A stretch of 64,000 nt of DNA, taken from Eubacteriales bacterium. GTDB taxonomy: Bacteria > Bacillota > Clostridia > Oscillospirales > JAAYXM01. The notes beneath the pieces were generated by a model that did not search any database, was not told where the DNA came from, and saw nothing but the letters and a program-made list of their open reading frames with translations. Of this stretch, positions 1-64,000 are shown piece after piece; positions within the stretch are counted from its first letter, which is position 1, and every line of letters begins with the position of its first letter. The stretch is from the NCBI GenBank assembly GCA_045539475.1, contig JAZQFJ010000045.1, positions 2,024 through 66,023 on the forward strand. The letters run 5' to 3'. Made by a program: the position numbers and the translations under genes.

Positions 1-3000
1 TGGACATTTCTTATTTCTGTTCCTTCGCTGCTTGTGTTGTAACGTCCGGTGTCATAACCGAAGCCGTCATCAACGCCCCAGAAATATCCCTCATTCGGAA
101 CGCCGCTGTCTCCTCCGGTTTCGTAATTTTCAAGCCAACCCTGAGTTATCTTATCGCCGTAAAACGGATCCACCGCATCTGCGGCATAAAGTTCGCTGTA
201 TGTTTCGTTATAAAGATTGCCCTTCGGGTCGCCGTAGCCGTACGGGTTGTCCTTCGCCCATTCAAACACCACATACTCGCCTTTTTCATTTCTCTCGCCG
301 CGTCCGCAGAGAATACCGTTTTCTTCTCTTGCAAGCGTGTAGTCAAACTCGCCATGTTCATCCAATCCAAGCTCATAGTATGCACCAAAGTCGTTTGACG
401 GGAACAGGCGCTTACAATCCGGGCACTGAATCTTCCACGGGCGGTTTATCGCATCTATCTTCCATGCGTATTTGCCGTACTTGTAGTTAAGGTCAACTCC
501 GCAGTAGAAGCAGCGCCAGACAAGCGGGTCTTTCGTTTCTACAAGATCGAATGCACGCGGCAGCGTATGCGCGGTTATCATATTATATATGTAATCATAA
601 TGCGGCAGATACTTATCCGCTTCTTCAACTGCCGCTTCTGCAGTATCCTTTGCCCAATCGTAAAGCTCAATGTTCTCACGTGCGGCTTTGATTTTCTTCT
701 CCGTATAATACGTCCGGTCAGTCTTTCCGTCACGCACGGAAATTATTATACTTTCGCTTCGTGAAACCCCATCAATTGTTACCGTTGCCTCGATTTCTGC
801 AACGCCGGTATCAACCGGAGTTACGAAGCCTTTTTCATCAACGGTAACTACGCTTTCATCCGACGATACATAGCTTAAGGCACCGTCCGGAACGGTAAGC
901 GCCGCTCCGTTGTTGTCGTATGCACAGACAGAAAGCTTTATTCCTTCACTGCTCTTCTTCAGAACCTGCGTTGCAGAGGTAAGCTCAAGGCTTGCAAAGC
1001 CTTCGCTGAGAACATTGAGCGGGATATAGTCTGAATAATAAGTGGCTCCTCCAAAGGTTACCTTTGCCCTTACCGTTGTAGAGGCAGCCTTCACGCCTGT
1101 TATCTTTTCTTCTGAACTTACCGCAATTTCCGTATCAGCAACCTCAAACTCAACAGAAATATCCTCTGCCTTGATTTCGCTTCCGTTTGTAAGATATGCT
1201 TTTACGACAGGAGAAACAGATCCTGAAACAAAGATGTCATACTGTGGTTCTGTAAATTCTATTCTGTCAAGCGTTTGCTCATTTACGGTAATCTCAATGC
1301 TTTTGCTTACCGCCTCGGCACCTTTTACATATGCCGTTGCCGTTATTGTTGCCGTTCCCGGTGCCACGGCAACAAGCTTTTCACCGGATATTTTTACGAT
1401 GCTGTCATCCGAGCTTTCAAGAGCAAGGTTATTTTCCGCATCCTTCACGGTTTCCTTATCTCCGTGCTTTGCGCCGAAGACATAGCTTCGTCCGCCTGCC
1501 ATAACCACACCCGGGGTAAGAGAGGTGCTTTCACCTGCCGCAATAGAAGCCTTTTCGGCGAAAAGCTCTATAGACTCTATTCCGCCAAGCCCCTCAACAT
1601 ATGAAAGCGAGAGGTATGCAGGAATCATATAAGCATAGCTTCCCTCAGGGCTTAAGCTCATTGCTCGCATCGTGAAGGTATGCACACCTTCTGTAAGATA
1701 CACGGTGTTAAGTGATTTGAGCGTATTGTAGTTTCTGTTTGTGGACATATCCGTCCAGAAGCAGAAATCACCCATAAACGCACCGTCCATATAGAGGTTT
1801 GCGTTGTTTGCACCTCGGTAGTACTGAGTTCCGAGGAAATCGAGCTCATACCATCCGTCATAATCTACCTGAATATCTATCGCAAGGTCTGCATTTTGCG
1901 TCTGTCCGACTTTCGTAATCTGAGCCTGCGTTCCCTGCGTGAAGCAGCGAAGCTTTGAATTTGCCGGTCCGGAGAGGATGTTTGCGCTCTCATCAAAGTT
2001 TACTTTCCAGCCGTATTGCTCTATCGTTACATTCGATGCAAAGCCGGTTCCGGGCTTTCTGAAATCAACAAGCTTGCTCTTCGGGGATTTCGGCTCTACC
2101 TTTACCGAAAACGGCTCGCTATTTATTGAGCTTCCGCCGCAAGTCACCGTTGCGATAACGTTTACCTTATCCTTTGCTGCAACACCGGTGATAACTCCGG
2201 TCTCAGCATTGATTGCGAGATACTGCTCATCCTCAGGATTTGCAAGTGCATAGGTCACCGTATATCTGTCGGCATTTGCAAGATCCGCCTCATTTCCGCT
2301 TTCATGCCATGCACGGACGGTAAGTGCCGTTGAGAAATCAACCTCAACGTTGTCTGCACCGATAATCGCTGCATATTCAAACGGAGTATCATCCGCAACG
2401 GCAATATGCAGCGTTCCCTTTATCTGCACACCGTCTGCCTCAACCCACACAGCAATATCTGCATTTCCCGGCCCACGGGCGGTAATGATACCGTCCTGCG
2501 AAACTGTTGCAACAGCGGTGTCGGAGCTTTCATACCAGTAAACAGAGCTTTCGCCGGTATACTCCTCTCCGTCATTGTAGAAAAGCTTATATTCCGATGT
2601 TGCGGTTTCCCCGCGGATAAACGCCGTCTTGTCAGCTGTTACCTCTGCACGGGAAAGAACCTTCTCAACTCCGCTGAATGTAACCAAAGCCGATGCCTCG
2701 CGCGTTACTCCGTTTATCGTAACCGTTGCGGTTATCTCTGCTTCTCCGTTTGATACAACGGATATAACGCCGGTTGTTTCGTCAACTGTCGCAACATTCT
2801 CATTCGATGAAGTATATTTAACCTCTTCACTGTCAAGCGCCGCGCCTATGGTTATGGGCGTTCCGGTATTTGAATAAAGAGTAAGCTTTGTTGAAAGTGT
2901 GTCGCCGTATTTCGGAGCATCAAGCTCACTTGTAAGTGAAAGCTCTGCACAGTCAAGCGCAACCTCGTGAACGGAAATATGGGACACAAATATATCCGCA

Positions 3001-4580
3001 CCCTTGCACTCTGCCGCGTTGAAGTCCATACGTGTTTCCAGACCGTAAACATCTGCATAGCCATAGTTTAAGTAAAGAGCTCCAACGTTAAATTTTGTCC
3101 AATCCTGATCGCCGGTCTTTCCTGCCCACTGGGAATCGGCGATGCTCTTTACCGTCACGCCACTTGAGGTAAGGTCATTGTAATAATAAGCTCTCATAAT
3201 TGCCGACGGCAGTGTGTTTGTGTTCTCGCTCTTTATGTAACCGCTGTATTCATAAAGCTTTCCCGCCTCTGCCTGCACAATGTTTCGCTGGTCGCTCGAG
3301 CTGTTTGCTTTGCGCTGATAGCTCTGAATTCTTATGTTGTTTGAGTTTCCCGTCGGAGCAAGCGAGAATTTCGCAATATTGGTTGTCTTGCCCGTTATCT
3401 CGGAAACAACGTCGCGCAGAAGCGTATATTCATAATTATACGTTGTAGCGTTCTTCGTTGCTTTCCAATACGAAAGCTTAGGATCAGTTATACCCGACCT
3501 ATCTGTAAGGTAAATGTCCCGTTCAAACTCACCGTGGAGTACATTCACCCATTTGTTACTTCCTTCCGGCTTTACTTGGCGTGAATTTAAGATATTTGCA
3601 CCGATTACGTTTACCTCGCACTCCGTCGATATTTCATTCTCGCCAAGGCTTGCTGTGACGGTGATTTTTGTTCTACCCGGTGCAAGCGGCTTGAGTATTC
3701 CGTTTTTATCTACCGTTGCGATATCTTCATCATCTGATTTATAAGAAAGCTCGATATCTTCCCCAAGCGTTTTTCCGTTATCATCAGTCACGGAAATCGG
3801 ATACGTGTTGCCTACACTGAGAATTTCCGCGCCGATATCAGCTATCATGCCGGCGGGAAGGCGCACAATCTCGTCCTCAGAAACCTGCTGTCCCTCCGGA
3901 ACGATTCTCATTCCGGAAAGATACATTTCCTGACGGTACGCGGCATTCAGAGAGTCATTTACTCCGGTCGCATCAGTGGCTACTGAACCATCCACCACAT
4001 TTATTACTTTAGAATTAAGTGTAACAGAATTTAATGTTGCTGCAAAAAGAATGCAGTAATCCCCCGTTTCAAGCTCTACTGCGATTTTTTCCCCATCGGC
4101 ACTTCCATCCACCGTAACCGGCGTGTATTCCCCTGCAGTTGCCGCAGAAAAGTTGAAATAGCCGAGAAGATTGTTGTCCGTTCCGATAATCGCATTGGTG
4201 TTTGTTGCACTGTCCATTGCTGAATTATATTTTGCAATCGCAATTGCGGGTGCAATTGATGTTTCTGTTGGATTGTCCGTTTTGAAGTAGACATTATATT
4301 TGCCCGGTGTTGCCACGCTTACCTTCAGCGCAACGAACTGGCGATGCCCTGTGTTTCCGCCGGCACTATACCTCCGCACCTGTATTCCTGTCCATGAGAG
4401 AGCGAACTTGGTAGCCTCAACAGATTCCGAAGCACTGCTGCCTGTGGTTTTTGCTATAATTTGGGATATTTCAAACTTCTGCTCAACTCCCTCTGCAAAT
4501 ACAGACATTGCAGGCATGAGCGACAGCATAATCGCAAAGCTGAGCAGTAATGATAACATTCTGTTCATTTTAGTTCTCAT
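1..4580 (-). CDS. Giant secreted multidomain protein, N-terminal ~1526 codons only (3' end lies beyond window start). Contains a signal peptide, an N-terminal module shared with the 542-aa neighbour, Ig-like repeats and the start of a heparinase II/III-like lyase region. Paralog of 47945..56395.
   Basis: Absent from the ORF track because it runs off the window. My minus-strand translation from ATG 4580 (RBS GGAAGGAG) begins MRTKMNRMLSLLLSFAIMLSLMPAMSVFAEG. The frame was stop-free where I spot-checked it (about 3000-3120, 1740-1800, 600-660, 1-20). Near 380-480 it encodes RPWKIQCPDCKRLFPSNDFGAYYELG, matching RPWKVQCPDCKRLFPSNDFGSFYKLG in the 2827-aa ORF. All track ORFs inside 1..4580 are short shadow frames. 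Confidence 0.8.
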   Translation of the reverse strand, partial: MRTKMNRMLSLLLSFAIMLSLMPAMSVFAEGVEQKFEISQIIAKTTGSSASESVEATKFALSWTGIQVRRYSAGGNTGHRQFVALKVSVATPGKYNVYFKTDNPTETSIAPAIAIAKYNSAMDSATNTNAIIGTDNNLLGYFNFSAATAGEYTPVTVDGSADGEKIAVELETGDYCILFAATLNSVTLNSKVINVVDGSVATDATGVNDSLNAAYRQEMYLSGMRIVPEGQQVSEDEIVRLPAGMIADIGAEILSVGNTYPISVTDDNGKTLGEDIELSYKSDDEDIATVDKNGILKPLAPGRTKITVTASLGENEISTECEVNVIGANILNSRQVKPEGSNKWVNVLHGEFERDIYLTDRSGITDPKLSYWKATKNATTYNYEYTLLRDVVSEITGKTTNIAKFSLAPTGNSNNIRIQSYQRKANSSSDQRNIVQAEAGKLYEYSGYIKSENTNTLPSAIMRAYYYNDLTSSGVTVKSIADSQWAGKTGDQDWTKFNVGALYLNYGYADVYGLETRMDFNAAECKGADIFVSHISVHEVALDCAELSLTSELDAPKYGDTLSTKLTLYSNTGTPITIGAALDSEEVKYTSSNENVATVDETTGVISVVSNGEAEITATVTINGVTREASALVTFSGVEKVLSRAEVTADKTAFIRGETATSEYKLFYNDGEEYTGESSVYWYESSDTAVATVSQDGIITARGPGNADIAVWVEADGVQIKGTLHIAVADDTPFEYAAIIGADNVEVDFSTALTVRAWHESGNEADLANADRYTVTYALANPEDEQYLAINAETGVITGVAAKDKVNVIATVTCGGSSINSEPFSVKVEPKSPKSKLVDFRKPGTGFASNVTIEQYGWKVNFDESANILSGPANSKLRCFTQGTQAQITKVGQTQNADLAIDIQVDYDGWYELDFLGTQYYRGANNANLYMDGAFMGDFCFWTDMSTNRNYNTLKSLNTVYLTEGVHTFTMRAMSLSPEGSYAYMIPAYLSLSYVEGLGGIESIELFAEKASIAAGESTSLTPGVVMAGGRSYVFGAKHGDKETVKDAENNLALESSDDSIVKISGEKLVAVAPGTATITATAYVKGAEAVSKSIEITVNEQTLDRIEFTEPQYDIFVSGSVSPVVKAYLTNGSEIKAEDISVEFEVADTEIAVSSEEKITGVKAASTTVRAKVTFGGATYYSDYIPLNVLSEGFASLELTSATQVLKKSSEGIKLSVCAYDNNGAALTVPDGALSYVSSDESVVTVDEKGFVTPVDTGVAEIEATVTIDGVSRSESIIISVRDGKTDRTYYTEKKIKAARENIELYDWAKDTAEAAVEEADKYLPHYDYIYNMITAHTLPRAFDLVETKDPLVWRCFYCGVDLNYKYGKYAWKIDAINRPWKIQCPDCKRLFPSNDFGAYYELGLDEHGEFDYTLAREENGILCGRGERNEKGEYVVFEWAKDNPYGYGDPKGNLYNETYSELYAADAVDPFYGDKITQGWLENYETGGDSGVPNEGYFWGVDDGFGYDTGRYNTSSEGTEIRNV
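3910..4500 (-). repeat. Copy 1 of a ~600-nt direct repeat (approximate ends) encoding the shared N-terminal module of the two tandem paralogs
   Basis: Long near-identical runs are visible by eye against 5617-6205, for example ggaaagatacatttcctg...cattcagagagtcatttactccggtcgcatcagtggctactgaaccatccaccacatttattactttagaattaagtgtaacagaatttaatgttgctgcaaaaagaatgcagta. Confidence 0.85.
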
Positions 4581-4645
4581 ACGCAATTCTCCTTCCTGGA
4601 TTATAAAAGGGAGGGTGAACACCGTCCATCCTCCCCTGGTGTGTG

Positions 4646-6274
4646 TTAGTTATTCTTTTCGTATTCGCCGTCGGTGATTAGGGTATACGCACTTTCGTTT
4701 CTCAAAATTGCATAACCGACATATGTTCCTTTTTCATCCGCAATAACGCTGAACTGTGTGCCCGGCTTTGTCATAGCAATTCTCGTTGTGTTACTTTCAC
4801 TGTCTGTAAACATAATGCCCTTTTCAACTGCATCTTCAAGACCGATAAACTCTGCCATAACACCGGTTACGCCTGCAGCTACATCAAATGCGTCGATGAT
4901 TATCTTCATCTTGCTGCCGGTGTAATAGTGGTCTTCGTATTCTGCAGTTACTGTGCACTCTTCCCACGCCTTGAAGCTGTATGTTGAATCACAGCTTACA
5001 ATTTCTGTCTCACCGTTTATACCGGTCTTTGTCCAGCACTTGAATACACCTGTGGCGTTTGCTGTGCAGATAACTGTGTCACCGTAAGCATACAAACCTG
5101 TGCCGGTACCACCGGTTACGGTTATACCGATATTCTTTTCCGGTTCATCAAGGTCATAATGTGCAACATAGATGTTTGTTTCGCCGTAGCGGTCCCAGCC
5201 AGTTGATGTGCCGTAGCCTGCCATCGAAACTCTTGTTTCCTGATTTGCCCCGGGAATAAGCTGACCGTTTGCATTGTAGTATTCCGTTCCGGAAACTTCA
5301 TCAGCATATACCGGGATAAGATAATTTGCATACTTTGAATCCGGAGCATAGTTTTTAAGCTCGTTGGTCTCGCCGATAAGAATTCTCTTCTGTGTGGTAA
5401 GCCCCTTTGCCCAATAGAGGAATTTTGCACCGTTTTTATTTATTTCCGGAGCTGTGATGTTATGCGTTCCGTCAGCGTTCTTAACTGATTTAATCTCGCT
5501 GCCGTCTTTTGAAATAGTTATTACGGCCGGTTCGTTGTAGTTTTCCTCCGGAACACTGCCGTCAAGCTCAAATGCCGCGACGAGCTCTTCATCTTCCTCT
5601 ACCGGAACAAGCTTTATTCCGGAAAGATACATTTCCTGCTGATACGCGGCATTCAGAGAGTCATTTACTCCGGTCGCATCAGTGGCTACTGAACCATCCA
5701 CCACATTTATTACTTTAGAATTAAGTGTAACAGAATTTAATGTTGCTGCAAAAAGAATGCAGTATTCTCCCACTTCAAGGTCTGCTACGATTTTTTCTCC
5801 ATCAGCACTTCCATTCTTCGTGACCGGAGCATATTCCCCTGCAGGTGCCGCAGAAAAGTTGAAGTAACCGAGAAGCTTGTCGTCCGTTCCGATAATCGCA
5901 TTGGTGTTTGTTGCACTGTCCATTGCTGAATTATATTTTGCAATCGCAATTGCGGGTGCAATTGATGTTGCCTCAGGATTGTCGGTCTTAAAGTAGACAT
6001 TATATATGCCCGGTGTTGCCACGCTTGCCTTCAGCGCAACGAACTGGCGATGTGATGAGTTTCCGCCGGCACTATATCTCCGCACCTGTATGCCTGTCCA
6101 TGAGAGAACGGAATCGGTAATCTCAACAGATTCCGAAGCACTGCTGCCTGTGGTTTTTGCTATAATTTGGGATATCACAAGCTCCTGCTCGGTTGCCTCT
6201 CCCGTTGCGAAGACTGACGGGATGAGAGAGAGCATAATCGCCGCCGCAAGGATAATTGATAATATTTTTTTCAT
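4646..6274 (-). CDS. Secreted 542-aa protein. Its N-terminal module is shared with the 1..4580 product, and its C-terminal repeats are of the Listeria/Bacteroides (YxFxGW-like) kind.
   Basis: ORF track, with an AGGAGG RBS and signal peptide MKKILSIILAAAIMLSLIPSVFA. Nucleotide repeat 5617-6205 matches 3910-4500. C-terminal motifs are AKFLYWAKG and GVFKCWTKTG. Confidence 0.8.
   Translation of the reverse strand: MKKILSIILAAAIMLSLIPSVFATGEATEQELVISQIIAKTTGSSASESVEITDSVLSWTGIQVRRYSAGGNSSHRQFVALKASVATPGIYNVYFKTDNPEATSIAPAIAIAKYNSAMDSATNTNAIIGTDDKLLGYFNFSAAPAGEYAPVTKNGSADGEKIVADLEVGEYCILFAATLNSVTLNSKVINVVDGSVATDATGVNDSLNAAYQQEMYLSGIKLVPVEEDEELVAAFELDGSVPEENYNEPAVITISKDGSEIKSVKNADGTHNITAPEINKNGAKFLYWAKGLTTQKRILIGETNELKNYAPDSKYANYLIPVYADEVSGTEYYNANGQLIPGANQETRVSMAGYGTSTGWDRYGETNIYVAHYDLDEPEKNIGITVTGGTGTGLYAYGDTVICTANATGVFKCWTKTGINGETEIVSCDSTYSFKAWEECTVTAEYEDHYYTGSKMKIIIDAFDVAAGVTGVMAEFIGLEDAVEKGIMFTDSESNTTRIAMTKPGTQFSVIADEKGTYVGYAILRNESAYTLITDGEYEKNN
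5617..6205 (-). repeat. Copy 2 of the ~600-nt direct repeat (approximate ends)
   Basis: See 3910-4500. The antisense shadow ORFs 4300..4677 and 6006..6302 also have near-identical translations (MPGVATL.FSATNWRC...). Confidence 0.85.
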
Positions 6275-6503
6275 TCTGTTTTTCCTCCTAAAAATACATT
6301 AAAAATTTTATCTATATAAAACAACCCGAGGGTTGCACAATACAATCATAACATTGCGGATAAAATATCACCCGGAAAGTTTGATTTTACTGTAATTATA
6401 CACTTAACTGAAAGCAAAATAAATACACAAATATGCGAGTTTTATACTTTTTGGTACTAAAACGCAAAATGCACACAATACACAAAGAAGTCCTGATAAA
6501 GCA

Positions 6504-6539
6504 AAAAGCAGTGAGTGGACCCGTTGTCTGCTCACTGCT
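6504..6539 (-). terminator. Hairpin plus T-run downstream of the AraC gene
   Basis: agcagtgag...ctcactgct stem, followed on the minus strand by TTTTTGC. Confidence 0.5.
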
Positions 6540-6563
6540 TTCCTATGATGAACCGTCTGTATT

Positions 6564-7367
6564 TTACTTTGAAGACTTATACCGTTGCATAAAGAGTGTC
6601 GGCGAAGTTCCAACATACTCCTTAAACTGACGACTGAAATAATATACGTTGTCGTATCCGCACATCTCAGCCACCTCGGATATTGAGTAGCGTTCGGAGC
6701 TGAGAAGATCGCAAGCGTAATTTATTTTCATCTGAATTACGTATTTTACCGGAGTTACCCCAAACTTTTTGACAAACAGCTTTTTGAGATATGACTCACT
6801 TATTCTGCACTTTTCAGCGAGCAATGGTACGGATATCTTTTTCTCCAGAAAGTTGTTCTCAATATAATTTATAGCCGGTTTTATTGCGTCATACTGGCTT
6901 TGCCTTATGTAGTTTGTTTTCTGCATTTCTGCGAAAATTTTGTAAAGCAAGGATATACACTCAAAATAGTAGCCGTCATTTTTGGAAACCCATACTGTAA
7001 AAAGCTTTTTAAATAAATTCCCAACTTTTTCCGAATTGTTGCACTTCATGACAAATGCTTCGTCGGTTACCGGAGAATCCGTATCAAAAAATATATCTAT
7101 GCACTCCGGACCGTGACCTATCTTTTGGTTTTTAACAATATACTCCCGATTTTCTCCTTTCGGCAAAAAACGAATCATATTTTCCTCAACATTCATGATT
7201 TTTCCGTTGAAACAAACCGTATTCTTTCCCGTAAAATTGTATATAAGTTCATTATGTGTGACCTGATTCTTAAAAACCACTCTTTCCTGAGGATATTCAT
7301 TTTTTCCTACAAAAACAGCTCTGGTAATTCCCGTTATAAGAAAATTATTTTTAAAATTATCACTCAT
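6564..7367 (-). CDS. AraC-family transcriptional regulator
   Basis: C-terminal double HTH: ISVPLLAEKCRISESYLKKLFVKKFGVTPVKYVIQMKINYACDLL...ISEVAEMCGYDNVYYFSRQFKEYVGTSP. I place the start at the internal ATG 7367 (MSDNFKNN) rather than the ORF-track start 7472. Divergent from the GRE gene. Confidence 0.85.
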   Translation of the reverse strand: MSDNFKNNFLITGITRAVFVGKNEYPQERVVFKNQVTHNELIYNFTGKNTVCFNGKIMNVEENMIRFLPKGENREYIVKNQKIGHGPECIDIFFDTDSPVTDEAFVMKCNNSEKVGNLFKKLFTVWVSKNDGYYFECISLLYKIFAEMQKTNYIRQSQYDAIKPAINYIENNFLEKKISVPLLAEKCRISESYLKKLFVKKFGVTPVKYVIQMKINYACDLLSSERYSISEVAEMCGYDNVYYFSRQFKEYVGTSPTLFMQRYKSSK

Positions 7368-7524
7368 AAATAACACCGCCTCAGCTATTATAATACATAA
7401 AAAGCGGCGCTGTGTCAACACACTAAAACTATTTTTTTGTACCAAAATATGCAAGTATTGTCTTTTGTGCATTTACTTCTTCTGCTATTTAAATGTATAA
7501 TCGCAACGAAAGGTGGAATACGCA

Positions 7525-9645
7525 ATGACAGAAAGAATAAAAGAGCTTACAAAATTAACGCTTGAGGGAAAAATGTATGCAAATCCCATCAAGACCGAAT
7601 TTAATAAGGAAGATATACTGTTGCCGAAGCAACAGAAAGAAGCAAAGCAGCTTTGTGAATATATTTTAAATCAGGAGCCAGTACTTACCCCATATTCAAT
7701 GATGACCGGATTCTTTAACTGCAGCAATTCCGTTGTCGGCGATGTTTTCCGCCGTATGGGACATAAAACATTCGCGGAGCTTTTCACCAGTCTTTACTTA
7801 AAGCCAATCGACAATCTCTCAACCTTTGAATGGCAGCATGCAACGGCTGATTATAAAAAAGTCCTCGAAAAAGGAATTTCTGGAATAATCGGTGAGATAG
7901 ATGATTCTCTTAAGGTACATACGGATCCGAATGAGACAGAATTCTTAAATGCACTGAAATCCGTCGCCCACGCGCTCATCAGCTGGGCACACAAATGTGC
8001 AGACCGCGCGCTCGCGCTTTCGAAAACGGTTGGTAATTGCGAATACAAAGAAAATCTTGAAAAGCTTTCAGAAACGTTATACAGAGTTCCCGAAAACGCA
8101 CCTTCTTCCTTTTACGAAGCCGTGCTTACAATATATCTCTGCTTTTCCGCAGATCCGGACAGCATTGGAACACCTGACCGTTATCTTACGCCATTTTATG
8201 AAAGCGACATAAAAAACGGAGTGATAACAAGAGACGGTGCTAAAGAAATACTTCAGGAGCTGTTTTTAATGCTTCAGGCAGCAACCCACGTGACATCAGC
8301 GTGGTTTACAAGAGGCGGCGAATCCCACTTCTGCATCGGCGGATACCTCCCGAATGGCGAGGATGGGTTCAATGACCTTTCACGCCTTATTCTCGAAGGC
8401 TTAATGGAGCTTCCCACATGGATACCACAGGTAACTCTTCGCTGGACAAAAAAGATGCCGAAGGAAGACTTCCGATTCGTACTTAACTGCGAACGGAATG
8501 ACCCCAACAAGAGAATTGCTTTCCAAAACGACGAAAAGCGCATAAAATGCTATACCGAAATATGCGGCTTCCCGTTTGAAAAAGCGGTAGGATATACTAC
8601 CGTAGGATGTAACGAACCGGCATTTCAGGGCGCAGTTACCGGCAGCACCTCAGCGGTAAATTTTGCCCGTTCAACAGAAACCGTTTTCTACAAAAAGAGC
8701 GATGAAATCCTGAATGCAAAAACGTTTGATGATTTCTATAATGTTTTTATTACTGAATTGCTTTCGGATATTGACGTTGCCTGCGACTATGATGATAAAT
8801 ACAACCTCAAGCGCGCGGAGGATATCAACTATTTATCCTCTCTTTTCTTTGACGGCTGTATCGAAAAGGCAAAAAGTGCAACGCAAGGCCCCGGCACTTT
8901 CGCTATCGCATCCATTTTTTATATCGGAATAACAAATGTAATAGATTCACTTATCATAACAAAGCAGTTCGTATTCGATGAAAAGCTTGTTACGATGCAA
9001 GAGCTTGTTTCCGCACTCCGCGCTGACTGGCAAGGATATGAAGAGCTTCACGCCACTATTCTGAAAAAGGGTGACTTTTTCGGCAATGACACCGAACGCT
9101 CAAATTATATTGCACAAAAGCTTTTCCAAAACCTTTACGAGCATCTGAAAGATAAAACAAATCTTTTCGGTTACCACTGGCTTATCGGCGATCTTACAGG
9201 ATATCGCGATCATCCGAAATTGTTCGGTAAAAAAACAAAAGCCACGCCGGACGGAAGATATTCAGGCGATTCTCTCAAATTCGGCTTCGGTCAGAGCGAG
9301 GGCAAAGATCGGAACGGGCTCTCCGCGCTTTTAAATTCAATTGCAAAAGCCGATCCCAATGCAATCGGCTGCGGTTCAACTGTCACCAACATAATGATAG
9401 ATGAGCAGTTGATAAAAAATGACGAGTATTTTGAGAAAACCGTTGATATGCTTGAAACGTACTTCAAAAACGGCGGTGTACATTTTCAGCTTACTTATGT
9501 ATCAAAAGAGGACCTTCTCAACGCAAAAGTTACACCGGATAATTACAAAAACCTGCGCGTTCGCGTTTCTGGCTTTGCCGATTACTTCGTAAAGCTGAGC
9601 GATACTCTGCAAGACGATATCATCGAAAGAACAATGCAAAAATGA
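7525..9645 (+). CDS. Glycyl radical enzyme (PFL2/dehydratase-like class), unusually short at about 706 aa
   Basis: C-terminal glycyl-radical fingerprint NLRVRVSGFADYFVKL. Cys-loop TTVGCNEPAFQG (GC-x-E-P as in GRE 1,2-eliminases). RBS AAAGGTGGA sits before ATG 7525; the ORF track starts at GTG 7513. Confidence 0.9.
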   Translation: MTERIKELTKLTLEGKMYANPIKTEFNKEDILLPKQQKEAKQLCEYILNQEPVLTPYSMMTGFFNCSNSVVGDVFRRMGHKTFAELFTSLYLKPIDNLSTFEWQHATADYKKVLEKGISGIIGEIDDSLKVHTDPNETEFLNALKSVAHALISWAHKCADRALALSKTVGNCEYKENLEKLSETLYRVPENAPSSFYEAVLTIYLCFSADPDSIGTPDRYLTPFYESDIKNGVITRDGAKEILQELFLMLQAATHVTSAWFTRGGESHFCIGGYLPNGEDGFNDLSRLILEGLMELPTWIPQVTLRWTKKMPKEDFRFVLNCERNDPNKRIAFQNDEKRIKCYTEICGFPFEKAVGYTTVGCNEPAFQGAVTGSTSAVNFARSTETVFYKKSDEILNAKTFDDFYNVFITELLSDIDVACDYDDKYNLKRAEDINYLSSLFFDGCIEKAKSATQGPGTFAIASIFYIGITNVIDSLIITKQFVFDEKLVTMQELVSALRADWQGYEELHATILKKGDFFGNDTERSNYIAQKLFQNLYEHLKDKTNLFGYHWLIGDLTGYRDHPKLFGKKTKATPDGRYSGDSLKFGFGQSEGKDRNGLSALLNSIAKADPNAIGCGSTVTNIMIDEQLIKNDEYFEKTVDMLETYFKNGGVHFQLTYVSKEDLLNAKVTPDNYKNLRVRVSGFADYFVKLSDTLQDDIIERTMQK

Positions 9646-10385
9646 AACTGAGAAATGATAAAATAATTGTTTTCGGTGGCGGAGGAGGCATTGGTTCTGC
9701 CATTGCAAAACGCTTTTGCGATGCCGGAGCAAAAGTTTTGATTGCAGGCAGAAGTGAAGCTTCGCTTAAAAAGGTTGCCGATGAAATCGACAGCAGGAAT
9801 TTGTTTTACAAGACATTCGACATCTCAAAGGTTGATGAACATATTTCTTTTTTCGACGAAGCTGAAGCTCTTCTTGGCGAGATTAGCGGATTTGTAAACT
9901 CTGCCGCTCTCGGAAGCAAGAGAGGATATGAACCGTGGGATATAACGAGCGCTGAATGGGATGCCATGTCAGACATAAACTTCAAAGCAGCATTCTTTTT
10001 AATGCGCAATGAGGTTGACTATATGCTTAAAAAAGGCATACGGGGAAATATCCTGAATCTTTCTTCCAATGCCGCATGTATGGATATCACAGGTAGCTAC
10101 GGTGCATCAAAGGAAGCAATCGTCAAATGGACAAGAGCGTTCGGGAAAAGATTCGGTCACAAAGGAATTATCATAAACGGAATTGCTCCGGGTGCGACGT
10201 TCACTCCCATGATTTTCGATTATGCACACGATATCAACCAAAAGTATGAACGCCACGCGATTGAGCGCTTTATCCGCCCCGACGAGATCGCAGAGCTTGC
10301 TTTTTATCTCATGAGCGACTATGGCGAAATAATCTGCGGTCATACGGTTGTTGCTGATGGCGGCGATAATGTGGCGACATTATAA
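9642..10385 (+). CDS. Short-chain dehydrogenase/reductase (SDR)
   Basis: Gly-rich NAD(P) motif VFGGGGGIGSAIA and catalytic S...YGASK (YxxxK). ATGA overlap with the GRE stop suggests translational coupling. Confidence 0.9.
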   Translation: MKLRNDKIIVFGGGGGIGSAIAKRFCDAGAKVLIAGRSEASLKKVADEIDSRNLFYKTFDISKVDEHISFFDEAEALLGEISGFVNSAALGSKRGYEPWDITSAEWDAMSDINFKAAFFLMRNEVDYMLKKGIRGNILNLSSNAACMDITGSYGASKEAIVKWTRAFGKRFGHKGIIINGIAPGATFTPMIFDYAHDINQKYERHAIERFIRPDEIAELAFYLMSDYGEIICGHTVVADGGDNVATL

Positions 10386-10452
10386 AAAACCTAATTTGTA
10401 TCTGTATAACTCACGAATTATAAAATAAATTTTCCTTTTAGGAGCTACATTT

Positions 10453-11592
10453 ATGTTTGAAAATTTAAAAAAGTTTTGCGACTCATTTTTAGAAATTGAT
10501 GTTCCCGGGTTTGATTTGGCGGTTTATAAAGACGGTGAGTGTATCCTACGGCATATGAACGGCTACAGCGACCTTGAAAACAAAATCAAAATGAACGGAA
10601 AAGAAAAATACAATATTTATTCCTGCTCAAAGGTTATAACCTGTACTGCAGCCTTGCAGTTATGGGAAAAAGGATTGTTTTCACTTGAGGACAAGCTTTC
10701 CGACTATATGCCCGAGTTTAAGGAAATGACGATCAAAACAGAGGGTGGCATCAAAAAAGCCGAGAACCCGATTTTAATAAAACACTTGTTCGAAATGACA
10801 GCAGGCTTTTCCTACAACTGTTCTTCACCGCAATTAAAGAAGGCTTTTGACGAAACGGCCGGTAGGTGCCCTACCCGTGAAGTAATGAAATATTTGGCAA
10901 AAGAGCCGTTGCTTTTTGAACCGGGCGACAGGTGGTTGTATAGCTTATGCCACGATGTTTTGGCAGCTTTTGTCGAAGTGGTTTCGGGTGAGAAATTTGA
11001 AGCCTATGTCAAAAAGAATATTTTTGATGTTTTGGGAATGAATGATTCTACGTTTATGCTACCCGAATCGGAAATTGAAACAATTGCACCGCAATACAAA
11101 TTTAAAGACGGTAAAGCGATCAATATCGGAAGACCTATATCTAACTATAAAATAGGCACTGAATACGCGTCAGGCGGCGCAGGTGGAATTTCTACCGTAG
11201 ACGATTATATGAAATTTTTGGAAGCGATTCGTACCCATAAACTGATAAAGTCTGAAACGCTGAAATTGATGATGACTGACCGTTTAAGCTCTCATCAAAA
11301 ACGCACCTATGAGGCAAAAAACACCCACGGCTACGGCTTGGGCGTGCGTTGTCCAATGGGTGACAAACGGTATATTGATTTCGGTTGGGGCGGTGCTGCA
11401 GGCGCATTTTGGGCTATTGATGTTGAAAATGCCATTTCCCTTTATTTCGGTATGCATTTATTGTCTTCTCCCTCCCAGGGGTTGCGTTCCATGCTTTATC
11501 TCTTCGTAAGAACAGAGCTGTTTGATAACAGCGAGTTTGATGATTTGTATAAAGATTTAAAAGAATTACACGATTATAATTTAACCTATTAA
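10453..11592 (+). CDS. Serine hydrolase of the beta-lactamase/transpeptidase-like fold
   Basis: SxxK motif in YNIYSCSKVIT, size 379 aa, no signal peptide, AGGAG RBS. Confidence 0.8.
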   Translation: MFENLKKFCDSFLEIDVPGFDLAVYKDGECILRHMNGYSDLENKIKMNGKEKYNIYSCSKVITCTAALQLWEKGLFSLEDKLSDYMPEFKEMTIKTEGGIKKAENPILIKHLFEMTAGFSYNCSSPQLKKAFDETAGRCPTREVMKYLAKEPLLFEPGDRWLYSLCHDVLAAFVEVVSGEKFEAYVKKNIFDVLGMNDSTFMLPESEIETIAPQYKFKDGKAINIGRPISNYKIGTEYASGGAGGISTVDDYMKFLEAIRTHKLIKSETLKLMMTDRLSSHQKRTYEAKNTHGYGLGVRCPMGDKRYIDFGWGGAAGAFWAIDVENAISLYFGMHLLSSPSQGLRSMLYLFVRTELFDNSEFDDLYKDLKELHDYNLTY

Positions 11593-11604
11593 CGGAGAGA
11601 AACT

Positions 11605-12429
11605 ATGTCTGTTTCCACAATATTTGATATACAAAGAAATTCATTTGTTGACGGGCCCGGCATCCGCACGACTGTGTTTTTCAAAGGTTGTAACTTAAGA
11701 TGCAGATGGTGTCACAATCCCGAAAGCCGGAATTTTGAAAAAGAAATATTGTTTTATCAAAACAAATGTACCGGTTGCGGAAGATGCAAGGAGATAACTG
11801 CCGACAACATAGACTTTATTTGCTTTAGCGATGCAAAGGAAATCTGTGGAAAAGAATATACCGTTGACGAAGTTTTCGGCGAAATAATCAAAGATAAAAC
11901 TTTTTATGAAACATCAGGCGGCGGTGTAACATTTTCCGGTGGAGAATGTATGCTGCAGATTGATTTTCTCACCGAAATACTCAAAAAATGCAAGGATACC
12001 GGCATCCATACGGCTATTGATACTGCAGGGCATATATCTTGGGAAAGCTTTGAAAAAATTCTTCCGTACACCGACTTGTTTTTATATGACATCAAAACTA
12101 TGGATGAAAAAAAACACAAGGAATATACAGGCGTCACAAACAGGCTTATACTTGAAAACATCAAAAATCTTCTCAAAACCGGAGCGGATATATGGGTAAG
12201 AGTCCCGGTAATTCCCGGTTTCAATGATAACGAAGAAGAAATGAGAAGCATCCGTTCTTTCTTTGAAAAGAACGGATATCCGAAAAAAATCGAGCTTCTT
12301 CCCTACCACGCGATGGGCGAACACAAATATACGGCACTGGGCGAAGAAGTTCATCACTTCGCCGTTCCAAACAAAGAAAAGATCGATGAACTGAATGCTG
12401 TTTTCTATGCCCATCGGCATAATTCATAA
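11605..12429 (+). CDS. Glycyl-radical-enzyme activating enzyme (radical SAM)
   Basis: CNLRCRWCHNPE (Cx3Cx2C), ferredoxin-like CTGCGRC, and GGVTFSGGE SAM-binding motif. Confidence 0.9.
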   Translation: MSVSTIFDIQRNSFVDGPGIRTTVFFKGCNLRCRWCHNPESRNFEKEILFYQNKCTGCGRCKEITADNIDFICFSDAKEICGKEYTVDEVFGEIIKDKTFYETSGGGVTFSGGECMLQIDFLTEILKKCKDTGIHTAIDTAGHISWESFEKILPYTDLFLYDIKTMDEKKHKEYTGVTNRLILENIKNLLKTGADIWVRVPVIPGFNDNEEEMRSIRSFFEKNGYPKKIELLPYHAMGEHKYTALGEEVHHFAVPNKEKIDELNAVFYAHRHNS

Positions 12430-12515
12430 AATACATCCGCACAGCTCCGGACAAAGGTGAGAACCCTTGCCCGGAGAAAATTGTATTTTGCAACTTTCAA
12501 GCAAATTAAAACATC

Positions 12516-12544
12516 TTGCAAAATATGGGGATTTTTGGTACAAT
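12516..12544 (+). promoter_or_regulatory. Sigma-A-type promoter upstream of prmA
   Basis: TTGCAA, 17 nt, TACAAT. Preceded by an imperfect hairpin (ctccggacaaagg...cccttgcccggag) that probably terminates the GRE cluster. Confidence 0.5.
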
Positions 12545-12574
12545 ATATAGTAGCAAATGTTTGGAGGTTTTTTT

Positions 12575-13534
12575 GTGGAGTGGATTCAGGTAAGTATATC
12601 TACAGCTCACGAGGGCATTGAAGCGCTAACCTCAGCTCTTGAGGATATCGGCATCCGCGGTTTTGAAATTGAAGATCCGGCAGATTTCTGTGAGTTTATG
12701 CAGGCAGAATTTCCGTACCGCGACTATGTGGACGATGACCTTGTGAAAGAAAAAACGGAAGAAAGCGTGAAAGTGAAGATTTATGTCAGCGCAAACGCCG
12801 CAGGCCACGAACAGCTCGCCGCCGTGCGTGAGCTTCTCTCATCCCTTTCATCCGATGTCTCTTTCGGAAGCCTTGAGCTTTCGTTTGAAACAATGAACGA
12901 AGAGGATTGGTCCGAAAACTGGAAGCAGTTTTTCCATCCTTTGAAAATAGGAAAGCGCGTTCTTGTCCGCCCCGAATGGGAGGAATGCGAAAACACCGAT
13001 GGCAGAGTGGTGTTTACTATAAACCCGGGCATGAGCTTCGGCACAGGCTCACACGCCACAACTCAGCTGTGCCTTGAAGCGATTGAGGAATACACAAAAG
13101 ACGGCGACACCATCCTTGATCTCGGTTGCGGAAGCGGTATTCTCTCAATTACCGCATGCCTTCTCGGCGCAAAAAGTGCAGTCGCATGTGACATTGACAA
13201 AAACGCAGTGGATATAGCAGTAAGAAATGCAGAGCTCAATGGCGTAAGTCAGGATAAATTTGAGGCTCTTGCCGGAAATATTCTGGATGACGAAGGTCTG
13301 CGCCGCCGTTTTGAAAACGAGAAGTATGACATCGTTGCGGCAAATATCGTGGCAGACGTCATTATCGGCATAAGCCCGTTTGCATCGGGTTTTGTAAAGC
13401 CCGGCGGAATATTCATTGCATCCGGCATAATAACAGAGCGCCTTGACGAGGTTCTGTCGCATCTTGAAAAAAGTTTTAAAATTATTAAAATTTGTGATAA
13501 AAACGGCTGGGCGTCTGTGATTGCAACGGTTTGA
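12575..13534 (+). CDS. prmA: Ribosomal protein L11 methyltransferase
   Basis: EWIQVSI...GIRGFEIED N-terminus, SAM motif LDLGCGSGILSI, and ANIVADVI. GGAGG lies 7 nt before GTG 12575; the ORF track uses ATG 12557, in frame. Confidence 0.85.
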   Translation: MEWIQVSISTAHEGIEALTSALEDIGIRGFEIEDPADFCEFMQAEFPYRDYVDDDLVKEKTEESVKVKIYVSANAAGHEQLAAVRELLSSLSSDVSFGSLELSFETMNEEDWSENWKQFFHPLKIGKRVLVRPEWEECENTDGRVVFTINPGMSFGTGSHATTQLCLEAIEEYTKDGDTILDLGCGSGILSITACLLGAKSAVACDIDKNAVDIAVRNAELNGVSQDKFEALAGNILDDEGLRRRFENEKYDIVAANIVADVIIGISPFASGFVKPGGIFIASGIITERLDEVLSHLEKSFKIIKICDKNGWASVIATV

Positions 13535-13659
13535 GGAAAATATTTTTCCTGATATCGGGCAAACTTAATAAAACAGTACTGGACAAATGGTATTTTTTTT
13601 GGTAAAATATAATGTATGGCATATATGTTGCCTTATGAGTGATTTGGGAGTGAACCGGT

Positions 13660-14439
13660 TTGAAAGAGAATAAATCGCCGAAGGATGCGGCAATGTACAG
13701 AAAAAAAGATTATGTGACTAACAAGCTCCTTCTTGTTTTCACGCTTGCATTTGCGCTTTTGCTTTTACTTATGAACGTAGGGCGCATGATGAAGAGCACA
13801 GCAACGTTTATGTCCGCGTATACCGTGGTTAAGGTTGTTGCAGTTGCCGCCGTGGTACTCGTTGCCGCGGGAATCGTTATGATGATTGTTGAGCATTCTA
13901 AAAAGAAAGATATGAGCTACCGACTTCTCTCGGGCAAGAACGTGACAGTTGCGGCTTTGTTCGTTGCAATCTGTGCTATCGCCCTTTCCCTCGTCTTTTC
14001 GCAGAGTATGCTTATGCTTCTTTACATCTTCGTTCCTGCAGTTGTTGTTTTGTATATCATCTACTATTCATATCAGCGCGAATTTTTCCTTATCGCCCTT
14101 TCCTGTATCGTCGGCGGTATCGGAATCTGGCTTTTGGGTTCTGACCTTGTGAACACTAAAGATGTTCTCGCAATTGCAGGCGCTGCTGCACTCGTTATTC
14201 TCACTGCAGGCTTTGCACTGTGGGCACAGCTCGGAAAAGGGAAGATAAAGCTTTTCGGACGTGAGCTTGCGGTTTTCAAGGCAGATGCACGTTACGGAAT
14301 CATCTACCTCACCTGTCTTTTGGTTCTTATGCTTCTTGCCGCAGCTTTCCTCGCTCCGGACCTTGCAATGTACTTTGTTTTCGCACTCATTGCATACATC
14401 GTTCTTACCGGTGTGTATTATACCGTAAAGCTTATTTAA
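13660..14439 (+). CDS. Polytopic membrane protein of unknown function
   Basis: The ORF-track translation shows about 7 hydrophobic segments. The start is uncertain: TTG 13660 or ATG 13693. Confidence 0.65.
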   Translation: MKENKSPKDAAMYRKKDYVTNKLLLVFTLAFALLLLLMNVGRMMKSTATFMSAYTVVKVVAVAAVVLVAAGIVMMIVEHSKKKDMSYRLLSGKNVTVAALFVAICAIALSLVFSQSMLMLLYIFVPAVVVLYIIYYSYQREFFLIALSCIVGGIGIWLLGSDLVNTKDVLAIAGAAALVILTAGFALWAQLGKGKIKLFGRELAVFKADARYGIIYLTCLLVLMLLAAAFLAPDLAMYFVFALIAYIVLTGVYYTVKLI

Positions 14440-14468
14440 ATTTTATTTGAACTTTTGCAAAAAAAGGC

Positions 14469-14497
14469 TTGACGTAAACACATTTTTCATTTATAAT
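14469..14497 (+). promoter_or_regulatory. Promoter for tRNA-Ser
   Basis: TTGACG, 17 nt, TATAAT. A perfect 12-bp hairpin (gtcggtattcgg/ccgaataccgac) lies between the promoter and the tRNA. Confidence 0.55.
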
Positions 14498-14560
14498 ATA
14501 TCAAGTAAGTCGGTATTCGGCTTACACAAAACCGAATACCGACGACTTTATTTTCGACTT

Positions 14561-14652
14561 GGAGAAGTACTCAAGCTGGTCGAAGAGGCGCCCCTGCTAA
14601 GGGCGTAGGTCGCGAAAGCGGTGCGGGAGTTCGAATCTCCCCTTCTCCGCCA
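14561..14652 (+). tRNA. tRNA-Ser (anticodon GCU), CCA encoded
   Basis: Manual fold: acceptor GGAGAAG/CTTCTCC, anticodon stem CGCCC/GGGCG with loop CTGCTAA, long variable arm, T-arm GGGAG-TTCGAATC-CTCCC, then GCCA. Confidence 0.9.
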
Positions 14653-14657
14653 GAAAA

Positions 14658-14684
14658 AAGACATCCTTTAGGGTGTCTTTTTTC
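14658..14684 (+). terminator. Rho-independent terminator after tRNA-Ser
   Basis: aagacatcc-ttta-gggtgtctt followed by a T-run. Confidence 0.8.
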
Positions 14685-14823
14685 AGTTATATTTGCCTTA
14701 TGGCAAGTTATGAATTGACTTTGTCAACGCTTGTCTTATTAAAGGTAAATATATCATAACAGCAAACGAAGTTTGCTTCATAACTATAAACTCTAAACTT
14801 TCAACTTCCCTCTAAACCATTCA

Positions 14824-15356
14824 TCTCCGCCAGAAAAACCTCATCATTCTCTCATGAAAAAACGGCAAAAACCGGCGAAAATTTGGCAGAAACTTGGCAA
14901 CACAAAAAATAAATTCTGTGTTATAATTTATGGCAATGATGCTTTCGGAGTGAACATCTGTGAATTTGTGCGCGATTCATGAAGGATGCTCCGTGTGCGC
15001 AAAGCGTCAGGTTTGTATTGAAAAAACAATACAAATAAATTATAATAGAAAGGAAAACAACAATGTTAACACAAAATTTATTTAACAAAAAGCCAAAAAC
15101 TTTCATGGACTATGAGCCTGGTAAGTTGCCAAACAACAAAGATTGGGACACGCAGACGAAATCCGAAACCAAAAATTATGCCCCTTTTGCATCAAATGTG
15201 AAAATAGTCGGAAACAATGTAACAAAAAAGGACTACGATGATTTCTTTGAAGGGTTCAATGACCCGTACGGAGAAAAAAGAGAGCAAGAACAACAACGAA
15301 AAGAAAGGCTTGCTAACATTCGTGCAAACGCGGATAAGCAAAACCGGTATTCTCAG
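14824..15356 (+). repeat. Cassette repeat copy 1: tRNA-3'-end-like core, 239-nt leader and first 98 codons
   Basis: Near-identical to 17053..17586. Homology starts exactly at tctccgccagaaaaacc and ends after codon 98. Confidence 0.9.
14919..14927 (+). promoter_or_regulatory. Extended -10 promoter element (TGtTATAAT) in the cassette 1 leader
   Basis: ctgTGtTATAATtt. There is no good -35. Four phased GGC(A/G)(A/G)AA repeats sit upstream. Confidence 0.45.
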
Positions 15357-16208
15357 AGTGCATCCACTTTACAAACAGATGCGTTTGTTAAAGGATTTAA
15401 TAAAGAAAAAACAACCGGCATATTAAATCCACATCCTCCCTATGATACCGACCGTGCTTTTGGATTACTCGGTACAGAAGAGAGCGAATTAAAATCGACG
15501 CTGCAAAAACTCAACGCTTCTCCTGCGATAACAAATGCTATCAATCGCAATCCCAATGCCAAAAGCGAATACAAACCCATCGGCACACATGATCCGAATG
15601 AAGAACCTGTTATAACACAATTGTCAAATGATGAGAAAACTTCGGATTTTACTGAGGTATTAGGTAATACATTAAAAAGATCATTTTTTGAAGCTTTTGC
15701 TCCGGATTATTTAAAACCATCCAGACATACTGCACTATGGTTTGTCGGTGCTGAAACCTACTTGAAGCATAAAGGTTATGATACTTCTGCATGGTTACTA
15801 AAACACTCTTTGCAACCAAATCCCGAAGATGTTTATAGGGATGATAATTCAAGAATTGCACAGCTTATCAAAAATGATCCGGCGTTTGTGAAAGAACTCG
15901 ACATAGCAATTGCCAATAGCGATGGGAAAACATTGGATAAAACAATTTCTGTTTCATTTAAGCAGGGAGATTTATATTATTCCATACATAAAAACGATAT
16001 AAAACTAACCGGATATAAAGATGAAAATGGAAAATGGAAAATTTCCGCAAGGTTGTCTGATGAATATAATTTCTCGGAACTTACTTCATGGATGGATGGT
16101 GAAGATGCTACATTGGGTACATTGGCTAATGATGTAGCGTATTTTTCTGAAAAGATTGGTGCGATAACTCCATACAATATTTATGTCGATTTTAATATTG
16201 AAAGGTAG
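15063..16208 (+). CDS. Cassette 1 large protein (381 aa): conserved 98-aa N-terminus plus a unique C-terminal domain. Polymorphic-toxin-like architecture; function unknown.
   Basis: ORF track, RBS AAAGGA. No signal peptide or TM segment. The first 98 residues differ at 2 positions from 17293..18498; the remainder is unrelated. Confidence 0.6.
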   Translation: MLTQNLFNKKPKTFMDYEPGKLPNNKDWDTQTKSETKNYAPFASNVKIVGNNVTKKDYDDFFEGFNDPYGEKREQEQQRKERLANIRANADKQNRYSQSASTLQTDAFVKGFNKEKTTGILNPHPPYDTDRAFGLLGTEESELKSTLQKLNASPAITNAINRNPNAKSEYKPIGTHDPNEEPVITQLSNDEKTSDFTEVLGNTLKRSFFEAFAPDYLKPSRHTALWFVGAETYLKHKGYDTSAWLLKHSLQPNPEDVYRDDNSRIAQLIKNDPAFVKELDIAIANSDGKTLDKTISVSFKQGDLYYSIHKNDIKLTGYKDENGKWKISARLSDEYNFSELTSWMDGEDATLGTLANDVAYFSEKIGAITPYNIYVDFNIER

Positions 16209-16214
16209 AGTTTT

Positions 16215-16820
16215 ATGAAAAAAATCTTTTTGCTCGTTTTGACACTTTTACTTTTAACATCCTGTAGTAGCAGTGTGGAATTAAATCCCGAATGGTATCC
16301 TCACGGATGGGCAGGTAAAGATACTATTTTTGTCTCCCGACCAAATGGAAAATTCAGTATCGGGCAATATTCTAAAAGTCAAGCTCTCGCTGTAAACACC
16401 GATGACGAAAGGCATGACATCCTTCTTTCTTCAGTAACTGACCATAAACGAATCGAAGATAAAGTGTATGTATATTCCGATGAAGGATATTGCGTTATTG
16501 ATGAAACTGCCAACACCGCAGAAGTTTTGGTTATCGTGGAAGATCAGTATGCGTTATCGGGTACGGATGATCCTGCCGTCACATATCTAAAATCATTTGA
16601 CGATTTTTCAGACAAGGCAAAAAAGATTTTTACAGAGATGGGGCAATACTGGTCTGACAAAGAATATCGTAGATACGGTTCAAATGACAAAATATATCCT
16701 GACGGGACCATTGAATATTCGGATGGTGGTTTATATCAGATGGTAGTAATTTATGTTATACTTCAACTACTTGTTGCTACTGTCCTTGTAATTATTAGAT
16801 TGCGTGCGCGAAAAAAATAA
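16215..16820 (+). CDS. Lipoprotein with C-terminal TM anchor (201 aa). Candidate immunity or partner protein of cassette 1.
   Basis: Lipobox MKKIFLLVLTLLLLTSCSS and C-terminal hydrophobic VVIYVILQLLVATVLVIIRL. Starts 7 nt after the upstream stop. Confidence 0.6.
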   Translation: MKKIFLLVLTLLLLTSCSSSVELNPEWYPHGWAGKDTIFVSRPNGKFSIGQYSKSQALAVNTDDERHDILLSSVTDHKRIEDKVYVYSDEGYCVIDETANTAEVLVIVEDQYALSGTDDPAVTYLKSFDDFSDKAKKIFTEMGQYWSDKEYRRYGSNDKIYPDGTIEYSDGGLYQMVVIYVILQLLVATVLVIIRLRARKK

Positions 16821-16943
16821 TTTCTTTTGCGTTTCGCTTGTAATTTTATCCACCTACGGTTAATTTAGCAGTGAGTGGATTTTTTCTCTAAAGCTACTAT
16901 TTATACAACTTCAGAATATATTGTGCATATGGGTGGCAGAGCT

Positions 16944-16955
16944 CCTTCTCCGCCA
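16944..16955 (+). repeat. Copy of the tRNA-Ser 3' end (ccttctccgcca)
   Basis: A 12/12 match to 14641-14652, closing cassette 1. It sits within a ~36-nt stretch homologous to 18903-18938. Confidence 0.75.
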
Positions 16956-16987
16956 AAAACTGACAAGTTTCAACTTGTCAGTTTTTT
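16955..16987 (+). terminator. Rho-independent terminator directly after the tRNA-end copy
   Basis: ctgacaagt-ttca-acttgtcag followed by a T-run. Confidence 0.75.
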
Positions 16988-17052
16988 ACTTTTCACTATT
17001 CTCTTTTATCTATTCTCTCTTCACAAAAAGTGTATTTACATAAAACTTAAGT

Positions 17053-17586
17053 TCTCCGCCAGAAAAACCTCATCATTCTCTCATGAAAAAACGGCAAAAA
17101 GTTGGCGGAATTTTGGCAGAAACTTGGCAACACAAAAAATAAATTCTGTGTTATAATTTATGGCAATGATGCTTTTGGAGTGAACGTCTGTGAATTTGTG
17201 CGCGATTCATGAAGGATGCTCCGTGTGCGCAAAGTATCAGGTTTGTATTGAAAAAACAATACAAATAAATTATAATAGAAAGGTAAACAACAATGTTAAC
17301 ACAAAATTTATTTAACAAAAAGCCAAAAACTTTTATGGACTATGAGCCTGGTAAGTTGCCAAGCAACAAAGATTGGGACACGCAGACGAAATCCGAAACC
17401 AAAAATTATGCCCCTTTTGCATCAAATGTGAAAATAGTCGGAGACAATGTAACAAAAAAGGACTACGATGATTTCTTTGAAGGGTTCAATGACCCGTACG
17501 GAGAAAAAAGAGAGCAAGAACAGCAACGAAAAGAAAGGCTTGCTAACATTCGTGCAAACGCTGATAAGCAAAACCGGTATTCTCAA
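17053..17586 (+). repeat. Cassette repeat copy 2
   Basis: See 14824..15356. ttctccgccagaaaaa at 17052-17067 matches the tRNA end plus flank for 16 nt. Confidence 0.9.
17149..17157 (+). promoter_or_regulatory. Extended -10 promoter element in the cassette 2 leader
   Basis: Same TGtTATAAT as in cassette 1. Confidence 0.45.
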
Positions 17587-18498
17587 AATAACTCATTTCT
17601 CGAAGGTTTCAATTCTGCTGGAATTACGAAAAAAAGCAGAAAAGGAAACGGCATGTTTCAAAAAACAAAACCGGAGATTACAAAACTTCCCTTTAACCCA
17701 TCACAAGAAGTGAAAATTGAGAAAATGCCAGGCGGTCCAAATAAACCATTATCCTTTATTCAATATGTAAATGGAGAAACAAATGACCCGTGGGGGTCTT
17801 CTCTCGGTGGTGATTTGAAGTCCAACGAAGACAAGGCTCTTTTTCTTGAAGGTTTTGCGGGAGAGTCTAAACAACCACAAAACAAAACCCAAGATAAAGA
17901 TGCCATAGAGTTTGGAGTAGATTCCGAAACCTATAAAATTCTTCAGGATCTCAGTAAACGATGGTATGCAACTTCTGATTCTGCAGAAAAAGACAGACTG
18001 CACGAGGTAGCAGAGAAAGTAAGGATGTATCATCGTCAAGGAACTCCAATTTTTGATAAGCACGATGCGATAATGAATCTTTTGCACGAAAATAAAAAAA
18101 GGGCTCAAGATTATCAGAAAACGATGACAGAAGGTTTTCCAGGCTTTCTTTATCGAATGTCTGACGGAAACTATATGTTAGATTCCTCAACATATCTTAT
18201 CGGAATGGTCGATGAAGGTGAATGGGACTACAAGTACAATAAAGATTGGCAAGTGCCACACGATCACTTCGATGGCAAATATATGGATACCCCCGGAAGT
18301 AATTATAGAAATTGGTTGCCATGGATGTATTTTGATGGTCGATTGATTTCAGCTGATAAACTTGGCAATATGAATATGGCGTATGTTGGCAAAAATATGG
18401 GATTACCCGAGTGGGTGTACAAAAACATTACTACCACAGATAAAGATGATGCGGAGTGGGTTCAGTACGGCATTGACCTTGCAAATTCAGGGAGGTAA
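17293..18498 (+). CDS. Cassette 2 large protein (401 aa): the same 98-aa N-terminus with a different C-terminal domain (possibly toxin-44-like)
   Basis: ORF track. The C-terminal stretch GEWDYKYN...ADKLGNMNMAYVGKNMGLPEW recalls, from memory, the WDYK / GNxxYG pattern of polymorphic toxin type 44 domains. This is unverified. Confidence 0.6.
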   Translation: MLTQNLFNKKPKTFMDYEPGKLPSNKDWDTQTKSETKNYAPFASNVKIVGDNVTKKDYDDFFEGFNDPYGEKREQEQQRKERLANIRANADKQNRYSQNNSFLEGFNSAGITKKSRKGNGMFQKTKPEITKLPFNPSQEVKIEKMPGGPNKPLSFIQYVNGETNDPWGSSLGGDLKSNEDKALFLEGFAGESKQPQNKTQDKDAIEFGVDSETYKILQDLSKRWYATSDSAEKDRLHEVAEKVRMYHRQGTPIFDKHDAIMNLLHENKKRAQDYQKTMTEGFPGFLYRMSDGNYMLDSSTYLIGMVDEGEWDYKYNKDWQVPHDHFDGKYMDTPGSNYRNWLPWMYFDGRLISADKLGNMNMAYVGKNMGLPEWVYKNITTTDKDDAEWVQYGIDLANSGR

Positions 18499-18502
18499 AC
18501 TC

Positions 18503-18823
18503 ATGAAGAAACATTTTCTCGTTAATACATTGTTTTCTCTTGCTTTCATTATTTTCGACCCATTTTTAATCTGGTGCAGTGATTTAGCTGATGTGTATAG
18601 CTTGGGCGCAGAAATGGTTTTAGGAATGTTAATACCTTTTGTTTTCTTCCTTTTTATTCTCTTTGCCATTTTCTCTGTATCACTTTCTTTGTACAAAGCC
18701 ATTGCTACGAAAGACATAAAGCAAACTATACCAACTTTGGTGCTCATTGCATTTGTAACACTGTATATTACTTTGTCAACACAAGACAGTCTATGGGTTC
18801 GTGTCATTGAATATTGTAAATAA
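18503..18823 (+). CDS. Small 3-TM membrane protein (106 aa). Candidate immunity or partner protein of cassette 2.
   Basis: GGAGG RBS then ATG 18503 (MKKHFLVNTLFSLAFIIF...), 4 nt after the upstream stop. The ORF track shows a longer in-frame version starting at 18383. Confidence 0.6.
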   Translation: MKKHFLVNTLFSLAFIIFDPFLIWCSDLADVYSLGAEMVLGMLIPFVFFLFILFAIFSVSLSLYKAIATKDIKQTIPTLVLIAFVTLYITLSTQDSLWVRVIEYCK

Positions 18824-18926
18824 TGCGACGCAAAGTAAAAACAACATACCTAACCACCTCACAAAATCAATAATGAGATGAAATCCCAAAATAGAACAAG
18901 GCATTGTACACACTCGTGGCAACGCT

Positions 18927-18938
18927 CCTTCTCCGCCA
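18927..18938 (+). repeat. Copy of the tRNA-Ser 3' end (ccttctccgcca)
   Basis: A 12/12 match, closing cassette 2. Confidence 0.75.
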
Positions 18939-18940
18939 AC

Positions 18941-18982
18941 AAAAAAGTCACTTTTGTCTATCAAGACAAAGGTGACTTTTTT
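18941..18982 (+). terminator. Rho-independent terminator after the distal tRNA-end copy
   Basis: aaaagtcacttttgtct-atca-agacaaaggtgactttt followed by a T-run. Confidence 0.75.
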
Positions 18983-19086
18983 AAATGTTGTTTGCCTGCG
19001 GCAAATGATGTTGGCGTTGCCAATGATGTTCGATTCGCGAATGATGTGTGCCTTGCGGCAGGATTTTGCATATTTTACTGTTATTC

Positions 19087-20451
19087 TTATATCTTAAATA
19101 TTCCGAATGCATCAAGAACAGACGATACAAGGATGAGAACGATGCATATAGGTGCAACGTACTTTATAATCACCTCAAAAAGTCTCCTCTTCTTGAACTT
19201 AGAATTAAGCTCAACTTCTTCAATAACTGTTTTCGGCTTAATTACATAACCTACAAAGATGCAGGTAAGGAAAGCAACTATCGGCATAAGCACGCTGTTG
19301 CTTATGAAATCGAAGAAGTCAAGGAACTGAAGACCGATGATCGTGACATTTCCGAGCGGTCCGTAGCCGAGCGAGGAAAGAAGCCCGAGCGCAACGGAGA
19401 AGACGAACACGACAAGGCATGAAAGCTTGCGGGAAAGCTTCGTCTTATCACAAACTATGGAAACAACTGTTTCAAACAATGAAATGGACGATGTGAGCGC
19501 CGCAAAAAGAACGAGAAGGAAGAACGCAATGCCGACAACCGTTCCGGCAGGCATCGTCTCAAAGACCTTCGGAAGTGTTACGAACATAAGGCTCGGACCC
19601 TTACCGAGAGCCTCGGGGGTTCCGCCGGAGAATACGAACACAGCCGGGATAATCATAAGACCTGCAAGAACCGCGATGCCCGTATCGAAAATCTCTATCT
19701 GGGAAACGGAGGATTCGAGGTTAACATCCTTCTTCATATATGAGCCGTAGGTTATCATAATTCCCATCGCAAGAGACATTGAGTAGAAAAGCTGCCCCAT
19801 AGCGGCAAGAACCGTTGTTGCGGAGAATTTTGAAAGGTCCGGAAGGAGATAGTACTTAACGCCTTCTAGTGCGCCCGGCATACATACCGAATAAACCGCA
19901 ATAACAATTGAGAGTACAACAAGAATCGGCATCATAACCTTTGATACCTTCTCTATGCCCTTTTCAACGCCGCAGAGAACAACAATCGCAGTTATTCCGA
20001 TAAAGGCAAGGAACCAAAAAATCGGTTCTCCGGTCTGTGAGATAAAGCCGGTAAAATAAGAATCACCTGCAGCTGCACCGGCGCCGCCGCTTGCAAACGC
20101 ATAAAGATACTTCGTTACCCAGCCGCCTATTACGGAATAATACGGCAGAATAATCGCCGGAATAATCGCCGCGATGTATCCGATGAATGAATACTTTTTG
20201 TTAAGCGCGCGGTATGCACCAATTGCTGAAAGACCCGTTTTTCTTCCGATTGCAATTTCTGCCGTCATCAGCGCAAAGCCGAAGGTAATCGCAAGAAGGA
20301 TGTATACAAGGAGAAAAATGCCGCCGCCGTATTTCGCAGCGAGATACGGGAATCTCCATATATTACCAAGCCCGACTGCCGAGCCCGCAGCAGCAAGAAC
20401 AAAGCCTATCTTGCCGGTAAAGCTGCTTCTGTTTTCGTTTGACATACTCAT
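19087..20451 (-). CDS. Sodium-dependent transporter, neurotransmitter:sodium symporter (NSS/SNF) family
   Basis: Signature GLGNIWRFPYLAAKYGGG. Polytopic, 454 aa. Confidence 0.9.
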   Translation of the reverse strand: MSMSNENRSSFTGKIGFVLAAAGSAVGLGNIWRFPYLAAKYGGGIFLLVYILLAITFGFALMTAEIAIGRKTGLSAIGAYRALNKKYSFIGYIAAIIPAIILPYYSVIGGWVTKYLYAFASGGAGAAAGDSYFTGFISQTGEPIFWFLAFIGITAIVVLCGVEKGIEKVSKVMMPILVVLSIVIAVYSVCMPGALEGVKYYLLPDLSKFSATTVLAAMGQLFYSMSLAMGIMITYGSYMKKDVNLESSVSQIEIFDTGIAVLAGLMIIPAVFVFSGGTPEALGKGPSLMFVTLPKVFETMPAGTVVGIAFFLLVLFAALTSSISLFETVVSIVCDKTKLSRKLSCLVVFVFSVALGLLSSLGYGPLGNVTIIGLQFLDFFDFISNSVLMPIVAFLTCIFVGYVIKPKTVIEEVELNSKFKKRRLFEVIIKYVAPICIVLILVSSVLDAFGIFKI

Positions 20452-20531
20452 CTATCCTTTTCTGTAATATGATACTATATTCTACCATATTCTCTGCCAT
20501 AATACAAGCATTTTCTTGTTTTTAACGAGTT

Positions 20532-20562
20532 AAAACTCCCTGTGCAAAAGCACAGGGAGTTT
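20532..20562 (-). terminator. Hairpin terminator downstream of tRNA-Arg
   Basis: aaaactccctgtgc-aaaa-gcacagggagtttt, a perfect 14-bp stem flanked by A/T runs (potentially bidirectional). Confidence 0.8.
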
Positions 20563-20637
20563 TGGCACCCGCAACAGGAATCGAACCTGTAACTAACCCT
20601 TAGGAGGGGTTTATTATATCCATTTAACTATGCAGGC
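20563..20637 (-). tRNA. tRNA-Arg (anticodon CCU), CCA encoded
   Basis: The reverse complement GCCTGCATAGTTAAATGGATATAATAAACCCCTCCTAAGGGTTAGTTACAGGTTCGATTCCTGTTGCGGGTGCCA folds as a cloverleaf. Anticodon loop CTCCTAA, T-arm ACAGG-TTCGATT-CCTGT. Confidence 0.85.
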
Positions 20638-20711
20638 AATTACCTATATAATTTTAATACACATCAGCCAACTTGTCAAGTAAGTCGGCTGATGTTTTTT
20701 GTATTCAGCGT

Positions 20712-22103
20712 TCAGTTTTCTTTTTTTTGATTTTTGAGCAAAAGCCCAAGCGTCATAAACACGGCAAATACGATGAGATACCACACGCACGCAAGCTTAT
20801 GTGCGCGCACCGTTGCATAAATCATAAACGCAGATGCGCAAACCGCAAGCGCCGGAACAACAAATCTCCGCAGCGCGTTTTCGTCTTTTGCCTTTCTCAT
20901 CCACGCAATGAATATTGGAATATACAGTGCATACATCGTAAGAATCGGAAGCTCCGTCGGGTCAAACACCAAAAATCCTACGCCGTCACCCGCAATGTTT
21001 GTGAAATAAAAATAAGCATACCACAGAACAACGCAGATAAGACCGAACACGGACGAATTTGTTGCCATATTCGTGTCCTCGTCAATTGTTTTGAATATGT
21101 GCGGTGCCGGACCCTCTTCGCGCACCGCAAGAGAATACGCTCCGCGGCTGCAGCCGAGCATAAGTCCGTTAAGCGTACCTATGCACGATATTGCGATAAA
21201 CAGATTGAGAATATTACCGAAAACGTTCCCGAAAAGATTTGTAAATGCAACTGTTGCGCCATGGTCGATCAGCTCGCGGTTTGTCGCACCTCCCGCAACT
21301 CCCACAAAATACAAAACATAAACACTGATTATAATAATACACCCTGCAATCAGCGCAATAGGAAGGTTTCTCTTTGAATTTTTAAGCTCGGAATTGATTG
21401 ATGTAGCAATTATCCAGCCTTCATATGCAAACGCCGTGGCGCACACCGATGCAAGCAGCGGATTATCAACAACCGAAACGCCCGCAGCGGGTGTTGTGAA
21501 GTTATGTGCAAGCCCGCCGGTTGCAATGCCGTATATTATTCCGCCAACCGCCATAACGCCGAGCGGCACGAGCTTTATAAGCGTTGTGCTCACCTGCAGC
21601 TTTCCGGCAAGGCGCGGAGAAAGCGCATTTACGGAAAAGGCAAGAATCATAAATAACATAGCAAGCACCATGCATTCCGGTCCCACGGCACAGCCACCCT
21701 CTGCCGCCGGAATCAGAAGCGGGAAATCCGGATTTACGGAGGTTATGAAAACAAGCGTATATCGCGCCGAAAGCCATGCAAGTGCCATTGTGAGGGTGGG
21801 ATAGTAAAACGTTGCGAGAAACCACCCGATGAAATATGCATAATTTTTTCCGAGCGTTGCCTCGGCATAGTCTACAATACCGTTTACCTTTTCATATTTC
21901 TGCGCCATAGATGAAAAAGCGAGTACACAAAAAAGCATTACAAAGCCGCCGATTATCCACGCAATTATGCCCAGCGGCATATTTCCGCCCGTCTTTTCCA
22001 GAATTTCCTGTGCTTTAAAGAATACACCGCTGCCGATAACTATTCCGACAACAAGACAAATCGCCGTGAACAGCCCGTAGCGTCTCTCAAACTGATTGCT
22101 CAT
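20712..22103 (-). CDS. Amino acid permease (APC superfamily)
   Basis: N-terminus YGLFTAICLVVGIVIGSGVFFKA. 463 aa, about 12 TM segments. Confidence 0.85.
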   Translation of the reverse strand: MSNQFERRYGLFTAICLVVGIVIGSGVFFKAQEILEKTGGNMPLGIIAWIIGGFVMLFCVLAFSSMAQKYEKVNGIVDYAEATLGKNYAYFIGWFLATFYYPTLTMALAWLSARYTLVFITSVNPDFPLLIPAAEGGCAVGPECMVLAMLFMILAFSVNALSPRLAGKLQVSTTLIKLVPLGVMAVGGIIYGIATGGLAHNFTTPAAGVSVVDNPLLASVCATAFAYEGWIIATSINSELKNSKRNLPIALIAGCIIIISVYVLYFVGVAGGATNRELIDHGATVAFTNLFGNVFGNILNLFIAISCIGTLNGLMLGCSRGAYSLAVREEGPAPHIFKTIDEDTNMATNSSVFGLICVVLWYAYFYFTNIAGDGVGFLVFDPTELPILTMYALYIPIFIAWMRKAKDENALRRFVVPALAVCASAFMIYATVRAHKLACVWYLIVFAVFMTLGLLLKNQKKEN

Positions 22104-22123
22104 ATTTTATACCCATTCCTGAA

Positions 22124-22966
22124 TTATTTTTTAGGGAGCGCAAATTTCCGCTCTGCAGAAGCTTTTATAACTATCTCTTTTCCCGTTACGGGGTGAACAA
22201 AGCCCAGTGCCGATGCGTGAAGCCCGAGCCTTCCGACAGGATTTGAAGACGAGCCGTATTTCTTATCCCCGACAACAGGGTTCCCAAGCTCCTTCATATG
22301 CACACGGATCTGATTTTTGCGCCCGGTCTGTAACCTTACGCGCACAAGCGAAAATCCCGCCCGCTCGCTTATCACTTCATAATCTGTTATTGCTCGCTTA
22401 CCCTCACGCGCGGAGTACATAACGTGCGCACGGTTTTCCGCAATAAAGCTGTCACATCTCCCCTTCTTCTTATCAAAGCTTCCCTCACATATTGCAAGAT
22501 ATTCACGAAGGCTTATGCGCTCATTCCAATCCTCCTGCAGTGCATCACGAATCTTCGCGCTCTTCGCAAAAAGAAGGACACCCGACGTGTCACGGTCAAG
22601 ACGGTGAACAACGAAAATATCCCCGCGCCGCATTTCGGAAAGCGCGACGTACGCCGTGCGGATTTTCTCTCCGTCGGTTGCAACGGTAAGCAGCCCAGCC
22701 GGCTTGTTTACCGCGAGAAGATATTCATCCTCGTATATTATCTGAAGTCCGCGCTTTGTCTGCGTTCCCTCTCCAAGCAGTATTTTGACGCTATCTCCCT
22801 CTCTTAACGGATGGTTGAATTTCGTCGTGACAACACCGTTTACAAGCACCTGCCGGTGTTCAAGATAGGATTTCACTTTTCCCCGCGGAAGATTTTTCAG
22901 TTCTTCATACAAAAGCTTTAAAAGCTCACCGTCGGATGATATATTAATTATAATGTCCCTTTTCAC
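22124..22966 (-). CDS. RluA-family pseudouridine synthase with N-terminal S4 domain
   Basis: Catalytic motif HRLDRDTSGVLLFAKS and KNQIRVH. Confidence 0.85.
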   Translation of the reverse strand: MKRDIIINISSDGELLKLLYEELKNLPRGKVKSYLEHRQVLVNGVVTTKFNHPLREGDSVKILLGEGTQTKRGLQIIYEDEYLLAVNKPAGLLTVATDGEKIRTAYVALSEMRRGDIFVVHRLDRDTSGVLLFAKSAKIRDALQEDWNERISLREYLAICEGSFDKKKGRCDSFIAENRAHVMYSAREGKRAITDYEVISERAGFSLVRVRLQTGRKNQIRVHMKELGNPVVGDKKYGSSSNPVGRLGLHASALGFVHPVTGKEIVIKASAERKFALPKK

Positions 22967-22972
22967 TTTCTC

Positions 22973-23341
22973 TTACTCCTCAATATGCTCCATACCCATT
23001 TTTATAATTGTACGCACATGGTCATCTGCAAGCGAATAAAAAACGCTTTTCCCCTCCCTGCGGCTCTTTACAAGCTTTGCCCGCTTAAGTGCATTTAACT
23101 GATGCGATACGGCAGAGCTTGTCATGCCCAGTGCTTCGGCGAGGTCGCAAGTGCACACCTCTGCCTCGAAGAGTACGAATAGAATTTTCATACGGGTAGA
23201 GTCACCGAACATTTTAAAGAGCTCGGCGAGGTCAAAAAGCTTTTCATCGGCAGGCATTTCTTTTGCTATAACCGCAAGAAGCTCGCTGTGGACCTCCGAA
23301 ACCTCGCACCTCTCATTTTCAAAATCATTGTTCATTTGCAT
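22973..23341 (-). CDS. ArsR/SmtB-family metal-sensing repressor
   Basis: FGDSTRMKILFVLFEAEVCTCDLAEALGMTSSAVSHQLNALKRAKLVKSRREGKSVFYSL. Confidence 0.85.
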   Translation of the reverse strand: MQMNNDFENERCEVSEVHSELLAVIAKEMPADEKLFDLAELFKMFGDSTRMKILFVLFEAEVCTCDLAEALGMTSSAVSHQLNALKRAKLVKSRREGKSVFYSLADDHVRTIIKMGMEHIEE

Positions 23342-23359
23342 TTTTCCACCCTTTCTTGC

Positions 23360-24925
23360 TTAAATATTCTTCACATACAGCGCCCGCACGGCATTAAGCA
23401 CAGCAAGCACCATAACTCCAACATCCGCAAATATTGCAAGCCACATATTCGCGATACCGAACACGCCGAGAATAAGGCATAATGCCTTTATACCTATCGA
23501 AAAATATATATTCTGATAAACTATTCCCATGCACTTGCGGGAAATTCTTATAGCCTTCGCTATCTTTTCGGGGTTGTCGTCCATAAGAACAACATCCGCC
23601 GCCTCAATCGCCGCATCTGAGCCAAGCGCACCCATAGCTATGCCTGCATCAACACGCGCAAGGACCGGCGCATCGTTTATCCCATCACCGACAAATGCAA
23701 CCGCTTCTCCTTTTTTCTTTTCTGCAAGAAGCTTTTCACATATGCTGACCTTATCCGCAGGAAGAAGCTCGCTGTACGCCTCGTCAATACCTATTTCAGA
23801 AGCGACCTTCACGACAACGCTCTTTTTATCTCCGCTGAGCATAACTGTTTTCTTGACGCCGGATGCTTTAAGTGCAGATATCGCCGATTTTGCTTCCGGC
23901 TTTATCTCTTCAAAAACTTCATCCGAAAACTTTTTTCCGGTAAGCGTTCCTGTTTTATCAAAGGCAATATATTTTACCTTTGCAAGCGTTTCAAGATAAT
24001 CTGATCCCTTGATAAGCACTCCGGTACGGCTTGCTCCACCAATACCTGCAAAAAAGCTAAGAGGTATGCTTATAACAAGCGCACACGGACACGATATTAC
24101 AAGAAACGTAAGCGCGCGGTATATCCACACACCGGTCTCCGCCGGAAGATTCAATACAAAACTCCTGAAAAGCGGCGGAATAATGCACAGCGCAAGCGCC
24201 GAAAAACAAACTGCGGGTGTATAATACTTTGCAAATCTCGTAATAAACCGTTCCGAACGTGCCTTGCTCATCCCTGCATTTTCCGCAAGCTCTGAGATTT
24301 TCGCCGCAGTGCAGCTGTGAAATTCGCACGTTGTCTGCACATATAAATCACCCGAAAGATTTACACAACCGCTCAGGACGCTGTCTCCGGATGCCACACT
24401 GCGCGGCGCACTCTCGCCGGTAAGCGCGGCGGCATCAAGCGAGGACTGCCCGCTTACAACAACGCCGTCTATCGGGATTTTCTCTCCTGCGCGGACAAGA
24501 ATAACCGTTCCGGTTTCCACCTCATCCGGCGAAACCGTAATAATTTCTCCGTTTTCGTTCTTAATGTTTGCAGAATCCGGCCGTATATCCATAAGAGAAG
24601 AAATGCTCCTGCGGCTTTTCCCGACGGCATAGCTCTGAAAGAGCTCTCCGATCTGATAAAAAAGCATAACCGCAACGCCCTCGGCATATTCCCCGAGAGC
24701 TATCGCGCCGACGGTTGCAACCGCCATAAGAAAATTCTCATCAAACGGCTCACGGTTTTTCACACCGCGGACCGCTCCCAAAAGTATATCGTAGCCTGCA
24801 ACCGTGTACGGTATTAAGAATATCACAAGTCTGCCCCATCCGTCAAGCGGAATGATGTGTGCTGCAATAAGAAGCGCCGACGCGCATATTATGCGTGCCA
24901 GTCTCTTTTTCTGTTTTCTGTTCAT
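23360..24925 (-). CDS. P1B-type heavy-metal ATPase lacking the nucleotide-binding (N) domain; possibly degenerate
   Basis: CPC motif (SCPCALVIS), phosphorylation site FDKTGTLT, and hinge VGDGINDAP. Only about 13 residues separate DKTGTLT from the region that normally follows the ~120-aa N-domain. ATG 24925 is my preferred start; the ORF track starts at TTG 24940. Confidence 0.7.
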   Translation of the reverse strand: MNRKQKKRLARIICASALLIAAHIIPLDGWGRLVIFLIPYTVAGYDILLGAVRGVKNREPFDENFLMAVATVGAIALGEYAEGVAVMLFYQIGELFQSYAVGKSRRSISSLMDIRPDSANIKNENGEIITVSPDEVETGTVILVRAGEKIPIDGVVVSGQSSLDAAALTGESAPRSVASGDSVLSGCVNLSGDLYVQTTCEFHSCTAAKISELAENAGMSKARSERFITRFAKYYTPAVCFSALALCIIPPLFRSFVLNLPAETGVWIYRALTFLVISCPCALVISIPLSFFAGIGGASRTGVLIKGSDYLETLAKVKYIAFDKTGTLTGKKFSDEVFEEIKPEAKSAISALKASGVKKTVMLSGDKKSVVVKVASEIGIDEAYSELLPADKVSICEKLLAEKKKGEAVAFVGDGINDAPVLARVDAGIAMGALGSDAAIEAADVVLMDDNPEKIAKAIRISRKCMGIVYQNIYFSIGIKALCLILGVFGIANMWLAIFADVGVMVLAVLNAVRALYVKNI

Positions 24926-24936
24926 GCTGTGAACCC

Positions 24937-25155
24937 TCAAAAATAAATTTCGCAGTCACGCTCTATCTTGCGGCAAGCTGAGAGCACGTTTTTCATAACG
25001 ACACTGACCTCTGCACCGTCGTCAAATTCCACCTGCATCTTCAATGCCATAAAATTGACAACTGCGCTCTTTACTCCTTCTGTCTTATTTGCCGCTTCCT
25101 CCATTTTGTTCGCGCAGTTTGCGCAGTCAACCTCAATTTTATAAGTCTTTGTCAT
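24937..25155 (-). CDS. Stand-alone heavy-metal-associated (HMA) domain protein
   Basis: MTKTYKIEVDCANCANKMEEAA... (CxxC). GGAGG RBS before ATG 25155. Its stop overlaps the ATPase ORF in a different frame at a T5 run. Confidence 0.75.
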   Translation of the reverse strand: MTKTYKIEVDCANCANKMEEAANKTEGVKSAVVNFMALKMQVEFDDGAEVSVVMKNVLSACRKIERDCEIYF

Positions 25156-25182
25156 ATCATATAACCTCCACGAATGTTTTAT

Positions 25183-25202
25183 GATTGAACAATTATTCAA
25201 TC
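25183..25202 (-). promoter_or_regulatory. Candidate ArsR-type operator
   Basis: Inverted repeat GATTGAA-caatta-TTCAATC, immediately downstream of the -10 of the HMA/ATPase promoter. Confidence 0.5.
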
Positions 25203-25212
25203 GTTTTATTAT

Positions 25213-25241
25213 ATGATATCACGCCTGTCGAATATTGTCAA
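25213..25241 (-). promoter_or_regulatory. Promoter of the HMA-ATPase-ArsR operon
   Basis: Minus strand: TTGACA, 17 nt, TATCAT. Confidence 0.55.
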
Positions 25242-25320
25242 GTAAAAAAATACTGTCTCAACGACCGCATAATCTCATTTACTAAGGTATGCTCATTGAA
25301 ACAGTATTTTAAATAATATT

Positions 25321-26328
25321 TTACAGTATAATAGCGTTGCTCTCAAGTGCACGGACAAGAAGCTTTGCCGCCGTTTCCGCATCCTCAAGGTCAGCAACCT
25401 CATTCGGTGAATGCATATAACGAACGGGAACGCTGATTCCACCCGTCGGAATTCCGTTTCTCGTAAGGTGGATGCTTCCCGCATCCGTACCGCCGACTGT
25501 TATGACATCGCGCTGATACGAAATCTTGTTTTCCTCGGCACACCGGATAAGTGCGGAAACTATAGCAGGATGCGCAATTGCCGCCTTGTCCATTATCTTT
25601 ATCGCGGCACCACCGCCCATTTTTACTTCGCTGTATCCGTCAAAGCCCGGGGTGTCGCAAGCATCGGTAACGTCAAGCACAATTGCAAAATCGACATCCG
25701 TCGCATACGCCGCTGTTTTCGCACCGCGGCAACCCACCTCTTCCTGCACAGAAAATGATGCATACACATCAAGGTCACAATCCGAAAGCGATATTATCGT
25801 ATAAAGCGCAACAGCACAGCCTATACGATTATCAAGATACGGAGCCGCAATTTTTTTGCCCGGAAGCTCGCGCAAGCCTCCTGCAAATACCGCAGCATCG
25901 CCCGGGAGAACATATTTTCTCGCCTGCGCTTCGTCTTTTGCACCGATATCAATGAAAAACGAGCTCATTTTTCTGTCCTTGAGCGCTATTTTCTGCTCAT
26001 ATGAAATCGTTCCCGGCGTTCCGTCAAGAAACTCTACCGGCGTATTGTGAAGCTCGGGAACAGGCACACCGCCGAGTGCATCAAAACGTATAAATCCCTT
26101 TTCGTCAACATATGTTGCAAGAAATCCGGTCGTGTCCATATGCGCGTCCAAAAGCACACGCTTTCCTACACCGGAGCGGCGCACAACGAGGTTTCCGAGC
26201 GCATCGGTGCAATGTGTAAGCCCGGCTTCCTCTGCCATTTCTGCAATAACACGTGCCATTTCCCCTTCAAAGCCTGATGGTGATTTGACCGTGTACATCT
26301 TTTTCAGAATATCCGTTATACTAAGCAT
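25321..26328 (-). CDS. M42-family metallopeptidase (glutamyl aminopeptidase / FrvX-like), paralog 3
   Basis: LDAHMDTTGF, DNRIGCAV, VQEEVGCRGA. I prefer ATG 26328 (GAGGAGG RBS; ATG overlaps the upstream TAG). The ORF track starts at 26346. Confidence 0.85.
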   Translation of the reverse strand: MLSITDILKKMYTVKSPSGFEGEMARVIAEMAEEAGLTHCTDALGNLVVRRSGVGKRVLLDAHMDTTGFLATYVDEKGFIRFDALGGVPVPELHNTPVEFLDGTPGTISYEQKIALKDRKMSSFFIDIGAKDEAQARKYVLPGDAAVFAGGLRELPGKKIAAPYLDNRIGCAVALYTIISLSDCDLDVYASFSVQEEVGCRGAKTAAYATDVDFAIVLDVTDACDTPGFDGYSEVKMGGGAAIKIMDKAAIAHPAIVSALIRCAEENKISYQRDVITVGGTDAGSIHLTRNGIPTGGISVPVRYMHSPNEVADLEDAETAAKLLVRALESNAIIL

Positions 26329-27352
26329 TAAGCATTTCCTCCTCACAGTTTATAAGCTCACGCGAAAGCTTAAGCACCGCTTCCATATCCCGCACATCCG
26401 CAACGCTTGACGGCGAATGGATGTACCTTGTTGCAAGAGAAAGCGATGTTGTTCTCACTCCTCCGCGCGATACGTGGATACGGCTTGCATCCGTTCCTCC
26501 CGCAACGCGGGATTTCATCTGCCACTTTATCCCTTTTTCCTCTGCTATGCCGCGCAGAAGCGAAAACATCTTTTTGTCATAAATTGTTCCGCCGTCCATA
26601 CAGCCTATTACAGCACCCTCTCCCGGTGCGCATACGCGCATTGCGCCTTCCGATGACGGAATATCCGCAGCAGTTGTCCCCTCAAGCACAAGTGCAAAAG
26701 CCGGAGACAGAGAATACGCCGCAACGGTTGCACCGCGGCAGCCCACCTCTTCCTGAACGGTGAATACAAACCACGTATCGTATAGAAGCTCTTCCTTTAT
26801 AAGCTGAATCATAACCGCACAGCCAAAGCGGTCATCAAGCGCGCGCGCCTTGATTTTATGCTCGCCAAGCATTTTGACATCGCTGTCAAACACGCCATAA
26901 TCCCCGGGGCGTACTATCCGCTCTGCCTTTGCCTTTTTCTCGCATCCGATATCAATGCAAAGCTCCGAAAGCTTCGGCGCCTTTTTTCTCTCTTCGCGAG
27001 TGGTAAGGTGAACCGCACGCATTCCTATAACGCCCGGAATACCTTTTTCCCCCACAAAAACACGCTTACCGATAACCACGCGGCGGTCAACTCCGCCCAC
27101 AAAGTCAAATTTGAGATATCCGTCCGAGGTGATCTCCTTTATTATAATTCCCACCTCATCCATATGCGCACACACCATAAAAGGCTTTTTGCGTCTCTTT
27201 TGTCCTTTTTTCAGAACAAACAGGTTTCCGATTGAATCCTCGCGGATTTCGTCGGCGCACTCTGCAACACACTCGCGCACAAATTCACGCACCTTTTCCT
27301 CATCGCCGGAAGCGCCGGGTATTGTGCACAGCTTCTTCAATGTCTCAATCAC
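26321..27352 (-). CDS. M42-family metallopeptidase, paralog 2
   Basis: CAHMDEVG, DDRFGCAV, VQEEVGCRGA. GTG start in a GTGA overlap with the upstream stop. Confidence 0.85.
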   Translation of the reverse strand: MIETLKKLCTIPGASGDEEKVREFVRECVAECADEIREDSIGNLFVLKKGQKRRKKPFMVCAHMDEVGIIIKEITSDGYLKFDFVGGVDRRVVIGKRVFVGEKGIPGVIGMRAVHLTTREERKKAPKLSELCIDIGCEKKAKAERIVRPGDYGVFDSDVKMLGEHKIKARALDDRFGCAVMIQLIKEELLYDTWFVFTVQEEVGCRGATVAAYSLSPAFALVLEGTTAADIPSSEGAMRVCAPGEGAVIGCMDGGTIYDKKMFSLLRGIAEEKGIKWQMKSRVAGGTDASRIHVSRGGVRTTSLSLATRYIHSPSSVADVRDMEAVLKLSRELINCEEEMLNA

Positions 27353-28377
27353 AGCTTCGCACCTCCTGCAGAAAGATAAAGCACAAACTCATATATGAGC
27401 TTCGCCGTAGCCTCAATGTCATTTTTCTTAATCGTCTCAACAGGGGTGTGCATATATTTAAGCGGGATTGAGATAAGTCCCGTCGCAATTCCCTCTCGTA
27501 CCGTCTGCAGTGTCCACGCGTTTGTTCCGGAATGGCCGGAGCAAACCTCAACGGTATGCGGAATTTTTTTATCCTTTGCAACAGAGATAAGCGCGTCTGA
27601 CATTTTCTTCGTCATATTCGGTCCCACGCCTATCGCCGCGCCGCTTCCCGCATCGAACGTTGATGACTTGTCCGCACCGGGAGTTGTGGCATGCGTAACG
27701 TCTACCGCTATCGCCCAATCAGGATTTACTTTATACCCCGCAACAGTTGCACCGCGGCATCCAAGCTCTTCCTGAACACTTGCAACTGCAACAATATCAA
27801 AGCAGAGCTTTTTGCCCTTCAGCATATCCAAGGCAAGAAGAATTGCGGCAAGGCTTGCGCGGTCATCAAGAGCACGTGCGGAGATATATCCTTCGCGCAG
27901 GCGCACAGGCTCTGAATTAAACACAACAGGTGTTCCGACCGCAACTCCGCTTGCTTTCTCCGCACCGATATCAATGAACAAATCCGAAATATCAAGCGCG
28001 CTATCCATCTCCTCACGCGTGAGAAGATGCGGCGGGCACACCGTTATAACTCCGCTTTTCGGCGGATTCGTAAGAACGGTCACCTCGCACGCCGGAAGTA
28101 TGCGGGGATCCACTCCGCCGAGAGTGTCAAACCGCAAAAATCCGTTTTCTTCTCCCGTCACGATAAGACCTATCTCATCAATATGCGCATCAAGAAGCAG
28201 GCATTTTGCATTCTTTTTTCTGCATTTTCTTATACCGTAAACATTGCCTGATTTATCTGTTTCGGTTTTGTCAAAAAAGCGTGCCATCATTGCCTCGGCA
28301 CACTTTGACGCCGAGTGCTCAAAACCCGAGGGCGACGGATGCGCCGACAGCTTATTTATTATTGAAAGTATATCCAA
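27349..28377 (-). CDS. M42-family metallopeptidase, paralog 1
   Basis: LDAHIDEIG, DDRASLAA, VQEELGCRGA. Confidence 0.85.
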   Translation of the reverse strand: MDILSIINKLSAHPSPSGFEHSASKCAEAMMARFFDKTETDKSGNVYGIRKCRKKNAKCLLLDAHIDEIGLIVTGEENGFLRFDTLGGVDPRILPACEVTVLTNPPKSGVITVCPPHLLTREEMDSALDISDLFIDIGAEKASGVAVGTPVVFNSEPVRLREGYISARALDDRASLAAILLALDMLKGKKLCFDIVAVASVQEELGCRGATVAGYKVNPDWAIAVDVTHATTPGADKSSTFDAGSGAAIGVGPNMTKKMSDALISVAKDKKIPHTVEVCSGHSGTNAWTLQTVREGIATGLISIPLKYMHTPVETIKKNDIEATAKLIYEFVLYLSAGGAKL

Positions 28378-28439
28378 GAGCGCACTTCCTTTCTAATGTC
28401 CCATTCCAATAATAATAAGTATAGCACACTTTCCTTCAT

Positions 28440-29444
28440 TTATGAAGAGGCTTTTTCCTGAATTTTCCCTAAGGTAACCCCGCTGTAATAGCTTTTGAGT
28501 ATCTCGTCGTATTTCTTTCCTTCAAGCGCCATTGCCCGCGCGCCGTATTGGCTCATTCCCACGCCGTGTCCGTAGCCGCGCGTTTTTATTTTTAACTCAC
28601 CGTCTGCATATGATACCGTGAAATTTGTGGAATTTAATCCGAACACCGAGCGAAAATCGCTCCCCTTTACCGCAACACCCGCAACGGATAGCGACTTAAC
28701 GCCTCCGGCAGAGGAGCGGGATATCTTACTTATCCAGTTTTCGGGGTTTTCATCATATACAGCATCCGGATATTTTTCCGAAAATTTCTTTTTAAATTCA
28801 TCCGGCAAAAGCACCTTTTCCTCTTCGTATCGCGGAGATTCTTTATCCCCCGGGCTTTCAACGCTCACAAGATACGGAACATTCCCGCCCCAGACATCAA
28901 CGGCATTTTCGGTCTTTCCGGATGACGTGGAATGAAACACCGCCGTTATCGGCTCTCCGTCATACAAAAGTATCTCTCCGTCCGTTTCTTCAACTGCACG
29001 GAGGATTTTTTCCGTATATTTTTCTGCATCACCGCTCCATCCCGCCGCCGTTTCCGAAAGCGGCGCATATGCCTTGCAGTGAGATGGATTTGCACACACC
29101 GCCGCACCGTTATGCTCCGCCGCGGGAGCTGCCGCAATTTTTTTCATTGTATATGTCCTTGCCGCAACCGCCTGAGCCTTGAGCGCTTCTTCGGGAAACA
29201 GTGCCGGCATCTCGGCGGCAACCACTCCGGCAAGATACTCATCAAGAGGAAGCTTCTCCACACTTCCGTTTCTTGAAAGCGTCACGGTAACACCTGAATC
29301 GGAAAGCTCTTTTGCTTCGTTTTTCTCTGCCGTAGGCACGGGAAGCGTCGGCACATCATTCGCCGAGTTTTTTCCTACGGTTATGAGCGGAGCAACAAAC
29401 AAAAATACCCAAAGACAAACACAAAGCAACAGAAAACGTCTCAT
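28440..29444 (-). CDS. spoIID: Stage II sporulation protein D (SpoIID/LytB domain)
   Basis: N-terminal TM segment, AQAVAARTY, FHSTSSGKTE, YGHGVGMSQYGA. Confidence 0.85.
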   Translation of the reverse strand: MRRFLLLCVCLWVFLFVAPLITVGKNSANDVPTLPVPTAEKNEAKELSDSGVTVTLSRNGSVEKLPLDEYLAGVVAAEMPALFPEEALKAQAVAARTYTMKKIAAAPAAEHNGAAVCANPSHCKAYAPLSETAAGWSGDAEKYTEKILRAVEETDGEILLYDGEPITAVFHSTSSGKTENAVDVWGGNVPYLVSVESPGDKESPRYEEEKVLLPDEFKKKFSEKYPDAVYDENPENWISKISRSSAGGVKSLSVAGVAVKGSDFRSVFGLNSTNFTVSYADGELKIKTRGYGHGVGMSQYGARAMALEGKKYDEILKSYYSGVTLGKIQEKASS

Positions 29445-29543
29445 AATCTACACATCCTTAATCTTTTAATAACAAATAAACCATTGACTATTCCGCCTAA
29501 ATATTATAAAATAATATATTATATCAATTCAGGAGGCACAGAC

Positions 29544-30908
29544 ATGTCCGAAATAAAAGTCCGTGACAGCGAAGGCTTTATTAAAAGAGTATGCGATACG
29601 GTCCGAAATAATAACCTCGTCAGTCCCGAGCTTGTGAAAAATCCGCATGTAAAGCGCGGTCTCAGAAACCAAGACGGTACAGGTGTTCTCGCAGGCGTCA
29701 CGTCCATAGGTAACGTCCGCGGATATACGGTTATAGATAATGAAAAAATGCCGATGGACGGTGTTCTCACCTACCGCGGCATAAGTATTGAAGATATTGT
29801 GAACGGAATAACGGAGGATAACCGCTTCGGTTTTGAAGAGGTTGCATATCTTCTTATGCTCGGCAAGCTTCCGTCTAAGGATGAGCTTGCTGAATTCAAC
29901 GATATTCTTGCACATCACAGAACCCTTCCTCACAACTTCACGGAGGATATGATTATCAAAGCGCCAAGCGCAAACGTTATGAATAAGCTCGCGCGCTCGG
30001 TTCTCGCGCTGTATTCCTTTGACGAAAACGCCGATGATACATCTCTTGAGAATATGATGCGTCAATCGTTTGACCTTGTGGCACGTCTTCCTATAATCGC
30101 CGCTCAGGCTTATCAGGTAAAGCGCCACTACTATGAAAATAAAAGTATGTATCTCCATGTTCCGCCGGATAATCTCTCTGCGGCAGAGATTCTGCTGTAC
30201 TGCATCCGCTCCGACCGCAAGTATACCGACGAAGAGGCAAAGCTTCTTGATAAGTGCCTCATTCTCCACGCAGAGCACGGCGGCGGTAACAACTCCGCAT
30301 TTACCTGCCGCGTTCTTTCCTCTTCTGGAACGGACACATATTCGGCAATCGCATCTGCAATCTGCTCCCTTAAAGGTCCGCTCCACGGCGGCGCGAACAA
30401 GCAGGTTGTAGATATGATGAAGGATATCGAAGCAAACGTAAAAAACTGGAAGAATGATGATGAAGTCTCCGAATATCTTGCAAAAATCATCCGCCGTGAG
30501 GTTGGTGACAGGAGCGGAAAAATCTACGGCATGGGGCACGCTATTTACACAAAATCCGATCCGCGTGCCGTCATCCTCAAGAAGCACGCAAAATCACTTT
30601 GCGAAAAGCAGGGCTATCTTGACAGATTCGAGCTTATTGAATCTGTTGAGCGCCTTACTCCGGAGGTCTTCCGCACTGTTAAAAACAACGACAAGCCGCT
30701 TTGTGCAAACGTCGATATGTATTCAGGCTTGATTTATGAAATGCTGGGCATACCGCAGGATCTCTTTACTCCTATTTTCGCCATTTCCCGCGTTGCCGGT
30801 CTCTGCGCCCACCGAATAGAAGAGGCACTTACCGGCGGAAGAATTATGCGTCCGGCATACAAGTGTGTATCCCGAAATACCGAATATACTGCATTAAATA
30901 ACAGATAA
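29544..30908 (+). CDS. Citrate synthase (citrate/2-methylcitrate synthase family)
   Basis: ILHAEHGGGNNSAF and YGMGHAIYTKSDPRA. AGGAGG RBS before ATG 29544; the ORF track starts at 29484. Confidence 0.85.
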   Translation: MSEIKVRDSEGFIKRVCDTVRNNNLVSPELVKNPHVKRGLRNQDGTGVLAGVTSIGNVRGYTVIDNEKMPMDGVLTYRGISIEDIVNGITEDNRFGFEEVAYLLMLGKLPSKDELAEFNDILAHHRTLPHNFTEDMIIKAPSANVMNKLARSVLALYSFDENADDTSLENMMRQSFDLVARLPIIAAQAYQVKRHYYENKSMYLHVPPDNLSAAEILLYCIRSDRKYTDEEAKLLDKCLILHAEHGGGNNSAFTCRVLSSSGTDTYSAIASAICSLKGPLHGGANKQVVDMMKDIEANVKNWKNDDEVSEYLAKIIRREVGDRSGKIYGMGHAIYTKSDPRAVILKKHAKSLCEKQGYLDRFELIESVERLTPEVFRTVKNNDKPLCANVDMYSGLIYEMLGIPQDLFTPIFAISRVAGLCAHRIEEALTGGRIMRPAYKCVSRNTEYTALNNR

Positions 30909-30920
30909 GGGTGATATCTG

Positions 30921-31697
30921 ATGAAAAACAAGCTGTTTCCATCTTTGTTCGCGCTCCCCGTTGTCACCGGGATATGCGGCGCATTTCTCCGCGCATCTCA
31001 GATTAAACATGCGTATGATCTTGAAACCGGCATCCTGCGCAGCGGAGAGCCCTCTACATACGGCCTTGTTGCAGTGTGCGTCATTGCATCGCTCATTGCA
31101 ATTCTTGCTGCGTTTCTCTTAAAAAACGGTTTTGAAATCAAATCAGAAAAGCTCGGAAAAAGCCTTTTTCTCTCCACGGTTACGGCATCGGCTTTCATTC
31201 TTGTTTATGCCGCAATGACGCTCTATTCGCTGCTTGATGAATTCAGCGTCCCCACGCTTATCCTTGGTCTCATTTCAGTTTATTGCGCAGTCGCATTCCT
31301 TGTTCTTGCAAAATATTCTTTTGCGGAGCGGGATGACGTTACCTACTGCGTCTTTTCTGCCGTGCCTTCTTTTTGGGCGTGCTTTATGCTTATTCTCGCT
31401 TTCCGTGATAAAATCTCGGATCCGATAATCGCAAACTACGCTCCTATGATATTTTCATATCTGTCCATTCTTATGTTCTGTTACTCGGTTGCGGCACATA
31501 TCCTCGGTAAAAACAAGAAACACGTTGCTGTTTTCACGTGTTTCTTCGGAATATTCTTTATTCTTACCGAGGTTTTATCTCCCATTTTCGCCGGAGGTCT
31601 TATTGAAATCAACGCTGTAAACATAAGATATCTTCTCCCCCAGCTTGCATTTTTGATTCTTATGCCGGCTGTTACAGCCGGGATTATTAAAAAATAA
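30921..31697 (+). CDS. Polytopic membrane protein of unknown function
   Basis: The ORF-track translation has about 8 hydrophobic segments. RBS AAGGGTGA. Confidence 0.65.
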   Translation: MKNKLFPSLFALPVVTGICGAFLRASQIKHAYDLETGILRSGEPSTYGLVAVCVIASLIAILAAFLLKNGFEIKSEKLGKSLFLSTVTASAFILVYAAMTLYSLLDEFSVPTLILGLISVYCAVAFLVLAKYSFAERDDVTYCVFSAVPSFWACFMLILAFRDKISDPIIANYAPMIFSYLSILMFCYSVAAHILGKNKKHVAVFTCFFGIFFILTEVLSPIFAGGLIEINAVNIRYLLPQLAFLILMPAVTAGIIKK

Positions 31698-31720
31698 CTT
31701 TTCCGAAAGGGTGCTTAAAT

Positions 31721-32407
31721 TTGGCAGACGGACACCGCGGAAGAATTCGCGATCGCTTTGAAGAAGAGAATATTGACACAATACCCGAAATTTATGTTGT
31801 TGAAAGAATCATTCACAACGTTGTGCCACGCCGTGATGCCGGCAAGGTCTCGCGGGCGCTTCTTGAAACATTCGGAAGCTTTGCCAAGATCATAGACGCA
31901 CCAAAGAGCGAGCTTCTTAAGGTCGACGGGATCGGTGAAGCTTCGGCAACCTTTCTGAAAACAGTCCCATCTTTTTACAGAAAGTATAAGCTCAGCAAAT
32001 GGAATGACAGCAAATTTTTCACTGATGCCGACACAATTATGGAATATCTATCAGACAAGCTTGCCGGATATAAAGATGAAGTTTTTGCAGCTATGTGTCT
32101 TGATTCGAAGTTCCGGCTGATAGCCTGCAAAACGTTGTTTGAAGGCGGCGTTCGTTCCATTGATGTAAATATGAGAAAGCTTCTTGATTTTGTGATGAAC
32201 AGCGGAGCAGAGCGCGTTGTTATTGCACACAATCATCCAAACAGCGATCTTATCCCCTCTTCCGATGATATTCACACAACTAAAATTATATACAATGTAT
32301 TGCATTATGCCGGAATCCATCTTGATGACCACATAATAGTAAACGACAGCGGTGCGGTTTCTCTTGTACAGCTCGGGGAATTTCCCGGCAGCCCCACAAT
32401 GATATAA
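31721..32407 (+). CDS. RadC-like JAB/MPN domain protein
   Basis: JAMM motif AHNHPNSDLIPSSDD with HhH-like LLKVDGIGEASA. TTG start. Confidence 0.8.
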   Translation: MADGHRGRIRDRFEEENIDTIPEIYVVERIIHNVVPRRDAGKVSRALLETFGSFAKIIDAPKSELLKVDGIGEASATFLKTVPSFYRKYKLSKWNDSKFFTDADTIMEYLSDKLAGYKDEVFAAMCLDSKFRLIACKTLFEGGVRSIDVNMRKLLDFVMNSGAERVVIAHNHPNSDLIPSSDDIHTTKIIYNVLHYAGIHLDDHIIVNDSGAVSLVQLGEFPGSPTMI

Positions 32408-32421
32408 CATTTATAAACAAC

Positions 32422-32458
32422 GGACGGTAAAAAAGCCTGATTGACTTTTTTACCGTCC
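32422..32458. terminator. Bidirectional terminator between convergent genes
   Basis: Perfect 14-bp stem ggacggtaaaaaag / cttttttaccgtcc. Confidence 0.8.
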
Positions 32459-32468
32459 CGGTTTTTAT

Positions 32469-32912
32469 TCATCCTCTTATTATTTCCGTAAGCTTTTTTT
32501 CAAAGCGGAGATTTTGCTCAGGTGTGCGTTTCGGAGGACCTTTAAGCCTTCCCCCGCTGTTTCGTATTTTCTTCGCGGTGTGGCGTGCAAGTAAAAGCGC
32601 GTCTATGTTATCATCGGTGTATTCATCACCATCCTGATTGATGCACAATGCTCCGCGGGAGAGTGCCATTGACGCGAGACCGTAATCTTGAGTTATAACT
32701 ATATCCCCGCGCCGGGCAAAATTGACAAGCGCAAAATCCGCACTGTCAGCACCCTTGGGCAGGATGTGAGTTTCTGCTCCTTCTTTGTCAAAAACATGAG
32801 CAGTATCGCAAAATATATGGCATGACACAGAAAACCTCCGCGCAACTGCAACCGCGATGTCCACCACCGGACATCCGTCCGCATCTATAAGTATCCGCAT
32901 TCTCATAATCAT
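32469..32912 (-). CDS. YaiI/YqxD-family protein (UPF0178/DUF188)
   Basis: MRILIDADGCPVV N-terminus, typical of the family. Three closely spaced ATGs make the exact start uncertain. Confidence 0.7.
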   Translation of the reverse strand: MIMRMRILIDADGCPVVDIAVAVARRFSVSCHIFCDTAHVFDKEGAETHILPKGADSADFALVNFARRGDIVITQDYGLASMALSRGALCINQDGDEYTDDNIDALLLARHTAKKIRNSGGRLKGPPKRTPEQNLRFEKKLTEIIRG

Positions 32913-32939
32913 TCCTTACCTGTCCGAATTCATTTCAAT

Positions 32940-33779
32940 CTATCCGCGTATATCATCTGCTGACGGAATTACTCCGTATTTTTTGGTATACGCGCGGTAA
33001 AATGACGAATAGTCTCCAAATCCACAGGCAGTTGCCGCCTCGGTCACTCTTATTCCGTCAGCAATATACGAACGCGCCATATGAAGCCTTTTTGTCAGAA
33101 TATAGTCCCATACGGTTGAGCCTGTAGCCGAACGGAAGCTCCTGTAAAGCTGGCCGCGGCTTATAAAAAACTTCTCGCACAGCGAGTCCACCGAAATATC
33201 ATCTGTAAGGTTTCTGTTTACATACTCGATAACGGCACGTATCTGTTCCGTTTTCTCTGCCGGAGTGATATAAAGCTTTGCATCAAACAGCTTCTTTATT
33301 TCTGCGAGAATCGAAAGAAGCACGACGCGTGTGTTAAGCTCAGTTTCATATTCGCTTGCTTTTTTCTCGTGAAGTCTTGCAAACATCTCATAAATTCCCG
33401 TCGGTGCAGCAACCGAACGGTCATAAACATTGCACTGCCCAAGCGGACGGTCGAAAAACGGCGTGAGAAGCCGCCTTTCCGGATCAACCCCATCAACAAC
33501 AGAAGCCGGAAAATGGTGAGTTATCCGGTCATATGGCTCATCCCCCGTAAGGTCTGCCTTGTGTGATTCACCGGGTCTCATAAGAAAAATTCTTCCATGC
33601 TCAAACTTATGCCTTGCCCCTTCAGTTATATAATATCCGTCACCGCGAAAAACACAAAAAACCTCGCACCATTCGTGAACATGCATGTGTTGAGGGGAAA
33701 ACGGCGGATATGATACCGAACCGCCGTAAGACGGAAACTTCCCCCCTATTGCAGAAGTCTTGTTGTGTTGTGCCATCAT
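32940..33779 (-). CDS. AraC-family regulator (cupin sensor plus HTH)
   Basis: C-terminal TEAATACGFGDYSSFYRAYTKKYGVIPS. GGAGGTGAGG RBS before ATG ATG; the ORF track starts at 33791. Confidence 0.8.
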   Translation of the reverse strand: MMAQHNKTSAIGGKFPSYGGSVSYPPFSPQHMHVHEWCEVFCVFRGDGYYITEGARHKFEHGRIFLMRPGESHKADLTGDEPYDRITHHFPASVVDGVDPERRLLTPFFDRPLGQCNVYDRSVAAPTGIYEMFARLHEKKASEYETELNTRVVLLSILAEIKKLFDAKLYITPAEKTEQIRAVIEYVNRNLTDDISVDSLCEKFFISRGQLYRSFRSATGSTVWDYILTKRLHMARSYIADGIRVTEAATACGFGDYSSFYRAYTKKYGVIPSADDIRG

Positions 33780-33911
33780 CCTCACCTCCATATATGGATA
33801 GTATACACCATTCCGGAACGATTTGCAATATAAAAGTGTAATTATATGCTATTGACTTGCAATGCGTATTGTTGTAAAATTAACACATCACACTGAGAAA
33901 GTGGTGCTGCT

Positions 33912-35099
33912 ATGACTCTTGAAGCAATGCGCGATGAGTTGGGGCTTTCAAAGCTTCCGGAAAGTTTTTACGGAATTTATGAGGGAATCAAGAGCACATA
34001 TGAACCTTATGCCACGCTCATCCTTTCTGATGAATACATAACCAAAACTCTTTCAGACTGCTTTGCGCTCTCTTCTTTCACGCAGGAAATTCTCGCATCC
34101 GCAGCTGAGGTAAGAAAAAATCCTGCCTTGCGTCTGCTAGTCTGCATTATGGCAGAGTGGATACGCCATGGTGCGGAAGATATCGCAGATTACGAAGCAC
34201 CACATGGAAAAGGTACGGCATTTGATTTTCTGCATCTCTTCCCGATGATTCCGACAATGCCGGATACCGTGGCGCATCTTCGCGAAAGAAATATTCCCGA
34301 AGATATAATTATAGCCACTATGCAGGAATATGACTTCTGCGTAGATATGCTTTTGCGCAACACCGGTCGTCCTGCCTTTGATAAAGGAAGATTTAATTGG
34401 GTGCGCAGAGTTGCCAAAAATGAAATGATAAGAATCGGCAGATTTAAATATGATTTGCCCGCAAAAAGGGTTTCGGACATCCGTGCATACAAAAACGAAT
34501 CCGGCGATATCTGCGTGCTTGCAGATGGAGTTGATGTTCATCACAGCGGCAAGGTGCTCGGTTCTGCAGGGTGTGAGGATACAGCAGGCAGCTTCCGCGC
34601 CGAAATTGAAGAAACGAAAGATAAAATCATCGGTTACACGATAGTTGACGGACTTATTACGAATAAAAAATGTGAGCTTGAAAAATCGGAATGGTCGCTC
34701 TGCCTTTCGGAAGATGATAACGTTGTTTTCGTGCATATTCCCCCGAGAGAAAGCTTTGACGTTGCCGCTATGGAAAGCTCATATGCGCGCGCAAGAGAAA
34801 TCCTTACAAAGCACTATCCCGACCGCCCTTACAGCGCTTTCTTCTGCCGCTCGTGGCTTATGTCCCGCGATTTACGTAAGGTGCTAAAGCCGACGTCGAA
34901 TATTCTTGCGTTTCAGGATAAATACATACATTACCCGTGTCTGTGCAACGGCACACAAGTCTTTAACAACGTCTTTCCCGGAATTGCTGTTTCTGAGGAC
35001 TACACCGCGCTTCCCGAAGAAACCAGCCTTCAGAGAAACGTAAAAAACCTGTATATCAATGGTGGACATATTCTCAACGACTGCGGATTTTTCTTTTAA
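33912..35099 (+). CDS. Hypothetical 395-aa cytoplasmic protein, first gene of the divergent sugar cluster
   Basis: ORF track only. I recognise no diagnostic motif. Confidence 0.6.
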   Translation: MTLEAMRDELGLSKLPESFYGIYEGIKSTYEPYATLILSDEYITKTLSDCFALSSFTQEILASAAEVRKNPALRLLVCIMAEWIRHGAEDIADYEAPHGKGTAFDFLHLFPMIPTMPDTVAHLRERNIPEDIIIATMQEYDFCVDMLLRNTGRPAFDKGRFNWVRRVAKNEMIRIGRFKYDLPAKRVSDIRAYKNESGDICVLADGVDVHHSGKVLGSAGCEDTAGSFRAEIEETKDKIIGYTIVDGLITNKKCELEKSEWSLCLSEDDNVVFVHIPPRESFDVAAMESSYARAREILTKHYPDRPYSAFFCRSWLMSRDLRKVLKPTSNILAFQDKYIHYPCLCNGTQVFNNVFPGIAVSEDYTALPEETSLQRNVKNLYINGGHILNDCGFFF

Positions 35100-35191
35100 A
35101 TAAGAATTTACCTTGTGAAAACTTTCGCATTAAGTTACAATAAAAAATAATTTTTATAATACACATTACAATGAATGAGGAGAGAGAAAAA

Positions 35192-36025
35192 ATGAGTATT
35201 TTTAAACTTTGCGCTTTCGCAGACGAAGCAGACCCGGCGGTAAGCGGTCAGATTGATGCGCTTCACGGCAACGGCATTGAGCTTATCGAGCTCCGCGGTG
35301 TTGACGGCAAGAACGTAACAGAGCTTACCTGTGATGAAATGCTTAAGCTCCGCCGCCGTCTTGATGATGAAGGCATCAAGGTCTGGTCAATCGGTTCACC
35401 GATAGGCAAGATTGATATCAACGGCGATTTTGATGCTCACGTTGAGCTTTTCCGCCACACCCTTGAGCTTGCAAACATTGCGGGAGCAGGAAAGCTTCGT
35501 ATGTTCAGCTTCTTTATGAATCCGGAGGATGCTCCGAAATACAAGAACAAGGTTATCGAGCAGCTCGGCGTGTTAGTCGATGTTGCAAAGGGCAGCGGCG
35601 TCACTCTCTGCCACGAAAACGAAAAAGACATCTATGGCGATATTGCATCACGTTGCGTTGATATTCACAAGGCTCTTCCCGAGCTTCGTGCGGTTTATGA
35701 CCCGGCAAACTTCGTACAGTGCGGTCAGGACACGCTTGAAGCATGGGATCTTCTCGCTCCGTATATCGACTATATGCATATGAAGGATGCCCGTCCGGAC
35801 AAGGTCATTGTCCCCGCAGGCAAAGGCGCAGGAAATGTTCCGAAGCTTCTTGAAAATTATGCGGCAATCGGCGGCGGTGTAATAACGCTTGAACCTCATC
35901 TTTATGAGTTCGTTGGTCTTGCGGGTCTTGAGCGTGAGGGATCAACCTCTGTTATCGGCAATAATTATTCTACAAAACGTGAAGCGTTTGATGCAGGCGT
36001 AAACGCACTTAAAGCTCTTATATAA
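35192..36025 (+). CDS. Xylose-isomerase-like TIM-barrel protein (sugar phosphate isomerase/epimerase family)
   Basis: Family-typical CHENE and H.KD motifs (TLCHENEKDIYG, YMHMKD). RBS GAGGAGAG before ATG 35192. Confidence 0.75.
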   Translation: MSIFKLCAFADEADPAVSGQIDALHGNGIELIELRGVDGKNVTELTCDEMLKLRRRLDDEGIKVWSIGSPIGKIDINGDFDAHVELFRHTLELANIAGAGKLRMFSFFMNPEDAPKYKNKVIEQLGVLVDVAKGSGVTLCHENEKDIYGDIASRCVDIHKALPELRAVYDPANFVQCGQDTLEAWDLLAPYIDYMHMKDARPDKVIVPAGKGAGNVPKLLENYAAIGGGVITLEPHLYEFVGLAGLEREGSTSVIGNNYSTKREAFDAGVNALKALI

Positions 36026-36060
36026 AGATAATTAAATTCACATAAAAGGAGAGAAATATC

Positions 36061-36846
36061 ATGCAGATCGGTGCACAGCTTTACACGGTCCACAACCACA
36101 CAAAAACACTTGAGGATTTTTCTGCAGCTCTTAAAAAGGTAGCCGACATCGGTTACCGCTCGGTTCAGGTTTCCGGCACCTGCGCCTACGAGCCGGAATG
36201 GCTCCGCGACGAACTTGCAAAGAACAACCTCGTCTGCGCAATGACACATATCGCTCCCAAGCGCATTATTGAAGAGACAGCGGATGTTGTCCGTCAGCAC
36301 ACTGTTTTTGGCTGCAAGCACATCGGTATCGGCGGTATGCCGGTGGATATGCGCGGCACACTTGATGGATATAACGAATTCAAGAAGGTTTACCTTCCTG
36401 CCGCTGAAAAAATGCGCGACCTCGGCGCAAAACTTCTTTACCACAACCACTGGTTTGAGTTTGATAAGTTAGACGGCAAAGACGTTATCGAGCGCATCCT
36501 TGAAGACTTCCCTGAAGACAGCATTGACTTTACTCTTGACCTTGGCTGGGCTGCATTTGCCGACAAGGATGTTTTGGCGCTTATTGATATGCTCAAGGGC
36601 CGCCTTTCCCGCATCCATCTTAAGGACTTTGCAGACAAGCCGGCAGACGGAAGCATCGAAACCCCCGCATATCTCCGCCCGATTTTTGAGGGCAAGCTCC
36701 CGTATGAAGACTACATAAACGCTCTTTCAAAGGTAGGCTGCGAATATATGCTCGTCGAGCAGGATTGGTGCTACGATGAGGATGAGTTCGAGTGCCTCAA
36801 GAGAAGCTTTGAGAACGTAACATCCCGTTTCCCGAACGTAAAGTAA
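36061..36846 (+). CDS. Second xylose-isomerase-like TIM-barrel protein
   Basis: LYHNHWFEF and RIHLKD motifs. AAGGAGAG RBS. Confidence 0.75.
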   Translation: MQIGAQLYTVHNHTKTLEDFSAALKKVADIGYRSVQVSGTCAYEPEWLRDELAKNNLVCAMTHIAPKRIIEETADVVRQHTVFGCKHIGIGGMPVDMRGTLDGYNEFKKVYLPAAEKMRDLGAKLLYHNHWFEFDKLDGKDVIERILEDFPEDSIDFTLDLGWAAFADKDVLALIDMLKGRLSRIHLKDFADKPADGSIETPAYLRPIFEGKLPYEDYINALSKVGCEYMLVEQDWCYDEDEFECLKRSFENVTSRFPNVK

Positions 36847-36882
36847 AAAAATTCAAATTAATTTATAAGGAGAGTTTTAAAA

Positions 36883-38037
36883 ATGGATAAGGTAAGACTT
36901 GGTATTATCGGTTATGGTAATATGGGCAACCCTGTTACAAAATGGGTTGTCAAGGATAAGAACTGCCCTGAGATTGAAGTCACTGCTATCTGCGATTGGG
37001 ATGAAAAGCGCATCGAGACCGCAAAGAAGGATTACGCAGACTATGATTTCAAGTATTTCTCCGATGCAGAAGAAATGATGAAGGCAGGCGTTGTAGATGC
37101 AGTTTACATCGCGGTTCCCCACTACGACCATCCGGTTCTTGCACAGAAGGCATTCGCTCTCGGCATTCACGTCATGCTTGAAAAGCCCGCCGGTGTTTAC
37201 ACTAAGGCTATCCGCGAAATGAATGCTGCAGCGGAGCGCGCAGGCGTTAAGTTTGGTATGATGTTCCAGCAGAGAACACGTCCGATGTACCAGAAGGCAA
37301 AGGAAATCCTTTCTTCCGGTGTTTACGGTCAGATCAGAAGCGTAAACTGGCTTATCACGACCTGGTTCCGTTCACAGCAGTATTATAATTCCGGTTCATG
37401 GCGTGCAACCTGGGCAGGCGAAGGCGGCGGCGTTCTCCTCAACCAGTGCCCGCATCAGCTTGACCTTCTCGCATGGCTCTGCGGTATGCCGGAAGAAATT
37501 TACGCAAAGTGCTCTGTTGCCCAATGGCACGATGTTGAGATTGAAGACGATGTTATTGCAACCCTTAAATACAAGAATGGCGCAATGGGAAGCTTTATCA
37601 CATCAACAGGTATCAATCCGGGTACTAACCGCCTTGAAATTGCACTTGACAAAGGCACTATGATTGTTGAAAACGATAAGGTTACCATCAACGAGCTCAG
37701 TATGAGCCTTGCTGATTACACAGGCATCAACCAACCGCCGCTTCAGATAACAAAAATCAACTATGAATTCCCCGAAAACAAAGCTCCGGGGCATGCAATT
37801 ATGCTTAATTCCTTCGCAGGCGCAATTCTCCGTGGCGAGGAAATGTATGCGGGTGCCGAGGACGGTCTCAATGAGCTTACTCTCTCCAACGCAATGTATC
37901 TCTCCTCCTGGACTGATTCCACAATCAAGCTTCCGATGAATGAGGATCTCTTCTATGAAGAGCTTAAAAAGCGCATTGCAACATCTAAGCACAAGACTGT
38001 TGAGGCTCAGGCAATCGACGCATCAAGCATGTTCTAA
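36883..38037 (+). CDS. Gfo/Idh/MocA-family NAD(P)-dependent oxidoreductase
   Basis: Rossmann N-terminus VRLGIIGYGNMG and EKP motif (MLEKPAG). Confidence 0.85.
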   Translation: MDKVRLGIIGYGNMGNPVTKWVVKDKNCPEIEVTAICDWDEKRIETAKKDYADYDFKYFSDAEEMMKAGVVDAVYIAVPHYDHPVLAQKAFALGIHVMLEKPAGVYTKAIREMNAAAERAGVKFGMMFQQRTRPMYQKAKEILSSGVYGQIRSVNWLITTWFRSQQYYNSGSWRATWAGEGGGVLLNQCPHQLDLLAWLCGMPEEIYAKCSVAQWHDVEIEDDVIATLKYKNGAMGSFITSTGINPGTNRLEIALDKGTMIVENDKVTINELSMSLADYTGINQPPLQITKINYEFPENKAPGHAIMLNSFAGAILRGEEMYAGAEDGLNELTLSNAMYLSSWTDSTIKLPMNEDLFYEELKKRIATSKHKTVEAQAIDASSMF

Positions 38038-38216
38038 TCCAAATCGGATAATTTTAATAAGCTTTCTCATCATTCACCATAAGAAGAGGGCGTGCGGATC
38101 CATTCCGTGCGCTCTCTTCGCAATTTTTGCCGTAATTTTGTTGATATTGCTCACAACCATCTTGAAAACCAACTCTTTGTATGATACAATATTTTTATAA
38201 GGAGATGTATAATAAA

Positions 38217-38762
38217 ATGTATGAAGATGTAAAAAACGCTCTGCACACTGCGGCACAAGAGCTTATTGAAAATGCAGAGCTTTCCCATGGCGATATTGTT
38301 GCCGTAGGCTGTTCCACCAGCGAGGTTATGGGTGAGAAAATCGGCACATCGAGCGTTGCCGAGCTTGGCAAGCTTATCTACGATTCCCTTGCAGAGGTAT
38401 TCTCCCCTGCCGGGATTTACATTGCGGCACAGTGCTGTGAGCATTTAAACCGCGCTATTATTATAGAGCGCGAAGCGGCAAAAGGCGCATACATATGCAA
38501 TGCCGTTCCTCAGCCGAAGGCAGGCGGCTCTTTTGCAACCGCGGCATACGGCGCAATGCGCGATCCGGTCGCACTTGAGAGCATATCCGCCGATGCGGGT
38601 ATGGATATCGGCGACACGCTTATCGGTATGCATATACGTCCCGTTGTTGTTCCCTGCCGTCTGTCGGTCAAAAATATCGGCGCGGCACACCTTGTCTGCG
38701 CGCGAAGCCGTGCGAAATTTATCGGCGGTGAGCGAGCACATTACGACGACAATCTTAAATAA
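38217..38762 (+). CDS. TIGR01440/UPF0340-family protein (YwlG-like)
   Basis: VAVGCSTSEVMGEKIGT and AAQCCEHLNRAII match what I remember of the family. Confidence 0.6.
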   Translation: MYEDVKNALHTAAQELIENAELSHGDIVAVGCSTSEVMGEKIGTSSVAELGKLIYDSLAEVFSPAGIYIAAQCCEHLNRAIIIEREAAKGAYICNAVPQPKAGGSFATAAYGAMRDPVALESISADAGMDIGDTLIGMHIRPVVVPCRLSVKNIGAAHLVCARSRAKFIGGERAHYDDNLK

Positions 38763-38870
38763 CTTTATTTTACAAAAAAGGAATGTAAAAATTTATCTCC
38801 ACGTTTTTCCTTACATAAAAATCCCTTGAATGTAAACAATAGTGTTATAACATCAAAACAAAAAGGGGAT

Positions 38871-40721
38871 TTATATAATGAAAGCTACAGGTATTGTACG
38901 CCGTATAGACGATCTCGGGCGTGTCGTTATTCCGAAGGAAATCCGTCGCACAATGCGTATTCGTGAGGGCGACCCCTTGCTGACAACATTGACAGTATAA
39001 GCCTTTGCCCTCCGGTTACGCACCTTTTGAGCATATTCGGCGTTATATGAGATACCTATACTGTCAAACTGAAAATTTACAAGCGCCTCACGGTTCGGGA
39101 GCTTTCCGGTTTTCAAGAGGCTATCTATATCTGCTTTTAACCGGATATCAACCGTGCCGTTTTCAAACACTTCGATTTTGTCTACGATTAAAGATATATC
39201 CATCTTGGAAAGCTTTTCCTTATTGAGGATATCCTCAAATACATCAAAAACGGTTTTTGAAACACGTGCAATCTCAACGATAGAGCTTCTCTTTTCGATA
39301 TTGTCGCGAAGCTGTGCTTGATAGCCGTAAATTCGATGTGTAATTTCATCCTCAAGCTCTGAGTATGTTTCCTCCAGTATATCCGCATCACCGGGATTTT
39401 TTGCAATATCGCGGATTTTCTGTTTCTTAATTGCTTTTAATTCTTCTTTGGCACCTGTAAGCTGTTTCTCCAAAAGCTTTATTACTGCTTCGCTGTCTTT
39501 TACAGTTTCTGCTTCGCTTGCGATTGTTTTCTCAAGCTCTTCTATCATATCGCTGCAATTCATTTTTACCAGCCTGATATAGTCCTTTAAAACCGAATCA
39601 AGAAAGTCTACTCTTATATGATGTGCAGTGCATGCTTTAAGACCTCGCTTATGATATGTTCCGCAAATATATGAAGGAGCGAGATTCGGACGGCTTCTGC
39701 TGAACATAGGTTCTCCGCAGTCACCGCAAAAAAGATATCCGGTGTACGGAGTTTCGTATTTTTTCACTCCGCGGTAATGGGATTTGGTCCGCTTTTCAAG
39801 CAGTTCCTGCGTATACATAAAAAGCTTGTCATCTATTATTGCCTTATGATGCTTCTCAATTACAATATGCTCGTTCTCATCAACTCTTGTATCTTTACCT
39901 TTAATTGATTTGCGCGTGTACTTGTGTCCTCTGAAGGTTCCTATATAGTAATCGTTGCGTAAGATAGTCTGAACAGAAACAATGCTCCACGCTTTTTTCA
40001 CCGTTCTGTTATAATCCCGCTCAGATTCCTCCGCACGCTCTTTTTCTTTCATCCTCGGCGTGGGGATTTTCTTATCTGTGAGATAGTTTGCTATCTTCAT
40101 ATAACCCCAGCCTTCTTCAGAATAAAGGCGGAAAATTTCTTTTATAACCTCAACCTCATCGGCAACGGGTTCAACAAGATTTTTCTTCTGGTTTTTGATT
40201 ATATATCCATACGGTACGGCGCAAAGCCACTCCCCCGCCTGTTGTTTCATATCAATAACGCCACGGACCTTTTTACTCGTTTCCGTAACCGGCATTTCAT
40301 TGAACAAAAAGCGTATGGCAATGTTCGTCCATTCATCGTTTGTCGGATAGTCAATGCTGTCCATTATGCTGATAATACGGACGTCCCTATCCCTCATTTT
40401 TTCAAGCTCGTGAAGGCCAAGGCTCGTTCTTCTCGAAAAACGAGAAAAATCCTTGACGATCAAAATTTTTGACTTGCCGCTAAGAAGCCTTTCCCGCAGC
40501 ACCATATAATTCTCACGTTCTTCAAAGGTATATCCCGAGCGGTCTCGGTCAACATATTCTCTTACTGTGCACTTAGGAAAACGCTGTTGTATGAATGTGT
40601 TTATTATTTTAAGCTGGTTTTCAATGGATGTATTGGAATCGCTCTCGCGCTCTGTATCAACCGAAATTCGCGCATATACGGATATCTCCTCCGTAAGCTC
40701 ACAATCGGGAGTTTTGACCAT
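38871..40721 (-). CDS. Large serine recombinase (resolvase/invertase N-domain, recombinase domain, zinc ribbon, coiled coil)
   Basis: VYARISVD...IENQ...DRDRSGYTFEER...LIVKDFSRFSRR, zinc ribbon CGDCGEPM...C, and a long helical region. ATG 40721 follows AAGGCGGTG. The last ~35 codons are antisense to the spoVT fragment. Confidence 0.9.
   Translation of the reverse strand: MVKTPDCELTEEISVYARISVDTERESDSNTSIENQLKIINTFIQQRFPKCTVREYVDRDRSGYTFEERENYMVLRERLLSGKSKILIVKDFSRFSRRTSLGLHELEKMRDRDVRIISIMDSIDYPTNDEWTNIAIRFLFNEMPVTETSKKVRGVIDMKQQAGEWLCAVPYGYIIKNQKKNLVEPVADEVEVIKEIFRLYSEEGWGYMKIANYLTDKKIPTPRMKEKERAEESERDYNRTVKKAWSIVSVQTILRNDYYIGTFRGHKYTRKSIKGKDTRVDENEHIVIEKHHKAIIDDKLFMYTQELLEKRTKSHYRGVKKYETPYTGYLFCGDCGEPMFSRSRPNLAPSYICGTYHKRGLKACTAHHIRVDFLDSVLKDYIRLVKMNCSDMIEELEKTIASEAETVKDSEAVIKLLEKQLTGAKEELKAIKKQKIRDIAKNPGDADILEETYSELEDEITHRIYGYQAQLRDNIEKRSSIVEIARVSKTVFDVFEDILNKEKLSKMDISLIVDKIEVFENGTVDIRLKADIDSLLKTGKLPNREALVNFQFDSIGISYNAEYAQKVRNRRAKAYTVNVVSKGSPSRIRIVRRISFGITTRPRSSIRRTIPVAFII
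38878..38979 (+). pseudogene. spoVT: 5' fragment (34 codons) of a spoVT-type AbrB-fold regulator gene, interrupted
   Basis: Too short for the ORF track. RBS aaaagggga then ATG, encoding MKATGIVRRIDDLGRVVIPKEIRRTMRIREGDPL. The family continuation (EIF...) is replaced by LTTLTV-stop (TAA 38998-39000). Confidence 0.75.
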
Positions 40722-40783
40722 ATTATCACACCGCCTTTTAGACTTTCTTATAACATTGTAACACATTTAACCGCCAAGGTCAA
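38980..40783 (-). mobile_element. Left-end module of an integrated element (junction in spoVT, recombinase and its promoter). The right boundary is not identified within the window.
   Basis: spoVT homology is lost abruptly at 38979/38980. The recombinase gene abuts the junction, and this segment is visibly AT-richer than the flanks. Confidence 0.55.
40755..40783 (-). promoter_or_regulatory. Promoter of the serine recombinase gene
   Basis: Minus strand: TTGACC, 17 nt, TACAAT, about 30 nt before the RBS. Confidence 0.55.
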
Positions 40784-41032
40784 GAAAATCTGTTGTAACT
40801 AATCCTTAGGAGTATGTTGCACAGCTTTTGGGTTAAATTTAACTACGAATGAACAATCCCCGTAACCCTTGATATTCCAAGGTTTTATCGGGGATTGTCT
40901 TGTTAATTTGTACTTTTTGTTTTTAGGCTGTTTTACCGCTTCAATTATTGGTTTTATAAATCCACTTTGCCAGCAAGCATTGCGAAAATGCATAAAGCTA
41001 CGCTCTTCACGGAAGTTTACATATGCTTAAAA

Positions 41033-42610
41033 TCACTTCTTAAAGCAGCGATCTGCAATGCGTCTCATATTTCCGCCAAGAATTTTCTTTTTATCCTCAA
41101 CAGATACGTTTGCAAAAGCAACCCATCCAAGCTGCGGACGAGGATCGCGCATCGGAGCATCCGTTCCATACAGCGTTTTGCTTGCAAGACCTTCCTCGCA
41201 AAGATACTCTATGACGCCTTCCGGAACGCTTGTAAACGTAAGTTGGAGATACACATTGTCATACTTCTTGGCAAGCACAGCATAGCTCTCTGCGCAAGCA
41301 AAGCTTCGTCCTGCATGGTCAAGGAAGAATGAAATATTCGGATACTTCTCGGCGAGTTCTTCCATGTCTGAAAGGTATGTGGGATATCCACCGCTGTCCA
41401 TAAGCGCAAAAAGGTGATTTTCATTTGCAATCTTAAGCCATGGTTCATACACTGGGTCGTTATATCTTACCCCTGTTCTTGAATAGAACATCTTCATTGC
41501 CGGCATCTTCTCTTCAATATGGTAGTGGTATGCCTCTTTCTCTATATCCTCCACATAGTTCGGATCAATGAGGACATACGGATAAACTCGCTTATCTCGT
41601 TTTGCCATATCTGAAACGAGAAGATTTCCCGCTTCGCTGTCTGTCCATATACCAAGCCACGGTGCCACGCAGTATTCATCAACACCCATTATATCGGAAA
41701 GCATTGACATGTGCTGAAGGTCTCCGTCAACCATAGAAAATCCTCCGCCACAGTTTCCGCCATTCTCAAGAAAATGTGCGTGTGAGTCAAACACAGGTGC
41801 GCTTATCGGCTTGCCCTCTGATGCTTCAACTGCAATTTCATCATTCTGCACCTCAACCTCGGTAGGTAAAGGAATGTTACAAAGCCTTGCAAGGTTTCCA
41901 CCTGCCATAAGTTGCTTTTCCTCATCGCTTATTTGAGCATAATCGATAAACGCACGTGCAGCACCCGGACACATCAGCGGAAGCCCGCTTCCCATACACA
42001 CACGCTCTGCTCCAAATTCCTTTGCTATGATTTCTACCGCAAAATTTGCCTGCATACTCGAAAGGTCAGTATACAGGTTGGGGTATTTTCTGAGATATGC
42101 AGCAAGGTTATGGAAATCAGACCACGCCGTTCCCTGAAGCAGAACATTAAGTTGCTTATGATTTGAAAGAATTGCAGAAAGCTCATCCCAGCTAATCTGT
42201 AGCTTGTCAATGAGAAGCGGTATTCCATCCTCTTCAAGTACACTGTAATATTCTCCCATCACATCCTCACACGGAGAGAAAATATGCGTTTTCGGGAACA
42301 TTTTTACCGCAACCATATTCTTACTTTTCATATCAGAAACAAATTCATCCGGCTTTAAGAAACTTCCTGTATATCCCGGGGCAATTACATAGCAACCATA
42401 GAAGCGACTGTGCTTTGAAAGCTCCTCCGCAAGGCGCTCGTTTCCGTAGGCGGGCGCGTAGTCGCGCGCCCATCCCGAATACACAAGCGCTCCAGCTATC
42501 CCTGCTCTATCCATTGCGGCAAGTATATCCTCGCTCTTCCATATTTCCCGATGGTCTTTAAGCCCACGTTTCCCTATACATACGTTTGAATCGAAATATA
42601 TCAGTGACAT
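41033..42610 (-). CDS. Amidohydrolase-fold protein with two metal-dependent hydrolase-like halves
   Basis: Two half-repeats start IYFDSNVCIG and VFDSHAHFLE. GAGGTG RBS before ATG 42610; the ORF track starts at GTG 42622. Confidence 0.55.
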   Translation of the reverse strand: MSLIYFDSNVCIGKRGLKDHREIWKSEDILAAMDRAGIAGALVYSGWARDYAPAYGNERLAEELSKHSRFYGCYVIAPGYTGSFLKPDEFVSDMKSKNMVAVKMFPKTHIFSPCEDVMGEYYSVLEEDGIPLLIDKLQISWDELSAILSNHKQLNVLLQGTAWSDFHNLAAYLRKYPNLYTDLSSMQANFAVEIIAKEFGAERVCMGSGLPLMCPGAARAFIDYAQISDEEKQLMAGGNLARLCNIPLPTEVEVQNDEIAVEASEGKPISAPVFDSHAHFLENGGNCGGGFSMVDGDLQHMSMLSDIMGVDEYCVAPWLGIWTDSEAGNLLVSDMAKRDKRVYPYVLIDPNYVEDIEKEAYHYHIEEKMPAMKMFYSRTGVRYNDPVYEPWLKIANENHLFALMDSGGYPTYLSDMEELAEKYPNISFFLDHAGRSFACAESYAVLAKKYDNVYLQLTFTSVPEGVIEYLCEEGLASKTLYGTDAPMRDPRPQLGWVAFANVSVEDKKKILGGNMRRIADRCFKK

Positions 42611-42618
42611 TTTAGTTT

Positions 42619-43335
42619 TCACCTCATCATTGTTTCAACAAGAGATGTTGCAAAAAGGTTATGCAGTTCCCTCGTCGGGTGATTTAATTTGTTTGACAAA
42701 AGCTCCGTCACATTGACACCGAGTTCTGCCATTCTCTTCCACTTTGCATAAACATCGCATACGGGAACATTCTCCTCCTCGCAGAGCGTTCTTGCCGCAT
42801 CCATATAGCGATCGAGCACACCGCGCCTTTGCCGGTCAGAAAGCTTTTCCGCAAGCTCAATAAAATCGGGGTGAATCGTTTCACTCACATTTTCCGCAAG
42901 CATACACGGCGTCATAAAGATTATCTCACTTTCCACTTCACGAAGACAACGGAAAATCTCGCGAAGGCTCTCTACATATTCAGCAAGTCCCTCGTCCTCT
43001 TTTCCGCAATCATTTAAGCCGAAGCAGACGACTGTGAGATCCGGATTTTTTGAAAGGACATCACGTTCTATACGAGAAAGTCCATATGCTGCCCCCGTTC
43101 CCGCAACGCCTGCATTGATGATATTAAGCGGCACTGTCGGAAAAAGAACACCGAGGATTTCCGAAACCTTTTTGTGATAGACGCTTTCGCGGTCAAAAAC
43201 ATTGTCATGTCCGCCGCTTCTTCTCGGAATAAGCTCAAAGCAACCTTCAGTCACGCTGTCACCGAAAAAAGCTATCGTCGGACGGGGATTGTTTGCATCC
43301 TGCGCCTTTTTTGCAATTTTTCCTATTATTTTCAT
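42619..43335 (-). CDS. SGNH/GDSL-family hydrolase (esterase)
   Basis: Block I IAFFGDSVTEG and block III GLNDCG. ATGA overlap with the upstream gene. Confidence 0.8.
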   Translation of the reverse strand: MKIIGKIAKKAQDANNPRPTIAFFGDSVTEGCFELIPRRSGGHDNVFDRESVYHKKVSEILGVLFPTVPLNIINAGVAGTGAAYGLSRIERDVLSKNPDLTVVCFGLNDCGKEDEGLAEYVESLREIFRCLREVESEIIFMTPCMLAENVSETIHPDFIELAEKLSDRQRRGVLDRYMDAARTLCEEENVPVCDVYAKWKRMAELGVNVTELLSNKLNHPTRELHNLFATSLVETMMR

Positions 43336-44189
43336 TTTATTATCTCTCCCAAAAACTTATCGGCAAACCATTCCTGCACCTTAGCTACATAATGCGCACG
43401 GTCGGACGCGAGAACACCATAGCACAAATTGTCGTTTTCATCCCAATAGAGGCAGTCGCGCGGATCAACGAGCTTTGCACCAATGCGTTTTGCCTGACGT
43501 ACAATTTCTTCGTTTATGATATCCTCGCTCTCAAGCGGGAGATTAAAACGTTCAAGTCCACCGCGAACAACTATCTTATAAAGATATGTCGGAACATCTC
43601 CGCCCATAGACTCACGCATAACATCGAAGTGATAATCATAACGCTCTTGAAAATCATCCCGGAGGTATGCTTCATGCCAAACCTCCTGTTCGCAACCGAG
43701 CCAGTGCCATCCGATAACCTCGGGATTCTTGCCTGCATCGGTCAGGTTCTTCATAACAAGGCGGTTTATATGCAGTGCGAGCGGGAGAAGCGAAATATCC
43801 GCTTCTCCGAGTATACCGGGCTTTATTACCGGTTCTTTGTCGCGGTTCCACATTCCGTTGATTATACCCTGACTTCCGATTGAAATCTGAACGATATAGA
43901 GGTCGGGCAACTTCTTTCCGGAATCAATCGCCGCCTGCCACTTCTTTGCGATGAAATATGCAAGACTTGCCGTGTGGTCCTGGCTTTCACCGAGATTCTT
44001 GCCCATACTTGTCCACCCGCTCCACGTAACGTCCGTTATATCAAGCGACTGGTTAGGATTTCTGTCAAGGCCGAATACATTTCTCATCGGTGTAAGCACC
44101 TTGTCCTCTTCGGAAAGAAACTGCTGGTGCGCCGTTGCATTAGACTGACCGTTTATAAAAAGCACGGCAGCTTTTGTGTTTTTGTTCAC
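43332..44189 (-). CDS. SASA/DUF303-like carbohydrate esterase (sialate O-acetylesterase-like)
   Basis: N-terminal LFINGQSNA (GQSN motif). GTG start 7 nt after AAGGAG. Confidence 0.5.
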   Translation of the reverse strand: MNKNTKAAVLFINGQSNATAHQQFLSEEDKVLTPMRNVFGLDRNPNQSLDITDVTWSGWTSMGKNLGESQDHTASLAYFIAKKWQAAIDSGKKLPDLYIVQISIGSQGIINGMWNRDKEPVIKPGILGEADISLLPLALHINRLVMKNLTDAGKNPEVIGWHWLGCEQEVWHEAYLRDDFQERYDYHFDVMRESMGGDVPTYLYKIVVRGGLERFNLPLESEDIINEEIVRQAKRIGAKLVDPRDCLYWDENDNLCYGVLASDRAHYVAKVQEWFADKFLGEIIK

Positions 44190-44200
44190 ACTGATACTCC

Positions 44201-44773
44201 TTATTCGGGCTTGGTTTCAAGCTTTAACGGGAAATCGCCGAGCTTATTTACCTTGAAGCCGTTTTTCTTATACTCTTCATAGTCAAATGCCTCAAGCTCG
44301 TCAATTGCAAGCTTATGGAACTCATAAAAATTCTTCCACCATTCATAGCCTGAGCCAAGTTCTGCATTAAGATATGCATCTGCAATATCACAGCCCATTG
44401 CCGGAGCAACATAAAAAGCACCCATAGCAAGAACGTTTACGCCGTTGCCCGTGATTGCGCGCAGTGCTGCAGGAACGCTCTCAACAACGCCTGCATGAAC
44501 GTGCGGGCATTTGCTTGCAGCGATATGGATACCCATACCTGTGCCGCAGAAGAGCAGTGCACGCTCAAACTCGCCCTCGCTTATCATTGAGCCGACGCGA
44601 AGACCGACTCTATGGAACATAAGGTCTGTATCATTCGGGTCGGAATCTTCTCTTACGCCTACGTCAGTTATCTTCCAGCCCTTTGCCTTAAGATGCGCAA
44701 CAACCGCTTCTTTAAGCGGGAATCCTGCAAAGTCTGCGCCCACAACAAGATATTTGTCTTTAACCAGTTTCAT
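44201..44773 (-). CDS. RpiB/LacA/LacB-family sugar-phosphate isomerase with C-terminal extension
   Basis: LFCGTGMGIHIAASKCPHVHAGV. GAGGAG RBS. Confidence 0.7.
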   Translation of the reverse strand: MKLVKDKYLVVGADFAGFPLKEAVVAHLKAKGWKITDVGVREDSDPNDTDLMFHRVGLRVGSMISEGEFERALLFCGTGMGIHIAASKCPHVHAGVVESVPAALRAITGNGVNVLAMGAFYVAPAMGCDIADAYLNAELGSGYEWWKNFYEFHKLAIDELEAFDYEEYKKNGFKVNKLGDFPLKLETKPE

Positions 44774-44798
44774 AATTCATTACTCCTCTATAAAAATT

Positions 44799-46250
44799 TT
44801 AATGTGCACATTTTCCGAATACCGTAAAGCTGATAACCCCCGGCTCTATCCCTTCCGGCGCACCGAGAACCGTTAGACGGACTTTTCTTGCTGTTACCGT
44901 CTCAAACGTGCGATAATCCACGCAATAGTCAATCTTATTTTCTGATGCGTCGACAAGCATTTTCCATTCGTCCGAATCCGGAGCTGAGTATTCAACTTTA
45001 TACTGAAAAGCACCAGGGTTGATTCCATCGAGTGTTTCCATCCCGACATCGCGCCAGATTATGCGGCAAGACTCGATGTGATAGCCCTTTTCCGCGGCGA
45101 GGTCAATTTCTAAAGTTTTCTCCTTATCCTCGGGAGTCGGTTGCCACCATGTAAGTGCGCAATCATCCGTTGCGTAAATCGGCTCACGTCCCGGCATATG
45201 GCTTGATGCCTCAACCGGCTGGAAAAACGTAAGTGGCAAAAGTCCTGCATCGTTGCCACACTCGGGTTCTTTCATAACTCCCGGTGCAAACTGCGGTGTT
45301 TCTGTGAGTGCAGGGCAGAAAAGCTCTCCATTTTCGTCAATACCGAGAGGATCCATACCGACTCTTCTTTCAAATTTATAGTGGTGACCAAAGAAATATG
45401 TATAGAATATCCAGTATGTATTGTCGGGCCCTTCTGCTATACTTCCGTGCCCTGCACCGCGGAGAAGTCCGGTAGGCTTACGTGTAAGCGGATCGTGCTT
45501 CTCCTGACGGCGAAATCCGGAAAGCGGACCTTCATCAGAATAGAGGATTCCACAAGCATAGGAAGAATACTGTGTGCCGCTTCCCGAATAGAGAAGATAA
45601 TAGCGCGAACCTATTTTTATCATCCACTGGCCTTCCGTCCATCCGATGCGCTCATTCTGATTATATTCACCGTGGCGCTCCCACTCTTTGTCGGGTGAGA
45701 ATGTGTTTATCCACACCGGTTCCGAGATAAGCTTCCACGGCTCATTCGGGTCGCATTCCGCACCAACGGTTCCGGTAACGCATTCAACATCCTCCCCTTC
45801 CTCAGGCTCTCTTATTTCACACCAGTAAAAATATAGCCGGTCATTCTCTGTAAAATAACAGCCGTCGGGAACTTTCATTTCATTCCCGTGCATATCAGTG
45901 AGGTTGCCGCAATGTTTGAAGGGACCTAAAGGACTATCCGCAACATACATTTCAGGCAGGCTGTGACCGCTTAAATACCACTTTCCGCGAAACTGTACCA
46001 CCGCAGGACTGTAACGCAGATTGTCAATCCCGATATCAACCTTTTTCCAATGAACAAAATCCTCAGTTACATGTGCAAGGCTGTAGCTTGCATACATAAT
46101 CCATTTTCCGTCGTGATATATAACGCTCGGGTCTGAAATAGAGCGGTAATCCTCAAAATTTCTTATATCAATCCCCGTGTGCTCTACATCCAGCCATCTT
46201 CCGCTGGCAACCTTCTCAACGCACAAGGGATTACAATATGTTCTTTCCAT
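44799..46250 (-). CDS. Beta-propeller glycoside hydrolase-like protein (GH43-like) with C-terminal discoidin/F5-8-type-C domain
   Basis: Blade-like DPSVIYHDGKWIMYAS, SPAVVQFRGKWYLSG, GAGHGSIAEGPDNTYWIFY. C-terminal ...IIWRDVG...KVRLTVLG. ATG 46250 (MERTYCNP) is preferred over the ORF-track start 46307. Confidence 0.55.
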   Translation of the reverse strand: MERTYCNPLCVEKVASGRWLDVEHTGIDIRNFEDYRSISDPSVIYHDGKWIMYASYSLAHVTEDFVHWKKVDIGIDNLRYSPAVVQFRGKWYLSGHSLPEMYVADSPLGPFKHCGNLTDMHGNEMKVPDGCYFTENDRLYFYWCEIREPEEGEDVECVTGTVGAECDPNEPWKLISEPVWINTFSPDKEWERHGEYNQNERIGWTEGQWMIKIGSRYYLLYSGSGTQYSSYACGILYSDEGPLSGFRRQEKHDPLTRKPTGLLRGAGHGSIAEGPDNTYWIFYTYFFGHHYKFERRVGMDPLGIDENGELFCPALTETPQFAPGVMKEPECGNDAGLLPLTFFQPVEASSHMPGREPIYATDDCALTWWQPTPEDKEKTLEIDLAAEKGYHIESCRIIWRDVGMETLDGINPGAFQYKVEYSAPDSDEWKMLVDASENKIDYCVDYRTFETVTARKVRLTVLGAPEGIEPGVISFTVFGKCAH

Positions 46251-46325
46251 TTTATTTTCCTTCTTTTGTATGTCTTTGCCCGCAAATGAAGCTTCATCTG
46301 CGGGCATATTTTTCTTACAAGGTGT

Positions 46326-47879
46326 TTACTTTACGCGATTATATGCAGATGTATATGCTGCAATGACTTCATCAACACCCATTGACTTTACAGTCTCAAC
46401 AAATGTATCAAAGTTAGAGAGCGGCTCCTGACCGAGAATGAACTTGATAAGCATTTCTTCTGTATATGTATAAAGTCCGGTCCTGTATGTTTCGATCACT
46501 TTCTGCTCTTCATCATTGAAGTCTAGCCACAATGTTACCGGATATTCAGGAAGCGTATGCTCAATGATGAGGTCTTCACTTTCAAGAGTTGTCTCGGACT
46601 GCATTGCCTCTGCAGCAAGCGGATCAAGGCGGCAGAATGTACCATAGGTCTGGAAGCCATACATTGTATCCGGAAGAGTTCCCGCTTCATCAGTAATGAA
46701 CTTCTTCTTTCCGTCAACAACTTCGTATGTCTCTCCTTCCTTACCCCATGAGACAAGCTCCATAGCCTCGTCGGTATACATCCAGTCAATGAACTTCGCC
46801 GCATTGCCTATTCCCTTTGTGTTTCCTGTGTCTGTAATCGAAAAGCCTATCATTTCAAGGTCGCCGCGTTCGATCATGGAAACTCCCTTTTCGGGGTTTG
46901 CAACAGGAGGTGCAAGTGCCTGAAGCTTATAGTCTGTTTTTCCGCCCTTCTTTGCGAGCTGGTTGAAATAATCTATGCGAAGCTGAAGGTGCGGCAAGAT
47001 AAAGCCGCGATCTGTAAGCATAAGCTCTTCCCATGTAGCATTGTTGAGATTATACGCATCTGCTGGCATAAGCTTTTCTTCAATCATCTTCTTATAGAAT
47101 GATACAATCTCAAGAGCCGTATCTTCGATTGCACCCCAACGCCACTCGTCATCGTCAAAATCATAGTAGATACCATATTCCCACCATTTATCAAATGATG
47201 AACCGGCAATGTTGAACATATATGACATAGAGCGTGTGCAGAACGGGTAAGAATCCGGATAAAGCTCCTTAAGCTCCTTACATACTGAATAAAGCTCCTC
47301 ATAAGTTTCCGGAACCTTGAGGTTATGCTTTTCGAAAATATCCTCACGATAGAGCCATGCACGCATACGGGTTTTTCCCTCGCGACCCGAACCCGGAGTG
47401 TAGTAAACCTTTCCGTCAGCGCGCTTTCTCGGCTTGACTGCTACATTGTATTCCTCTTCAGAAAGGGACTCGAGCCATGCATTGTAGTTAGGCATATACT
47501 CTTTTAAATCATCAAAAGCAATAAGCCCTTCTCCTGCATATTGGGAATGTGTTCCCGCAACGCTGAATGCAATAATATCCGGAAGCTCTTCGCGGGCTGC
47601 AAACATAATCGGAAACTTTGTGGCTGCATCTGACGCAGGAACGGCAATAATGTTGAGCGTTGCGCCGGAGCCTTCCTGCATATATTCCCAAATCTTCCAG
47701 TCTTCGCGAACAGGCCAGCTTGCAGATGACTCAACCATAAAGTTAATAACATCATCTTTTGTGAGCGGCTCTGCTGCATCCGTACCGTCAAGCTGCGTTG
47801 CTCCACCACTGACACCGCCGCAAGCGCAAAGTGCAAGCATCATAATTGCGGCAAGGATTAATGCGATAAGTCTTTTCAT
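46326..47879 (-). CDS. Extracellular solute-binding lipoprotein (ABC family-1 type, large ~517 aa); no permease genes adjacent
   Basis: MKRLIALILAAIMMLALCACGG lipobox. AAGGAGG RBS before ATG 47879. Confidence 0.75.
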   Translation of the reverse strand: MKRLIALILAAIMMLALCACGGVSGGATQLDGTDAAEPLTKDDVINFMVESSASWPVREDWKIWEYMQEGSGATLNIIAVPASDAATKFPIMFAAREELPDIIAFSVAGTHSQYAGEGLIAFDDLKEYMPNYNAWLESLSEEEYNVAVKPRKRADGKVYYTPGSGREGKTRMRAWLYREDIFEKHNLKVPETYEELYSVCKELKELYPDSYPFCTRSMSYMFNIAGSSFDKWWEYGIYYDFDDDEWRWGAIEDTALEIVSFYKKMIEEKLMPADAYNLNNATWEELMLTDRGFILPHLQLRIDYFNQLAKKGGKTDYKLQALAPPVANPEKGVSMIERGDLEMIGFSITDTGNTKGIGNAAKFIDWMYTDEAMELVSWGKEGETYEVVDGKKKFITDEAGTLPDTMYGFQTYGTFCRLDPLAAEAMQSETTLESEDLIIEHTLPEYPVTLWLDFNDEEQKVIETYRTGLYTYTEEMLIKFILGQEPLSNFDTFVETVKSMGVDEVIAAYTSAYNRVK

Positions 47880-47944
47880 TTTATTTCCTCCTTGTTTTTT
47901 CATGGTCCGGTGGGAGAAAATCTCCCACCGACCGTTTTTTACTG

Positions 47945-50900
47945 CTACGCGATATAGTCGAGAATTCTCTTGATGAGAACTGCAACCTCTGCACGGGTGG
48001 TGTTAGCAAGCGGGTCAATAAGACCGTTCTTACCGTTGACAAGCTCTGCCTTGACAAGCGCAGAAACCGCTTCCTTTGCATAATCTGCAACTTCATTGAA
48101 ATCAGCCGCCTGAGGCTCATCTTCCGCTGCGGTGATTTTCTCCATCGAATACAGTGCACGATAAACTATAACCATCATATCCTGACGGGTTATTGTGTTT
48201 CTCGGTGCGTATTTATTGTCACCGATGCCGTTTACAATACCTGCATTGCGTGCTATTGCAAGCTCTGATGCGAAGTAGTCATTTTCATTTACGTCTGCAA
48301 AGTTTTCGGTATTGTCCGATGCGAGCTTGAATGCACGGACAAGCAGGAGCGCGAAGTCTGCGCGCGTTATATTCGCGGATGGACTAAACGTACTTGCAGA
48401 CGTGCCCTTTATTATTCCATCCTCTGCAAGATAGTTTATCGCGCTCTCTGCCCATGCGTGATTAGAAAGGTCTGTGAAACGGATAGTATCCGTTTCACCC
48501 GACGCGTCGGGTGCGGTGTTCGCATCATCTGCAGTTTCGCCGTTTTCTGTGCCATCGGGGGCTTCCTGCTTATCGGTAGGTGCGGCATCTCCGCCACCAC
48601 CGCCGCCTCCGCCACCGCCGGACGGTGTGGTGGTATCATCGGTGCTTCCGGAATTGTCGGTTGACTGGTTATCATCTGCCGATGGCTTACTTGTCGTCGA
48701 ACCGTAGACCGTTACCGTAAAGTGAACAGTTGTTTCCGTAATCCCGTCAGTCACGGTTATTGCAAAGTGATTGTCGCCAACCTGCGAGCTATCCGGTTTC
48801 CATGTGACGGTCATATCATTTGCGCTTACGGTTGCTCCTCGCGGAAGCGATGTTCCAACAGCCCAAATTGCTCTTCCCGCAGGGCTGTATGCGCTTATCG
48901 GAATTGATATAGAGCTTCCTGCCGAGGTTGTATAGTTCTTGGGTTGAACAACATTCGGTGCACTGTCATAAATGCTTGAAACCGGAATTCTGAGCGTTTG
49001 CCCCTCATCAATATTATAAACATATCCGCGAGCTGTGTTATTTACGTCAACATAGCTTCTGATTAGGGAAACATCACCTATATTAAGCTTAATATTTCCG
49101 TCTTCGACAGATGCAGACTCGATTCTGTATGCGCCGTTCCGGACTCCGTCGTTCTCGACATATACAAACTTACCTGCGAGAGCCTCATTAGCAGCCTTCG
49201 TATCGTTAAGAGCAATCTCATTATCGGGCTTGTAAACGATATAGTTCTCCTTTGAAAGATCTTCTGTGAAGCTCTGAACCTTTCCTGTGTATGCCGCGAT
49301 TGCTTCTTCGGTTTCAGTATCACCAACGAGTTTTAAAACCTCACCGTCGTTGAGATATGAGTGGATGATTTTTCCTTCCTTATCAAAAGAAATTACACCT
49401 GCAAAGCCACGGAAGTTTATTTTATCCTCTATAACATAATCAACCGAATTATTGGTTGAATACATTATATAATCAACTCTTCCGTTCTTAAGAGTTACCT
49501 TGACTGCACTGTAAGCGTCAAGAACACCCGGCTTTGAATCTTCCTCACGGACCATCGGAACCTTTTCAATTTTTTCAATATACTTATTCGTTACATCATA
49601 CGGTTCAAAAACGGTCGTGAATACCGTGTCAAGATTTGTTCCGCGATTTCTGACAAGCATATATTCAAGGTTTCCTGCATGAGCGTTGCTCTTATTCTGC
49701 GGAGGCAGCGCCTTTGCAAAGGATACTTCAGAAACAGGACTGTCATTCAGCATCGTGACTCTCAGGCGGACATCACGTTTCTTATCCATAACCTTTTTCC
49801 AGTCCTTGACATTGAACTCAACAGTGAAATCCTTTTCAACAGAGTTATAGGTACGTACATCACGAAGCCATGTATATCCTTTCGGGTAAACTTCAGAACC
49901 GGCACCACCCGGGTCCGGACCGTATTTTACATCGGGACCTGCATATGTACCGTAAAGGTTTCCTTTATCATCCGTATACATCGGTGTCGCTTCCATATCT
50001 CCAAGACCGGAAATAGCCGTATGCTCATCGGACTGGCTGTGGAAGCTGTAGAGATGGTCGTCGCCGCCCTTGATATGGAAGAAGTCAACACCATAAGAAA
50101 TTTCATCATCGACATCAACCATAACTACCGATCTTCTGTATTCCTCAGTATTGCTGTACACATCGGCGCTTATATCCATAAGCTTGACGCGTCCGGAATC
50201 ATCGAAGTGTATCGGAGTCTGAGTAGCCTTAATTGTCTCCTGCTCATTCTCATCAACGACAACCGTGTTGTGAGAAATCGTTGTGCTTACCCACTGAACG
50301 CGGTTCGGCTGCTGACCAGTTTGCTCCGGATATCCGATATCGGGAGCGATATTGAGACCATATGCATCTGCAAAGAGGTTCAATGTATCGCGGTGACCGT
50401 GCATATCATTTTTTCCGAAATAGATTGCAAAGTCGCGATGCGTGTTGTTATAGCTTGATGTGCTTGCGGAGTCATGTTCTCCGCCGGCGCGAAGCGCGGC
50501 AAAACCGTAGCCTGCAAGCATATCACTGGGAAGAGCAAGCTTTCCTTCCGTTTCAATTACCTCTTCAATATCCTTTGTAAGCTGCTCGGGATCGTCATCA
50601 AGGATACTGCCGCGAAGCTCGATTCCACGCGTCTCATGCAAGAAGTAAAGCGCCTGAGCAAGAATCGGCTGCTTCGTGTTCTTATATGCCAGAAGAATAT
50701 CATCCTCTACAACTGCAAGACCCGTTCCTCCGATTGCACCGAAGTCGCCTGTGTGCGAGGTGTAGTAACCGCCGAGAAGCAGACGGATCTGAGCCGCAAA
50801 CATCTTTGTAAACTTCGGGTTTTCATAAAGGTCAGCCTGCGGATAAAGCTCAAATCCACGCAAAAGCTCTGCAACGCCCTGGAAGTGCGTAATCAATTCG

Positions 50901-53900
50901 CGGTTATATCCCGGAGAATTTTCCTTTCCGTTTCCGTCGCGGTCAATATCACCGATAAGTGACCCCATAAACATGCCACCGGCAGCAGGAATAGTTCTCG
51001 GAATCTTACCTGTGTTTATACCGGAAGTTCCAGCAACCGGACCCGGAGCGAATATCCAATCAATCATCTCGATTGATTCAGGTGCTCTGTTGAGAGAAAC
51101 CGCTGCAGCTGCAACAGATTTCTGGTGCATACCGAAGTTACCCCAGTTTTTGCCGTATTTTGTTCGTTCGAATATTTTAAGAATAAGGTTTTCTTCGACA
51201 TTCTTTCTTACTGCGCCGGGGCTGTCTTTAAGGTTAACCGGAATAAGCTCTCCACTTTCATCCTTAACCCAGTTGCCAAATTCATCCTTTTCATATTGCG
51301 GCGCTCTCTCGGAGAGATATTCAATTACCGCAGGGTCATTGTAAATCGGCTTAAACGCATCGTATGCCATTGCAAAATCATAGGTCATAAATGTGGACCA
51401 GACAGGGTCAACGATTGTACCATAGTAATCGTCGCCGCGCCAGGTATGCCACTGGAACCAGTCATAGCCGGGGAAGAAGTCGGCAACTCTGTCGAGAAGA
51501 ATTGCGCCCGCTCTTCCGTATTTCGCTTCACCCGTGTACACAAAAGCCGTGGCAAGAGAATTTATTGCCTTTCTGATTATCTCATCTCCTGCATACCACA
51601 AGCCGTTGTGGATGAAGTATCCAATATAGGTATACTGTACCGGACCTTTATATGCTCCGTCTGTATACCACGCATAACCTTCGTTATCATAGTAGCGTGG
51701 GTCATATCCCGGAACCTTTGTTACGTCTCCGCCCTCGCCGACAATTTCTTTTGCCTTTTCAATCGAAATATAGGGCATTTTATATCCGAAGCCGTCGTCA
51801 ACACCCCATCCCGCGATACCGAGCTTCGTGTCAAGCTCAGGATAAAGATCGTTTGTGAGATATCCACCCTTGACATTATATCCGTAGTGGTCCTTCCACT
51901 CCTGGCTTTCGCGAGCCTCGTTCCAGGCATCAAGCTCTGCTGTCCACTCTGCCGTTCCGGGTGTCTTTGTTGTATAGCTCGGGAATTTGCCGATGTGCGA
52001 ACACTCATTTCCCGCCTTTACATCCTCACAGACAAACTTTTCATGATGCTTCTGAAGTGCTCTGTCAATTGAGAATGTTCCATCGTCTGCAAGACCAAGC
52101 TTATAGAAGGAGCCAAAGTCGTTTGACGGGAACAGACGCTTACAATCCGGACACTGAACCTTCCACGGTCTGTTTATAGGATCTGTATCAAATACCGCAT
52201 TGTATTTCGTTCCGATATCCGCTCCGCAGTAACGGCAGAAGTTCTGCAACGGGTCGTACTTATGGCCGATATGGTAAAAACGCGGCAGACCTTCGGACAC
52301 GACAAGCTCATACAGCAAATCAAGCTTTTCAACGTATTTCTCTGCTTCTGACTTAACAGCCTTTACCTCATCGCGAGCCCATGAATATCGCTGTGCGTTT
52401 TTCTTTGCGTTTTCGCGCTCCTCTAATGTGTATATCGTCGGGTCAACGGTTGCATCCCAAGTAACCTGGAGCGCAAGCGGCTTAATTACAATTCCTTCTG
52501 CCGCACCGTTTTTATAATCCGCGCTGACAGTTGCGGATATTACCGCAGTACCAACGCCGATACCGTAGACACTTCCGTCTTCTGAAAGCTCAACATATTC
52601 GGAGCCTTCAACGAGTTCCCATGTAATGAACTCGCCAGGAACTGTGAGTATATTTCCGCTGTTCATACGCGCGCTTACACCAAGCTTTGACCCTCCGTAA
52701 ACGTAAATAGACTCAGGAGCGGTAATCTTGATTCCGTTTTCAGCGATACCTGAATTGTCGGAAACCGAAACAGTAAATTCGGCTTTCTTCGTTATGCCGT
52801 CATATGTTACTGTTGCGGTTATTTTTGCTTTACCTTCGCTGATACCGGTGATTGCACCGTTTTCATCAACCGTTGCAATATCGGGATTTTCAGATTTGTA
52901 TACGACAGCTGTAATATCGCCGTCTGCATATCCGATATCCTCACCCTTGACGGTTTTGAGCTTAAGCGTGGTGTTTACCGTTTCACCAAGACCTAAAACA
53001 TCGCTTCCGCTCTCCGTCACAATTTCTGCACTGCCTAAAGCGTTTTCGTCTGCAAACGTAAACGAATTCATATAAGCGGCATCACCGCCTGCCTTTGCTT
53101 CTCCGCTTTCGCTTACACGATAGACAACAAGATGCTCGCCTTCTGTAATTTCCTTTATGCCAAAGGGCTTTACGCAGCCGTCATTGTCTTCAACCTCAGA
53201 ATAGAAATCCGCCGTTCCGACATAATATTCACTTGTCGGTACTGCATATTTGAGGATGTTGTTTTCAAACTCCTCTGTTGCAGGCATAACGTAAAGGTCG
53301 AGCGCCGCATTTCTCCAACGGCTTCTGAACATATCGCCTTCTGCAAGATATGTGCTGGTTTTAGGGAACTTAACCTTAAATGCAACGTATGAATTATAGA
53401 GATTTGTTCCCTGCCAGACTATCTGTGCAGATGTTTTCGGACCGTTAAGCAGTATATCGGGATATCTCGGATCAATGTTTTCCACACTGTGGAATATCCA
53501 CGGGCGGAAATCCGTATATGATTTAATATCATTTACCCTGCTGTAGTTATCGGCGGGGTATGCACCCTGATTAAAGTTAATTGCAACAACGGATGAGGGT
53601 GGCACGTCTTCGCTGAAAACAACAATTTTTTCGGGTACACTCTCAATGATATTTCCGCGAATGTTGATTTTCGCCTTTACTTCAAAGGTTCCGGCCTTCG
53701 CCGCGCGGACACCATCTTCTGTCAGAGTTGCAACACCGTCTTCAGACTGATTCTGAATCTCAAGGCTTTCGATTGTTCCGCCGGGCAGAACCTTTCTGTT
53801 TACAAGCTCATAACCGGTTGTGAAGAGAAGCTCTTCGCCAAGCATAATCCTGTTGTTTGTGTAAAGATACGTTTTTGCTATTTTGTAATCATTATCAACG

Positions 53901-56395
53901 GTCAACTCGGTTTCACAATGGCTGACCGTTCCGTTGAGGATGACGCAGGTCTTAATTGTTCCTACGCCTTCGGAAAGAGCGATGAACTCTCCCTTCTCGG
54001 CGTCGTACTTAATGATATCCTTATCTTCCTCCGCAATCTCATAGATGAACTGCGCCCCTGCAAAGTCAACCATACCGCCACCGTCAAGCTTTCCCGTTAC
54101 GGACTTGACGGTTACCGCTTCTCCCACACCTATTTCGTTCTCCGAAAGAGTTGTCGTTACCTGAATCTCTCTCGGCGTACCAACAAGGTTAATACTTCTG
54201 AGAATCGCATATTCCTGCACGGTATTTTTTCTGCTGTAGTGCTCTTTAACTATCATAAGATATTCTGCATATCCGGCGCTGTAGTCTAGTTCCTCTGATG
54301 CGACGAACTGTCCTGCAAAAGCGCGCCAGCCAACACCGCCGCTTGTGCCATACAAGTCAGCATCTCCCACAAGGTTCTCCGGTACGCAGTATGAACTGAG
54401 GTTGTTTGTTATGTCCGAGAAGGTCATATCTGAGGTATAGGGAAGCATATAAAGCTCCATACGTCCTGCGCTTGTATACTCACGACCTCTGACATCAACA
54501 TTATATTTTCCGGGTGCCGGAACCTTCACCTTATATGCAACCCAGTCTCCGTTACGACCGGAAAGATCTGTCCAGCTGGCATTTGCTCCGAGATATGTTC
54601 CCGATGAGTCAGGTCTTGTTAGCCTTGCGGCAACCATACCCCACGGACGGTCTGTTCCGTAATCGCGCATAGCATATGCTGAGAACTGCTCTTCCGTTAA
54701 TGGAGTTCCTTTTACAGCTCCTTCGATTGCTAGCCCCGGAGAAAAATCTTCATACACACCGCTGTAGAAGAAGTAGTCCTGATTTACTCCGGAAAGGGGC
54801 GCCGGCGGTAAAACATTGATTGTAACATCAACAGACTTTGTTACGCCATCAAGTGTTCCGCTTACCGTTAGCGTCGCTTCACCCTCGGCAATGGCATAGA
54901 TTTCTCCATCGCTTGGCTCAATAAGGGCGCCATTCTCATTGTCTGTAACTTCTACCGTAAACGAGCCCTTCACATCGGTGGTTTCCTCGTCATTTACAAA
55001 CCATTTTATTTCAGGCGAAAGCTTGTCGCCTACGCACACCTCACCAAAATCCGCTTCGATTGCCGTAAGCTCGGGCGGTGCGATGTACGGTGTGAGAGTG
55101 AGTCCTTTTGTTTTAAAATATGTTGCCCAGCCATGAGTTGATGCCCCGGCTCCCTGAACAAGGCTTATAATGACATAATATTCTCCCGAATCGAGATAAA
55201 CATTGTCGTATTCACCTTGTACATTTACAGAGCTTCCGCTTGCTACCCAACCATCCTGAGAAGCAACGAGCTTCACGCCTGAGTCTGCAAAAATCTCCGG
55301 AAGATTCAGTGTTGCTGATTTCATTGTCCATTTGCTGTCCGCATAGGAAACGGGAACAAAATAAACATTGAGCTTTCCGTACTGTGCATACGTTGCATAT
55401 ACCATAGACGGTGTATATGTGCCCGAATTTTCAACTTTTGCCTTTAAAATGACCGCGTTATTATTTTCTCCAAGGGTAGTAGATACCGCACGGAAAGTCG
55501 TACCGTGGTCTTTTTCAGCATACATCAGCTGGGCATCCATGCCTATCTTGCTGTAATACATCCATTCGCCCGTCGATACCTTTTTATTGAGAGCGGCATA
55601 AGCGGTCATAGTAGTCATATCCACACTGCCGCTTGTATAACCCGCCTTTGCCTCTGCATTGAAGGAATATACAATGGGTGCTGATGCATCCGGTGCTATG
55701 TAAGGAGTGAGAGTAAATCCCTTTGTTCTGAAATAAGCATTTGATGCGTGTGAAGACTCTCCACTTCCTTCAAAAAGGCTTATAAGAACATAGTATTCTC
55801 CCGACTCCAGATGAACTCTATCATATTCACCTACTATATTTGCAGAACTTCCGCTTTTCACCCATCCATCCTGTGAAGCAACGAGCTTTACTCCGGAATC
55901 TGCAAACACTTCCGCAAGATTCAAGTCCGATGCACTCATTGTCCACTTGCTGTCTGCATAGGATACAGGAACAAAATAAATGTTGAGTTTACCATACTGA
56001 GCGTATGTTGTATAAACCATAGACGGAGTATATGTTCCCGAATTTTCAACCTTTGCCTTCAGTATAAATGCATTGTTTCCGAGGTTTGTTTTTGCAGCTC
56101 TGAAGGTCGTACCACCATCTTTATCTGCGTACATCATGTATCCGTCCATTCTGTGGCAAATGCCCGAATACATCCATGCACCCGTTGATATTGTACTGTC
56201 AAGCTGAGTATAATTCTTCATAAGTCGCATATCGACATTGGCAGCACTTGTATTTCCCGCCACTGCTTCTGCAATGAAGGAATACACAATAGGTGCAAGC
56301 TCCTCGCTGTCTTCCGCTCCGGCTGTCAGCACAACGCCCGGCAAAAGACCGATAAGCATTGAGAGCGCAAGAATAACAGATAATATTCTTTTCAT
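47945..56395 (-). CDS. Giant (2816-aa) SLH-anchored surface enzyme. Contains tandem N-terminal modules, Ig-like domains, an alginate-lyase/heparinase II/III-like core with a Cys4 motif, a Gly-rich linker and three SLH domains.
   Basis: Signal peptide MKRILSVILALSMLIGLLPGVVLTAGA. Heparinase II/III-like block MHGHRDTLNLFADAYGLNIAPDIGY...TISHNTVVVDENEQ. CRYCG...CPDCKRLFPSNDFG. A GGGGGGGGGG linker, then three repeats of the type FTDLSNHAWAESAINYLAEDGIIKG. AAGGAGG RBS before ATG 56395. Confidence 0.85.
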   Translation of the reverse strand: MKRILSVILALSMLIGLLPGVVLTAGAEDSEELAPIVYSFIAEAVAGNTSAANVDMRLMKNYTQLDSTISTGAWMYSGICHRMDGYMMYADKDGGTTFRAAKTNLGNNAFILKAKVENSGTYTPSMVYTTYAQYGKLNIYFVPVSYADSKWTMSASDLNLAEVFADSGVKLVASQDGWVKSGSSANIVGEYDRVHLESGEYYVLISLFEGSGESSHASNAYFRTKGFTLTPYIAPDASAPIVYSFNAEAKAGYTSGSVDMTTMTAYAALNKKVSTGEWMYYSKIGMDAQLMYAEKDHGTTFRAVSTTLGENNNAVILKAKVENSGTYTPSMVYATYAQYGKLNVYFVPVSYADSKWTMKSATLNLPEIFADSGVKLVASQDGWVASGSSVNVQGEYDNVYLDSGEYYVIISLVQGAGASTHGWATYFKTKGLTLTPYIAPPELTAIEADFGEVCVGDKLSPEIKWFVNDEETTDVKGSFTVEVTDNENGALIEPSDGEIYAIAEGEATLTVSGTLDGVTKSVDVTINVLPPAPLSGVNQDYFFYSGVYEDFSPGLAIEGAVKGTPLTEEQFSAYAMRDYGTDRPWGMVAARLTRPDSSGTYLGANASWTDLSGRNGDWVAYKVKVPAPGKYNVDVRGREYTSAGRMELYMLPYTSDMTFSDITNNLSSYCVPENLVGDADLYGTSGGVGWRAFAGQFVASEELDYSAGYAEYLMIVKEHYSRKNTVQEYAILRSINLVGTPREIQVTTTLSENEIGVGEAVTVKSVTGKLDGGGMVDFAGAQFIYEIAEEDKDIIKYDAEKGEFIALSEGVGTIKTCVILNGTVSHCETELTVDNDYKIAKTYLYTNNRIMLGEELLFTTGYELVNRKVLPGGTIESLEIQNQSEDGVATLTEDGVRAAKAGTFEVKAKINIRGNIIESVPEKIVVFSEDVPPSSVVAINFNQGAYPADNYSRVNDIKSYTDFRPWIFHSVENIDPRYPDILLNGPKTSAQIVWQGTNLYNSYVAFKVKFPKTSTYLAEGDMFRSRWRNAALDLYVMPATEEFENNILKYAVPTSEYYVGTADFYSEVEDNDGCVKPFGIKEITEGEHLVVYRVSESGEAKAGGDAAYMNSFTFADENALGSAEIVTESGSDVLGLGETVNTTLKLKTVKGEDIGYADGDITAVVYKSENPDIATVDENGAITGISEGKAKITATVTYDGITKKAEFTVSVSDNSGIAENGIKITAPESIYVYGGSKLGVSARMNSGNILTVPGEFITWELVEGSEYVELSEDGSVYGIGVGTAVISATVSADYKNGAAEGIVIKPLALQVTWDATVDPTIYTLEERENAKKNAQRYSWARDEVKAVKSEAEKYVEKLDLLYELVVSEGLPRFYHIGHKYDPLQNFCRYCGADIGTKYNAVFDTDPINRPWKVQCPDCKRLFPSNDFGSFYKLGLADDGTFSIDRALQKHHEKFVCEDVKAGNECSHIGKFPSYTTKTPGTAEWTAELDAWNEARESQEWKDHYGYNVKGGYLTNDLYPELDTKLGIAGWGVDDGFGYKMPYISIEKAKEIVGEGGDVTKVPGYDPRYYDNEGYAWYTDGAYKGPVQYTYIGYFIHNGLWYAGDEIIRKAINSLATAFVYTGEAKYGRAGAILLDRVADFFPGYDWFQWHTWRGDDYYGTIVDPVWSTFMTYDFAMAYDAFKPIYNDPAVIEYLSERAPQYEKDEFGNWVKDESGELIPVNLKDSPGAVRKNVEENLILKIFERTKYGKNWGNFGMHQKSVAAAAVSLNRAPESIEMIDWIFAPGPVAGTSGINTGKIPRTIPAAGGMFMGSLIGDIDRDGNGKENSPGYNRELITHFQGVAELLRGFELYPQADLYENPKFTKMFAAQIRLLLGGYYTSHTGDFGAIGGTGLAVVEDDILLAYKNTKQPILAQALYFLHETRGIELRGSILDDDPEQLTKDIEEVIETEGKLALPSDMLAGYGFAALRAGGEHDSASTSSYNNTHRDFAIYFGKNDMHGHRDTLNLFADAYGLNIAPDIGYPEQTGQQPNRVQWVSTTISHNTVVVDENEQETIKATQTPIHFDDSGRVKLMDISADVYSNTEEYRRSVVMVDVDDEISYGVDFFHIKGGDDHLYSFHSQSDEHTAISGLGDMEATPMYTDDKGNLYGTYAGPDVKYGPDPGGAGSEVYPKGYTWLRDVRTYNSVEKDFTVEFNVKDWKKVMDKKRDVRLRVTMLNDSPVSEVSFAKALPPQNKSNAHAGNLEYMLVRNRGTNLDTVFTTVFEPYDVTNKYIEKIEKVPMVREEDSKPGVLDAYSAVKVTLKNGRVDYIMYSTNNSVDYVIEDKINFRGFAGVISFDKEGKIIHSYLNDGEVLKLVGDTETEEAIAAYTGKVQSFTEDLSKENYIVYKPDNEIALNDTKAANEALAGKFVYVENDGVRNGAYRIESASVEDGNIKLNIGDVSLIRSYVDVNNTARGYVYNIDEGQTLRIPVSSIYDSAPNVVQPKNYTTSAGSSISIPISAYSPAGRAIWAVGTSLPRGATVSANDMTVTWKPDSSQVGDNHFAITVTDGITETTVHFTVTVYGSTTSKPSADDNQSTDNSGSTDDTTTPSGGGGGGGGGGDAAPTDKQEAPDGTENGETADDANTAPDASGETDTIRFTDLSNHAWAESAINYLAEDGIIKGTSASTFSPSANITRADFALLLVRAFKLASDNTENFADVNENDYFASELAIARNAGIVNGIGDNKYAPRNTITRQDMMVIVYRALYSMEKITAAEDEPQAADFNEVADYAKEAVSALVKAELVNGKNGLIDPLANTTRAEVAVLIKRILDYIA
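55085..55681 (-). repeat. Module copy B in the giant protein
   Basis: APIVYSFNAEAK...ILKAKVENSGTYTPSMVYATYAQYGKLNVYFVPVSYADSKWTM...GEYYVIISLVQG...LTLTPY. Confidence 0.85.
55700..56296 (-). repeat. Module copy A (~200 aa) in the giant protein
   Basis: APIVYSFIAEAV...ILKAKVENSGTYTPSMVYTTYAQYGKLNIYFVPVSYADSKWTM...GEYYVLISLFEG...TLTPY. Repeated at 55085-55681 and 58216-58806. Confidence 0.85.
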
Positions 56396-56466
56396 TTTTT
56401 CCTCCTTGTGGAAATGTGTAAGGGGCAAGCAAGCCTCCCTCCGTGTGTGAAGGGAGGCTTGTTTTT

Positions 56467-59400
56467 TTAGTCGCTGTATACTACTTTGTATTCACTGCCA
56501 TCCTGATAAATCATATATCCGCGTGCTGCTGTCTGCGTGCTGTTTGCAGGCTTTGCGGTAAACTGACCGTGGCCGGTAGTTCCGCCCTTTTCCTGTGAAA
56601 CTGCCTTATATTCGCAGCTGTCAACCGTTCCGCCTTCGCTGCCACCAAAGAGTATACCGACTTCGACAATTGTCTTTCCGCCTGCATCGTATTCTATCAT
56701 GTATGCATTTGTGCCGGTTGAGTCTGTCTTGACCGCCTTGTCAAGCACAACAAGCGGCTGTGCCGTGCCTTCAACATAAGTAATTTTTTCTACGTTGTCC
56801 CATACATAATATTCGTATGTTGTGCCGAAGCCTACGCGTACATCGTCACGATACCAGACAACAGAATCCTTATCATTGTAGGTTCTTGTAATCTTTGTGT
56901 CGTATTTGAGATCTTCTACACCGTCAACGGTAAATCTGTCGCCTGTGTCTTCGAACACCGCAACTGCACGGGTAACCGGTGCTGTAAGAACTGTTTCGGA
57001 AAGTTTTGTATCCTTTGCCGTGAACCAGTCAAGGAACTTAAATCCCGTAAGGCTCGGTGCGGCAGGAGCCTCTACTTTATCGTCAACAACATTGACAGTT
57101 GTAATATATTCGCGGTTTCCGTTGAAGAACTCAACTATCTTTGCATCCTCTTCTACATTCGGTGTGTAAACCGCTGTAAGGTAAGTGTTTGTGATAAGCT
57201 TATAGGTAAAGCTTGGCTCTGTTGAAACAAGCTCACCTTGTTCTTCCGTTCCGCGTACCCAACGGCGGAAGGTATAACCTTCTATCTCCGGAGCTTCGAT
57301 TTCAACCTCGTCGCCGCGTCTGTACTGACTACCCTCAACCGTAATTTCCTTGTTGACATTGTCTGTAAGCGCAAGGGAAACATACTGATTTTCTACGTCT
57401 TCGCTGAGCGCCGACACCCAATCAAGCTCAAGGCTCTCTAACATTGCAAAAGCTTTGCCCTCGGAATCGTTACCGTTTCCTAACTCGGATATGAGGACGA
57501 TAACGTAATATTCATCATCAGAAAGCTTAATGGGGTTTCCAGATTTCTTCTCGTCCGAGGTGCTCATATCTGCAGAAACAACGAGCTTTACACCGGCGGT
57601 GTCAGCAGCAATATCCGCCAAGTTTGTACCATTCGCCATTGACCATCTTGCATTGGCATACGCAGCAGGTACGATGTATGTGTTTACGATTGAATTGTTG
57701 GTTCTTGCATCCCAAGTCACAGCCGGTGTGTATATGCCGGGGTTTTCAACGGGAATTTTCAGAACATATCCGCCGTTTCCGATATATGTGCCATTAACTC
57801 TGAAATTCAATCCGTAATCAGTCACACTGCCTGTCTCGATGTTCGTTTTGCACATATATCTCCACGGAGCGGAAACTGCTGAATCAATATTTGTATATCT
57901 CATAAGCTCTAATAATGTTCCGTCGGTGGCTTGCTTTGTGAATACATACTTTACATCTCTTGAAACGGTTATATCAATAGTGCTTGTAAATTCAACACCG
58001 CATGAGGATGCCGTTACCTGAATGGTTGCTGTGCCTTCTTCAACGCCGGTGACAACACCGCTGTTATCTACTGTTGCAACGGAAGGGGCAAGGCTCTTAT
58101 ATGTAACACTGCTTGTAGGAGCAGTATTTCCTGCCTCATTCTTAAGAGCCACAGAAACAGTTGCCGTCTCGCGGACTTTTACGGTATCCTTAGAAGCTGT
58201 GAGAGCAACCGCGGACTGAGGTGTGAGAGTAAGACCTTTTGTTTTGAAATAAGCATTTGACACGTGAGTTGATACCCCATTTCCTTCAAAAAGGCTTATA
58301 AGAACATAATATTCTCCCGAACCGAGATACACATCGCCGTATTCACCTGTTATATTCGCAGTGCTTCCACTACTTACCCAACCGTTCTGGGAAGCGACAA
58401 GCTTTACCCCCTCGTCACCGAACACCTCTGCAAGATTTAAGTTTGTATCGCTCATTGTCCATTTGCTGTCCGCATAGGAAACAGGAACAAAGTAAATATT
58501 CAATTTTCCGTACTGAGAATACGTCGTGTAAACCATAGACGGCGTATATGTTCCCGAATTTTCAACCTTTGCCTTTAAGATAAACGCGTTATTTCCGAGA
58601 TTGCCCTTTGCAGCACGGAAGGTTGCACCACCATCTGCATCAGGATACATTGTATATCCGTCCATTCTGTGACAGAAACCCGAGTACATCCATGCACCTG
58701 TTGAAATGCTGCTGTCAAGCTGAGTATAATCTTTCATAAATCTCATATCCTGACTGGCAACACCAGCCTTTACTGCCTCTGCAACAAAAGAATATACAAC
58801 AGGTGCAGCTTCAACTGCATCCTCAGATGTGAGAGTAAGCTTTGTAAGCATACCCCAGATGTTGCTGGCATCTTCCGTTCCGGGGGACGGGTCAGTAGTG
58901 CTGTCGCTTGCAACTACAAACATATAATAATCTCCGGCAAAGAGATATACATTTTCTGCAAGCTCATCATCAGCCCCCGTTGCATTGTAACATGCATCGT
59001 AAGAAGCGATATGCTTTACAGAAGCTGCAGGATCATTCATTGACGATACTGCTATTGCTGCCTGAATGCCGCCGATTGTCGCTACATTCCAGCCCTTTGC
59101 TGTCACAACATCCTTGCTTACAAGATATATATCAGTCCACTCATTGTTGTAATAGTTTTTATAGCCCGAAACCGACGCAGTATATGATCCGGATGCCGGA
59201 ACATTTATGGTAAATACCACTGCATTGTTATTAGGAGTTATCCCGGCGCGAGCGGTCTTGAAGTAGAGACCGTTATCCTGGAATGGGGCATTGTCTACGT
59301 TTATCAGGCGCTCAAACTTCCAGTAGTTTGACTTTTCTTCGTTAACGGTATAATTGTTGACATCTGAGTATTTTACAGTATCCGTGCCGTGAGGCGTACC

Positions 59401-59544
59401 GTCAGGCTCTAAAAGAGCTGTGCATCTAAAATCATACTCGAGAGTGGTTGTGGTCGCCTCACCCTCTGCCGCAAATACCGTCGGAAGCATACCTCCTATC
59501 ATGCATATTGTGAGTAGAAATGCTAAAAGTCTTTTGCTTTTCAT
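56467..59544 (-). CDS. Secreted 1025-aa protein made of three module copies, an Ig-like domain and C-terminal Listeria/Bacteroides-type repeats
   Basis: Signal peptide MKSKRLLAFLLTICMIGGMLPTVFA. AAGGAGGAG RBS before ATG 59544. Motifs GYTFRRWVRG...LTAVY and GFKFLDWFTAKD. Confidence 0.85.
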   Translation of the reverse strand: MKSKRLLAFLLTICMIGGMLPTVFAAEGEATTTTLEYDFRCTALLEPDGTPHGTDTVKYSDVNNYTVNEEKSNYWKFERLINVDNAPFQDNGLYFKTARAGITPNNNAVVFTINVPASGSYTASVSGYKNYYNNEWTDIYLVSKDVVTAKGWNVATIGGIQAAIAVSSMNDPAASVKHIASYDACYNATGADDELAENVYLFAGDYYMFVVASDSTTDPSPGTEDASNIWGMLTKLTLTSEDAVEAAPVVYSFVAEAVKAGVASQDMRFMKDYTQLDSSISTGAWMYSGFCHRMDGYTMYPDADGGATFRAAKGNLGNNAFILKAKVENSGTYTPSMVYTTYSQYGKLNIYFVPVSYADSKWTMSDTNLNLAEVFGDEGVKLVASQNGWVSSGSTANITGEYGDVYLGSGEYYVLISLFEGNGVSTHVSNAYFKTKGLTLTPQSAVALTASKDTVKVRETATVSVALKNEAGNTAPTSSVTYKSLAPSVATVDNSGVVTGVEEGTATIQVTASSCGVEFTSTIDITVSRDVKYVFTKQATDGTLLELMRYTNIDSAVSAPWRYMCKTNIETGSVTDYGLNFRVNGTYIGNGGYVLKIPVENPGIYTPAVTWDARTNNSIVNTYIVPAAYANARWSMANGTNLADIAADTAGVKLVVSADMSTSDEKKSGNPIKLSDDEYYVIVLISELGNGNDSEGKAFAMLESLELDWVSALSEDVENQYVSLALTDNVNKEITVEGSQYRRGDEVEIEAPEIEGYTFRRWVRGTEEQGELVSTEPSFTYKLITNTYLTAVYTPNVEEDAKIVEFFNGNREYITTVNVVDDKVEAPAAPSLTGFKFLDWFTAKDTKLSETVLTAPVTRAVAVFEDTGDRFTVDGVEDLKYDTKITRTYNDKDSVVWYRDDVRVGFGTTYEYYVWDNVEKITYVEGTAQPLVVLDKAVKTDSTGTNAYMIEYDAGGKTIVEVGILFGGSEGGTVDSCEYKAVSQEKGGTTGHGQFTAKPANSTQTAARGYMIYQDGSEYKVVYSD
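58216..58806 (-). repeat. Module copy C (in the 1025-aa protein), closest to copy A
   Basis: APVVYSFVAEAV...ILKAKVENSGTYTPSMVYTTYSQYGKLNIYFVPVSYADSKWTM...GEYYVLISLFEG...LTLTPQ. Long nucleotide identities to 55700-56296 are visible. Confidence 0.85.
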
Positions 59545-59780
59545 TTTAAACTCCTCCTTGTAATTTAAAGGCATAATTGCCCTTTGATACAATAATACTA
59601 TTTTTCTTGTGCCCATTCAACCGATACCCTTTACACATCGGGCAAATATAATCTTTGACACTTCCGAAAACATATGCCGTACCCCAAGCGAAAAGCCCGG
59701 GGTATAGCAAATGTTTTACGAAAAGGTCAAGGTGCAAACAAACGCAGAAACTATCGAAAAACAATAAATAAATATTTATT

Positions 59781-61157
59781 TTACAGGTTGAATTTTTCTT
59801 TTGCTGCGGCTAATGCCAAATCGAATGTTGCCATCATTTCGTCAACATTTTCCTTTGTGAATACAATGGGAGGTGCAACAACGATTAAATCGTCATTGTT
59901 TCTCATAATAAGTCCGTGGTCATAGCAGAAATCGTTAATAAATGTACCAACATGATAATCGGGATTAAGCGGAACAAGCTCATCTCCCTTGGTGTATGCA
60001 AGCTCAATACAGAGCATAAGCCCAAGCCCCTCATATCCGGATACAAAGTTGTATTTAGCCATGAGCTTTTCTATTCCTTCTTTTATGTAAGCGCTGAGCA
60101 TATTACATCTTTCAACAAGCTTGTTTTCCTCTATATAATCAAGAGTTGCGATAGCTGCTGCGCATGCAAGGTTGTGAGCACCGAAGGTGTTACCGCTTAC
60201 GAACTCGTTGCCCGGCTTTTCGCGGAAAGAATCCATGATTTTCTGCTTCATTGCGCACATACCCATCGGCATCATACCGTTAGTAAGAGATTTTGCAGTA
60301 GTTAAAATATCGGGAGTTACACCATAAAGCTCGGACACGAACATAGCACCGCTCTTTGCAATACCGACCTGAACTTCATCGAAAATGAGAAGAATTCCAT
60401 ATTCGTCGCAAAGCTCTCTTACCTTCTGCAAATAGCCATCAGGAGGAACGGGATAGCCTGAATTGGAGCCGGGAAGCGGATCCATTATAAGGCAGGAAAT
60501 TGTCTCAGGGTCATTGTCGATAATTGTCTGACGCAAAGACTCGATACAATCCATATTGCAGGTTGCCTTTTTCTTTCCCAGATGGCAGTGCTTGCAGTTA
60601 GCACCGAAGGTTCTTATAACAAACGGATTTACCATCGGCTCATAATTTTTTCTGAAGTAATCAAGGCAGGTAAGAGACATGGTTGTAACGGTTGTTCCGT
60701 GGTAGGAAGCCTGTCTTGCTATTACCTTATACCTCTTATCGTCCCCTCTGTTTACGTGGTAGGAACGAGCCATCTTGACTGCTGCATCGTTAGCTTCCGA
60801 ACCGCTTGATACAAAGAAGTAAGAAGAAAGACCCTCAGGCATAATCTTATCAAGTCTCTTTGCAAGCTCAATTGCGGGCATGCAATAGTCATCACCGAAG
60901 TTAGGGAAGAAATCTATCTTCTTAAACTGTTCGTTCATTGCATCCATAATAGCCTGGTTATTGTGTCCGCAAATAGTTGTTAAAAGCGAACCAAAGGTGT
61001 CAAGATAACGAGTTCCGTGAATGTCATAAACATAAACGCCTTCGCTTCTGTCATAAATTTTGGGGTGCTTGTCAATATCAGCATTTACCGCATAGTGAGT
61101 ACAAACGTGCTTCGCCGCATACTCTTTTATTTCTTTGATTTCCTTATCTGTATACAT
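59781..61157 (-). CDS. Class-III (omega) pyridoxal-phosphate aminotransferase
   Basis: SGSEANDAAVKMAR, DEVQVGIAKSG, and DILTTAKSLTNG (PLP lysine). AGGAGG RBS. Confidence 0.85.
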   Translation of the reverse strand: MYTDKEIKEIKEYAAKHVCTHYAVNADIDKHPKIYDRSEGVYVYDIHGTRYLDTFGSLLTTICGHNNQAIMDAMNEQFKKIDFFPNFGDDYCMPAIELAKRLDKIMPEGLSSYFFVSSGSEANDAAVKMARSYHVNRGDDKRYKVIARQASYHGTTVTTMSLTCLDYFRKNYEPMVNPFVIRTFGANCKHCHLGKKKATCNMDCIESLRQTIIDNDPETISCLIMDPLPGSNSGYPVPPDGYLQKVRELCDEYGILLIFDEVQVGIAKSGAMFVSELYGVTPDILTTAKSLTNGMMPMGMCAMKQKIMDSFREKPGNEFVSGNTFGAHNLACAAAIATLDYIEENKLVERCNMLSAYIKEGIEKLMAKYNFVSGYEGLGLMLCIELAYTKGDELVPLNPDYHVGTFINDFCYDHGLIMRNNDDLIVVAPPIVFTKENVDEMMATFDLALAAAKEKFNL

Positions 61158-61178
61158 AATTTGCCTCCTAAATATAAA

Positions 61179-62201
61179 TTATTTCAAAATACCCATTCTG
61201 GACTCGATGTACGAGATGCTGTCAAGCACCCAGCCTGAGAAGCAAGCTGCGTGGTCGATATAAATAAGCAGAATATCCGGCTCATCGTCATACCAGAGGC
61301 CGCCTGCATACTTACCGTCCTTATCCTTAACCTTAACCTGTGTTTCCACAACAAAGTCGATAAACTTAACTGCTGCTTCCATAGCTCTTTCATCGCCTGT
61401 AAAGGAGTAGTACATAGCGCAGCCGAGTGCTGCTTTTCCGCTTCCCCAGTAGCTCCATGTGTCTTCTGCACAGGTAAACAAAAATTCCATATAACGCTTT
61501 GTATATCCAAGATATTTTTCATCCTTGGTAATCTGATACAAGCGATTCATAAGAATCATGGCAAAACCACATTCCCAATAGCACTGCTTAAGCTTTTTAT
61601 TATCAATGAATTCGCCGCCGTCAGCCTCTAATGCGAGCTTACCGTCTGGTGTGGTCATAAAATAAAATCTGTTCTTATCCGGCTGAGCTTCCAAAACGTT
61701 GATGCACCATTCAGCACACTTTAATGCTGTCTCCATATCGTTAAAATACAGGGCTGTTGTTCCAAACCATGCAGTTGTCATCATTCGCGCATTGGGCATT
61801 CCCTTCTGTAACGGGAAACCGCCGCAAGGCATCGCCAAAGTTTTTGTGAAATTATATACAGGATAAGACACATCAAAACGACCTAAACGGTGCGCACCCT
61901 GACAGGTCCATGCGTGCTTGTAAACATCCACGTTGTTTTCAGTATCATTTATATCCTCGGTTAAAATCAAAGAGCCATCAGGACGAAGACGATTATCTCT
62001 GATCCAGGTTAAAAGGCGATGAGCCTCTTCGTTGTTACCGACAAGATTCCATGAATAAGCCTGCTTATGGAAAGCATCGGGAACGTAACCATCCCATATG
62101 TATCCGCCATCCTCCTGCAAGAAGCCAAGCTGAAAGTCAACAGCTTTTCTTATAGCCTTGCGGCCTGCTTCGAATTTAATTTGTAATTCCGCTTTGTTCA
62201 T
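61179..62201 (-). CDS. Hypothetical 340-aa cytoplasmic protein, Trp/Tyr-rich (possibly alpha/alpha-toroid fold)
   Basis: ORF track. AAGGAGG RBS before ATG 62201 (MNKAELQIKF). The fold guess rests on composition only. Confidence 0.6.
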   Translation of the reverse strand: MNKAELQIKFEAGRKAIRKAVDFQLGFLQEDGGYIWDGYVPDAFHKQAYSWNLVGNNEEAHRLLTWIRDNRLRPDGSLILTEDINDTENNVDVYKHAWTCQGAHRLGRFDVSYPVYNFTKTLAMPCGGFPLQKGMPNARMMTTAWFGTTALYFNDMETALKCAEWCINVLEAQPDKNRFYFMTTPDGKLALEADGGEFIDNKKLKQCYWECGFAMILMNRLYQITKDEKYLGYTKRYMEFLFTCAEDTWSYWGSGKAALGCAMYYSFTGDERAMEAAVKFIDFVVETQVKVKDKDGKYAGGLWYDDEPDILLIYIDHAACFSGWVLDSISYIESRMGILK

Positions 62202-62244
62202 CTTAATTTCCTCCTTATGAATTATCGAATACATTATACACTAT

Positions 62245-62260
62245 TGGAAAACGTTTTTCA
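62245..62260. promoter_or_regulatory. LacI-family operator candidate 1
   Basis: TGGAAAACGTTTTTCA contains the perfect palindrome AAAACGTTTT. It lies next to the start of the minus-strand operon. Confidence 0.55.
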
Positions 62261-62401
62261 AGTGTTTTGTAAAAAATTTTTAGCTTTTCTATTTTTGCCA
62301 AAAACCTTGATATTCATAGGCTTTGCGGGATTTTTTCATAATTTTTCCAAAAAAATTCTAAAAAATTTTTTTAAAAACACCAAAGAAATCAGCGTTAATT
62401 T

Positions 62402-62417
62402 TGGAAATCGTTTTCCA
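62402..62417. promoter_or_regulatory. LacI-family operator candidate 2
   Basis: TGGAAATCGTTTTCCA, with 7 of 8 half-site symmetry, 10 nt upstream of the lacI-type gene -35. Confidence 0.55.
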
Positions 62418-62427
62418 TTTTTTGCGT

Positions 62428-62456
62428 TTGACACTGTTTTTAATTTGTGTTATGAT
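62428..62456 (+). promoter_or_regulatory. Promoter of the LacI-family regulator gene
   Basis: TTGACA, 17 nt, TATGAT. Confidence 0.6.
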
Positions 62457-62486
62457 ATACCTACAATATTACAAGGCAGGTAAATC

Positions 62487-63524
62487 ATGGAACAAAAGAG
62501 AGTAACCATAAAAGATATTTCAGAAAAATTAGGAGTATCCAACGGCGTAGTAAGCAAAGCTTTGAACAACAAAAGAGGCGTCAAAAAGGACTTAAGGGAA
62601 AAAATCCTCAAAACCGCTGATGAATTGGGTTATCATATCAACAAGGTTGCTCAGAGCATGGCTCGTAACACCATCGTGATCGGCGTTGTAATCCCTTCAA
62701 CCGCGGAAAACTATTTTTCTTTCCTTGAGAAAGGACTTGATATTGAGTTTGAAAGGCTCCGGGACTATAACGTTGAAAAACGTTACTATGTAATAGAAAA
62801 TCTTTATTCCAGCATCGACACCGTAAACGCGCTGAACCAATGCATTGAGGACGAGATTAACGGAATTATCCTTTGTGATTTCTTCCCGGGCGGTCTTGAA
62901 AAAGTATTTTCTAAGCTCGAAGAAAAAAAGATTCCTATTGTTATAATCGGAGATTCACAGTCCACCACAAACAAGTATTTGTGTTCTGTACAGGTAGATG
63001 CTTACGGTTCAGGGCAGATGGCTGCAGAAATGCTTAGCCTTTGCACCAAAAAGGATGCAAATGTTGCTATTTTTGTCGGTAATAAGGATAATATCGAGCA
63101 TAAGCTTAAAATCCAGGGTTTTATCGACAGTCTTAAGGAGTACGGTTTAAACTCCGTCGGAGTTTATGAAACCCACGATGATGATACCATCGCCCTTCAG
63201 CTTATAAAGAAGATACTTGGCAATAACAAAAACCTTCACGGTCTTTATTCTGCCACCTCAAATTTCGCCTCTATCGGAAAGATAATTGAGGAGGAAAAGC
63301 TTGACCTAAAGGTTGTTTGTACAGACATCGACAGTGTTGTTTGTCATTATCTTAAGTCAGGTATTGTACAGTGCACTATTTTCCAGGACCTGGAGAGGCA
63401 GGCACGTACCGCAGTAAGAGTTTTATACGAGCATATTGCCGAGCACAAGAAAATCGAAAAAACCGTGCATATTTCCCCTATCCTTGTGATAAAAAGCAAT
63501 CTGCATACATATTTAAAAAAGTGA
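62487..63524 (+). CDS. LacI-family transcriptional regulator
   Basis: N-terminal HTH VTIKDISEKLGVSNGVVSKALNNKRGV with a periplasmic-binding-protein-like core. Confidence 0.9.
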   Translation: MEQKRVTIKDISEKLGVSNGVVSKALNNKRGVKKDLREKILKTADELGYHINKVAQSMARNTIVIGVVIPSTAENYFSFLEKGLDIEFERLRDYNVEKRYYVIENLYSSIDTVNALNQCIEDEINGIILCDFFPGGLEKVFSKLEEKKIPIVIIGDSQSTTNKYLCSVQVDAYGSGQMAAEMLSLCTKKDANVAIFVGNKDNIEHKLKIQGFIDSLKEYGLNSVGVYETHDDDTIALQLIKKILGNNKNLHGLYSATSNFASIGKIIEEEKLDLKVVCTDIDSVVCHYLKSGIVQCTIFQDLERQARTAVRVLYEHIAEHKKIEKTVHISPILVIKSNLHTYLKK

Positions 63525-63574
63525 TCCCGCAAAACATCAATATAATAAAGCTTTACCATTCCAAATAATACACA

Positions 63575-63611
63575 CACAAAACAGCACTCTTTAGCAGAGT
63601 GCTGTTTTGTG
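63575..63611. terminator. Bidirectional terminator between convergent genes
   Basis: 16-bp stem cacaaaacagcactct / agagtgctgttttgtg. Confidence 0.8.
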
Positions 63612-63655
63612 TATTATCTAAAGGAGAACTGCAAACATTGCAGAAGAAAACGCTT

Positions 63656-64000
63656 TTAGTTGAGTTTTTGTCCGAGGCGATCTCCCTCTTCGCAGTATGC
63701 TCTTGATTCCGTCCAGTAATTGATATTTTCAACCGGCTCCGCATCAAGCTGCCAATACTGAGTCATCATACGCTCACGCACCGGACCGAGGCCGCTGTTA
63801 TGAAGAAGATGTTCGCGAAGCTCATCTACGCCGATTTCTGCCTCAGGGTTGAATGCATCGCTCTTTGCATAGTTTACAAGTGCTTCAAACATTCCGCAAA
63901 CATCCGGAAGCTGAGTTCCGAGACCTGTAAAGTTCAGCCCCGTAACGATGAGCTTCCCCTTGCCTACCTTCAGCTCACAGATATGTGAAAAACAGCGGAG
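63656..64000 (-). CDS. 3' end of a gene whose 5' part lies beyond the window; product unknown
   Basis: I translated upstream of the ORF-track start (63892). The frame stays open to 64000: LRCFSHICELKVGKGKLIVTGLNFTGLGTQLPDVCGMFEALVNY... Confidence 0.6.
   Translation of the reverse strand, partial: LRCFSHICELKVGKGKLIVTGLNFTGLGTQLPDVCGMFEALVNYAKSDAFNPEAEIGVDELREHLLHNSGLGPVRERMMTQYWQLDAEPVENINYWTESRAYCEEGDRLGQKLN

Follow-up and report, generated by a model that had tools for sequence, protein, structure and literature searches.

The window analyzed here, a stretch of 64,000 nucleotides from an uncultured ruminant-gut member of the Clostridia (draft metagenome-assembled genome, 105 contigs, 97% complete), contains two tandem gene pairs downstream of a tRNA-Ser gene, within an AT-rich island (36 to 37% GC compared with about 45% in the surroundings). 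The four open reading frames lie on the forward strand where the original prediction had placed them, at 15063-16208 (381 aa), 16215-16820 (201 aa), 17293-18498 (401 aa), and 18503-18823 (106 aa). The gap between each large gene and its small partner, given earlier as 4 to 7 nt, is 6 nt in the first pair and 4 nt in the second. The large proteins are referred to as toxin 1 and toxin 2, and each pair with its flanking elements as a cassette, after the interpretation developed below. The features are as follows.

14561-14652, +, tRNA-Ser(GCT) (ARAGORN; Rfam tRNA, 52.8 bits)
14653-14684, +, intrinsic terminator directly 3' of tRNA-Ser (terminator scan)
14823-14848, +, copy of the tRNA-Ser 3' end (TCTCCGCCAGAAAAAC...), left edge of cassette 1 (repeat family D2/D6; direct sequence reading)
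14883-14927, +, cassette 1 putative promoter P1, TTGGCA direct repeats in 11-nt phase and then an extended -10, TGTTATAAT (14919-14927), conserved in 13 toxin loci
14932-15016, +, cassette 1 leader element of about 85 nt, three nested predicted helices and then a U-rich tract (alignment and RNAalifold)
15018-15046, +, cassette 1 putative promoter P2, TTGAAA-17-TATAAT, directly 5' of the Shine-Dalgarno sequence (best-scoring promoter match, 11/12)
15063-15647, +, toxin 1 residues 1-195, leaderless N-terminal module predicted to be disordered (AF2 pLDDT mostly <50; motif counts; profile searches)
15648-16208, +, toxin 1 residues 196-381, predicted colicin-M-like alpha+beta domain with D333-x-Y335-N336 (pLDDT >90; Foldseek; VIA; family conservation)
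16215-16820, +, immunity candidate 1, 201-aa lipoprotein (hydropathy; homologue neighborhoods)
16955-16986, +, cassette 1 terminator, directly 3' of a tRNA 3'-end copy (terminator scan; repeats)
17162-17246, +, cassette 2 leader element (R1 match, E 4.5e-25)
17248-17276, +, cassette 2 putative promoter P2 (promoter scan)
17293-17892, +, toxin 2 residues 1-200, same predicted disordered module (AF2 pLDDT <50 over most of 1-200)
17893-18498, +, toxin 2 residues 201-401, predicted all-alpha, divergent Ntox44-superfamily domain (pLDDT >90; Pfam; hhalign)
18503-18823, +, immunity candidate 2, 106-aa integral membrane protein with 3 or 4 transmembrane segments (hydropathy; homologue neighborhoods)
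18941-18982, +, cassette 2 terminator, directly 3' of a tRNA 3'-end copy (terminator scan; repeats)

Duplication, leader elements, and tRNA-Ser repeats

Over residues 1 to 98 the two large proteins differ only by N24S and N51D and then diverge, as had been noted; BLASTP and a codon-by-codon comparison agree on this, with four synonymous changes in the same codons and a collapse of identity at codon 99. The shared stretch is longer than the protein comparison had implied, since at the DNA level the duplication covers about 535 nt at 96 to 97% identity (14824-15358 versus 17053-17588) and spans the leader as well as codons 1 to 98; its upstream part (239/240 nt) is identical at 230 of 240 positions. 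Exactly two copies of this N terminus are present in the genome.

A feature beyond the original prediction is a conserved 85-nt structured element with two flanking putative promoters, found 5' of every toxin gene and judged across 13 toxin loci that lie at various genomic positions. Predicted pairing in the element is retained in 92% of cells, compared with 31 to 47% in slid controls, and a covariance model (R1) matches toxin leaders only; for the cassette 1 element the single-sequence z-score is only -0.69. The TTGGCA repeats and extended -10, copied in cassette 2 at 17113-17157, would function as promoter P1. In P2, the TTG of the -35 and the TAnAAT of the -10 are invariant at fixed spacing, and the spacer sequence varies.

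The 3' end of tRNA-Ser (CTTCTCCGCCA) is the sequence repeated around both cassettes, with further copies at 16945-16955, 17052-17077, and 18929-18940, so that the cassettes are flanked by tRNA-Ser 3'-end copies. The contents of this locus differ between species: one relative carries the Ntox44-like cassette alone (L003), another an SLT_2 toxin with a different lipoprotein (L008), and a third a frameshifted copy (L012).

C-terminal domains and their downstream partners

The first C terminus could not be placed in the original prediction; in structure comparisons it is predicted to fold like the lipid II-degrading domain of colicin M. The top 14 Foldseek matches all belong to the colicin M family (best, PaeM; E 1.6e-4, prob 1.0), and the top five VIA matches, with moderate scores (Z up to 8), comprise four colicin M family chains and the BtpeA C-terminal domain (pectocin M1, Z 8.0; BtpeA-CTD, 7.6; PaeM, 6.6; syringacin M, 6.5; ColM, 6.2), placing the fold in the same family by two independent aligners. 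That family of bacteriocins includes ColM, PaeM, syringacin M, and the pectocins (PF14859; PMC5821083). Unlike its members, toxin 1 comes from a monoderm lineage, to which TonB/FhuA import is not applicable, and it has no sequence-level match to Pfam Colicin_M or to any PDB chain. Its DxY[D/N] motif, equally far from the C terminus, echoes the start of the ColM motif, DxYDx5HR (PMC5821083), but the His-Arg is absent. Among the relatives of the domain, D333 is invariant, Tyr is found at position 335 in 55 of 61 members, and Asp at 336 likewise in 55 of 61; toxin 1 itself has Asn in place of this second Asp, and its activity could therefore be weakened or directed at a different substrate. At E<=1e-3 there are 439 relatives, and in all of them the domain occupies the C terminus; they include Rhs proteins of 624 to 2,096 aa. 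Burroughs and Aravind (bioRxiv 10.1101/2025.01.14.632903) described polymorphic toxins with a ColM-like domain, which may or may not be of this family; the N termini of those proteins, unlike that of toxin 1, are lipobox/cystatin-like.

The partner of toxin 1 is, as first described, a lipoprotein with a C-terminal transmembrane segment: its lipobox reads LTSC (Cys17), its domain is extracytoplasmic, and hydropathy places a hydrophobic span at about 175 to 197. Homologues lie directly 3' of the same toxin domain in other genomes (G020, G027, and G026) and occur as orphans beside toxin C-terminal remnants in G003 and G008.

For the second C terminus, the earlier suggestion of a toxin-44-like domain proved right at the superfamily level. 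Pfam Ntox44 (PF15607) gives toxin 2 a subthreshold match (E 0.12; 13.2 bits versus a gathering score of 24) and matches 19 of 43 relatives of the domain. In hhalign, the domain aligns with 19 bona fide Clostridia Ntox44 domains at 97.3% (E 2.4e-11, 128 columns), with the DxK, GN..Y.G, and D..D motifs all in register; the corresponding segments of toxin 2 are WDYK, GNMNMAYVG, and DKDD...GID. No activity is known to us for Ntox44. At about 200 aa, the domain differs from Ntox44 in an extra N-terminal helical half outside the 104-position model, and structure searches returned no structural match. It is all-alpha in the AF2 model, as described for Ntox44 (PMC3482391), and its relatives elsewhere are likewise fused to RHS and PG_binding_1 domains.

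The 106-aa partner, described earlier as a three-transmembrane protein, does have three hydrophobic stretches (4-25, 31-69, and 74-94 by hydropathy), but the count may be three or four because the stretch at 31-69 could hold two spans. Homologues adjoin the closest Ntox44-like domains in other genomes (L003 and G007), and G019 and G023 have them as orphans next to remnants of a toxin; where the Ntox44-like domain is more divergent, the partner is of another kind, such as a beta-propeller protein. In other genomes, each partner is thus located with the C-terminal type proper to it, as expected of the private partner first proposed, and partners also persist beside toxin remnants. At canonical Ntox44 loci, a membrane-anchored or multi-transmembrane gene lies directly downstream in 19 of 20 cases, and ColM immunity proteins are either membrane-anchored periplasmic or 3- to 4-transmembrane proteins (PMC5821083), so an envelope site of action would fit both partner types.

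The shared N-terminal module

The N terminus common to both proteins is predicted to be disordered, with one helix at about residues 68 to 108 of toxin 1 in the AF2 model. Neither large protein contains a hydrophobic segment (maximum Kyte-Doolittle 19-mer, 0.58 in toxin 1 and 0.08 in toxin 2), in agreement with the earlier description of a region without signal peptide or transmembrane segment. Profile searches likewise bore out that it is not of LXG, WXG, or Rhs type, and the toxin 1 module matched nothing in Pfam or NCBIfam. The module is marked by [FY]xD[YF]xxGK and a repeated F[FL][ED]GF; in toxin 1 these appear as FMDYEPGK (14-21), FFEGF (61), and FVKGF (108), and in toxin 2 the repeats are FFEGF (61), FLEGF (102), and FLEGF (184). 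The recurrence of FFEGFN-type motifs noticed at first is confirmed by counting: 64 collected relatives contain 83 instances of F[FLVIM]xG[FL], always in the pretoxin region, versus 0.76 in shuffles, with the count of 83 inflated by the relatedness of the sequences.

Among 29 relatives with the module, at least eight C-terminal types were catalogued, including SLT_2, Peptidase_C39_2/C70, and Ntox37, so that the N terminus is not tied to a single type and the pattern of a constant N terminus with swapped C termini holds beyond this locus. The proteins are small, about 290 to 430 aa. The module is restricted to two genera of one family, a point that the original prediction did not contain, and none of 29 other families in the order has the cassettes.

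Interpretation as polymorphic toxins

The original observation is confirmed, and its toxin/immunity interpretation is supported. The two cassettes probably belong to a lineage-specific polymorphic antibacterial toxin system, in which a leaderless, disordered N-terminal trafficking module of about 100 to 200 aa would precede an exchangeable killing domain and an immunity gene. Both C-terminal domains also form the tips of Rhs proteins elsewhere. Toxin 1 may act on the outer side of the membrane by cleaving lipid II or a similar precursor linked to undecaprenyl; toxin 2 may also act at the envelope, since its partners are membrane bound.

Gram-positive polymorphic toxins such as TelC, with its immunity protein TipC, are of the LXG/T7SSb type (Zhang et al. 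2012, PMC3482391; Whitney et al. 2017, PMC5555719). The cassettes resemble these in their constant N-terminal part with exchangeable C-terminal domains, in the immunity gene directly 3', in orphan immunity genes and toxin remnants, and in toxin domains common to Rhs proteins; as with TelC and TipC, lipid II, reached from outside, is the probable target of at least one toxin, which would be countered by a membrane-anchored extracytoplasmic protein. They differ in having no LXG or WXG domain, in the small size and narrow distribution of the proteins, and in an N-terminal part of predicted disorder with short motifs instead of the LXG helical bundle. The ABP systems (AbpT/AbpP/AbpI), recently described polymorphic toxins of Gram-positive bacteria, likewise take their identity from a new N-terminal domain and do not depend on T7SS. 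In contrast to the cassettes, their toxins carry Sec signals and a folded BetaH domain, a serine protease is secreted along with them, and the immunity proteins are cytoplasmic (PMC13460014).

The N-terminal module is proposed, from its conservation and position, to direct export or delivery. In the 97%-complete genome, the T7SSb markers WXG100, YukC, and YukD are absent and only one FtsK-type ATPase was found; the genome also has no LXG or RHS protein, phage contractile sheath, C39 peptidase, or C39 exporter, and the genus has no flagellar export gate FlhA. It weighs against the favored reading that leaderless toxins must act outside the cell, yet no exporter is recognizable, although in a draft assembly of 105 contigs the apparatus could be unassembled.

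The want of a known secretion machine would suit colicin-like bacteriocins that have no dedicated export and are freed from the cytoplasm by lysis of some cells (autolysis, phage, or mother-cell lysis), an explanation that is unlikely but retains some weight. The disordered N terminus with its short linear motifs would then act on the target, in receptor binding or in passage through the S-layer or wall, comparable to the way in which colicins use their unstructured translocation domains. In colicin M, too, a translocation segment lies at the N terminus and the immunity protein is membrane-anchored (PMC5821083), and the colicin-M-like domain of toxin 1 and the regulated-looking 5' module of each cassette point the same way. 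However, no lysis gene lies in or beside the cassettes examined. In a monoderm target, toxins that act on the envelope do not have to be imported, which makes the need for a conserved uptake module less obvious. The same N terminus also carries domains partnered by an ankyrin-repeat protein, presumably cytoplasmic to judge solely from Pfam Ank hits.

Leaderless toxins, tightly coupled gene pairs with gaps of 4 to 6 nt, and an island-like AT-rich setting next to a tRNA gene would also be compatible with an intracellular toxin-antitoxin or abortive infection system, in which the toxin stays inside until triggered by phage or stress and the membrane protein is antitoxin or sensor. This is very unlikely: the domains are of the secreted polymorphic type (Rhs tips and peptidoglycan-binding fusions), sister cassettes encode wall-acting lytic transglycosylase and cysteine peptidase domains, interbacterial systems typically show orphan immunity genes with displaced toxin tips, and phage and plasmid collections contained no similar sequence. 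Competition, defense, and abortive infection had been left undecided in the original prediction; with the soluble or exposed parts of the partners lying outside the membrane, the last two are now less likely. That SLT_2 or C39/C70 peptidase domains are found in some of the sister proteins, and that one relative adjoins spoIID, could suggest ordinary wall-remodeling enzymes (autolysins or sporulation hydrolases) with small membrane proteins as regulators. Such a role is hardly credible, because copies vary from 0 to 8, and in content, between species of one genus, pseudogenes and remnants occur, the 29 other families lack the cassettes, C termini are swapped at one locus, and Rhs-tip homologues exist, none of which fits housekeeping genes.

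As antibacterial toxin cassettes, the two units would each be self-contained, with promoters and a structured leader forming a 5' module ahead of the toxin gene, and with the immunity gene and a terminator following it. The large proteins would be toxic, and the lipoprotein and the small multi-transmembrane protein would be their cognate immunity proteins, acting by binding and, at the membrane surface, shielding producer cells and their kin. Whole cassettes may have accumulated at the locus between tRNA-Ser 3'-end copies, and diversification would proceed by recombination that swaps in new C-terminus-plus-immunity units downstream of a 5' leader and N-terminal region that stay constant.

Two gene pairs with a duplicated N-terminus

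The four open reading frames lie where the original prediction had placed them, each of two large putative toxins being followed closely by the gene of a small partner protein. A toxin gene together with its partner gene is referred to here as a cassette.

Genes of the two cassettes (window coordinates)
15063-16208, toxin 1 (P0001), 381 aa
16215-16820, lipoprotein (P0003), 201 aa, 6 nt after toxin 1
17293-18498, toxin 2 (P0002), 401 aa
18503-18823, multi-TM protein (P0004), 106 aa, 4 nt after toxin 2

As had been claimed, residues 1 to 98 of the two large proteins differ only by N24S and N51D, and the proteins are unrelated from residue 99 onward. The duplication is also evident in the DNA, where 14824-15358 and 17053-17588 share 96 to 97% identity; the duplicated stretch begins approximately 240 nt 5' of both start codons, ends sharply at codon 99, and contains four synonymous and two nonsynonymous differences in its coding part. 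The GC content of the 15- to 19-kb region is 36 to 37%, versus about 45% in its surroundings. These are the only two copies of the N-terminus in the 2.98-Mb draft genome (105 contigs, 97.4% complete). Neither toxin contains a hydrophobic segment, consistent with the claim that the shared N-terminus lacks a signal peptide and transmembrane (TM) helix, and both starts are preceded by a good Shine-Dalgarno sequence. The possibility that translation begins farther 5' and thereby supplies a signal peptide was rejected, since no start codon lies between the preceding in-frame stop and 15063 or 17293.

A word-indexed search with residues 1 to 100 retrieved 29 proteins of 223 to 408 aa, and their alignment revealed at least eight unrelated C-termini behind the shared N-terminus, four of which have Pfam names. 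Beside the two types in the window, these C-termini include SLT_2 lytic transglycosylase, Peptidase_C39_2/C70, Ntox37, a large type with the signature HYGRN...CHQFT...DEDxGTYNY, and two more. The family thus shows the constant N-terminus with many unrelated toxin tips that marks polymorphic toxin systems (Zhang et al. 2012). Longer fused forms of the N-terminus were not found in the search, a result that weighs little. Within the window's genus, 14 of 18 genomes carried the module, as did a single genome from another genus, with up to eight copies per genome, several of them broken; it was not found in any of 375 genomes representing 29 further families of the order. Named records carrying it are uncultured Eubacteriales or Oscillospiraceae metagenome-assembled genomes (MAGs) from animal guts, and DNA of the locus is present in gut metagenomes of goat, cattle, and sheep. 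Because the related MAGs are labeled Eubacteriales and, in one case, Oscillospiraceae, the window's genus probably belongs to the Oscillospiraceae.

AlphaFold models of both toxins predict residues 1 to approximately 195/200 to be disordered, the sole exception being a helix at about residues 68 to 108 within a charged EKREQEQQRKERLANIRANAD stretch. Near the protein start lies an aromatic-x-D-aromatic-x-x-G-K motif ([FY]xD[YF]xxGK; here FMDYEPGK), and a second N-terminal class, which precedes the same toxin domains, carries YYYDFGTGK instead. The motif F[FL][ED]GF occurs in one to three copies per protein, the last often immediately before the folded domain. The recurrence of F..GF noted from the sequence was borne out by 83 occurrences in 64 proteins, versus 0.76 in shuffled sequences, a count that is inflated by kinship; the motif also occurs in N-termini that are otherwise unlike each other. 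A third leaderless N-terminal class (P0038, P0053, P0056, P0057, P0066, and P0083, relatives from other contigs) has the pattern ...NENYW...LDKxxKKxYNGINT...FLSG[FL]... and bears both colicin M (ColM)-like and Ntox44-like tips, which suggests further related trafficking modules. The N-terminus gives no Pfam match and is, as predicted, not an LXG domain; searches of Pfam and NCBIfam with it and with both partner proteins returned only subthreshold noise. No paper describing the module was found in the literature, and it is undescribed so far.

The partner proteins largely have the predicted architecture. The 201-aa protein combines a lipobox (Cys17) with a C-terminal TM helix that ends in a basic tail, and its acidic domain of approximately 155 residues is therefore predicted to be extracytoplasmic. 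The 106-aa protein is embedded in the membrane over nearly its whole length, as expected, with three to four spans rather than a fixed three. ColM immunity proteins are similar to both, being membrane-anchored periplasmic proteins or proteins with three to four TM spans (PMC5821083). A complex prediction for the toxin 1 domain and the lipoprotein ectodomain gave a score of 0.00, which is evidence neither way.

In relatives, the downstream gene covaries with the toxin domain and not with the N-terminus, the homologs of P0003 and P0004 each keeping to their own domain. Seven of the 32 family genomes encode homologs of the lipoprotein. Three of them (G020, G027, and G026) have the homolog 6 to 10 nt 3' of a ColM-like domain, which in G027 sits behind the YYYDFGTG class of N-terminus; in G003 and G008 the homologs adjoin short or stop-ridden remnants of a ColM-like toxin domain. 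Homologs of the 106-aa protein follow the closest toxin 2-type domains (L003, a locus from another species, and G007) or adjoin C-terminal toxin remnants of 37 to 45 residues (G019 and G023). Where a toxin 2-type domain has at most 67% identity, the partner is a different protein, for example a signal-anchored beta-propeller, and the partners of other sister toxins are an ankyrin-repeat protein or a different lipoprotein. The original prediction had proposed a search for orphan modules elsewhere in the genome; orphan immunity genes or toxin remnants were found in relatives (G003, G008, G019, G023, and G007), and none of these two types was found in the window's own genome. This pattern of partners is, at the level of gene order and sequence, a signature of the displacement of C-termini and immunity genes in polymorphic toxin systems. 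Several further toxin relatives are frameshifted or truncated and have kept their leaders and partner genes (L012, 6001-7124; L060, 896-2074; G018:C39:56195-56469; G016:C4:31833-32051), a sign that decay and turnover of cassettes are ongoing.

Fold and family of the toxin tips

An exhaustive phmmer search with residues 190 to 381 of toxin 1 found 439 relatives at E ≤ 1e-3, in which the match always lies at the C-terminal end of the protein; they include Rhs-repeat proteins of 624 to 2096 aa and proteins with PG_binding_1. No Pfam family covers this domain, and a profile search of PDB sequences with the toxin 1 family returned nothing. The structural model is confident over residues 195 to 381 (pLDDT >90), and the top 14 Foldseek matches are all members of the colicin M family (PaeM, syringacin M, colicin M, and pectocins M1 and M2), the best with an E value of 1.6e-4 and a probability of 1.0. 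VIA, an aligner independent of Foldseek, ranked pectocin M1 first (Z 8.0) and then the C-terminal domain of BtpeA, a Bacteroides fragilis type VI secretion system effector (7.6), PaeM (6.6), syringacin M (6.5), and colicin M (6.2), aligning residues ~194 to 381; below these five were only generic coiled-coil matches to the N-terminal helix. The two methods thus agree, with moderate scores, on the fold of the colicin M catalytic domain.

The sequence evidence is sparser. Pfam Colicin_M (PF14859) has no match at E ≤ 1 in P0001 or in 60 relatives. A conserved motif, D333 (61 of 61 sequences), Y335 (55 of 61), and D336 (55 of 61), lies 48 residues from the C-terminus of toxin 1, and the ColM motif starts 45 residues from the ColM C-terminus. 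The catalytic motif of ColM is DxYDx5HR (PMC5821083), of which the toxin 1 family keeps D-x-Y-D and lacks HR. P0001 itself has N336 (codon at window 16068-16070), as do 6 of the 61 sequences, a substitution that could reduce or alter activity. On the strength of the agreement in fold and the retained D-x-Y-D, and given the missing HR and Asn336, toxin 1 is treated here as a protein predicted to work like a ColM-type lipid II phosphodiesterase and is not filed as a member of PF14859. An earlier mention of a ColM-fold tip in polymorphic toxins (bioRxiv 10.1101/2025.01.14.632903) concerns a domain that sits behind other N-termini and is paired with BamE-like membrane-anchored immunity proteins.

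The C-terminus of toxin 2 had been guessed to be toxin-44-like. Pfam Ntox44 (PF15607) scores below its gathering threshold on P0002 (E 0.12; 13.2 bits versus 24), with subthreshold matches in 19 of 43 toxin 2-domain relatives (best E 7e-4). Compared by hhalign with a profile of 19 genuine Ntox44 domains from other Clostridia, the toxin 2 family aligned over 128 columns with 97.3% probability (E 2.4e-11), in a register that pairs WDYK with WDIK, GNMNMAYVG with GNIxYGYxG, and D..D..GID with D..D..GI. The three motifs DxK, GNxxxG, and DxxxD are those given as Ntox44 signatures when the family was first described (PMC3482391). The guess is thus borne out by homology to genuine members, and the domain is, by sequence, a divergent Ntox44. 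AlphaFold models it as all-alpha with pLDDT >90. Neither Foldseek nor VIA matched this model convincingly, generic helical structures with Z up to 6.5 scoring best, and a profile search of PDB sequences returned nothing. Relatives of the domain are fused to RHS repeats and PG_binding_1.

We know of no activity reported for Ntox44. At 19 of 20 canonical Ntox44 loci fetched from other Clostridia (L036 to L055), the next gene downstream, judged by a simple hydropathy scan, encodes a membrane-anchored protein or one with four to five TM spans. As these partners are membrane proteins, there is circumstantial evidence for an envelope target of Ntox44 toxins, as opposed to an action on nucleic acids, which fits the multi-TM partner of toxin 2.

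Leader RNA and the tRNA-Ser locus

Thirteen toxin loci, situated at different places in their genomes, share a conserved stretch of approximately 200 nt 5' of the start codon (window 14883-15046 and 17113-17276; L003, L004, L006 to L008, L010, L012, L014, L015, L017, and L018). This 5' module, which stands ahead of every toxin gene of the family at these loci, begins with TTGGCA direct repeats in an 11-nt phase and an extended -10 (TGnTATAAT), continues with an element of approximately 85 nt containing three nested helices and ending in a U-rich tract, and closes with a near-consensus promoter, TTGAAA-17-TATAAT, in which the hexamers are invariant and the spacer is variable, followed by the Shine-Dalgarno sequence. 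In the leader structure, 92% of cells pair, versus 31 to 47% with the partners slid; helix 1 is 100% paired, a few compensatory changes are present, and the single-sequence folding energy is unexceptional (z = -0.69). R1, a covariance model of the leader, picked up 28 copies, which are spread over 14 of the 32 family genomes and confined to the two toxin-bearing genera; in the window's genome it matched only the leaders of these two cassettes. In about 15 matches whose coordinates were compared, the element lies approximately 45 to 50 nt 5' of a toxin ORF, and leaders matched by R1 also precede toxins of the second N-terminal class. Rfam contains no family for the element, which may act as an attenuating leader or may be a small RNA that terminates ahead of the second promoter. 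One leader copy (L059, G025:C41:6877-6962) has no toxin ORF, and a 158-aa membrane-anchored protein encoded ~450 nt downstream of it is possibly an orphan immunity protein left after toxin loss. An AT-rich palindrome at 15012-15035 could have been read as an operator or a hairpin, a reading that was rejected because distant loci keep the -35/-10 hexamers that it overlaps and do not keep the palindrome.

Both cassettes lie downstream of a tRNA gene whose 3' end recurs along the locus.

tRNA-Ser(GCT) and the five copies of its 3' end (11 to 12 nt)
14561-14652, tRNA-Ser(GCT)
14641-14652, 3' end of the tRNA itself
14823-14833, 3'-end copy
16945-16955, 3'-end copy
17052-17062, 3'-end copy
18929-18940, 3'-end copy

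A strong terminator directly follows the tRNA's own 3' end and the copies at 16945 and 18929. Judging from the placing of these copies and terminators, each cassette is a bounded unit consisting of a tRNA-end copy, the 5' module, the toxin gene, the immunity gene, a second tRNA-end copy, and a terminator. The copies bracket both cassettes in a manner that resembles the att sites of integrations that followed one another. Between 13.6 and 19.1 kb of the window, no ORF for an integrase or recombinase was found, and phage and plasmid collections contained nothing similar to the cassettes.

The content of this locus (PrmA...tRNA-Ser...SNF-transporter) differs between species, with an Ntox44-like cassette alone in L003, an SLT_2 toxin and another lipoprotein in L008, and a frameshifted copy of the latter in L012. 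Other family members are insertions of two genes amid unrelated housekeeping genes and share no neighbor. Single metagenome contigs point to four further forms: an empty locus in which 14812 adjoins 19049, a form with one cassette whose junction falls inside the duplicated N-termini (15098 to 17401), a form from which cassette 2 is missing between tRNA-end copies (17051 to 18929), and a rearranged junction (18926 to 14641). As these contigs match at a likeness of at least 90% and one extends for only 28 nt on its short side, the forms are weakly supported and possibly come from related species.

Elsewhere in the window, three large surface proteins carry Big_2 and Ig-like domains and hyaluronate-lyase and heparinase-like parts.

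Large surface proteins
3-4622, minus strand, >1540 aa, frame runs off the window end
47945-56428, minus strand, 2827 aa, also with SLH domains
56467-59616, minus strand, 1049 aa

Because the 2827-aa protein carries SLH domains, this set suggests an S-layer-anchored apparatus for degrading glycosaminoglycans in a gut organism.

Possible export of leaderless toxins and a putative toxin arsenal of the genus

Most known interbacterial toxins of gut Firmicutes belong to type VII secretion system (T7SS)/LXG and Sec-dependent systems. Toxins 1 and 2 carry no export signal of any kind and should act outside the membrane. In the 97.4%-complete draft, no WXG100, YukC/EssB, YukD, or EssC component of a T7SSb was found, the only FtsK-family ATPase being in an 835-aa frame, nor were LXG or Rhs proteins, a contractile injection sheath, or a C39-peptidase ABC exporter; FlhA of the flagellar type III system is absent from the whole genus. 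The cassettes also differ from ABP systems, which have a Sec signal, a BetaH domain, and an adjacent serine protease, in lacking a hydrophobic N-terminus and a protease gene.

The strong conservation of the N-terminal motifs argues that the N-terminus is recognized by something, and we tentatively prefer an export or delivery function, which would proceed by a lineage-specific route. Its chief competitor is a colicin-like release through lysis, in which the N-terminus would act on the target cell. Within the preferred reading of a lineage-specific route, a more specific version is advanced as a tentative proposal that is rather unlikely to hold in full: the disordered module, with [FY]xD[YF]xxGK and repeated F[FL][ED]GF, would be the recognition signal of an undescribed pathway of export or cell-to-cell delivery in T7SS-less gut Clostridia, and the 85-nt RNA with its tandem promoters would be a dedicated regulator of toxin deployment, as a small RNA or an attenuator.

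The toxin/immunity interpretation of the original prediction is supported by the swapped C-termini, the covarying partners, and the remnants in relatives, and the cassettes are best described as a putative polymorphic toxin-immunity system with known or recognizable tips. New here are the N-terminal module, the cassettes' own conserved leader RNA, and the finding of no known exporter. For a widespread toxin tip with 439 relatives, which Pfam does not cover, the ColM-like fold gives a first lead to function, and the leader is a toxin-specific structured RNA absent from Rfam. An uncultured genus of ruminant-gut Clostridia thus appears to hold a diversifying arsenal of predicted envelope-attacking toxins, with colicin-M-like, Ntox44-like, lytic transglycosylase, and cysteine peptidase domains, all behind a single disordered module that lacks a leader, and the search for a known exporter in these genomes found none. 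How these toxins get out or in becomes a concrete question, with short motifs that are open to mutation.

Follow-up and report, generated by a model that had tools for sequence, protein, structure and literature searches.

What connects two neighbouring genes that begin almost identically, end in unrelated domains and are each followed by a small gene of their own, and how could their products leave the cell? The question is raised by a locus of a gut Clostridia-type genome. In the window, i.e. the whole stretch of 64,000 nucleotides analysed, two polymorphic toxin-immunity modules have inserted in tandem at a gene for tRNA-Ser (Table 1). A module consists of a promoter and leader of its own, a toxin gene encoding about 200 disordered N-terminal residues ahead of a folded toxin domain (~190 residues), and a gene for a cognate, envelope-exposed immunity protein. 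As the original prediction stated, toxins A and B are near-identical over residues 1-98, with only the substitutions N24S and N51D, and unrelated beyond, and each is directly followed by a private small envelope protein, namely a lipoprotein with a C-terminal helix (Ai, after 6 nt) and a protein with about three helices (Bi, after 4 nt). DNA comparison showed that the repeat exceeds the shared coding part noted earlier: it spans about 535 nt at ~97% identity and includes 239 nt 5' of each start codon. The GC content of the toxin region is 0.36-0.37, against 0.42-0.50 in the flanks.

Table 1. Features of the two modules and their surroundings; positions are counted from the first nucleotide of the window
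Feature	Position	Strand	Description and basis
tRNA-Ser(GCT)	14561..14652	+	ARAGORN; Rfam tRNA 52.8 bits
Partial copy of tRNA-Ser 3' end, att-like	14823..14836	+	TCTCCGCCAGAAAAA; left edge of repeat copy 1; direct-repeat families D2/D3, sequence reading
Repeat copy 1	14824..15358	+	Regulatory region, leader, codons 1-98 of toxin A
TTGGCA direct repeats (11-12 nt period), then extended -10	14869..14927	+	Extended -10 element TGTGTTATAAT at 14917-14927; conservation across loci
Conserved leader element	14938..15008	+	~71 nt, three nested helices; 13-locus alignment
Proximal sigma-70-type promoter	15018..15046	+	TTGAAA-N17-TATAAT, directly 5' of toxin A ribosome-binding site; sequence reading
Toxin A ORF	15063-16208	+	381 aa
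Toxin A residues 1-200	15063..15662	+	Disordered; FFEGF 15243-15257, FVKGF 15384-15398; proposed capsid-loading region
Toxin A C-terminal domain	15663..16208	+	Predicted colicin-M fold; AF2, Foldseek, VIA second look
Ai ORF	16215-16820	+	201 aa; lipobox LTSC, hydrophobic (TM) helix at C-terminus; predicted outside-facing immunity to A; lipobox, homolog co-occurrence
Longer tRNA 3'-end remnant and terminator-like hairpin, 3' of module A	16944..16957	+	CTCCTTCTCCGCCA; repeat family D6, sequence reading
Second partial copy of tRNA-Ser 3' end, att-like	17052-17065		Direct-repeat families D2/D3, sequence reading
Repeat copy 2	17053..17588	+	Regulatory region, leader, codons 1-98 of toxin B
TTGGCA and extended -10, upstream of B	~17099-17157		
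Twin of proximal promoter, for toxin B	~17248-17276		
Toxin B ORF	17293-18498	+	401 aa
Toxin B residues 1-200	17293..17892	+	Disordered; motifs 17473-17487, 17596-17610, 17842-17856
Toxin B C-terminal domain	17893..18498	+	Divergent Ntox44-like, all-alpha; AF2, Ntox44 profile evidence
Bi ORF	18503-18823	+	106 aa; polytopic, ~3 hydrophobic helices; predicted immunity to B; partner co-occurrence
Twin of longer tRNA remnant, 3' of module B	18921-18934		Repeat family D6, sequence reading

The tRNA-Ser(GCT) gene is a hotspot where toxin modules insert: the relatives L003, L008, L012, L021, L032 and L033 have a single A-type or B-type module at the same site, 3' of prmA and a gene for a 259-aa membrane protein. 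The TTGGCA repeats with their extended -10 element, for which we infer a regulatory function, are kept 5' of toxin genes in at least 12 loci whose chromosomal positions are unrelated. In the leader element, which has no family match in Rfam, 87.8% of cells across 13 loci are paired, against 31-48% with the partners slid, and in seven of the pairs both partners have changed, these counts being biased in favour of pairing because the structure was drawn from the very sequences counted. Every toxin locus aligned has kept the proximal promoter, also where the toxin gene is 3' of the capsid/lysis cassette described below.

The polymorphic toxin-immunity reading put forward originally held on every computable point, i.e. 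C-terminal diversity, co-variation of the partners and occurrence of the toxin domain in other contexts. Cataloguing in relatives gave at least seven types of C-terminus joined to this front end: SLT, SLT_2, a Tse3-like muramidase, Peptidase_C39_2/C70, Ntox37, A-type and B-type. Mosaic linkers are seen as well. An A-type toxin is followed by an Ai-like lipoprotein both in L003 (78% identity) and in L009 (48%), where the toxin has an unrelated N-terminus. In L008 a 99%-identical B-type domain is followed by a 97%-identical homolog of Bi, in L011 a 50%-identical one is followed by a lipoprotein beta-propeller in place of Bi, and in L080 another B-type domain has a signal-peptide protein as partner. 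Sequence comparison thus supports the view that partner families track the toxin domain and not the front end, and that the A and B pairs are polymorphic toxin-immunity modules.

The C-terminal domain of toxin A is predicted with high confidence (AF2, pLDDT >90) and has no sequence match in Pfam or PDB. By Foldseek it resembles PaeM (4g75; E 1.5e-4, probability 1.0), and the VIA second look places members of the colicin-M family plus the BtpeA CTD in all of its first 12 rows (Z 5.7-8.3), with 145-152 residues aligned to the family, while the best unrelated row reaches Z 3.6. Colicin-M membership is assigned by predicted fold alone; D-x-Y is unchanged across 17 relatives, and the HR part of the catalytic motif DxYD(x5)HR is not seen in toxin A. 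Since it has the colicin-M fold, toxin A is probably a lipid II-degrading enzyme, and we regard it as a candidate for this activity. With the colicin M family (ColM, PaeM, syringacin M, pectocins M1/M2) it has in common the C-terminal fold, an immunity protein that is membrane-anchored and extracytoplasmic, short linear motifs within a disordered N-terminal region, and producer lysis as the proposed means of release. The differences, besides the missing HR and the lack of detectable sequence similarity, are that the N-terminal motifs match a phage scaffold and not translocation boxes, and that no Ton/Tol-type import would be needed, because the host has no outer membrane.

For toxin B, the earlier guess of a toxin-44-like C-terminus is supported as a distant relationship. 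The domain (AF2, pLDDT >90) has no solved fold above noise in structure searches. It scores 13.2 bits against the Ntox44 model, whose cut-off is 24, and therefore belongs to a divergent sister group of Ntox44. Matches below threshold occur in 25 of 39 relatives (best 7e-4), 26 of 30 protein-atlas matches are in clusters bearing Ntox44, and the signature motifs DxK, GN...G and D..D (Zhang 2012) are all present in toxin B. Like Ntox44 (PF15607; PMC3482391), the domain is all-alpha with DxK, GN...G and D..D-type residues and is C-terminal in RHS and other polymorphic toxins; B-type C-termini occur elsewhere behind RHS repeats and behind PG_binding_1. The B group is distinguished from Ntox44 by its membrane or exported partners and its fusions to this peptidoglycan-binding domain, which argue for an envelope target over the nuclease role sometimes assumed for Ntox44. 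From fold and family, we infer that toxin B is an Ntox44-like domain with a candidate activity on the envelope.

The front end had been called an N-terminal domain; however, residues 1-200 of both toxins are predicted to be disordered (AF2; in toxin A, pLDDT mostly <50 except for a helix at ~72-93), which does not fit a folded unit. Its proposed functional core is the recurring short motif. All the motifs named before were found, i.e. FFEGF at residue 61 (A and B), FVKGF at 108 (A) and FLEGF at 102 and 184 (B), and residues 1-200 of the two toxins have two to three copies of D-x-F-[FL]-x-G-F. A broadened pattern, [DEN].F[FLV].GF, demands an acidic residue or Asn two positions before F and excludes the FLEGF at 184 of B, which has no such residue upstream. 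It is rare, with 12 matches in 1.6 million residues (six-frame ORFs of at least 100 aa in this genome), four of them in toxins A and B and another at the C-terminus of a phage scaffold-like protein.

The shared part has no signal peptide, TM segment, LXG, WXG or RHS domain, as first read from the sequence. The absence of a signal peptide in a Gram-positive-type genome is reminiscent of LXG toxins, and two genus members do have a T7SS, so the toxins could be substrates of a known route (T7SS, Sec or C39 ABC exporter) with an unusual leader. We consider this very improbable: besides the missing LXG and WXG domains, neither a signal peptide nor a double-glycine leader was seen on sequence reading. 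WXG100 had no match at cut-off in the own genome (97% complete), and EssC above cut-off together with WXG100 was found in 2 of the 18 genus genomes, compared with toxins in 15. The T7SS is missing from most toxin-carrying genomes, and several of the 16 genus genomes in which it was not found are 95-99% complete and have 3-6 toxins. The adjoining 259-aa membrane protein is a core gene product family-wide, present in toxin-free genera too. In addition, no MuF domain was found in the own genome, and among 51 relatives only two match, at E 0.002.

The genome also has a phage-derived cassette of scaffold, HK97-type major capsid protein, 128-aa head protein, Hol44 holin (PF16079) and NAGPA+SH3 lysin (NAGPA+SH3_3). 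The capsid protein matches phrog_422 'major head protein' (E 8.8e-50), carries a C-terminal Ig-like domain and has no match to any encapsulin family model in Pfam. No further phage genes adjoin the cassette, portal, terminase and tail genes being absent. All 18 genus genomes have homologs of holin and lysin, and all 14 scored in the order-wide search, this genome (G000) included, have the capsid protein; the cassette is kept in every genome of the genus that was searched, under purifying selection judging from dN/dS of 0.11-0.24 with dS saturated. In 12 of 12 orthologs the C-terminus of the scaffold reads D-x-F-L-x-G-F, an ending also found in related intact prophages of three other genomes, within genus and order; the scaffold of this genome is without ~70 central residues that most orthologs have. 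In tailed phages, the C-terminal end of the scaffold is the part that binds the coat (P22, 80alpha/SaPI1 CpmB and others). Based on motif identity, synteny and conservation, we propose, giving it an even chance, that the front end is a scaffold-mimicking region by which the toxins would be loaded into capsid-like particles and freed by holin/lysin lysis.

The intact relatives with the same scaffold ending also fit toxins that are passengers of real phages: the motif would load them into the heads of those prophages, which has been proposed for MuF toxins too, the tail-less cassette would be uninvolved, and the toxins would act during infection, e.g. as wall-degrading ejection proteins or virion-borne weapons. 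The SLT or muramidase domains of some family members are indeed typical of virion-internal lysins. However, the single capsid-protein match in this genome is the gene of the tail-less cassette, the toxin genes are at chromosomal sites outside prophages, each comes with an immunity gene, for which an ejection protein would have no use, and RHS toxins share the B-type domain. We therefore hold this explanation to be improbable.

A physical link between toxins and cassette is seen in at least 10 species, where a motif-bearing toxin ORF, in one case B-type (P0064), lies directly 3' of the lysin gene; an insertion hotspot, like that at tRNA-Ser, could also be the cause. In this genome the two are unlinked (toxins on contig C45, cassette on contig C53), and the gene 3' of the lysin is not a toxin. 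Across the order, toxins are present in 11 of 401 genomes, i.e. in 11 of the 54 with the capsid protein and none of the 347 without, a co-occurrence that counts as one observation because all come from one clade; genera g2, g5 and g6 have capsid-protein homologs and no toxin of this family. Complex prediction of the capsid protein with toxin residues 45-100 gave an ipSAE of 0.49 (runs 0.43, 0.49, 0.59), against 0.00 for the best of three controls, with at least 89% of contacts common to the three runs and partner pLDDT of at least 71. Of 80 solved complexes, 58 reach the mark for such scores, as do 2 of 110 mismatched pairs, and scores of 0.60 or less belong to just 7 of the 80 and to both passing mismatches, so that the prediction weakly suggests capsid binding.

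This weakness leaves some room for the same modules being released by holin and lysin alone, through lysis or a 'type 10'-like holin/peptidoglycan-hydrolase route, without encapsidation, the motif serving another use, with the 128-aa protein, the holin or the cell wall as conceivable binding partners. Both lysis genes are conserved, with the toxin gene directly 3' of them in the 10 species, and large clostridial toxins and some bacteriocins depend on holin-like proteins. In known holin-dependent release (clostridial TcdE-type, 'type 10', colicin/pyocin lysis genes), a holin and a wall hydrolase likewise lie beside a signal-less toxin gene and the producer is probably perforated or sacrificed; here, by contrast, scaffold and capsid protein precede holin and lysin, and the toxins bear the terminal motif of the scaffold, a link for which we know of no example in those systems. 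We consider release without encapsidation rather unlikely, as it leaves unexplained why scaffold and capsid protein stay intact under purifying selection next to the lysis genes, and why the toxins copy the exact scaffold end kept in intact phages.

Under the proposed capsid loading, the N-terminal region would serve for cargo loading and not as a signal that directs the toxins to a known secretion system. Its one to three motif copies would mimic the invariant end of the cassette scaffold, so that the toxins would bind the capsid protein scaffold-fashion and be loaded into, or onto, tail-less capsid-like particles. Holin and lysin would open a fraction of the cells and let the toxins out, as for colicins and pyocins. 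Toxin A might then attack lipid II from the outer side of the membrane, where lipoprotein Ai would block it, and toxin B might likewise act on the envelope; no import would be required, because the targets face outward. A difficulty is that a closed shell without a portal offers a folded toxin of 20 kDa no obvious way out. In principle the modules might also be unexported addiction or abortive-infection devices, e.g. a scaffold mimic poisoning the capsid assembly of invading phages of this family, in which the motif would rival the phage's own scaffold in the manner of SaPI CpmB. We give this little credence: as immunity proteins the modules have lipoproteins, exported propellers or membrane proteins, and toxic activity is therefore met outside the cytoplasm, and the colicin-M fold and PG_binding_1 fusions also indicate the envelope.

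Among known systems, MuF toxins of temperate phages (Jamet et al. 2017, PMC5576092), which are polymorphic toxins linked to phage heads, mostly in Firmicutes, also have variable C-termini, downstream immunity genes and an N-terminal part that ties to the phage head and not to a membrane secretion system. They differ in their folded MuF head-morphogenesis domain, encoded in prophages beside the portal gene; here a short motif of the scaffold end, set in a disordered region, would be the tag, and the genes lie outside prophages, with a capsid that has no portal, terminase or tail. Encapsulins, especially Family 2 (10.1101/2024.04.23.590730), likewise have an HK97-type shell gene beside cargo genes, and in Family 2 cargo a folded enzyme domain is preceded by a long disordered N-terminal loading region of 100-200 aa in which short motifs recur. 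In contrast, the shell protein of the cassette, a recent homolog of phage capsids (phrog_422), retains scaffold and C-terminal Ig-like domain, the cargo would be antibacterial toxins with immunity genes and not a metabolic enzyme, and the holin and lysin genes that close the operon imply release from the cell. If the proposal is true, swappable antibacterial toxins would be packed in capsid-like particles and released via a phage lysis module.

The four ORFs of the original prediction are present as described, and the near-identical N-termini that it reported for toxins A and B are confirmed, residues 1–98 differing at N24S and N51D alone. At the DNA level the repeat (14824–15358 versus 17053–17588; ~535 nt, ~97% identity) is longer than had been noted and takes in 239 nt upstream of each start codon. 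These two are the only copies of the N-terminus in this genome (G000). Searching 5.8 billion proteins, we found 51 relatives of A. The original prediction had proposed to catalogue the C-termini behind this N-terminus, and several types were found, not a single one: SLT, SLT_2, Tse3-like muramidase, Peptidase_C39_2/C70, Ntox37, the A-type and B-type domains of the two toxins, and others. Segment-wise BLAST revealed a mosaic: residues 1–98, the linkers (two types) and the C-termini have been exchanged independently of one another, and the B-type C-terminus (from about residue 200) also follows RHS repeats, PG_binding_1 and further N-terminal parts. The downstream partners track the toxin domain. 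Lipoproteins homologous to Ai, the partner of A, follow A-type domains at loci L003 (78% identity) and L009 (48% identity, with an unrelated toxin N-terminus), and a homolog 97% identical to Bi, the partner of B, follows a near-identical B-type domain at locus L008. More distant B-type domains are paired with a beta-propeller lipoprotein that is exported (L011) or with a protein that has a signal peptide (L080), and membrane-anchored ankyrin proteins are the partners of other C-terminal types. A polymorphic toxin system in the sense of Zhang and Aravind (2012) joins a conserved N-terminal trafficking part to many unrelated toxin C-termini and has an immunity gene directly downstream that co-varies with the toxin domain; both features are found here. 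As judged from sequence, A and B are thus polymorphic toxin–immunity modules, encoding predicted toxins and predicted immunity proteins, as had been proposed, and the locus is a new member of this class with a front end not described before.

Coordinates of the toxin–immunity modules, their upstream block and the capsid/lysis cassette
Feature	Location	Length	Description
A	15063–16208	381 aa	predicted toxin
Ai	16215–16820	201 aa	predicted immunity protein; lipobox, C-terminal TM helix
B	17293–18498	401 aa	predicted toxin
Bi	18503–18823	106 aa	predicted immunity protein; ~3 TM helices
Regulatory block	window 14869–15046 and 17099–17276		conserved upstream of toxin genes
Cassette	G000 contig C53 ~49066–52312 (locus L046 7067–10316), outside the window		five genes

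Two observations were made among the relatives. At L009 (5586–5912) a 108-aa ORF lies upstream of the A-type toxin with the different N-terminus; it holds a motif-like VFFEGM and could be a split loading module or adaptor. A close relative of 393 aa (P0007) is labelled 'Bacteroidales bacterium' in NCBI; its source is a MAG contig of 1973 nt, probably mis-binned, because the genome hits all fall in one Clostridia-type genus.

The toxin island has a GC content of 0.36–0.37, versus 0.42–0.50 in the surroundings, and starts directly after a tRNA-Ser(GCT) gene (14561–14652), of whose 3' end four partial copies (14823, 16944, 17052 and 18921) bracket both modules. No integrase gene is present at window 14561–18954. 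In close relatives the same tRNA-Ser site holds a single module, A-type in L003 and B-type in L008, and therefore two modules are stacked at a hotspot in G000; four further species use the site as well. At the tRNA-Ser site of a sister species (L032; G018:C39:56195–56496) the toxin gene is broken into ORFs of 116 aa (N-terminal) and 235 aa; reading through meets several stops, and the lipoprotein partner is intact. An upstream block is common to all toxin modules, at unrelated chromosomal sites, and consists in order of TTGGCA direct repeats with an 11–12 nt period, an extended -10, a ~71-nt element and a second, canonical promoter (TTGAAA-N17-TATAAT) directly before the ribosome-binding site. 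A structure of three nested helices, drawn by hand, fits the ~71-nt element: 87.8% of cells pair in it and seven pairs carry changes on both sides, counts which are biased by how the structure was derived. RNAalifold on the leader gave a weak consensus with one compensatory pair, and the hand-drawn structure fits better. Rfam detected only the tRNA in 14400–19100 and no family for the leader element.

For both toxins the AlphaFold models have pLDDT > 90 from about residue 200 to the end. Foldseek matched the A-type domain to the colicin-M fold (E 1.5e-4, probability 1.0), and a second look with VIA aligned 145 residues to 4n58_B (Z 8.3, rmsd 4.4) and placed 12 colicin-M family rows ahead of the first unrelated row (Z 3.6). 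The structural matches comprise pectocin M2/M1, PaeM, syringacin M and ColM, with Z 5.7–8.3 over ~145–150 residues, and also the C-terminal domain of the Bacteroides T6SS effector BtpeA, on whose activity we found nothing in the literature beyond one passing mention of BtpeA. The predicted C-terminus of toxin A thus has the catalytic-domain fold of the colicin M family (PF14859). At the sequence level, the Colicin_M model gave zero matches to 17 relatives even at E up to 10, and the A-type profile gave 0 hits against PDB sequences. A D-x-Y-[DN]-F block (A residues 333–337), in which D and Y are invariant among the 17 relatives, resembles the DxYD part of the colicin-M motif DxYD(x5)HR, but no HR comes after it. 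Since the partner is an extracytoplasmic lipoprotein, alongside the modelled fold, toxin A most likely cleaves lipid II on the outer side of the membrane. The locus extends the range of the colicin-M fold to a polymorphic toxin of Gram-positive type whose predicted immunity protein is a lipoprotein, a point that stands even without the capsid idea developed below.

The original prediction had also suggested that the second C-terminus may be toxin-44-like. Toxin B scores 13.2 bits against Ntox44 (PF15607), below the Pfam gathering cut-off of 24, so that formal membership does not hold, but a distant tie does: sub-threshold matches occur in 25 of 39 relatives (best E 7e-4), 26 of 30 matches of the domain in the protein atlas fall in Ntox44-bearing clusters, and WDYK, LGNMNMAYVG and DKDD are nearly invariant in a mostly helical model. 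Ntox44 was described as all-alpha with DxK/GNxxxG/DxxxD signatures (Zhang et al. 2012, PMC3482391), to which WDYK, GN...G and DKDD of toxin B correspond, with spacings slightly off the published pattern. Structural searches with the B-type domain gave no Foldseek match in PDB with E <= 0.001, and the best Z in a wide VIA search was 5.8, within noise for a helical model. We consider the domain to be distantly related to Ntox44. The partners of B-type toxins are membrane or exported proteins and some relatives are fused to PG_binding_1, which suggests a target in the cell envelope, rather than the cytoplasm, for this Ntox44-like domain; this suggestion, too, stands even without the capsid idea. 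Elsewhere in the window, a 2827-aa protein with SLH anchors, Big_2/He_PIG Ig-like domains and a heparinase II/III-like domain (47945–56428, minus strand) adjoins a 1049-aa Big_2 protein (56467–59616, minus strand), and the two suggest that the cell wall bears an S-layer and a surface polysaccharide lyase of very large size.

How such toxins could leave the cell was considered against the known routes. An LXG or WXG100 N-terminal domain is absent from A, B and the 51 relatives. In the own genome (97% complete) no WXG100 match reached the cut-off and EssC together with WXG100 was not found above it; among the 18 genus genomes, only G017 and G023 have EssC above cut-off together with WXG100. The T7SS was therefore rejected as the toxin route, being missing from G000 and most carrier genomes; G017 and G023 carry these toxins too. 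MuF polymorphic toxins are encoded in prophage head modules (PMC5576092), whereas the toxin loci here are chromosomal; no MuF (Phage_Mu_F) domain was detected in the own genome, and only 2 of the 51 relatives gave matches (E 0.002), so MuF identity was rejected as well. A neighbouring 259-aa protein with 8 TM segments was tried as a dedicated exporter and rejected: 28 of 32 family genomes have its gene as a single-copy core gene, toxin-free genera among them.

Residues 1–200 of A and B are disordered in the AlphaFold models except for one charged helix, and an atlas search with them gave no usable match. The sole element common to nearly all family members is a motif, D-x-F-[FL]-x-G-F, present in 1–3 copies in the disordered part and kept even in members with different first 50 residues. 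The N-terminal family is rare, with 20 clusters among 1.84 billion representatives. Within the taxonomic family of the host, 15 of 18 genomes of one genus carry it, at up to 7 copies per genome, as does the single genome of a second genus; none was found elsewhere in the order in a 401-genome sample. Genome sizes in the genus range from ~1.4 Mb to ~3.2 Mb, that of G000 being 2.98 Mb with 4% contamination.

At L013 and L015 the toxin locus immediately follows genes for a Hol44 holin and a NAGPA+SH3_3 wall hydrolase, and the same holin/lysin pair is present in the own genome (C53:51237–52312), with homologs in all 18 genus genomes. Ahead of the holin lie a 128-aa protein and a 353-aa protein, and before these a protein that is acidic and scaffold-like. 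With E 8.8e-50 the 353-aa protein matches PHROG 422 (phrog_422), 'major head protein', and it has an Ig-like C-terminal domain; it matched the N4-gp56 family weakly, encapsulin Pfam models not at all, and PDB sequences with 0 hits. From these identities the unit, a five-gene phage remnant, reads scaffold, capsid protein, 128-aa protein, holin, lysin; in G000 the scaffold and capsid genes lie at about C53:49066–50670. The order search scored 14 genus genomes, G000 among them, and the capsid protein was found in every one. The cassette has a constant chromosomal position, flanked by housekeeping genes and without portal, terminase or tail genes beside it, and all five genes are intact across species (dN/dS 0.11–0.24, with dS saturated). 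On this sequence evidence the cassette is domesticated and not decaying. The scaffold of G000 (170 aa, L046 7067–7576; alignment A6) is missing ~70 central residues, as in the nearest relative G018; the missing part is the IKYNGEERDITLDEAR...DFLD block of other orthologs, and the N-terminus and the C-terminal motif are retained. Related intact prophages (L103, G020:C20; L105, G170:C7; L106, G010:C39) have an unusual head-gene order of terminase-like gene, scaffold, capsid, 128-aa homolog and ~700-aa protein, and one of them also encodes a 2046-aa protein. Scaffold, capsid and 128-aa genes are thus ordered as in the cassette, with large structural genes after them.

The scaffold provides the link to the toxins. 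Its C-terminus is D-x-F-L-x-G-F in 12 of 12 cassette orthologs and in 3 of 3 prophage relatives, that is, the motif of the toxins, which is rare in the proteome: in G000 it is borne by the two toxins and the scaffold end, with otherwise scattered single matches. The scaffold of tailed phages binds the coat protein with its C-terminal end, as established for P22 and 80alpha/SaPI1, and CpmB of SaPI1 copies this coat-binding end. Moreover, in 10 species of the genus the lysin gene is immediately followed, on the same strand, by a motif-bearing toxin ORF with its partner; one of these toxins is of B-type (P0064). This adjacency may reflect an insertion hotspot; in the own genome the toxins (C45) and the cassette (C53) are unlinked, and the gene after the lysin is not a toxin. 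The phyletic association of toxin and capsid comes from one clade, and no toxin of this family was found in other genera with capsid-protein homologs. The complex predicted for the capsid protein with toxin residues 45–100 weakly supports loading: its ipSAE is 0.49 (runs 0.43, 0.49 and 0.59), against 0.00 for the best of three controls, where 58 of 80 solved complexes and 2 of 110 mismatched pairs attain the mark, and only 7 of the 80 solved complexes, plus both mismatches that passed, score 0.60 or below. The runs share at least 89% of contacts, with partner pLDDT of at least 71. We consider the toxin front end to be probably capsid-directed.

We propose that the motif would dock the toxins to the capsid protein while the shell assembles, a step that we liken to the binding of encapsulin cargo-loading domains to their shell (10.1101/2024.04.23.590730); holin and lysin would then set the particles free from a fraction of cells, and the toxins would hit exposed envelope targets of neighbours without cognate immunity. 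In encapsulin-type systems a short targeting peptide or a disordered loading domain of the cargo binds the shell; the toxin region is disordered, has repeated motifs identical to the scaffold end and may bind the capsid protein. The cargo gene of such systems adjoins the shell gene, which is the case here in 10 related species but not in G000, and their HK97-type shell protein forms closed shells without portal or DNA, as the capsid homolog here, with no portal, terminase or tail genes nearby, might do. For a release that depends on holin and hydrolase, both are expected to be encoded with the toxin, as they are in the 10 related species, whereas the pair is unlinked in G000. No precedent for toxin-loaded capsids or encapsulins was found in the literature searched. 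The capsid-loading model is a well-motivated hypothesis and not a demonstrated fact. Tentatively, and as a reading somewhat more apt to fail than to hold, we suggest that in this genus of gut Clostridia a phage capsid without tail or portal, retained together with scaffold, holin and lysin, carries swappable antibacterial toxins that bear copies of the capsid-binding peptide of the scaffold.

It is an open problem how Gram-positive bacteria without a T7SS export polymorphic toxins that lack a signal peptide, and the locus gives a testable answer. If the model is true, polymorphic toxins would have a mode of trafficking that is new, and this would be the first compartment of encapsulin type to carry a weapon destined for the outside of the cell. 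Should the 7-residue motif indeed load the capsid shell, it would be a naturally occurring tag with which proteins could be packed into a cage of phage origin, the cassette would represent a live intermediate on the way from phage capsids to encapsulins, and a new delivery class would be added to interbacterial antagonism in the gut.

Follow-up and report, generated by a model that had tools for sequence, protein, structure and literature searches.

Results

An interrupted spoVT gene

The window analysed here, a 64-kb stretch of DNA taken at its full length, carries the following features (positions are those of the window).

38217..38762, + strand: DUF436/TIGR01440 host gene (Pfam PF04260), the native left neighbour of spoVT, which also precedes intact spoVT in the same-species loci L132, L135 and L136
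38763..38877, + strand: native spoVT upstream region with the RBS AAGGGGA (38863-38869) and TGAATG-N18-CATCAAA, nearly identical in the uninterrupted same-species L132
38878..38972, + strand: host-derived 5' part of spoVT, from codon 1 to the GA of codon 32 (33/34 in tblastn; 95% nucleotide identity to the same-species allele until 38975)
38878..39000, + strand: truncated 40-codon ORF, SpoVT residues 1-34 followed by LTTLTV and a stop, with the tail coming from the recombinase-side att arm
38948..38995, no strand assigned: hybrid att site (attL, reverse-orientation type), compared with attP of the free phages L008 and L010, attR of L001, the same junction type in L003 and L004, and the same-species attB
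38871..40721, - strand: large serine recombinase (LSR) of 616 aa with a YARIS motif (Ser20); Pfam Resolvase, Recombinase and Zn_ribbon_recom; phrog_95 integrase
40755..40783, - strand: candidate sigma-70-type promoter of the LSR gene, TTGACC, 17 nt, TG-n-TACAAT (10/12 matches plus an extended -10; a consensus match only)
41033..62234, - strand: probable cargo of co-oriented polysaccharide-utilisation genes (Pfam; no match to the same-species DNA that follows spoVT)
62487..63524, + strand: LacI-family regulator (Pfam); the right end of the element was not found in the window

The ATG at 38878-38880 on the + strand, with the RBS AAGGGGA 5' of it, opens a frame that encodes MKATGIVRRIDDLGRVVIPKEIRRTMRIREGDPL and then LTTLTV before a stop ending at 39000. 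When the window was searched by tblastn with B. subtilis SpoVT, residues 1-34 matched at 33 of 34 positions (E = 2e-16), and residues 35-178 matched nowhere on either strand of the 64 kb. All 34 residues of the fragment recur unchanged at the N-terminus of the intact SpoVT (180 aa) encoded in contigs of the same species. The preliminary description of this DNA had recognised a spoVT N-terminus at this ATG, a frame ending six codons past codon 34 and no 3' part of the gene on the + strand, and all three points were borne out. The upstream TGAATG-N18-CATCAAA that it had noted as resembling a forespore sigma-F/G promoter is present as well; it is identical in the intact same-species locus and thus belongs to the native spoVT upstream DNA, and it is not conserved in more distant spoVT loci. 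Rfam and tRNA scans returned nothing near the junction.

At the corresponding locus, spoVT is uninterrupted in contigs of the same species, which are 95.25% identical to the window over 10.8 kb, up to position 38975 inside spoVT. From there the empty site goes on with the 3' part of spoVT, WecG and further genes, which are all absent from the window. Since the same-species gene is uninterrupted and matches the window until 38975 before diverging, the insertion is strain-specific and precise. The element is polymorphic within the species, and in the strains with intact spoVT a single spoVT gene sits at the window's locus. The flanks, 95% identical to those of the empty-site strains, and the unaltered sequence of the fragment indicate that the insertion is young.

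The three LSR domains typical of phage-type serine integrases (PF00239, PF07508 and PF13408) all scored above threshold and are all kept in an ORF without frameshift, which the ORF listing extends to 631 aa via an upstream ATG. The closest solved relative is SprA/YokA of SPbeta (E = 1.6e-18), and the phage database gave nothing above 51% identity. Resembling the promoter candidate, TGTGTTACAAT was found upstream of the P0011 recombinase. The preliminary description had correctly placed a 616-aa LSR on the opposite strand, but the gene continues past the break, with its last ~33 codons (from about 584) antisense over the spoVT fragment, in host DNA, and its stop codon (38871-38873) 5 nt upstream of the spoVT ATG. 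The locus thus combines an interrupted sporulation coding sequence with a recombinase gene beside the junction, as expected for an intervening element.

Attachment site and crossover point

In this LSR family, attP is embedded in the 3'-terminal codons of the LSR gene itself. Two palindromic arms of 15 nt enclose a spacer of 18 nt, which in its centre, GGCGACCC, copies spoVT codons 31-33. An alignment centred on GGCGACCC unites the attP sequences of L008 and L010, the attR of L001 and of at least 120 other loci, the window's attL and the attB of the same species; three other loci of the window's orientation have this arm-spacer-arm layout as well. In the window, the B arm (38948-38962) is followed by the 18-nt spacer (38963-38980), with a core common with attB at 38963-38975 and the central dinucleotide GA at 38971-38972, and then by the recombinase-side P arm TGACAACATTGACAG (38981-38995). 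The window has a single occurrence of this P arm motif, without mismatches, for a chance expectation of 0.09 matches at up to 3 mismatches. The site therefore has the inverted-repeat arms, the central dinucleotide and the attL/attR hybrids of attP and attB that characterise LSR attachment sites, and a conserved 48-bp att site is now defined for a large LSR family.

From the symmetry of the arms and the comparison with free-phage attP, we infer that crossover took place at GA 38971-38972, in codon Asp32. Codons 33-34 of the fragment are element DNA that by chance codes for the same Pro-Leu. The break had initially been put at 38979/38980, after codon 34; this position has to be revised, homology to the empty allele ending at 38975 and the crossover probably lying in codon 32. 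As the preliminary description had proposed, comparison with uninterrupted relatives yielded an intact same-species spoVT, from which attB could be reconstructed. Its central claim, that spoVT is split by an LSR-bearing element, is upheld by this intact gene, by the homology that stops inside it and by the att anatomy at the junction.

At the 5' end, the junction is intact and its register agrees with the same-species attB. We found no second att arm or core within the 64-kb window; the 3' junction lies off the contig, and another genome, L027, has a candidate junction of the matching type. With neither the 3' junction nor the 3' part of spoVT on the contig, the element is not delimited. We rejected an invertible DNA switch, given the single arm and core in the window, the non-palindromic GA and the fact that the two orientations observed correspond to different elements with flipped attP cores, not to one locus. 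An LSR inverting a segment from a fixed chromosomal attP was also discarded, the attP-form homologues being located in phage genomes and the central dinucleotide being non-palindromic.

DNA beyond the recombinase

Past the LSR gene, the contig carries at least 23 kb of probable polysaccharide-utilisation cargo. The genes at 41033..62234 encode an amidohydrolase, a GDSL esterase, RpiB, GH43, a solute-binding protein, an aminotransferase and a GH88-like protein, together with two surface proteins, one SLH/heparinase-like (2827 aa) and one with Ig repeats (1049 aa). No phage family besides the integrase was detected in the 41-62 kb region, where structural and replication PHROG families were both missing, and the 23 kb contain no mobility gene apart from the LSR. 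An SPbeta-like prophage was thus rejected for the window copy, which lacks phage genes and in which Pfam identifies carbohydrate and surface-protein genes. A minimal element reduced to the LSR was rejected too, no 3' part of spoVT following the LSR in the window, L003 or L004.

The best database homologue of the amidohydrolase is 89% identical, whereas for a left-flank gene same-species strains reach 97% in the database. By tetranucleotide signature the right-hand DNA and the left flank are alike, so that this comparison fails to separate cargo from chromosome. In the other three loci of the window's orientation, the LSR likewise adjoins ordinary-looking carbohydrate genes, and a homologous cargo cluster is located 4-7 kb from a tyrosine-integrase module in L138. 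The related elements include both phages and non-phage islands. Non-phage cargo is usual beside these LSRs and includes defence genes and an exopolysaccharide cluster. The data provide evidence that spoVT-targeting elements ferry defence, exopolysaccharide and polysaccharide-utilisation cargo between species.

Orientation and spread of spoVT-targeting elements

The usual orientation is the reverse of that in the window and yields LSR-SpoVT_C fusion ORFs. At least 120 species-representative genome contigs carry the arm, the core and spoVT codons 31-37, and nearly all encode a fusion in which an LSR ORF of 568 codons or more runs into some 150 intact codons of SpoVT_C. The ~730-aa database proteins named "stage V sporulation T C-terminal domain-containing protein" are read-through artefacts of this integration. 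The C-terminus of the LSR thus depends on its state: it is a tail of ~25-30 residues in the free phage, the SpoVT_C domain in the common orientation and an antisense-encoded tail of 33 residues in the window. The tail may be dispensable.

Among 80 sampled metagenome spoVT loci, 27 were in the LSR-SpoVT_C state and 33 were interrupted when the three junction types were taken together; a second LSR family inserts at spoVT codon 10/11. The orientation seen in the window is uncommon: 4 of the ~120 best LSR homologues have it, and it was absent from the 80 metagenome loci. The same layout recurs in three other lineages, with LSRs 68-69% identical. A first metagenome pattern scan gave zero matches although L004 should fit, the collection evidently not including those contigs. 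In IMG/VR, we found three proviral contigs with the common junction and neither a reverse-orientation junction nor close LSR relatives. The attP-form homologues L008 and L010 are phages with large genomes encoding DNA polymerase III alpha, NrdD and a primase-helicase.

The identity between LSRs correlated weakly with that between the host SpoVT_C sequences (Spearman 0.11), and discordant pairs were observed in which the LSRs were 92-95% identical and the host SpoVT_C only 42-51% identical. Both observations indicate horizontal mobility. Combined with the polymorphism within the species, they rule out vertical inheritance followed by domestication, as in skin. The spoVT-targeting family is very common in gut and rumen Oscillospirales and is present in well over a hundred bacterial species.

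Discussion

A probable integrative island in spoVT and its alternatives

We propose, with a probability of about 0.7, that the window contains the left junction of an integrative genomic island of at least 25 kb, inserted by its LSR into the spoVT coding sequence through site-specific recombination. In this copy the core is flipped relative to the LSR gene, which places the LSR at the end adjoining the 5' part of spoVT, reading outward and taking its final codons and its stop from antisense host DNA. The LSR is probably expressed from its own vegetative-type promoter, the candidate located upstream. The integrated island leaves spoVT only a 40-residue stub, so that SpoVT is off. Precise excision should need a directionality factor and would rebuild spoVT; neither such a factor nor an excised form was found for the window island. 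We estimate that, at the population level, the island is a knock-out of spoVT that can be reversed, and programmed excision during sporulation is possible. The preliminary description had listed a dead gene, a second spoVT copy and reversible excision as conceivable outcomes.

It is distinctly unlikely, in our opinion, that a true LSR junction was followed on the right by ordinary chromosome, brought there by an inversion or a translocation linking the spoVT site to another one. Such a rearrangement would fit the compositionally native right-hand DNA without mobility genes, the presence of carbohydrate genes next to the LSR in 4/4 loci of the window's orientation and the change of gene orientation at the junction. 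The spoVT block is indeed locally inverted in the related genome L131, and L004 and L005 have the LSR and 461 bp upstream in common before diverging. Once integrated, however, the element no longer has an attP that could serve for inversion. Given the established mechanism of serine recombinases, attL and attR would not be expected to join the wrong way with the non-palindromic central GA. The same-species strains of the database have no close copy of the amidohydrolase, and non-phage cargo is the rule in the spoVT-targeting LSR family. About equally improbable is a decayed remnant, in which the LSR would be the sole survivor of an element deleted together with the 3' part of spoVT, leaving the gene permanently dead. 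The LSR start is separated by only about 310 bp from a terminator and the next operon, the lower GC is confined to the LSR gene (0.41 vs 0.46), no spoVT 3' part follows within 25 kb, and scars of earlier insertions are known elsewhere, namely in L137, where two remnants made of the spoVT 5' part plus the arm lie directly upstream of an intact spoVT. Nevertheless, the LSR ORF and its candidate promoter are intact, the insertion appears young, and the recurrence of the layout in three other lineages would require four deletions with the same endpoint.

The same L137 remnants could suggest that the 34-codon piece is a duplicated flank, with an intact spoVT elsewhere in the genome, and every contig of the P0011 group ends immediately upstream of the fragment, as it would at a repeat. 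The fragment is nevertheless at the native locus, behind the native promoter and within 10.8 kb of conserved synteny, where same-species strains have their single spoVT, and the 64 kb hold no second copy; we thus consider a decoy very improbable. That two unrelated contigs were joined at the junction by the assembler is hardly credible. The source is a metagenome-assembled genome, but the join falls at the exact centre of the att site, where only about 13 nt are common with attB, far below an assembler k-mer, and the same junction type was obtained in independent assemblies.

Comparison with known systems

To our knowledge, the sporulation genes known to be split by recombinase-bearing elements (sigK, spsM, spoVFB, spoVR and gerE) are all mother-cell genes. 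The preliminary description had made the same statement about known intervening elements, in agreement with the literature (PMC4191935, PMC5595907). SPbeta of B. subtilis, inserted in spsM, has a large serine recombinase and an att site made of a short core with flanking inverted repeats in a sporulation gene (PMC4191935); its integrase is SprA and its directionality factor SprB. It resembles the present system by its LSR, by this att architecture, by SprA/YokA being the closest solved structure and by the large phages with DNA polymerase III alpha, NrdD and primase-helicase in which free relatives of the window LSR reside. Its integrase is constitutive, and the window LSR has a sigma-70-like promoter candidate upstream. 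It differs in that spsM is a mother-cell gene and spoVT, in B. subtilis and C. difficile, a forespore gene, whereas the window copy is devoid of phage genes and of an identified SprB-like factor, has its attP inside the integrase ORF and is only distantly similar to SprA.

The skin element of B. subtilis and C. difficile (SpoIVCA) also splits a sporulation regulator gene, sigK (PMC4191935, PMC5025042), and its recombinase gene likewise adjoins the junction. In contrast to skin, which is vertically inherited and excises only in the terminal mother cell, the spoVT elements are horizontally mobile, polymorphic within a species and disrupt a gene required in the compartment that passes on its genome. 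The gin element in gerE of Bacillus cereus ATCC 10987 (GirC/GirX) is non-phage, about 28.6 kb long, depends on a serine recombinase for its movement and interrupts a small sporulation regulator gene (PMC5595907). It offers the best precedent for an LSR island that has no phage genes, although gerE is active in the mother cell and the window differs from gin in LSR family and target. Excision of gin in sporulating cells has been demonstrated. Rabinovich et al. reportedly described in 2012 that excision of phi10403S from comK of Listeria monocytogenes restores the gene without loss of the phage (active lysogeny). This is a model for a reversible switch through a prophage in a regulator gene, in a different gene and cell context from the spoVT island. 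In mycobacteriophage integration-dependent immunity and the SSV1 integrase, attP lies within a gene and integration alters the product. The likeness with our system is the attP in a coding sequence and the different C-termini of the free and integrated forms; in those cases, the change has a demonstrated regulatory role or splits the integrase.

A probable forespore target

Expression of spoVT in the forespore is established for B. subtilis and C. difficile. By analogy with these species, the target in the window would not be a mother-cell gene, unlike those of skin, SPbeta, vfbin, vrin and gin. The C. difficile sporulation regulons are covered in PMC3738446. Our literature search returned no paper linking spoVT with a serine recombinase, an integrase, prophage insertion or an intervening element, and a spoVT target is not mentioned in the supplements of the LSR survey PMC10083194 that the search covered. 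The system is of a known kind, and what is new is its presumably forespore-expressed target. Excision from a mother-cell gene is genetically harmless, whereas an element landing in spoVT, a forespore regulator, is bound to one of three fates: it abolishes sporulation, disappears from the spore line, or excises and later re-inserts.

The last outcome would make spoVT-targeting LSR elements developmental switches in the spore germ line, an idea that we regard as unlikely. Excision in the forespore would let SpoVT be made, the element would persist in the dormant spore as a non-replicating circle, and the constitutively expressed LSR would re-insert it at germination; the C-terminus of the LSR, which changes with integration (SpoVT_C, antisense tail or free-form tail), might contribute to directionality. 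If this were true, the mother-cell-only paradigm of sporulation gene rearrangement would extend to the inherited genome, and one could explain why about one in three sampled spoVT loci can carry an interruption while the 3' part does not decay. The element family has cultured carriers, Ruminococcus flavefaciens 007c and Pseudoflavonifractor phocaeensis An858, which makes the spoVT question directly testable.

Insertion in spoVT

The break in spoVT lies between two overlapping genes of the window:

38878 (ATG) to 39000 (end of stop codon), + strand: truncated spoVT ORF with an RBS, reading MKATGIVRRIDDLGRVVIPKEIRRTMRIREGDPL followed by LTTLTV and a stop
40721 to 38871, - strand: large serine recombinase (LSR) gene, 616 aa, with Resolvase, Recombinase and Zn_ribbon_recom domains

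Using a Bacillus subtilis SpoVT sequence as tblastn query, we confirmed the N-terminal fragment opening at ATG 38878 reported in the preliminary description (33/34 matches over residues 1-34, E = 2e-16), as well as its statement that the 3' portion is missing, residues 35-178 giving no match on either strand of the 64-kb window. The LSR matches phrog_95 (phage integrase family), and its best solved relative is SprA/YokA of SPbeta. It is on the opposite strand, as described, but does not merely abut the break: about 33 further codons of its ORF overlap the spoVT fragment in antisense, and its end lies 5 nt upstream of that fragment's ATG.

The DUF436 protein of the left flank has 97% identical homologues on three contigs of the same species (L132, L135, and L136), in which we recovered the order GFO/IDH/MocA oxidoreductase, DUF436, intact 180-aa spoVT, WecG, deoxynucleoside kinase and further genes; the window could thus be compared with an uninterrupted, empty site. 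It aligns with L132 at 95.25% identity over 10,767 nt (28213 to 38975), up to a base inside spoVT codon 33, and none of the DNA downstream of spoVT in L132 is present in the window in this alignment. Alignments to three further same-species contigs end at the identical base. The similarity break does fall inside spoVT, as first described, although homology to the empty allele ends at 38975 and not at 38979/38980. These alignments exclude both a duplicated flank at this locus and an assembly chimera, and they show an insertion that is real, precise, recent, and polymorphic within the species. The original structural reading, a spoVT split by an LSR-bearing element, is supported by this empty site and by the anatomy of the attachment site.

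Attachment site and recombinase C-termini

The LSR homologues exhibited C-termini of three kinds. Free forms (about 616 aa) end in ...TVNV(I/V)x-x-G(D/S)P-(S/L)LT(T/M)LT followed by some 20 residues; L008 and L010, the contigs that encode them, are phage genomes (DNA polymerase III alpha, NrdD, primase-helicase, dUTPase, XkdX, and amidase) in which the recombinase is flanked on either side by phage genes. The common integrated form, the majority of homologues, has about 731-773 aa with Pfam SpoVT_C, the LSR of locus L001 reading in frame across attR into spoVT codons 33-178. The reverse integrated form comprises four proteins (that of the window, P0011, P0013, and P0018) ending in ...GSPSRIR.VRRISFGITT..., a tail that is the antisense translation of the spoVT 5' part. 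The homologous protein P0003 and about 85 of the best 120 homologues are proteins of ~731-773 aa in public databases, where fused proteins are named "stage V sporulation T C-terminal domain-containing protein" or "recombinase family protein"; these are LSR read-throughs across attR into spoVT and not native domain fusions.

DNA comparison, with attP taken from the phage contigs L008 and L010, gave a 15-nt arm (CTGTCAAyrTTrTCA), an 18-nt spacer, and a palindromic partner arm. The spacer centre, GGCGACCC, is identical to spoVT codons 31-33, and from the symmetry of the site the central dinucleotide would be GA in the spoVT sense. The site in the window is laid out as follows:

38948-38962: B arm
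38963-38980: spacer
38963-38975: core in common with attB
38971-38972: central GA, placed by symmetry
38981-38995: recombinase-side arm

GA runs in the sense of the recombinase gene in elements of the common type, whereas reverse-type elements have the entire spacer flipped and so enter in the opposite orientation. Given the non-palindromic GA, a single locus is not expected to switch orientation, and the two orientations are different element lineages. With 76-80% identity, the window LSR resembles fused-type proteins more than it does the other reverse-type proteins (68-69%), which indicates that the spacer flip occurred more than once. The family is very common; the window element, in reverse orientation, is one of its uncommon members, with its far end outside the window.

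In L134 (ENA ERZ28654015), a further contig of this species, an unrelated sequence (ACTTTGTACCTTGTTGCTACATACC...) interrupts spoVT from 4856 onward at the same GGCGACCC core, with ~1 kb devoid of ORFs after the break. The sequence represents a third kind of element at this spoVT site in one species, so that even there the site serves more than one element.

Contig L027 (UMGS1163, Ruminococcaceae) carries at 5102-5137 the att arm, core, and spoVT 3' part with 11 in-frame codons upstream and no recombinase, apparently the right junction expected of a reverse-orientation element; its neighbours are GH3-like and GH112-like genes and an AAA ATPase, with no phage genes. Two copies of a 102-bp unit lie upstream of the P0011 recombinase (L004 9684-9908, same stretch in L005-L007), each with a GC-rich hairpin and a perfect hairpin TTACAACATTTATGTTGTAA. 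L004 and L005 agree at every base over the recombinase gene and 461 bp upstream, and diverge completely beyond that; each of the four contigs breaks off 44-79 nt ahead of the spoVT ATG. In contig L003 (11893-12013), ~100 nt with two strong hairpins, missing from the window and L132, separate a conserved spoVT upstream block (TTCCTTACATAAAAATTCC) from the RBS.

DNA beyond the recombinase

The relatives of the window element include phages (L008, L010, and L139), and the DNA beside integrated recombinases is often non-phage.

Genes beside the recombinase at comparison loci and in the window
L001: AIPR, KAP NTPase, Schlafen-like helicase
L145: AbiJ, RhuM
L209: DEAD/ResIII helicase, Fic protein
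L204: exopolysaccharide cluster (GT2, GT4, EpsG, and PglD-like genes)
Window, part 1 of the run: amidohydrolase, GDSL esterase, RpiB, GH43, solute-binding protein
Window, part 2: 2827-aa SLH protein with heparinase-like domain, 1049-aa Ig-repeat protein, aminotransferase, GH88-like protein
Window, after the run: LacI regulator

The 21 kb beyond the window LSR form one run of co-oriented genes, among which we found no phage families. The two very large secreted proteins (2827 and 1049 aa; 47945-59616) have 300-nt internal repeats in common, and the larger has three SLH, Ig-like, and heparinase II/III-like domains; both are probably cell-surface polysaccharide-degrading proteins.

This run is probably the cargo of an integrated island, since it stands in place of the post-spoVT DNA of same-species strains, and since the amidohydrolase shares 89% identity with its best database homologue, although the left flank is represented in the same species at 97%. 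In addition, three of the products (surface protein, binding protein, and amidohydrolase) have homologues in contig L138, encoded 4-7 kb from a tyrosine-integrase module. However, the composition of the run is indistinguishable from that of the left flank, and within the window there is neither a mobility gene beyond the LSR nor a right end of the element. For these reasons we retain as rivals a chromosomal rearrangement that brought the right-hand DNA beside the LSR, which we consider unlikely, and a decayed remnant of a former element, which seems similarly improbable. At L138 11464-13909 (GCA_045544915.1), the cargo homologues adjoin genes for a frameshifted tyrosine integrase and for sigma-70_r4 and HTH_17 proteins, so that a different integrase may also move this cargo.

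Distribution and horizontal movement

The pattern of arm, core, and spoVT codons 31-37 occurs in at least 120 contigs of a one-genome-per-species collection, hosts among the matches listed being Oscillospiraceae, Ruminococcus (including R. flavefaciens 007c), Acutalibacteraceae, Pseudoflavonifractor phocaeensis An858, and some Lachnospiraceae. Nearly all matches listed, excluding loci cut by contig ends, have a recombinase ORF of at least 568 codons fused to 146-157 SpoVT_C codons, and none of these fused loci has a premature stop in the spoVT 3' part. We also sampled 80 metagenome loci through the host gene, with a SpoVT C-terminal profile instead of the element; this sample is biased to abundant species and its fractions are rough.

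State of spoVT in the 80 metagenome loci
Intact: 44
Recombinase-fused: 27
Broken at codon 10/11 (before DDLGRVV): 5
Broken at codon 19/20: 1
Undetermined: 3

A second, unrelated LSR with its own stop codon (contig L131, 18877-19113, GCA_045537045.1) accounts for the codon 10/11 junction; it is inserted between ...TTGACATAATG and GGACGACCTTGG..., and the junction was also recovered in L149, L154, L168, L186, and L215. In L131 the block from spoVT to a pseudouridine synthase gene is inverted relative to DUF436. At ~742 of contig L191, the spoVT 3' part starts at codon 19/20 (KEIRRTMRIRE...) behind an unrelated coding sequence, which may mark a further insertion site.

Recombinase identity and host SpoVT_C identity were hardly correlated (Spearman 0.11): some pairs have recombinases 92-95% identical in hosts with SpoVT_C 42-51% identical, and the converse was also seen. 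The elements are horizontally mobile and have been gained repeatedly.

Our literature search returned no report joining spoVT to a serine recombinase or integrase, prophage, intervening element, or excision, and the main text and available supplements of an LSR survey (PMC10083194) contained nothing relevant on spoVT. The mechanism, an LSR element in a sporulation gene, is already known in kind; new are the target spoVT and its cell compartment, an attP embedded in the integrase ORF with C-termini dependent on integration state, and the scale of the spoVT-targeting family.

Function and reversibility

AbrB-type DNA-binding domains have a swapped-hairpin fold, which a 34-residue stub cannot form, so SpoVT stays off for as long as the island is integrated. 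A good promoter candidate of sigma-70 type, its -10 element extended, precedes the window LSR (consensus match), a parallel to SPbeta, where SprA is constitutive. With a constitutive LSR, the direction of recombination would depend on a directionality factor; our search identified none for the window LSR.

In model organisms spoVT is forespore-expressed, so that the logic of mother-cell excision cannot both restore SpoVT and keep the element, unless an excised circle were to survive in the spore and then re-integrate. Known intervening elements sit in mother-cell genes, as the preliminary description held, and excise only there, the spore retaining the element (PMC4191935, PMC5595907, PMC5025042). 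A reversible spoVT knock-out tolerated in the population, which fits an insertion state polymorphic within the species and the remnants in contig L137 described next, seems more likely than programmed excision, which fits the lack of decay of the spoVT 3' part in about 100 loci.

In contig L137 (GCA_054277315.1), two tandem remnants (18226-18398 and 19046-19225), each made of spoVT codons 1-34, core, att arm, and a ~25-codon tail, directly precede an intact 180-aa spoVT (19334-19876) with its own promoter. Two earlier insertions seem to have left these scars at a locus where spoVT was later regained, which suggests that hosts can recover the gene by other routes. About 8 kb upstream of the remnants is a homologue of the amidohydrolase in the window.
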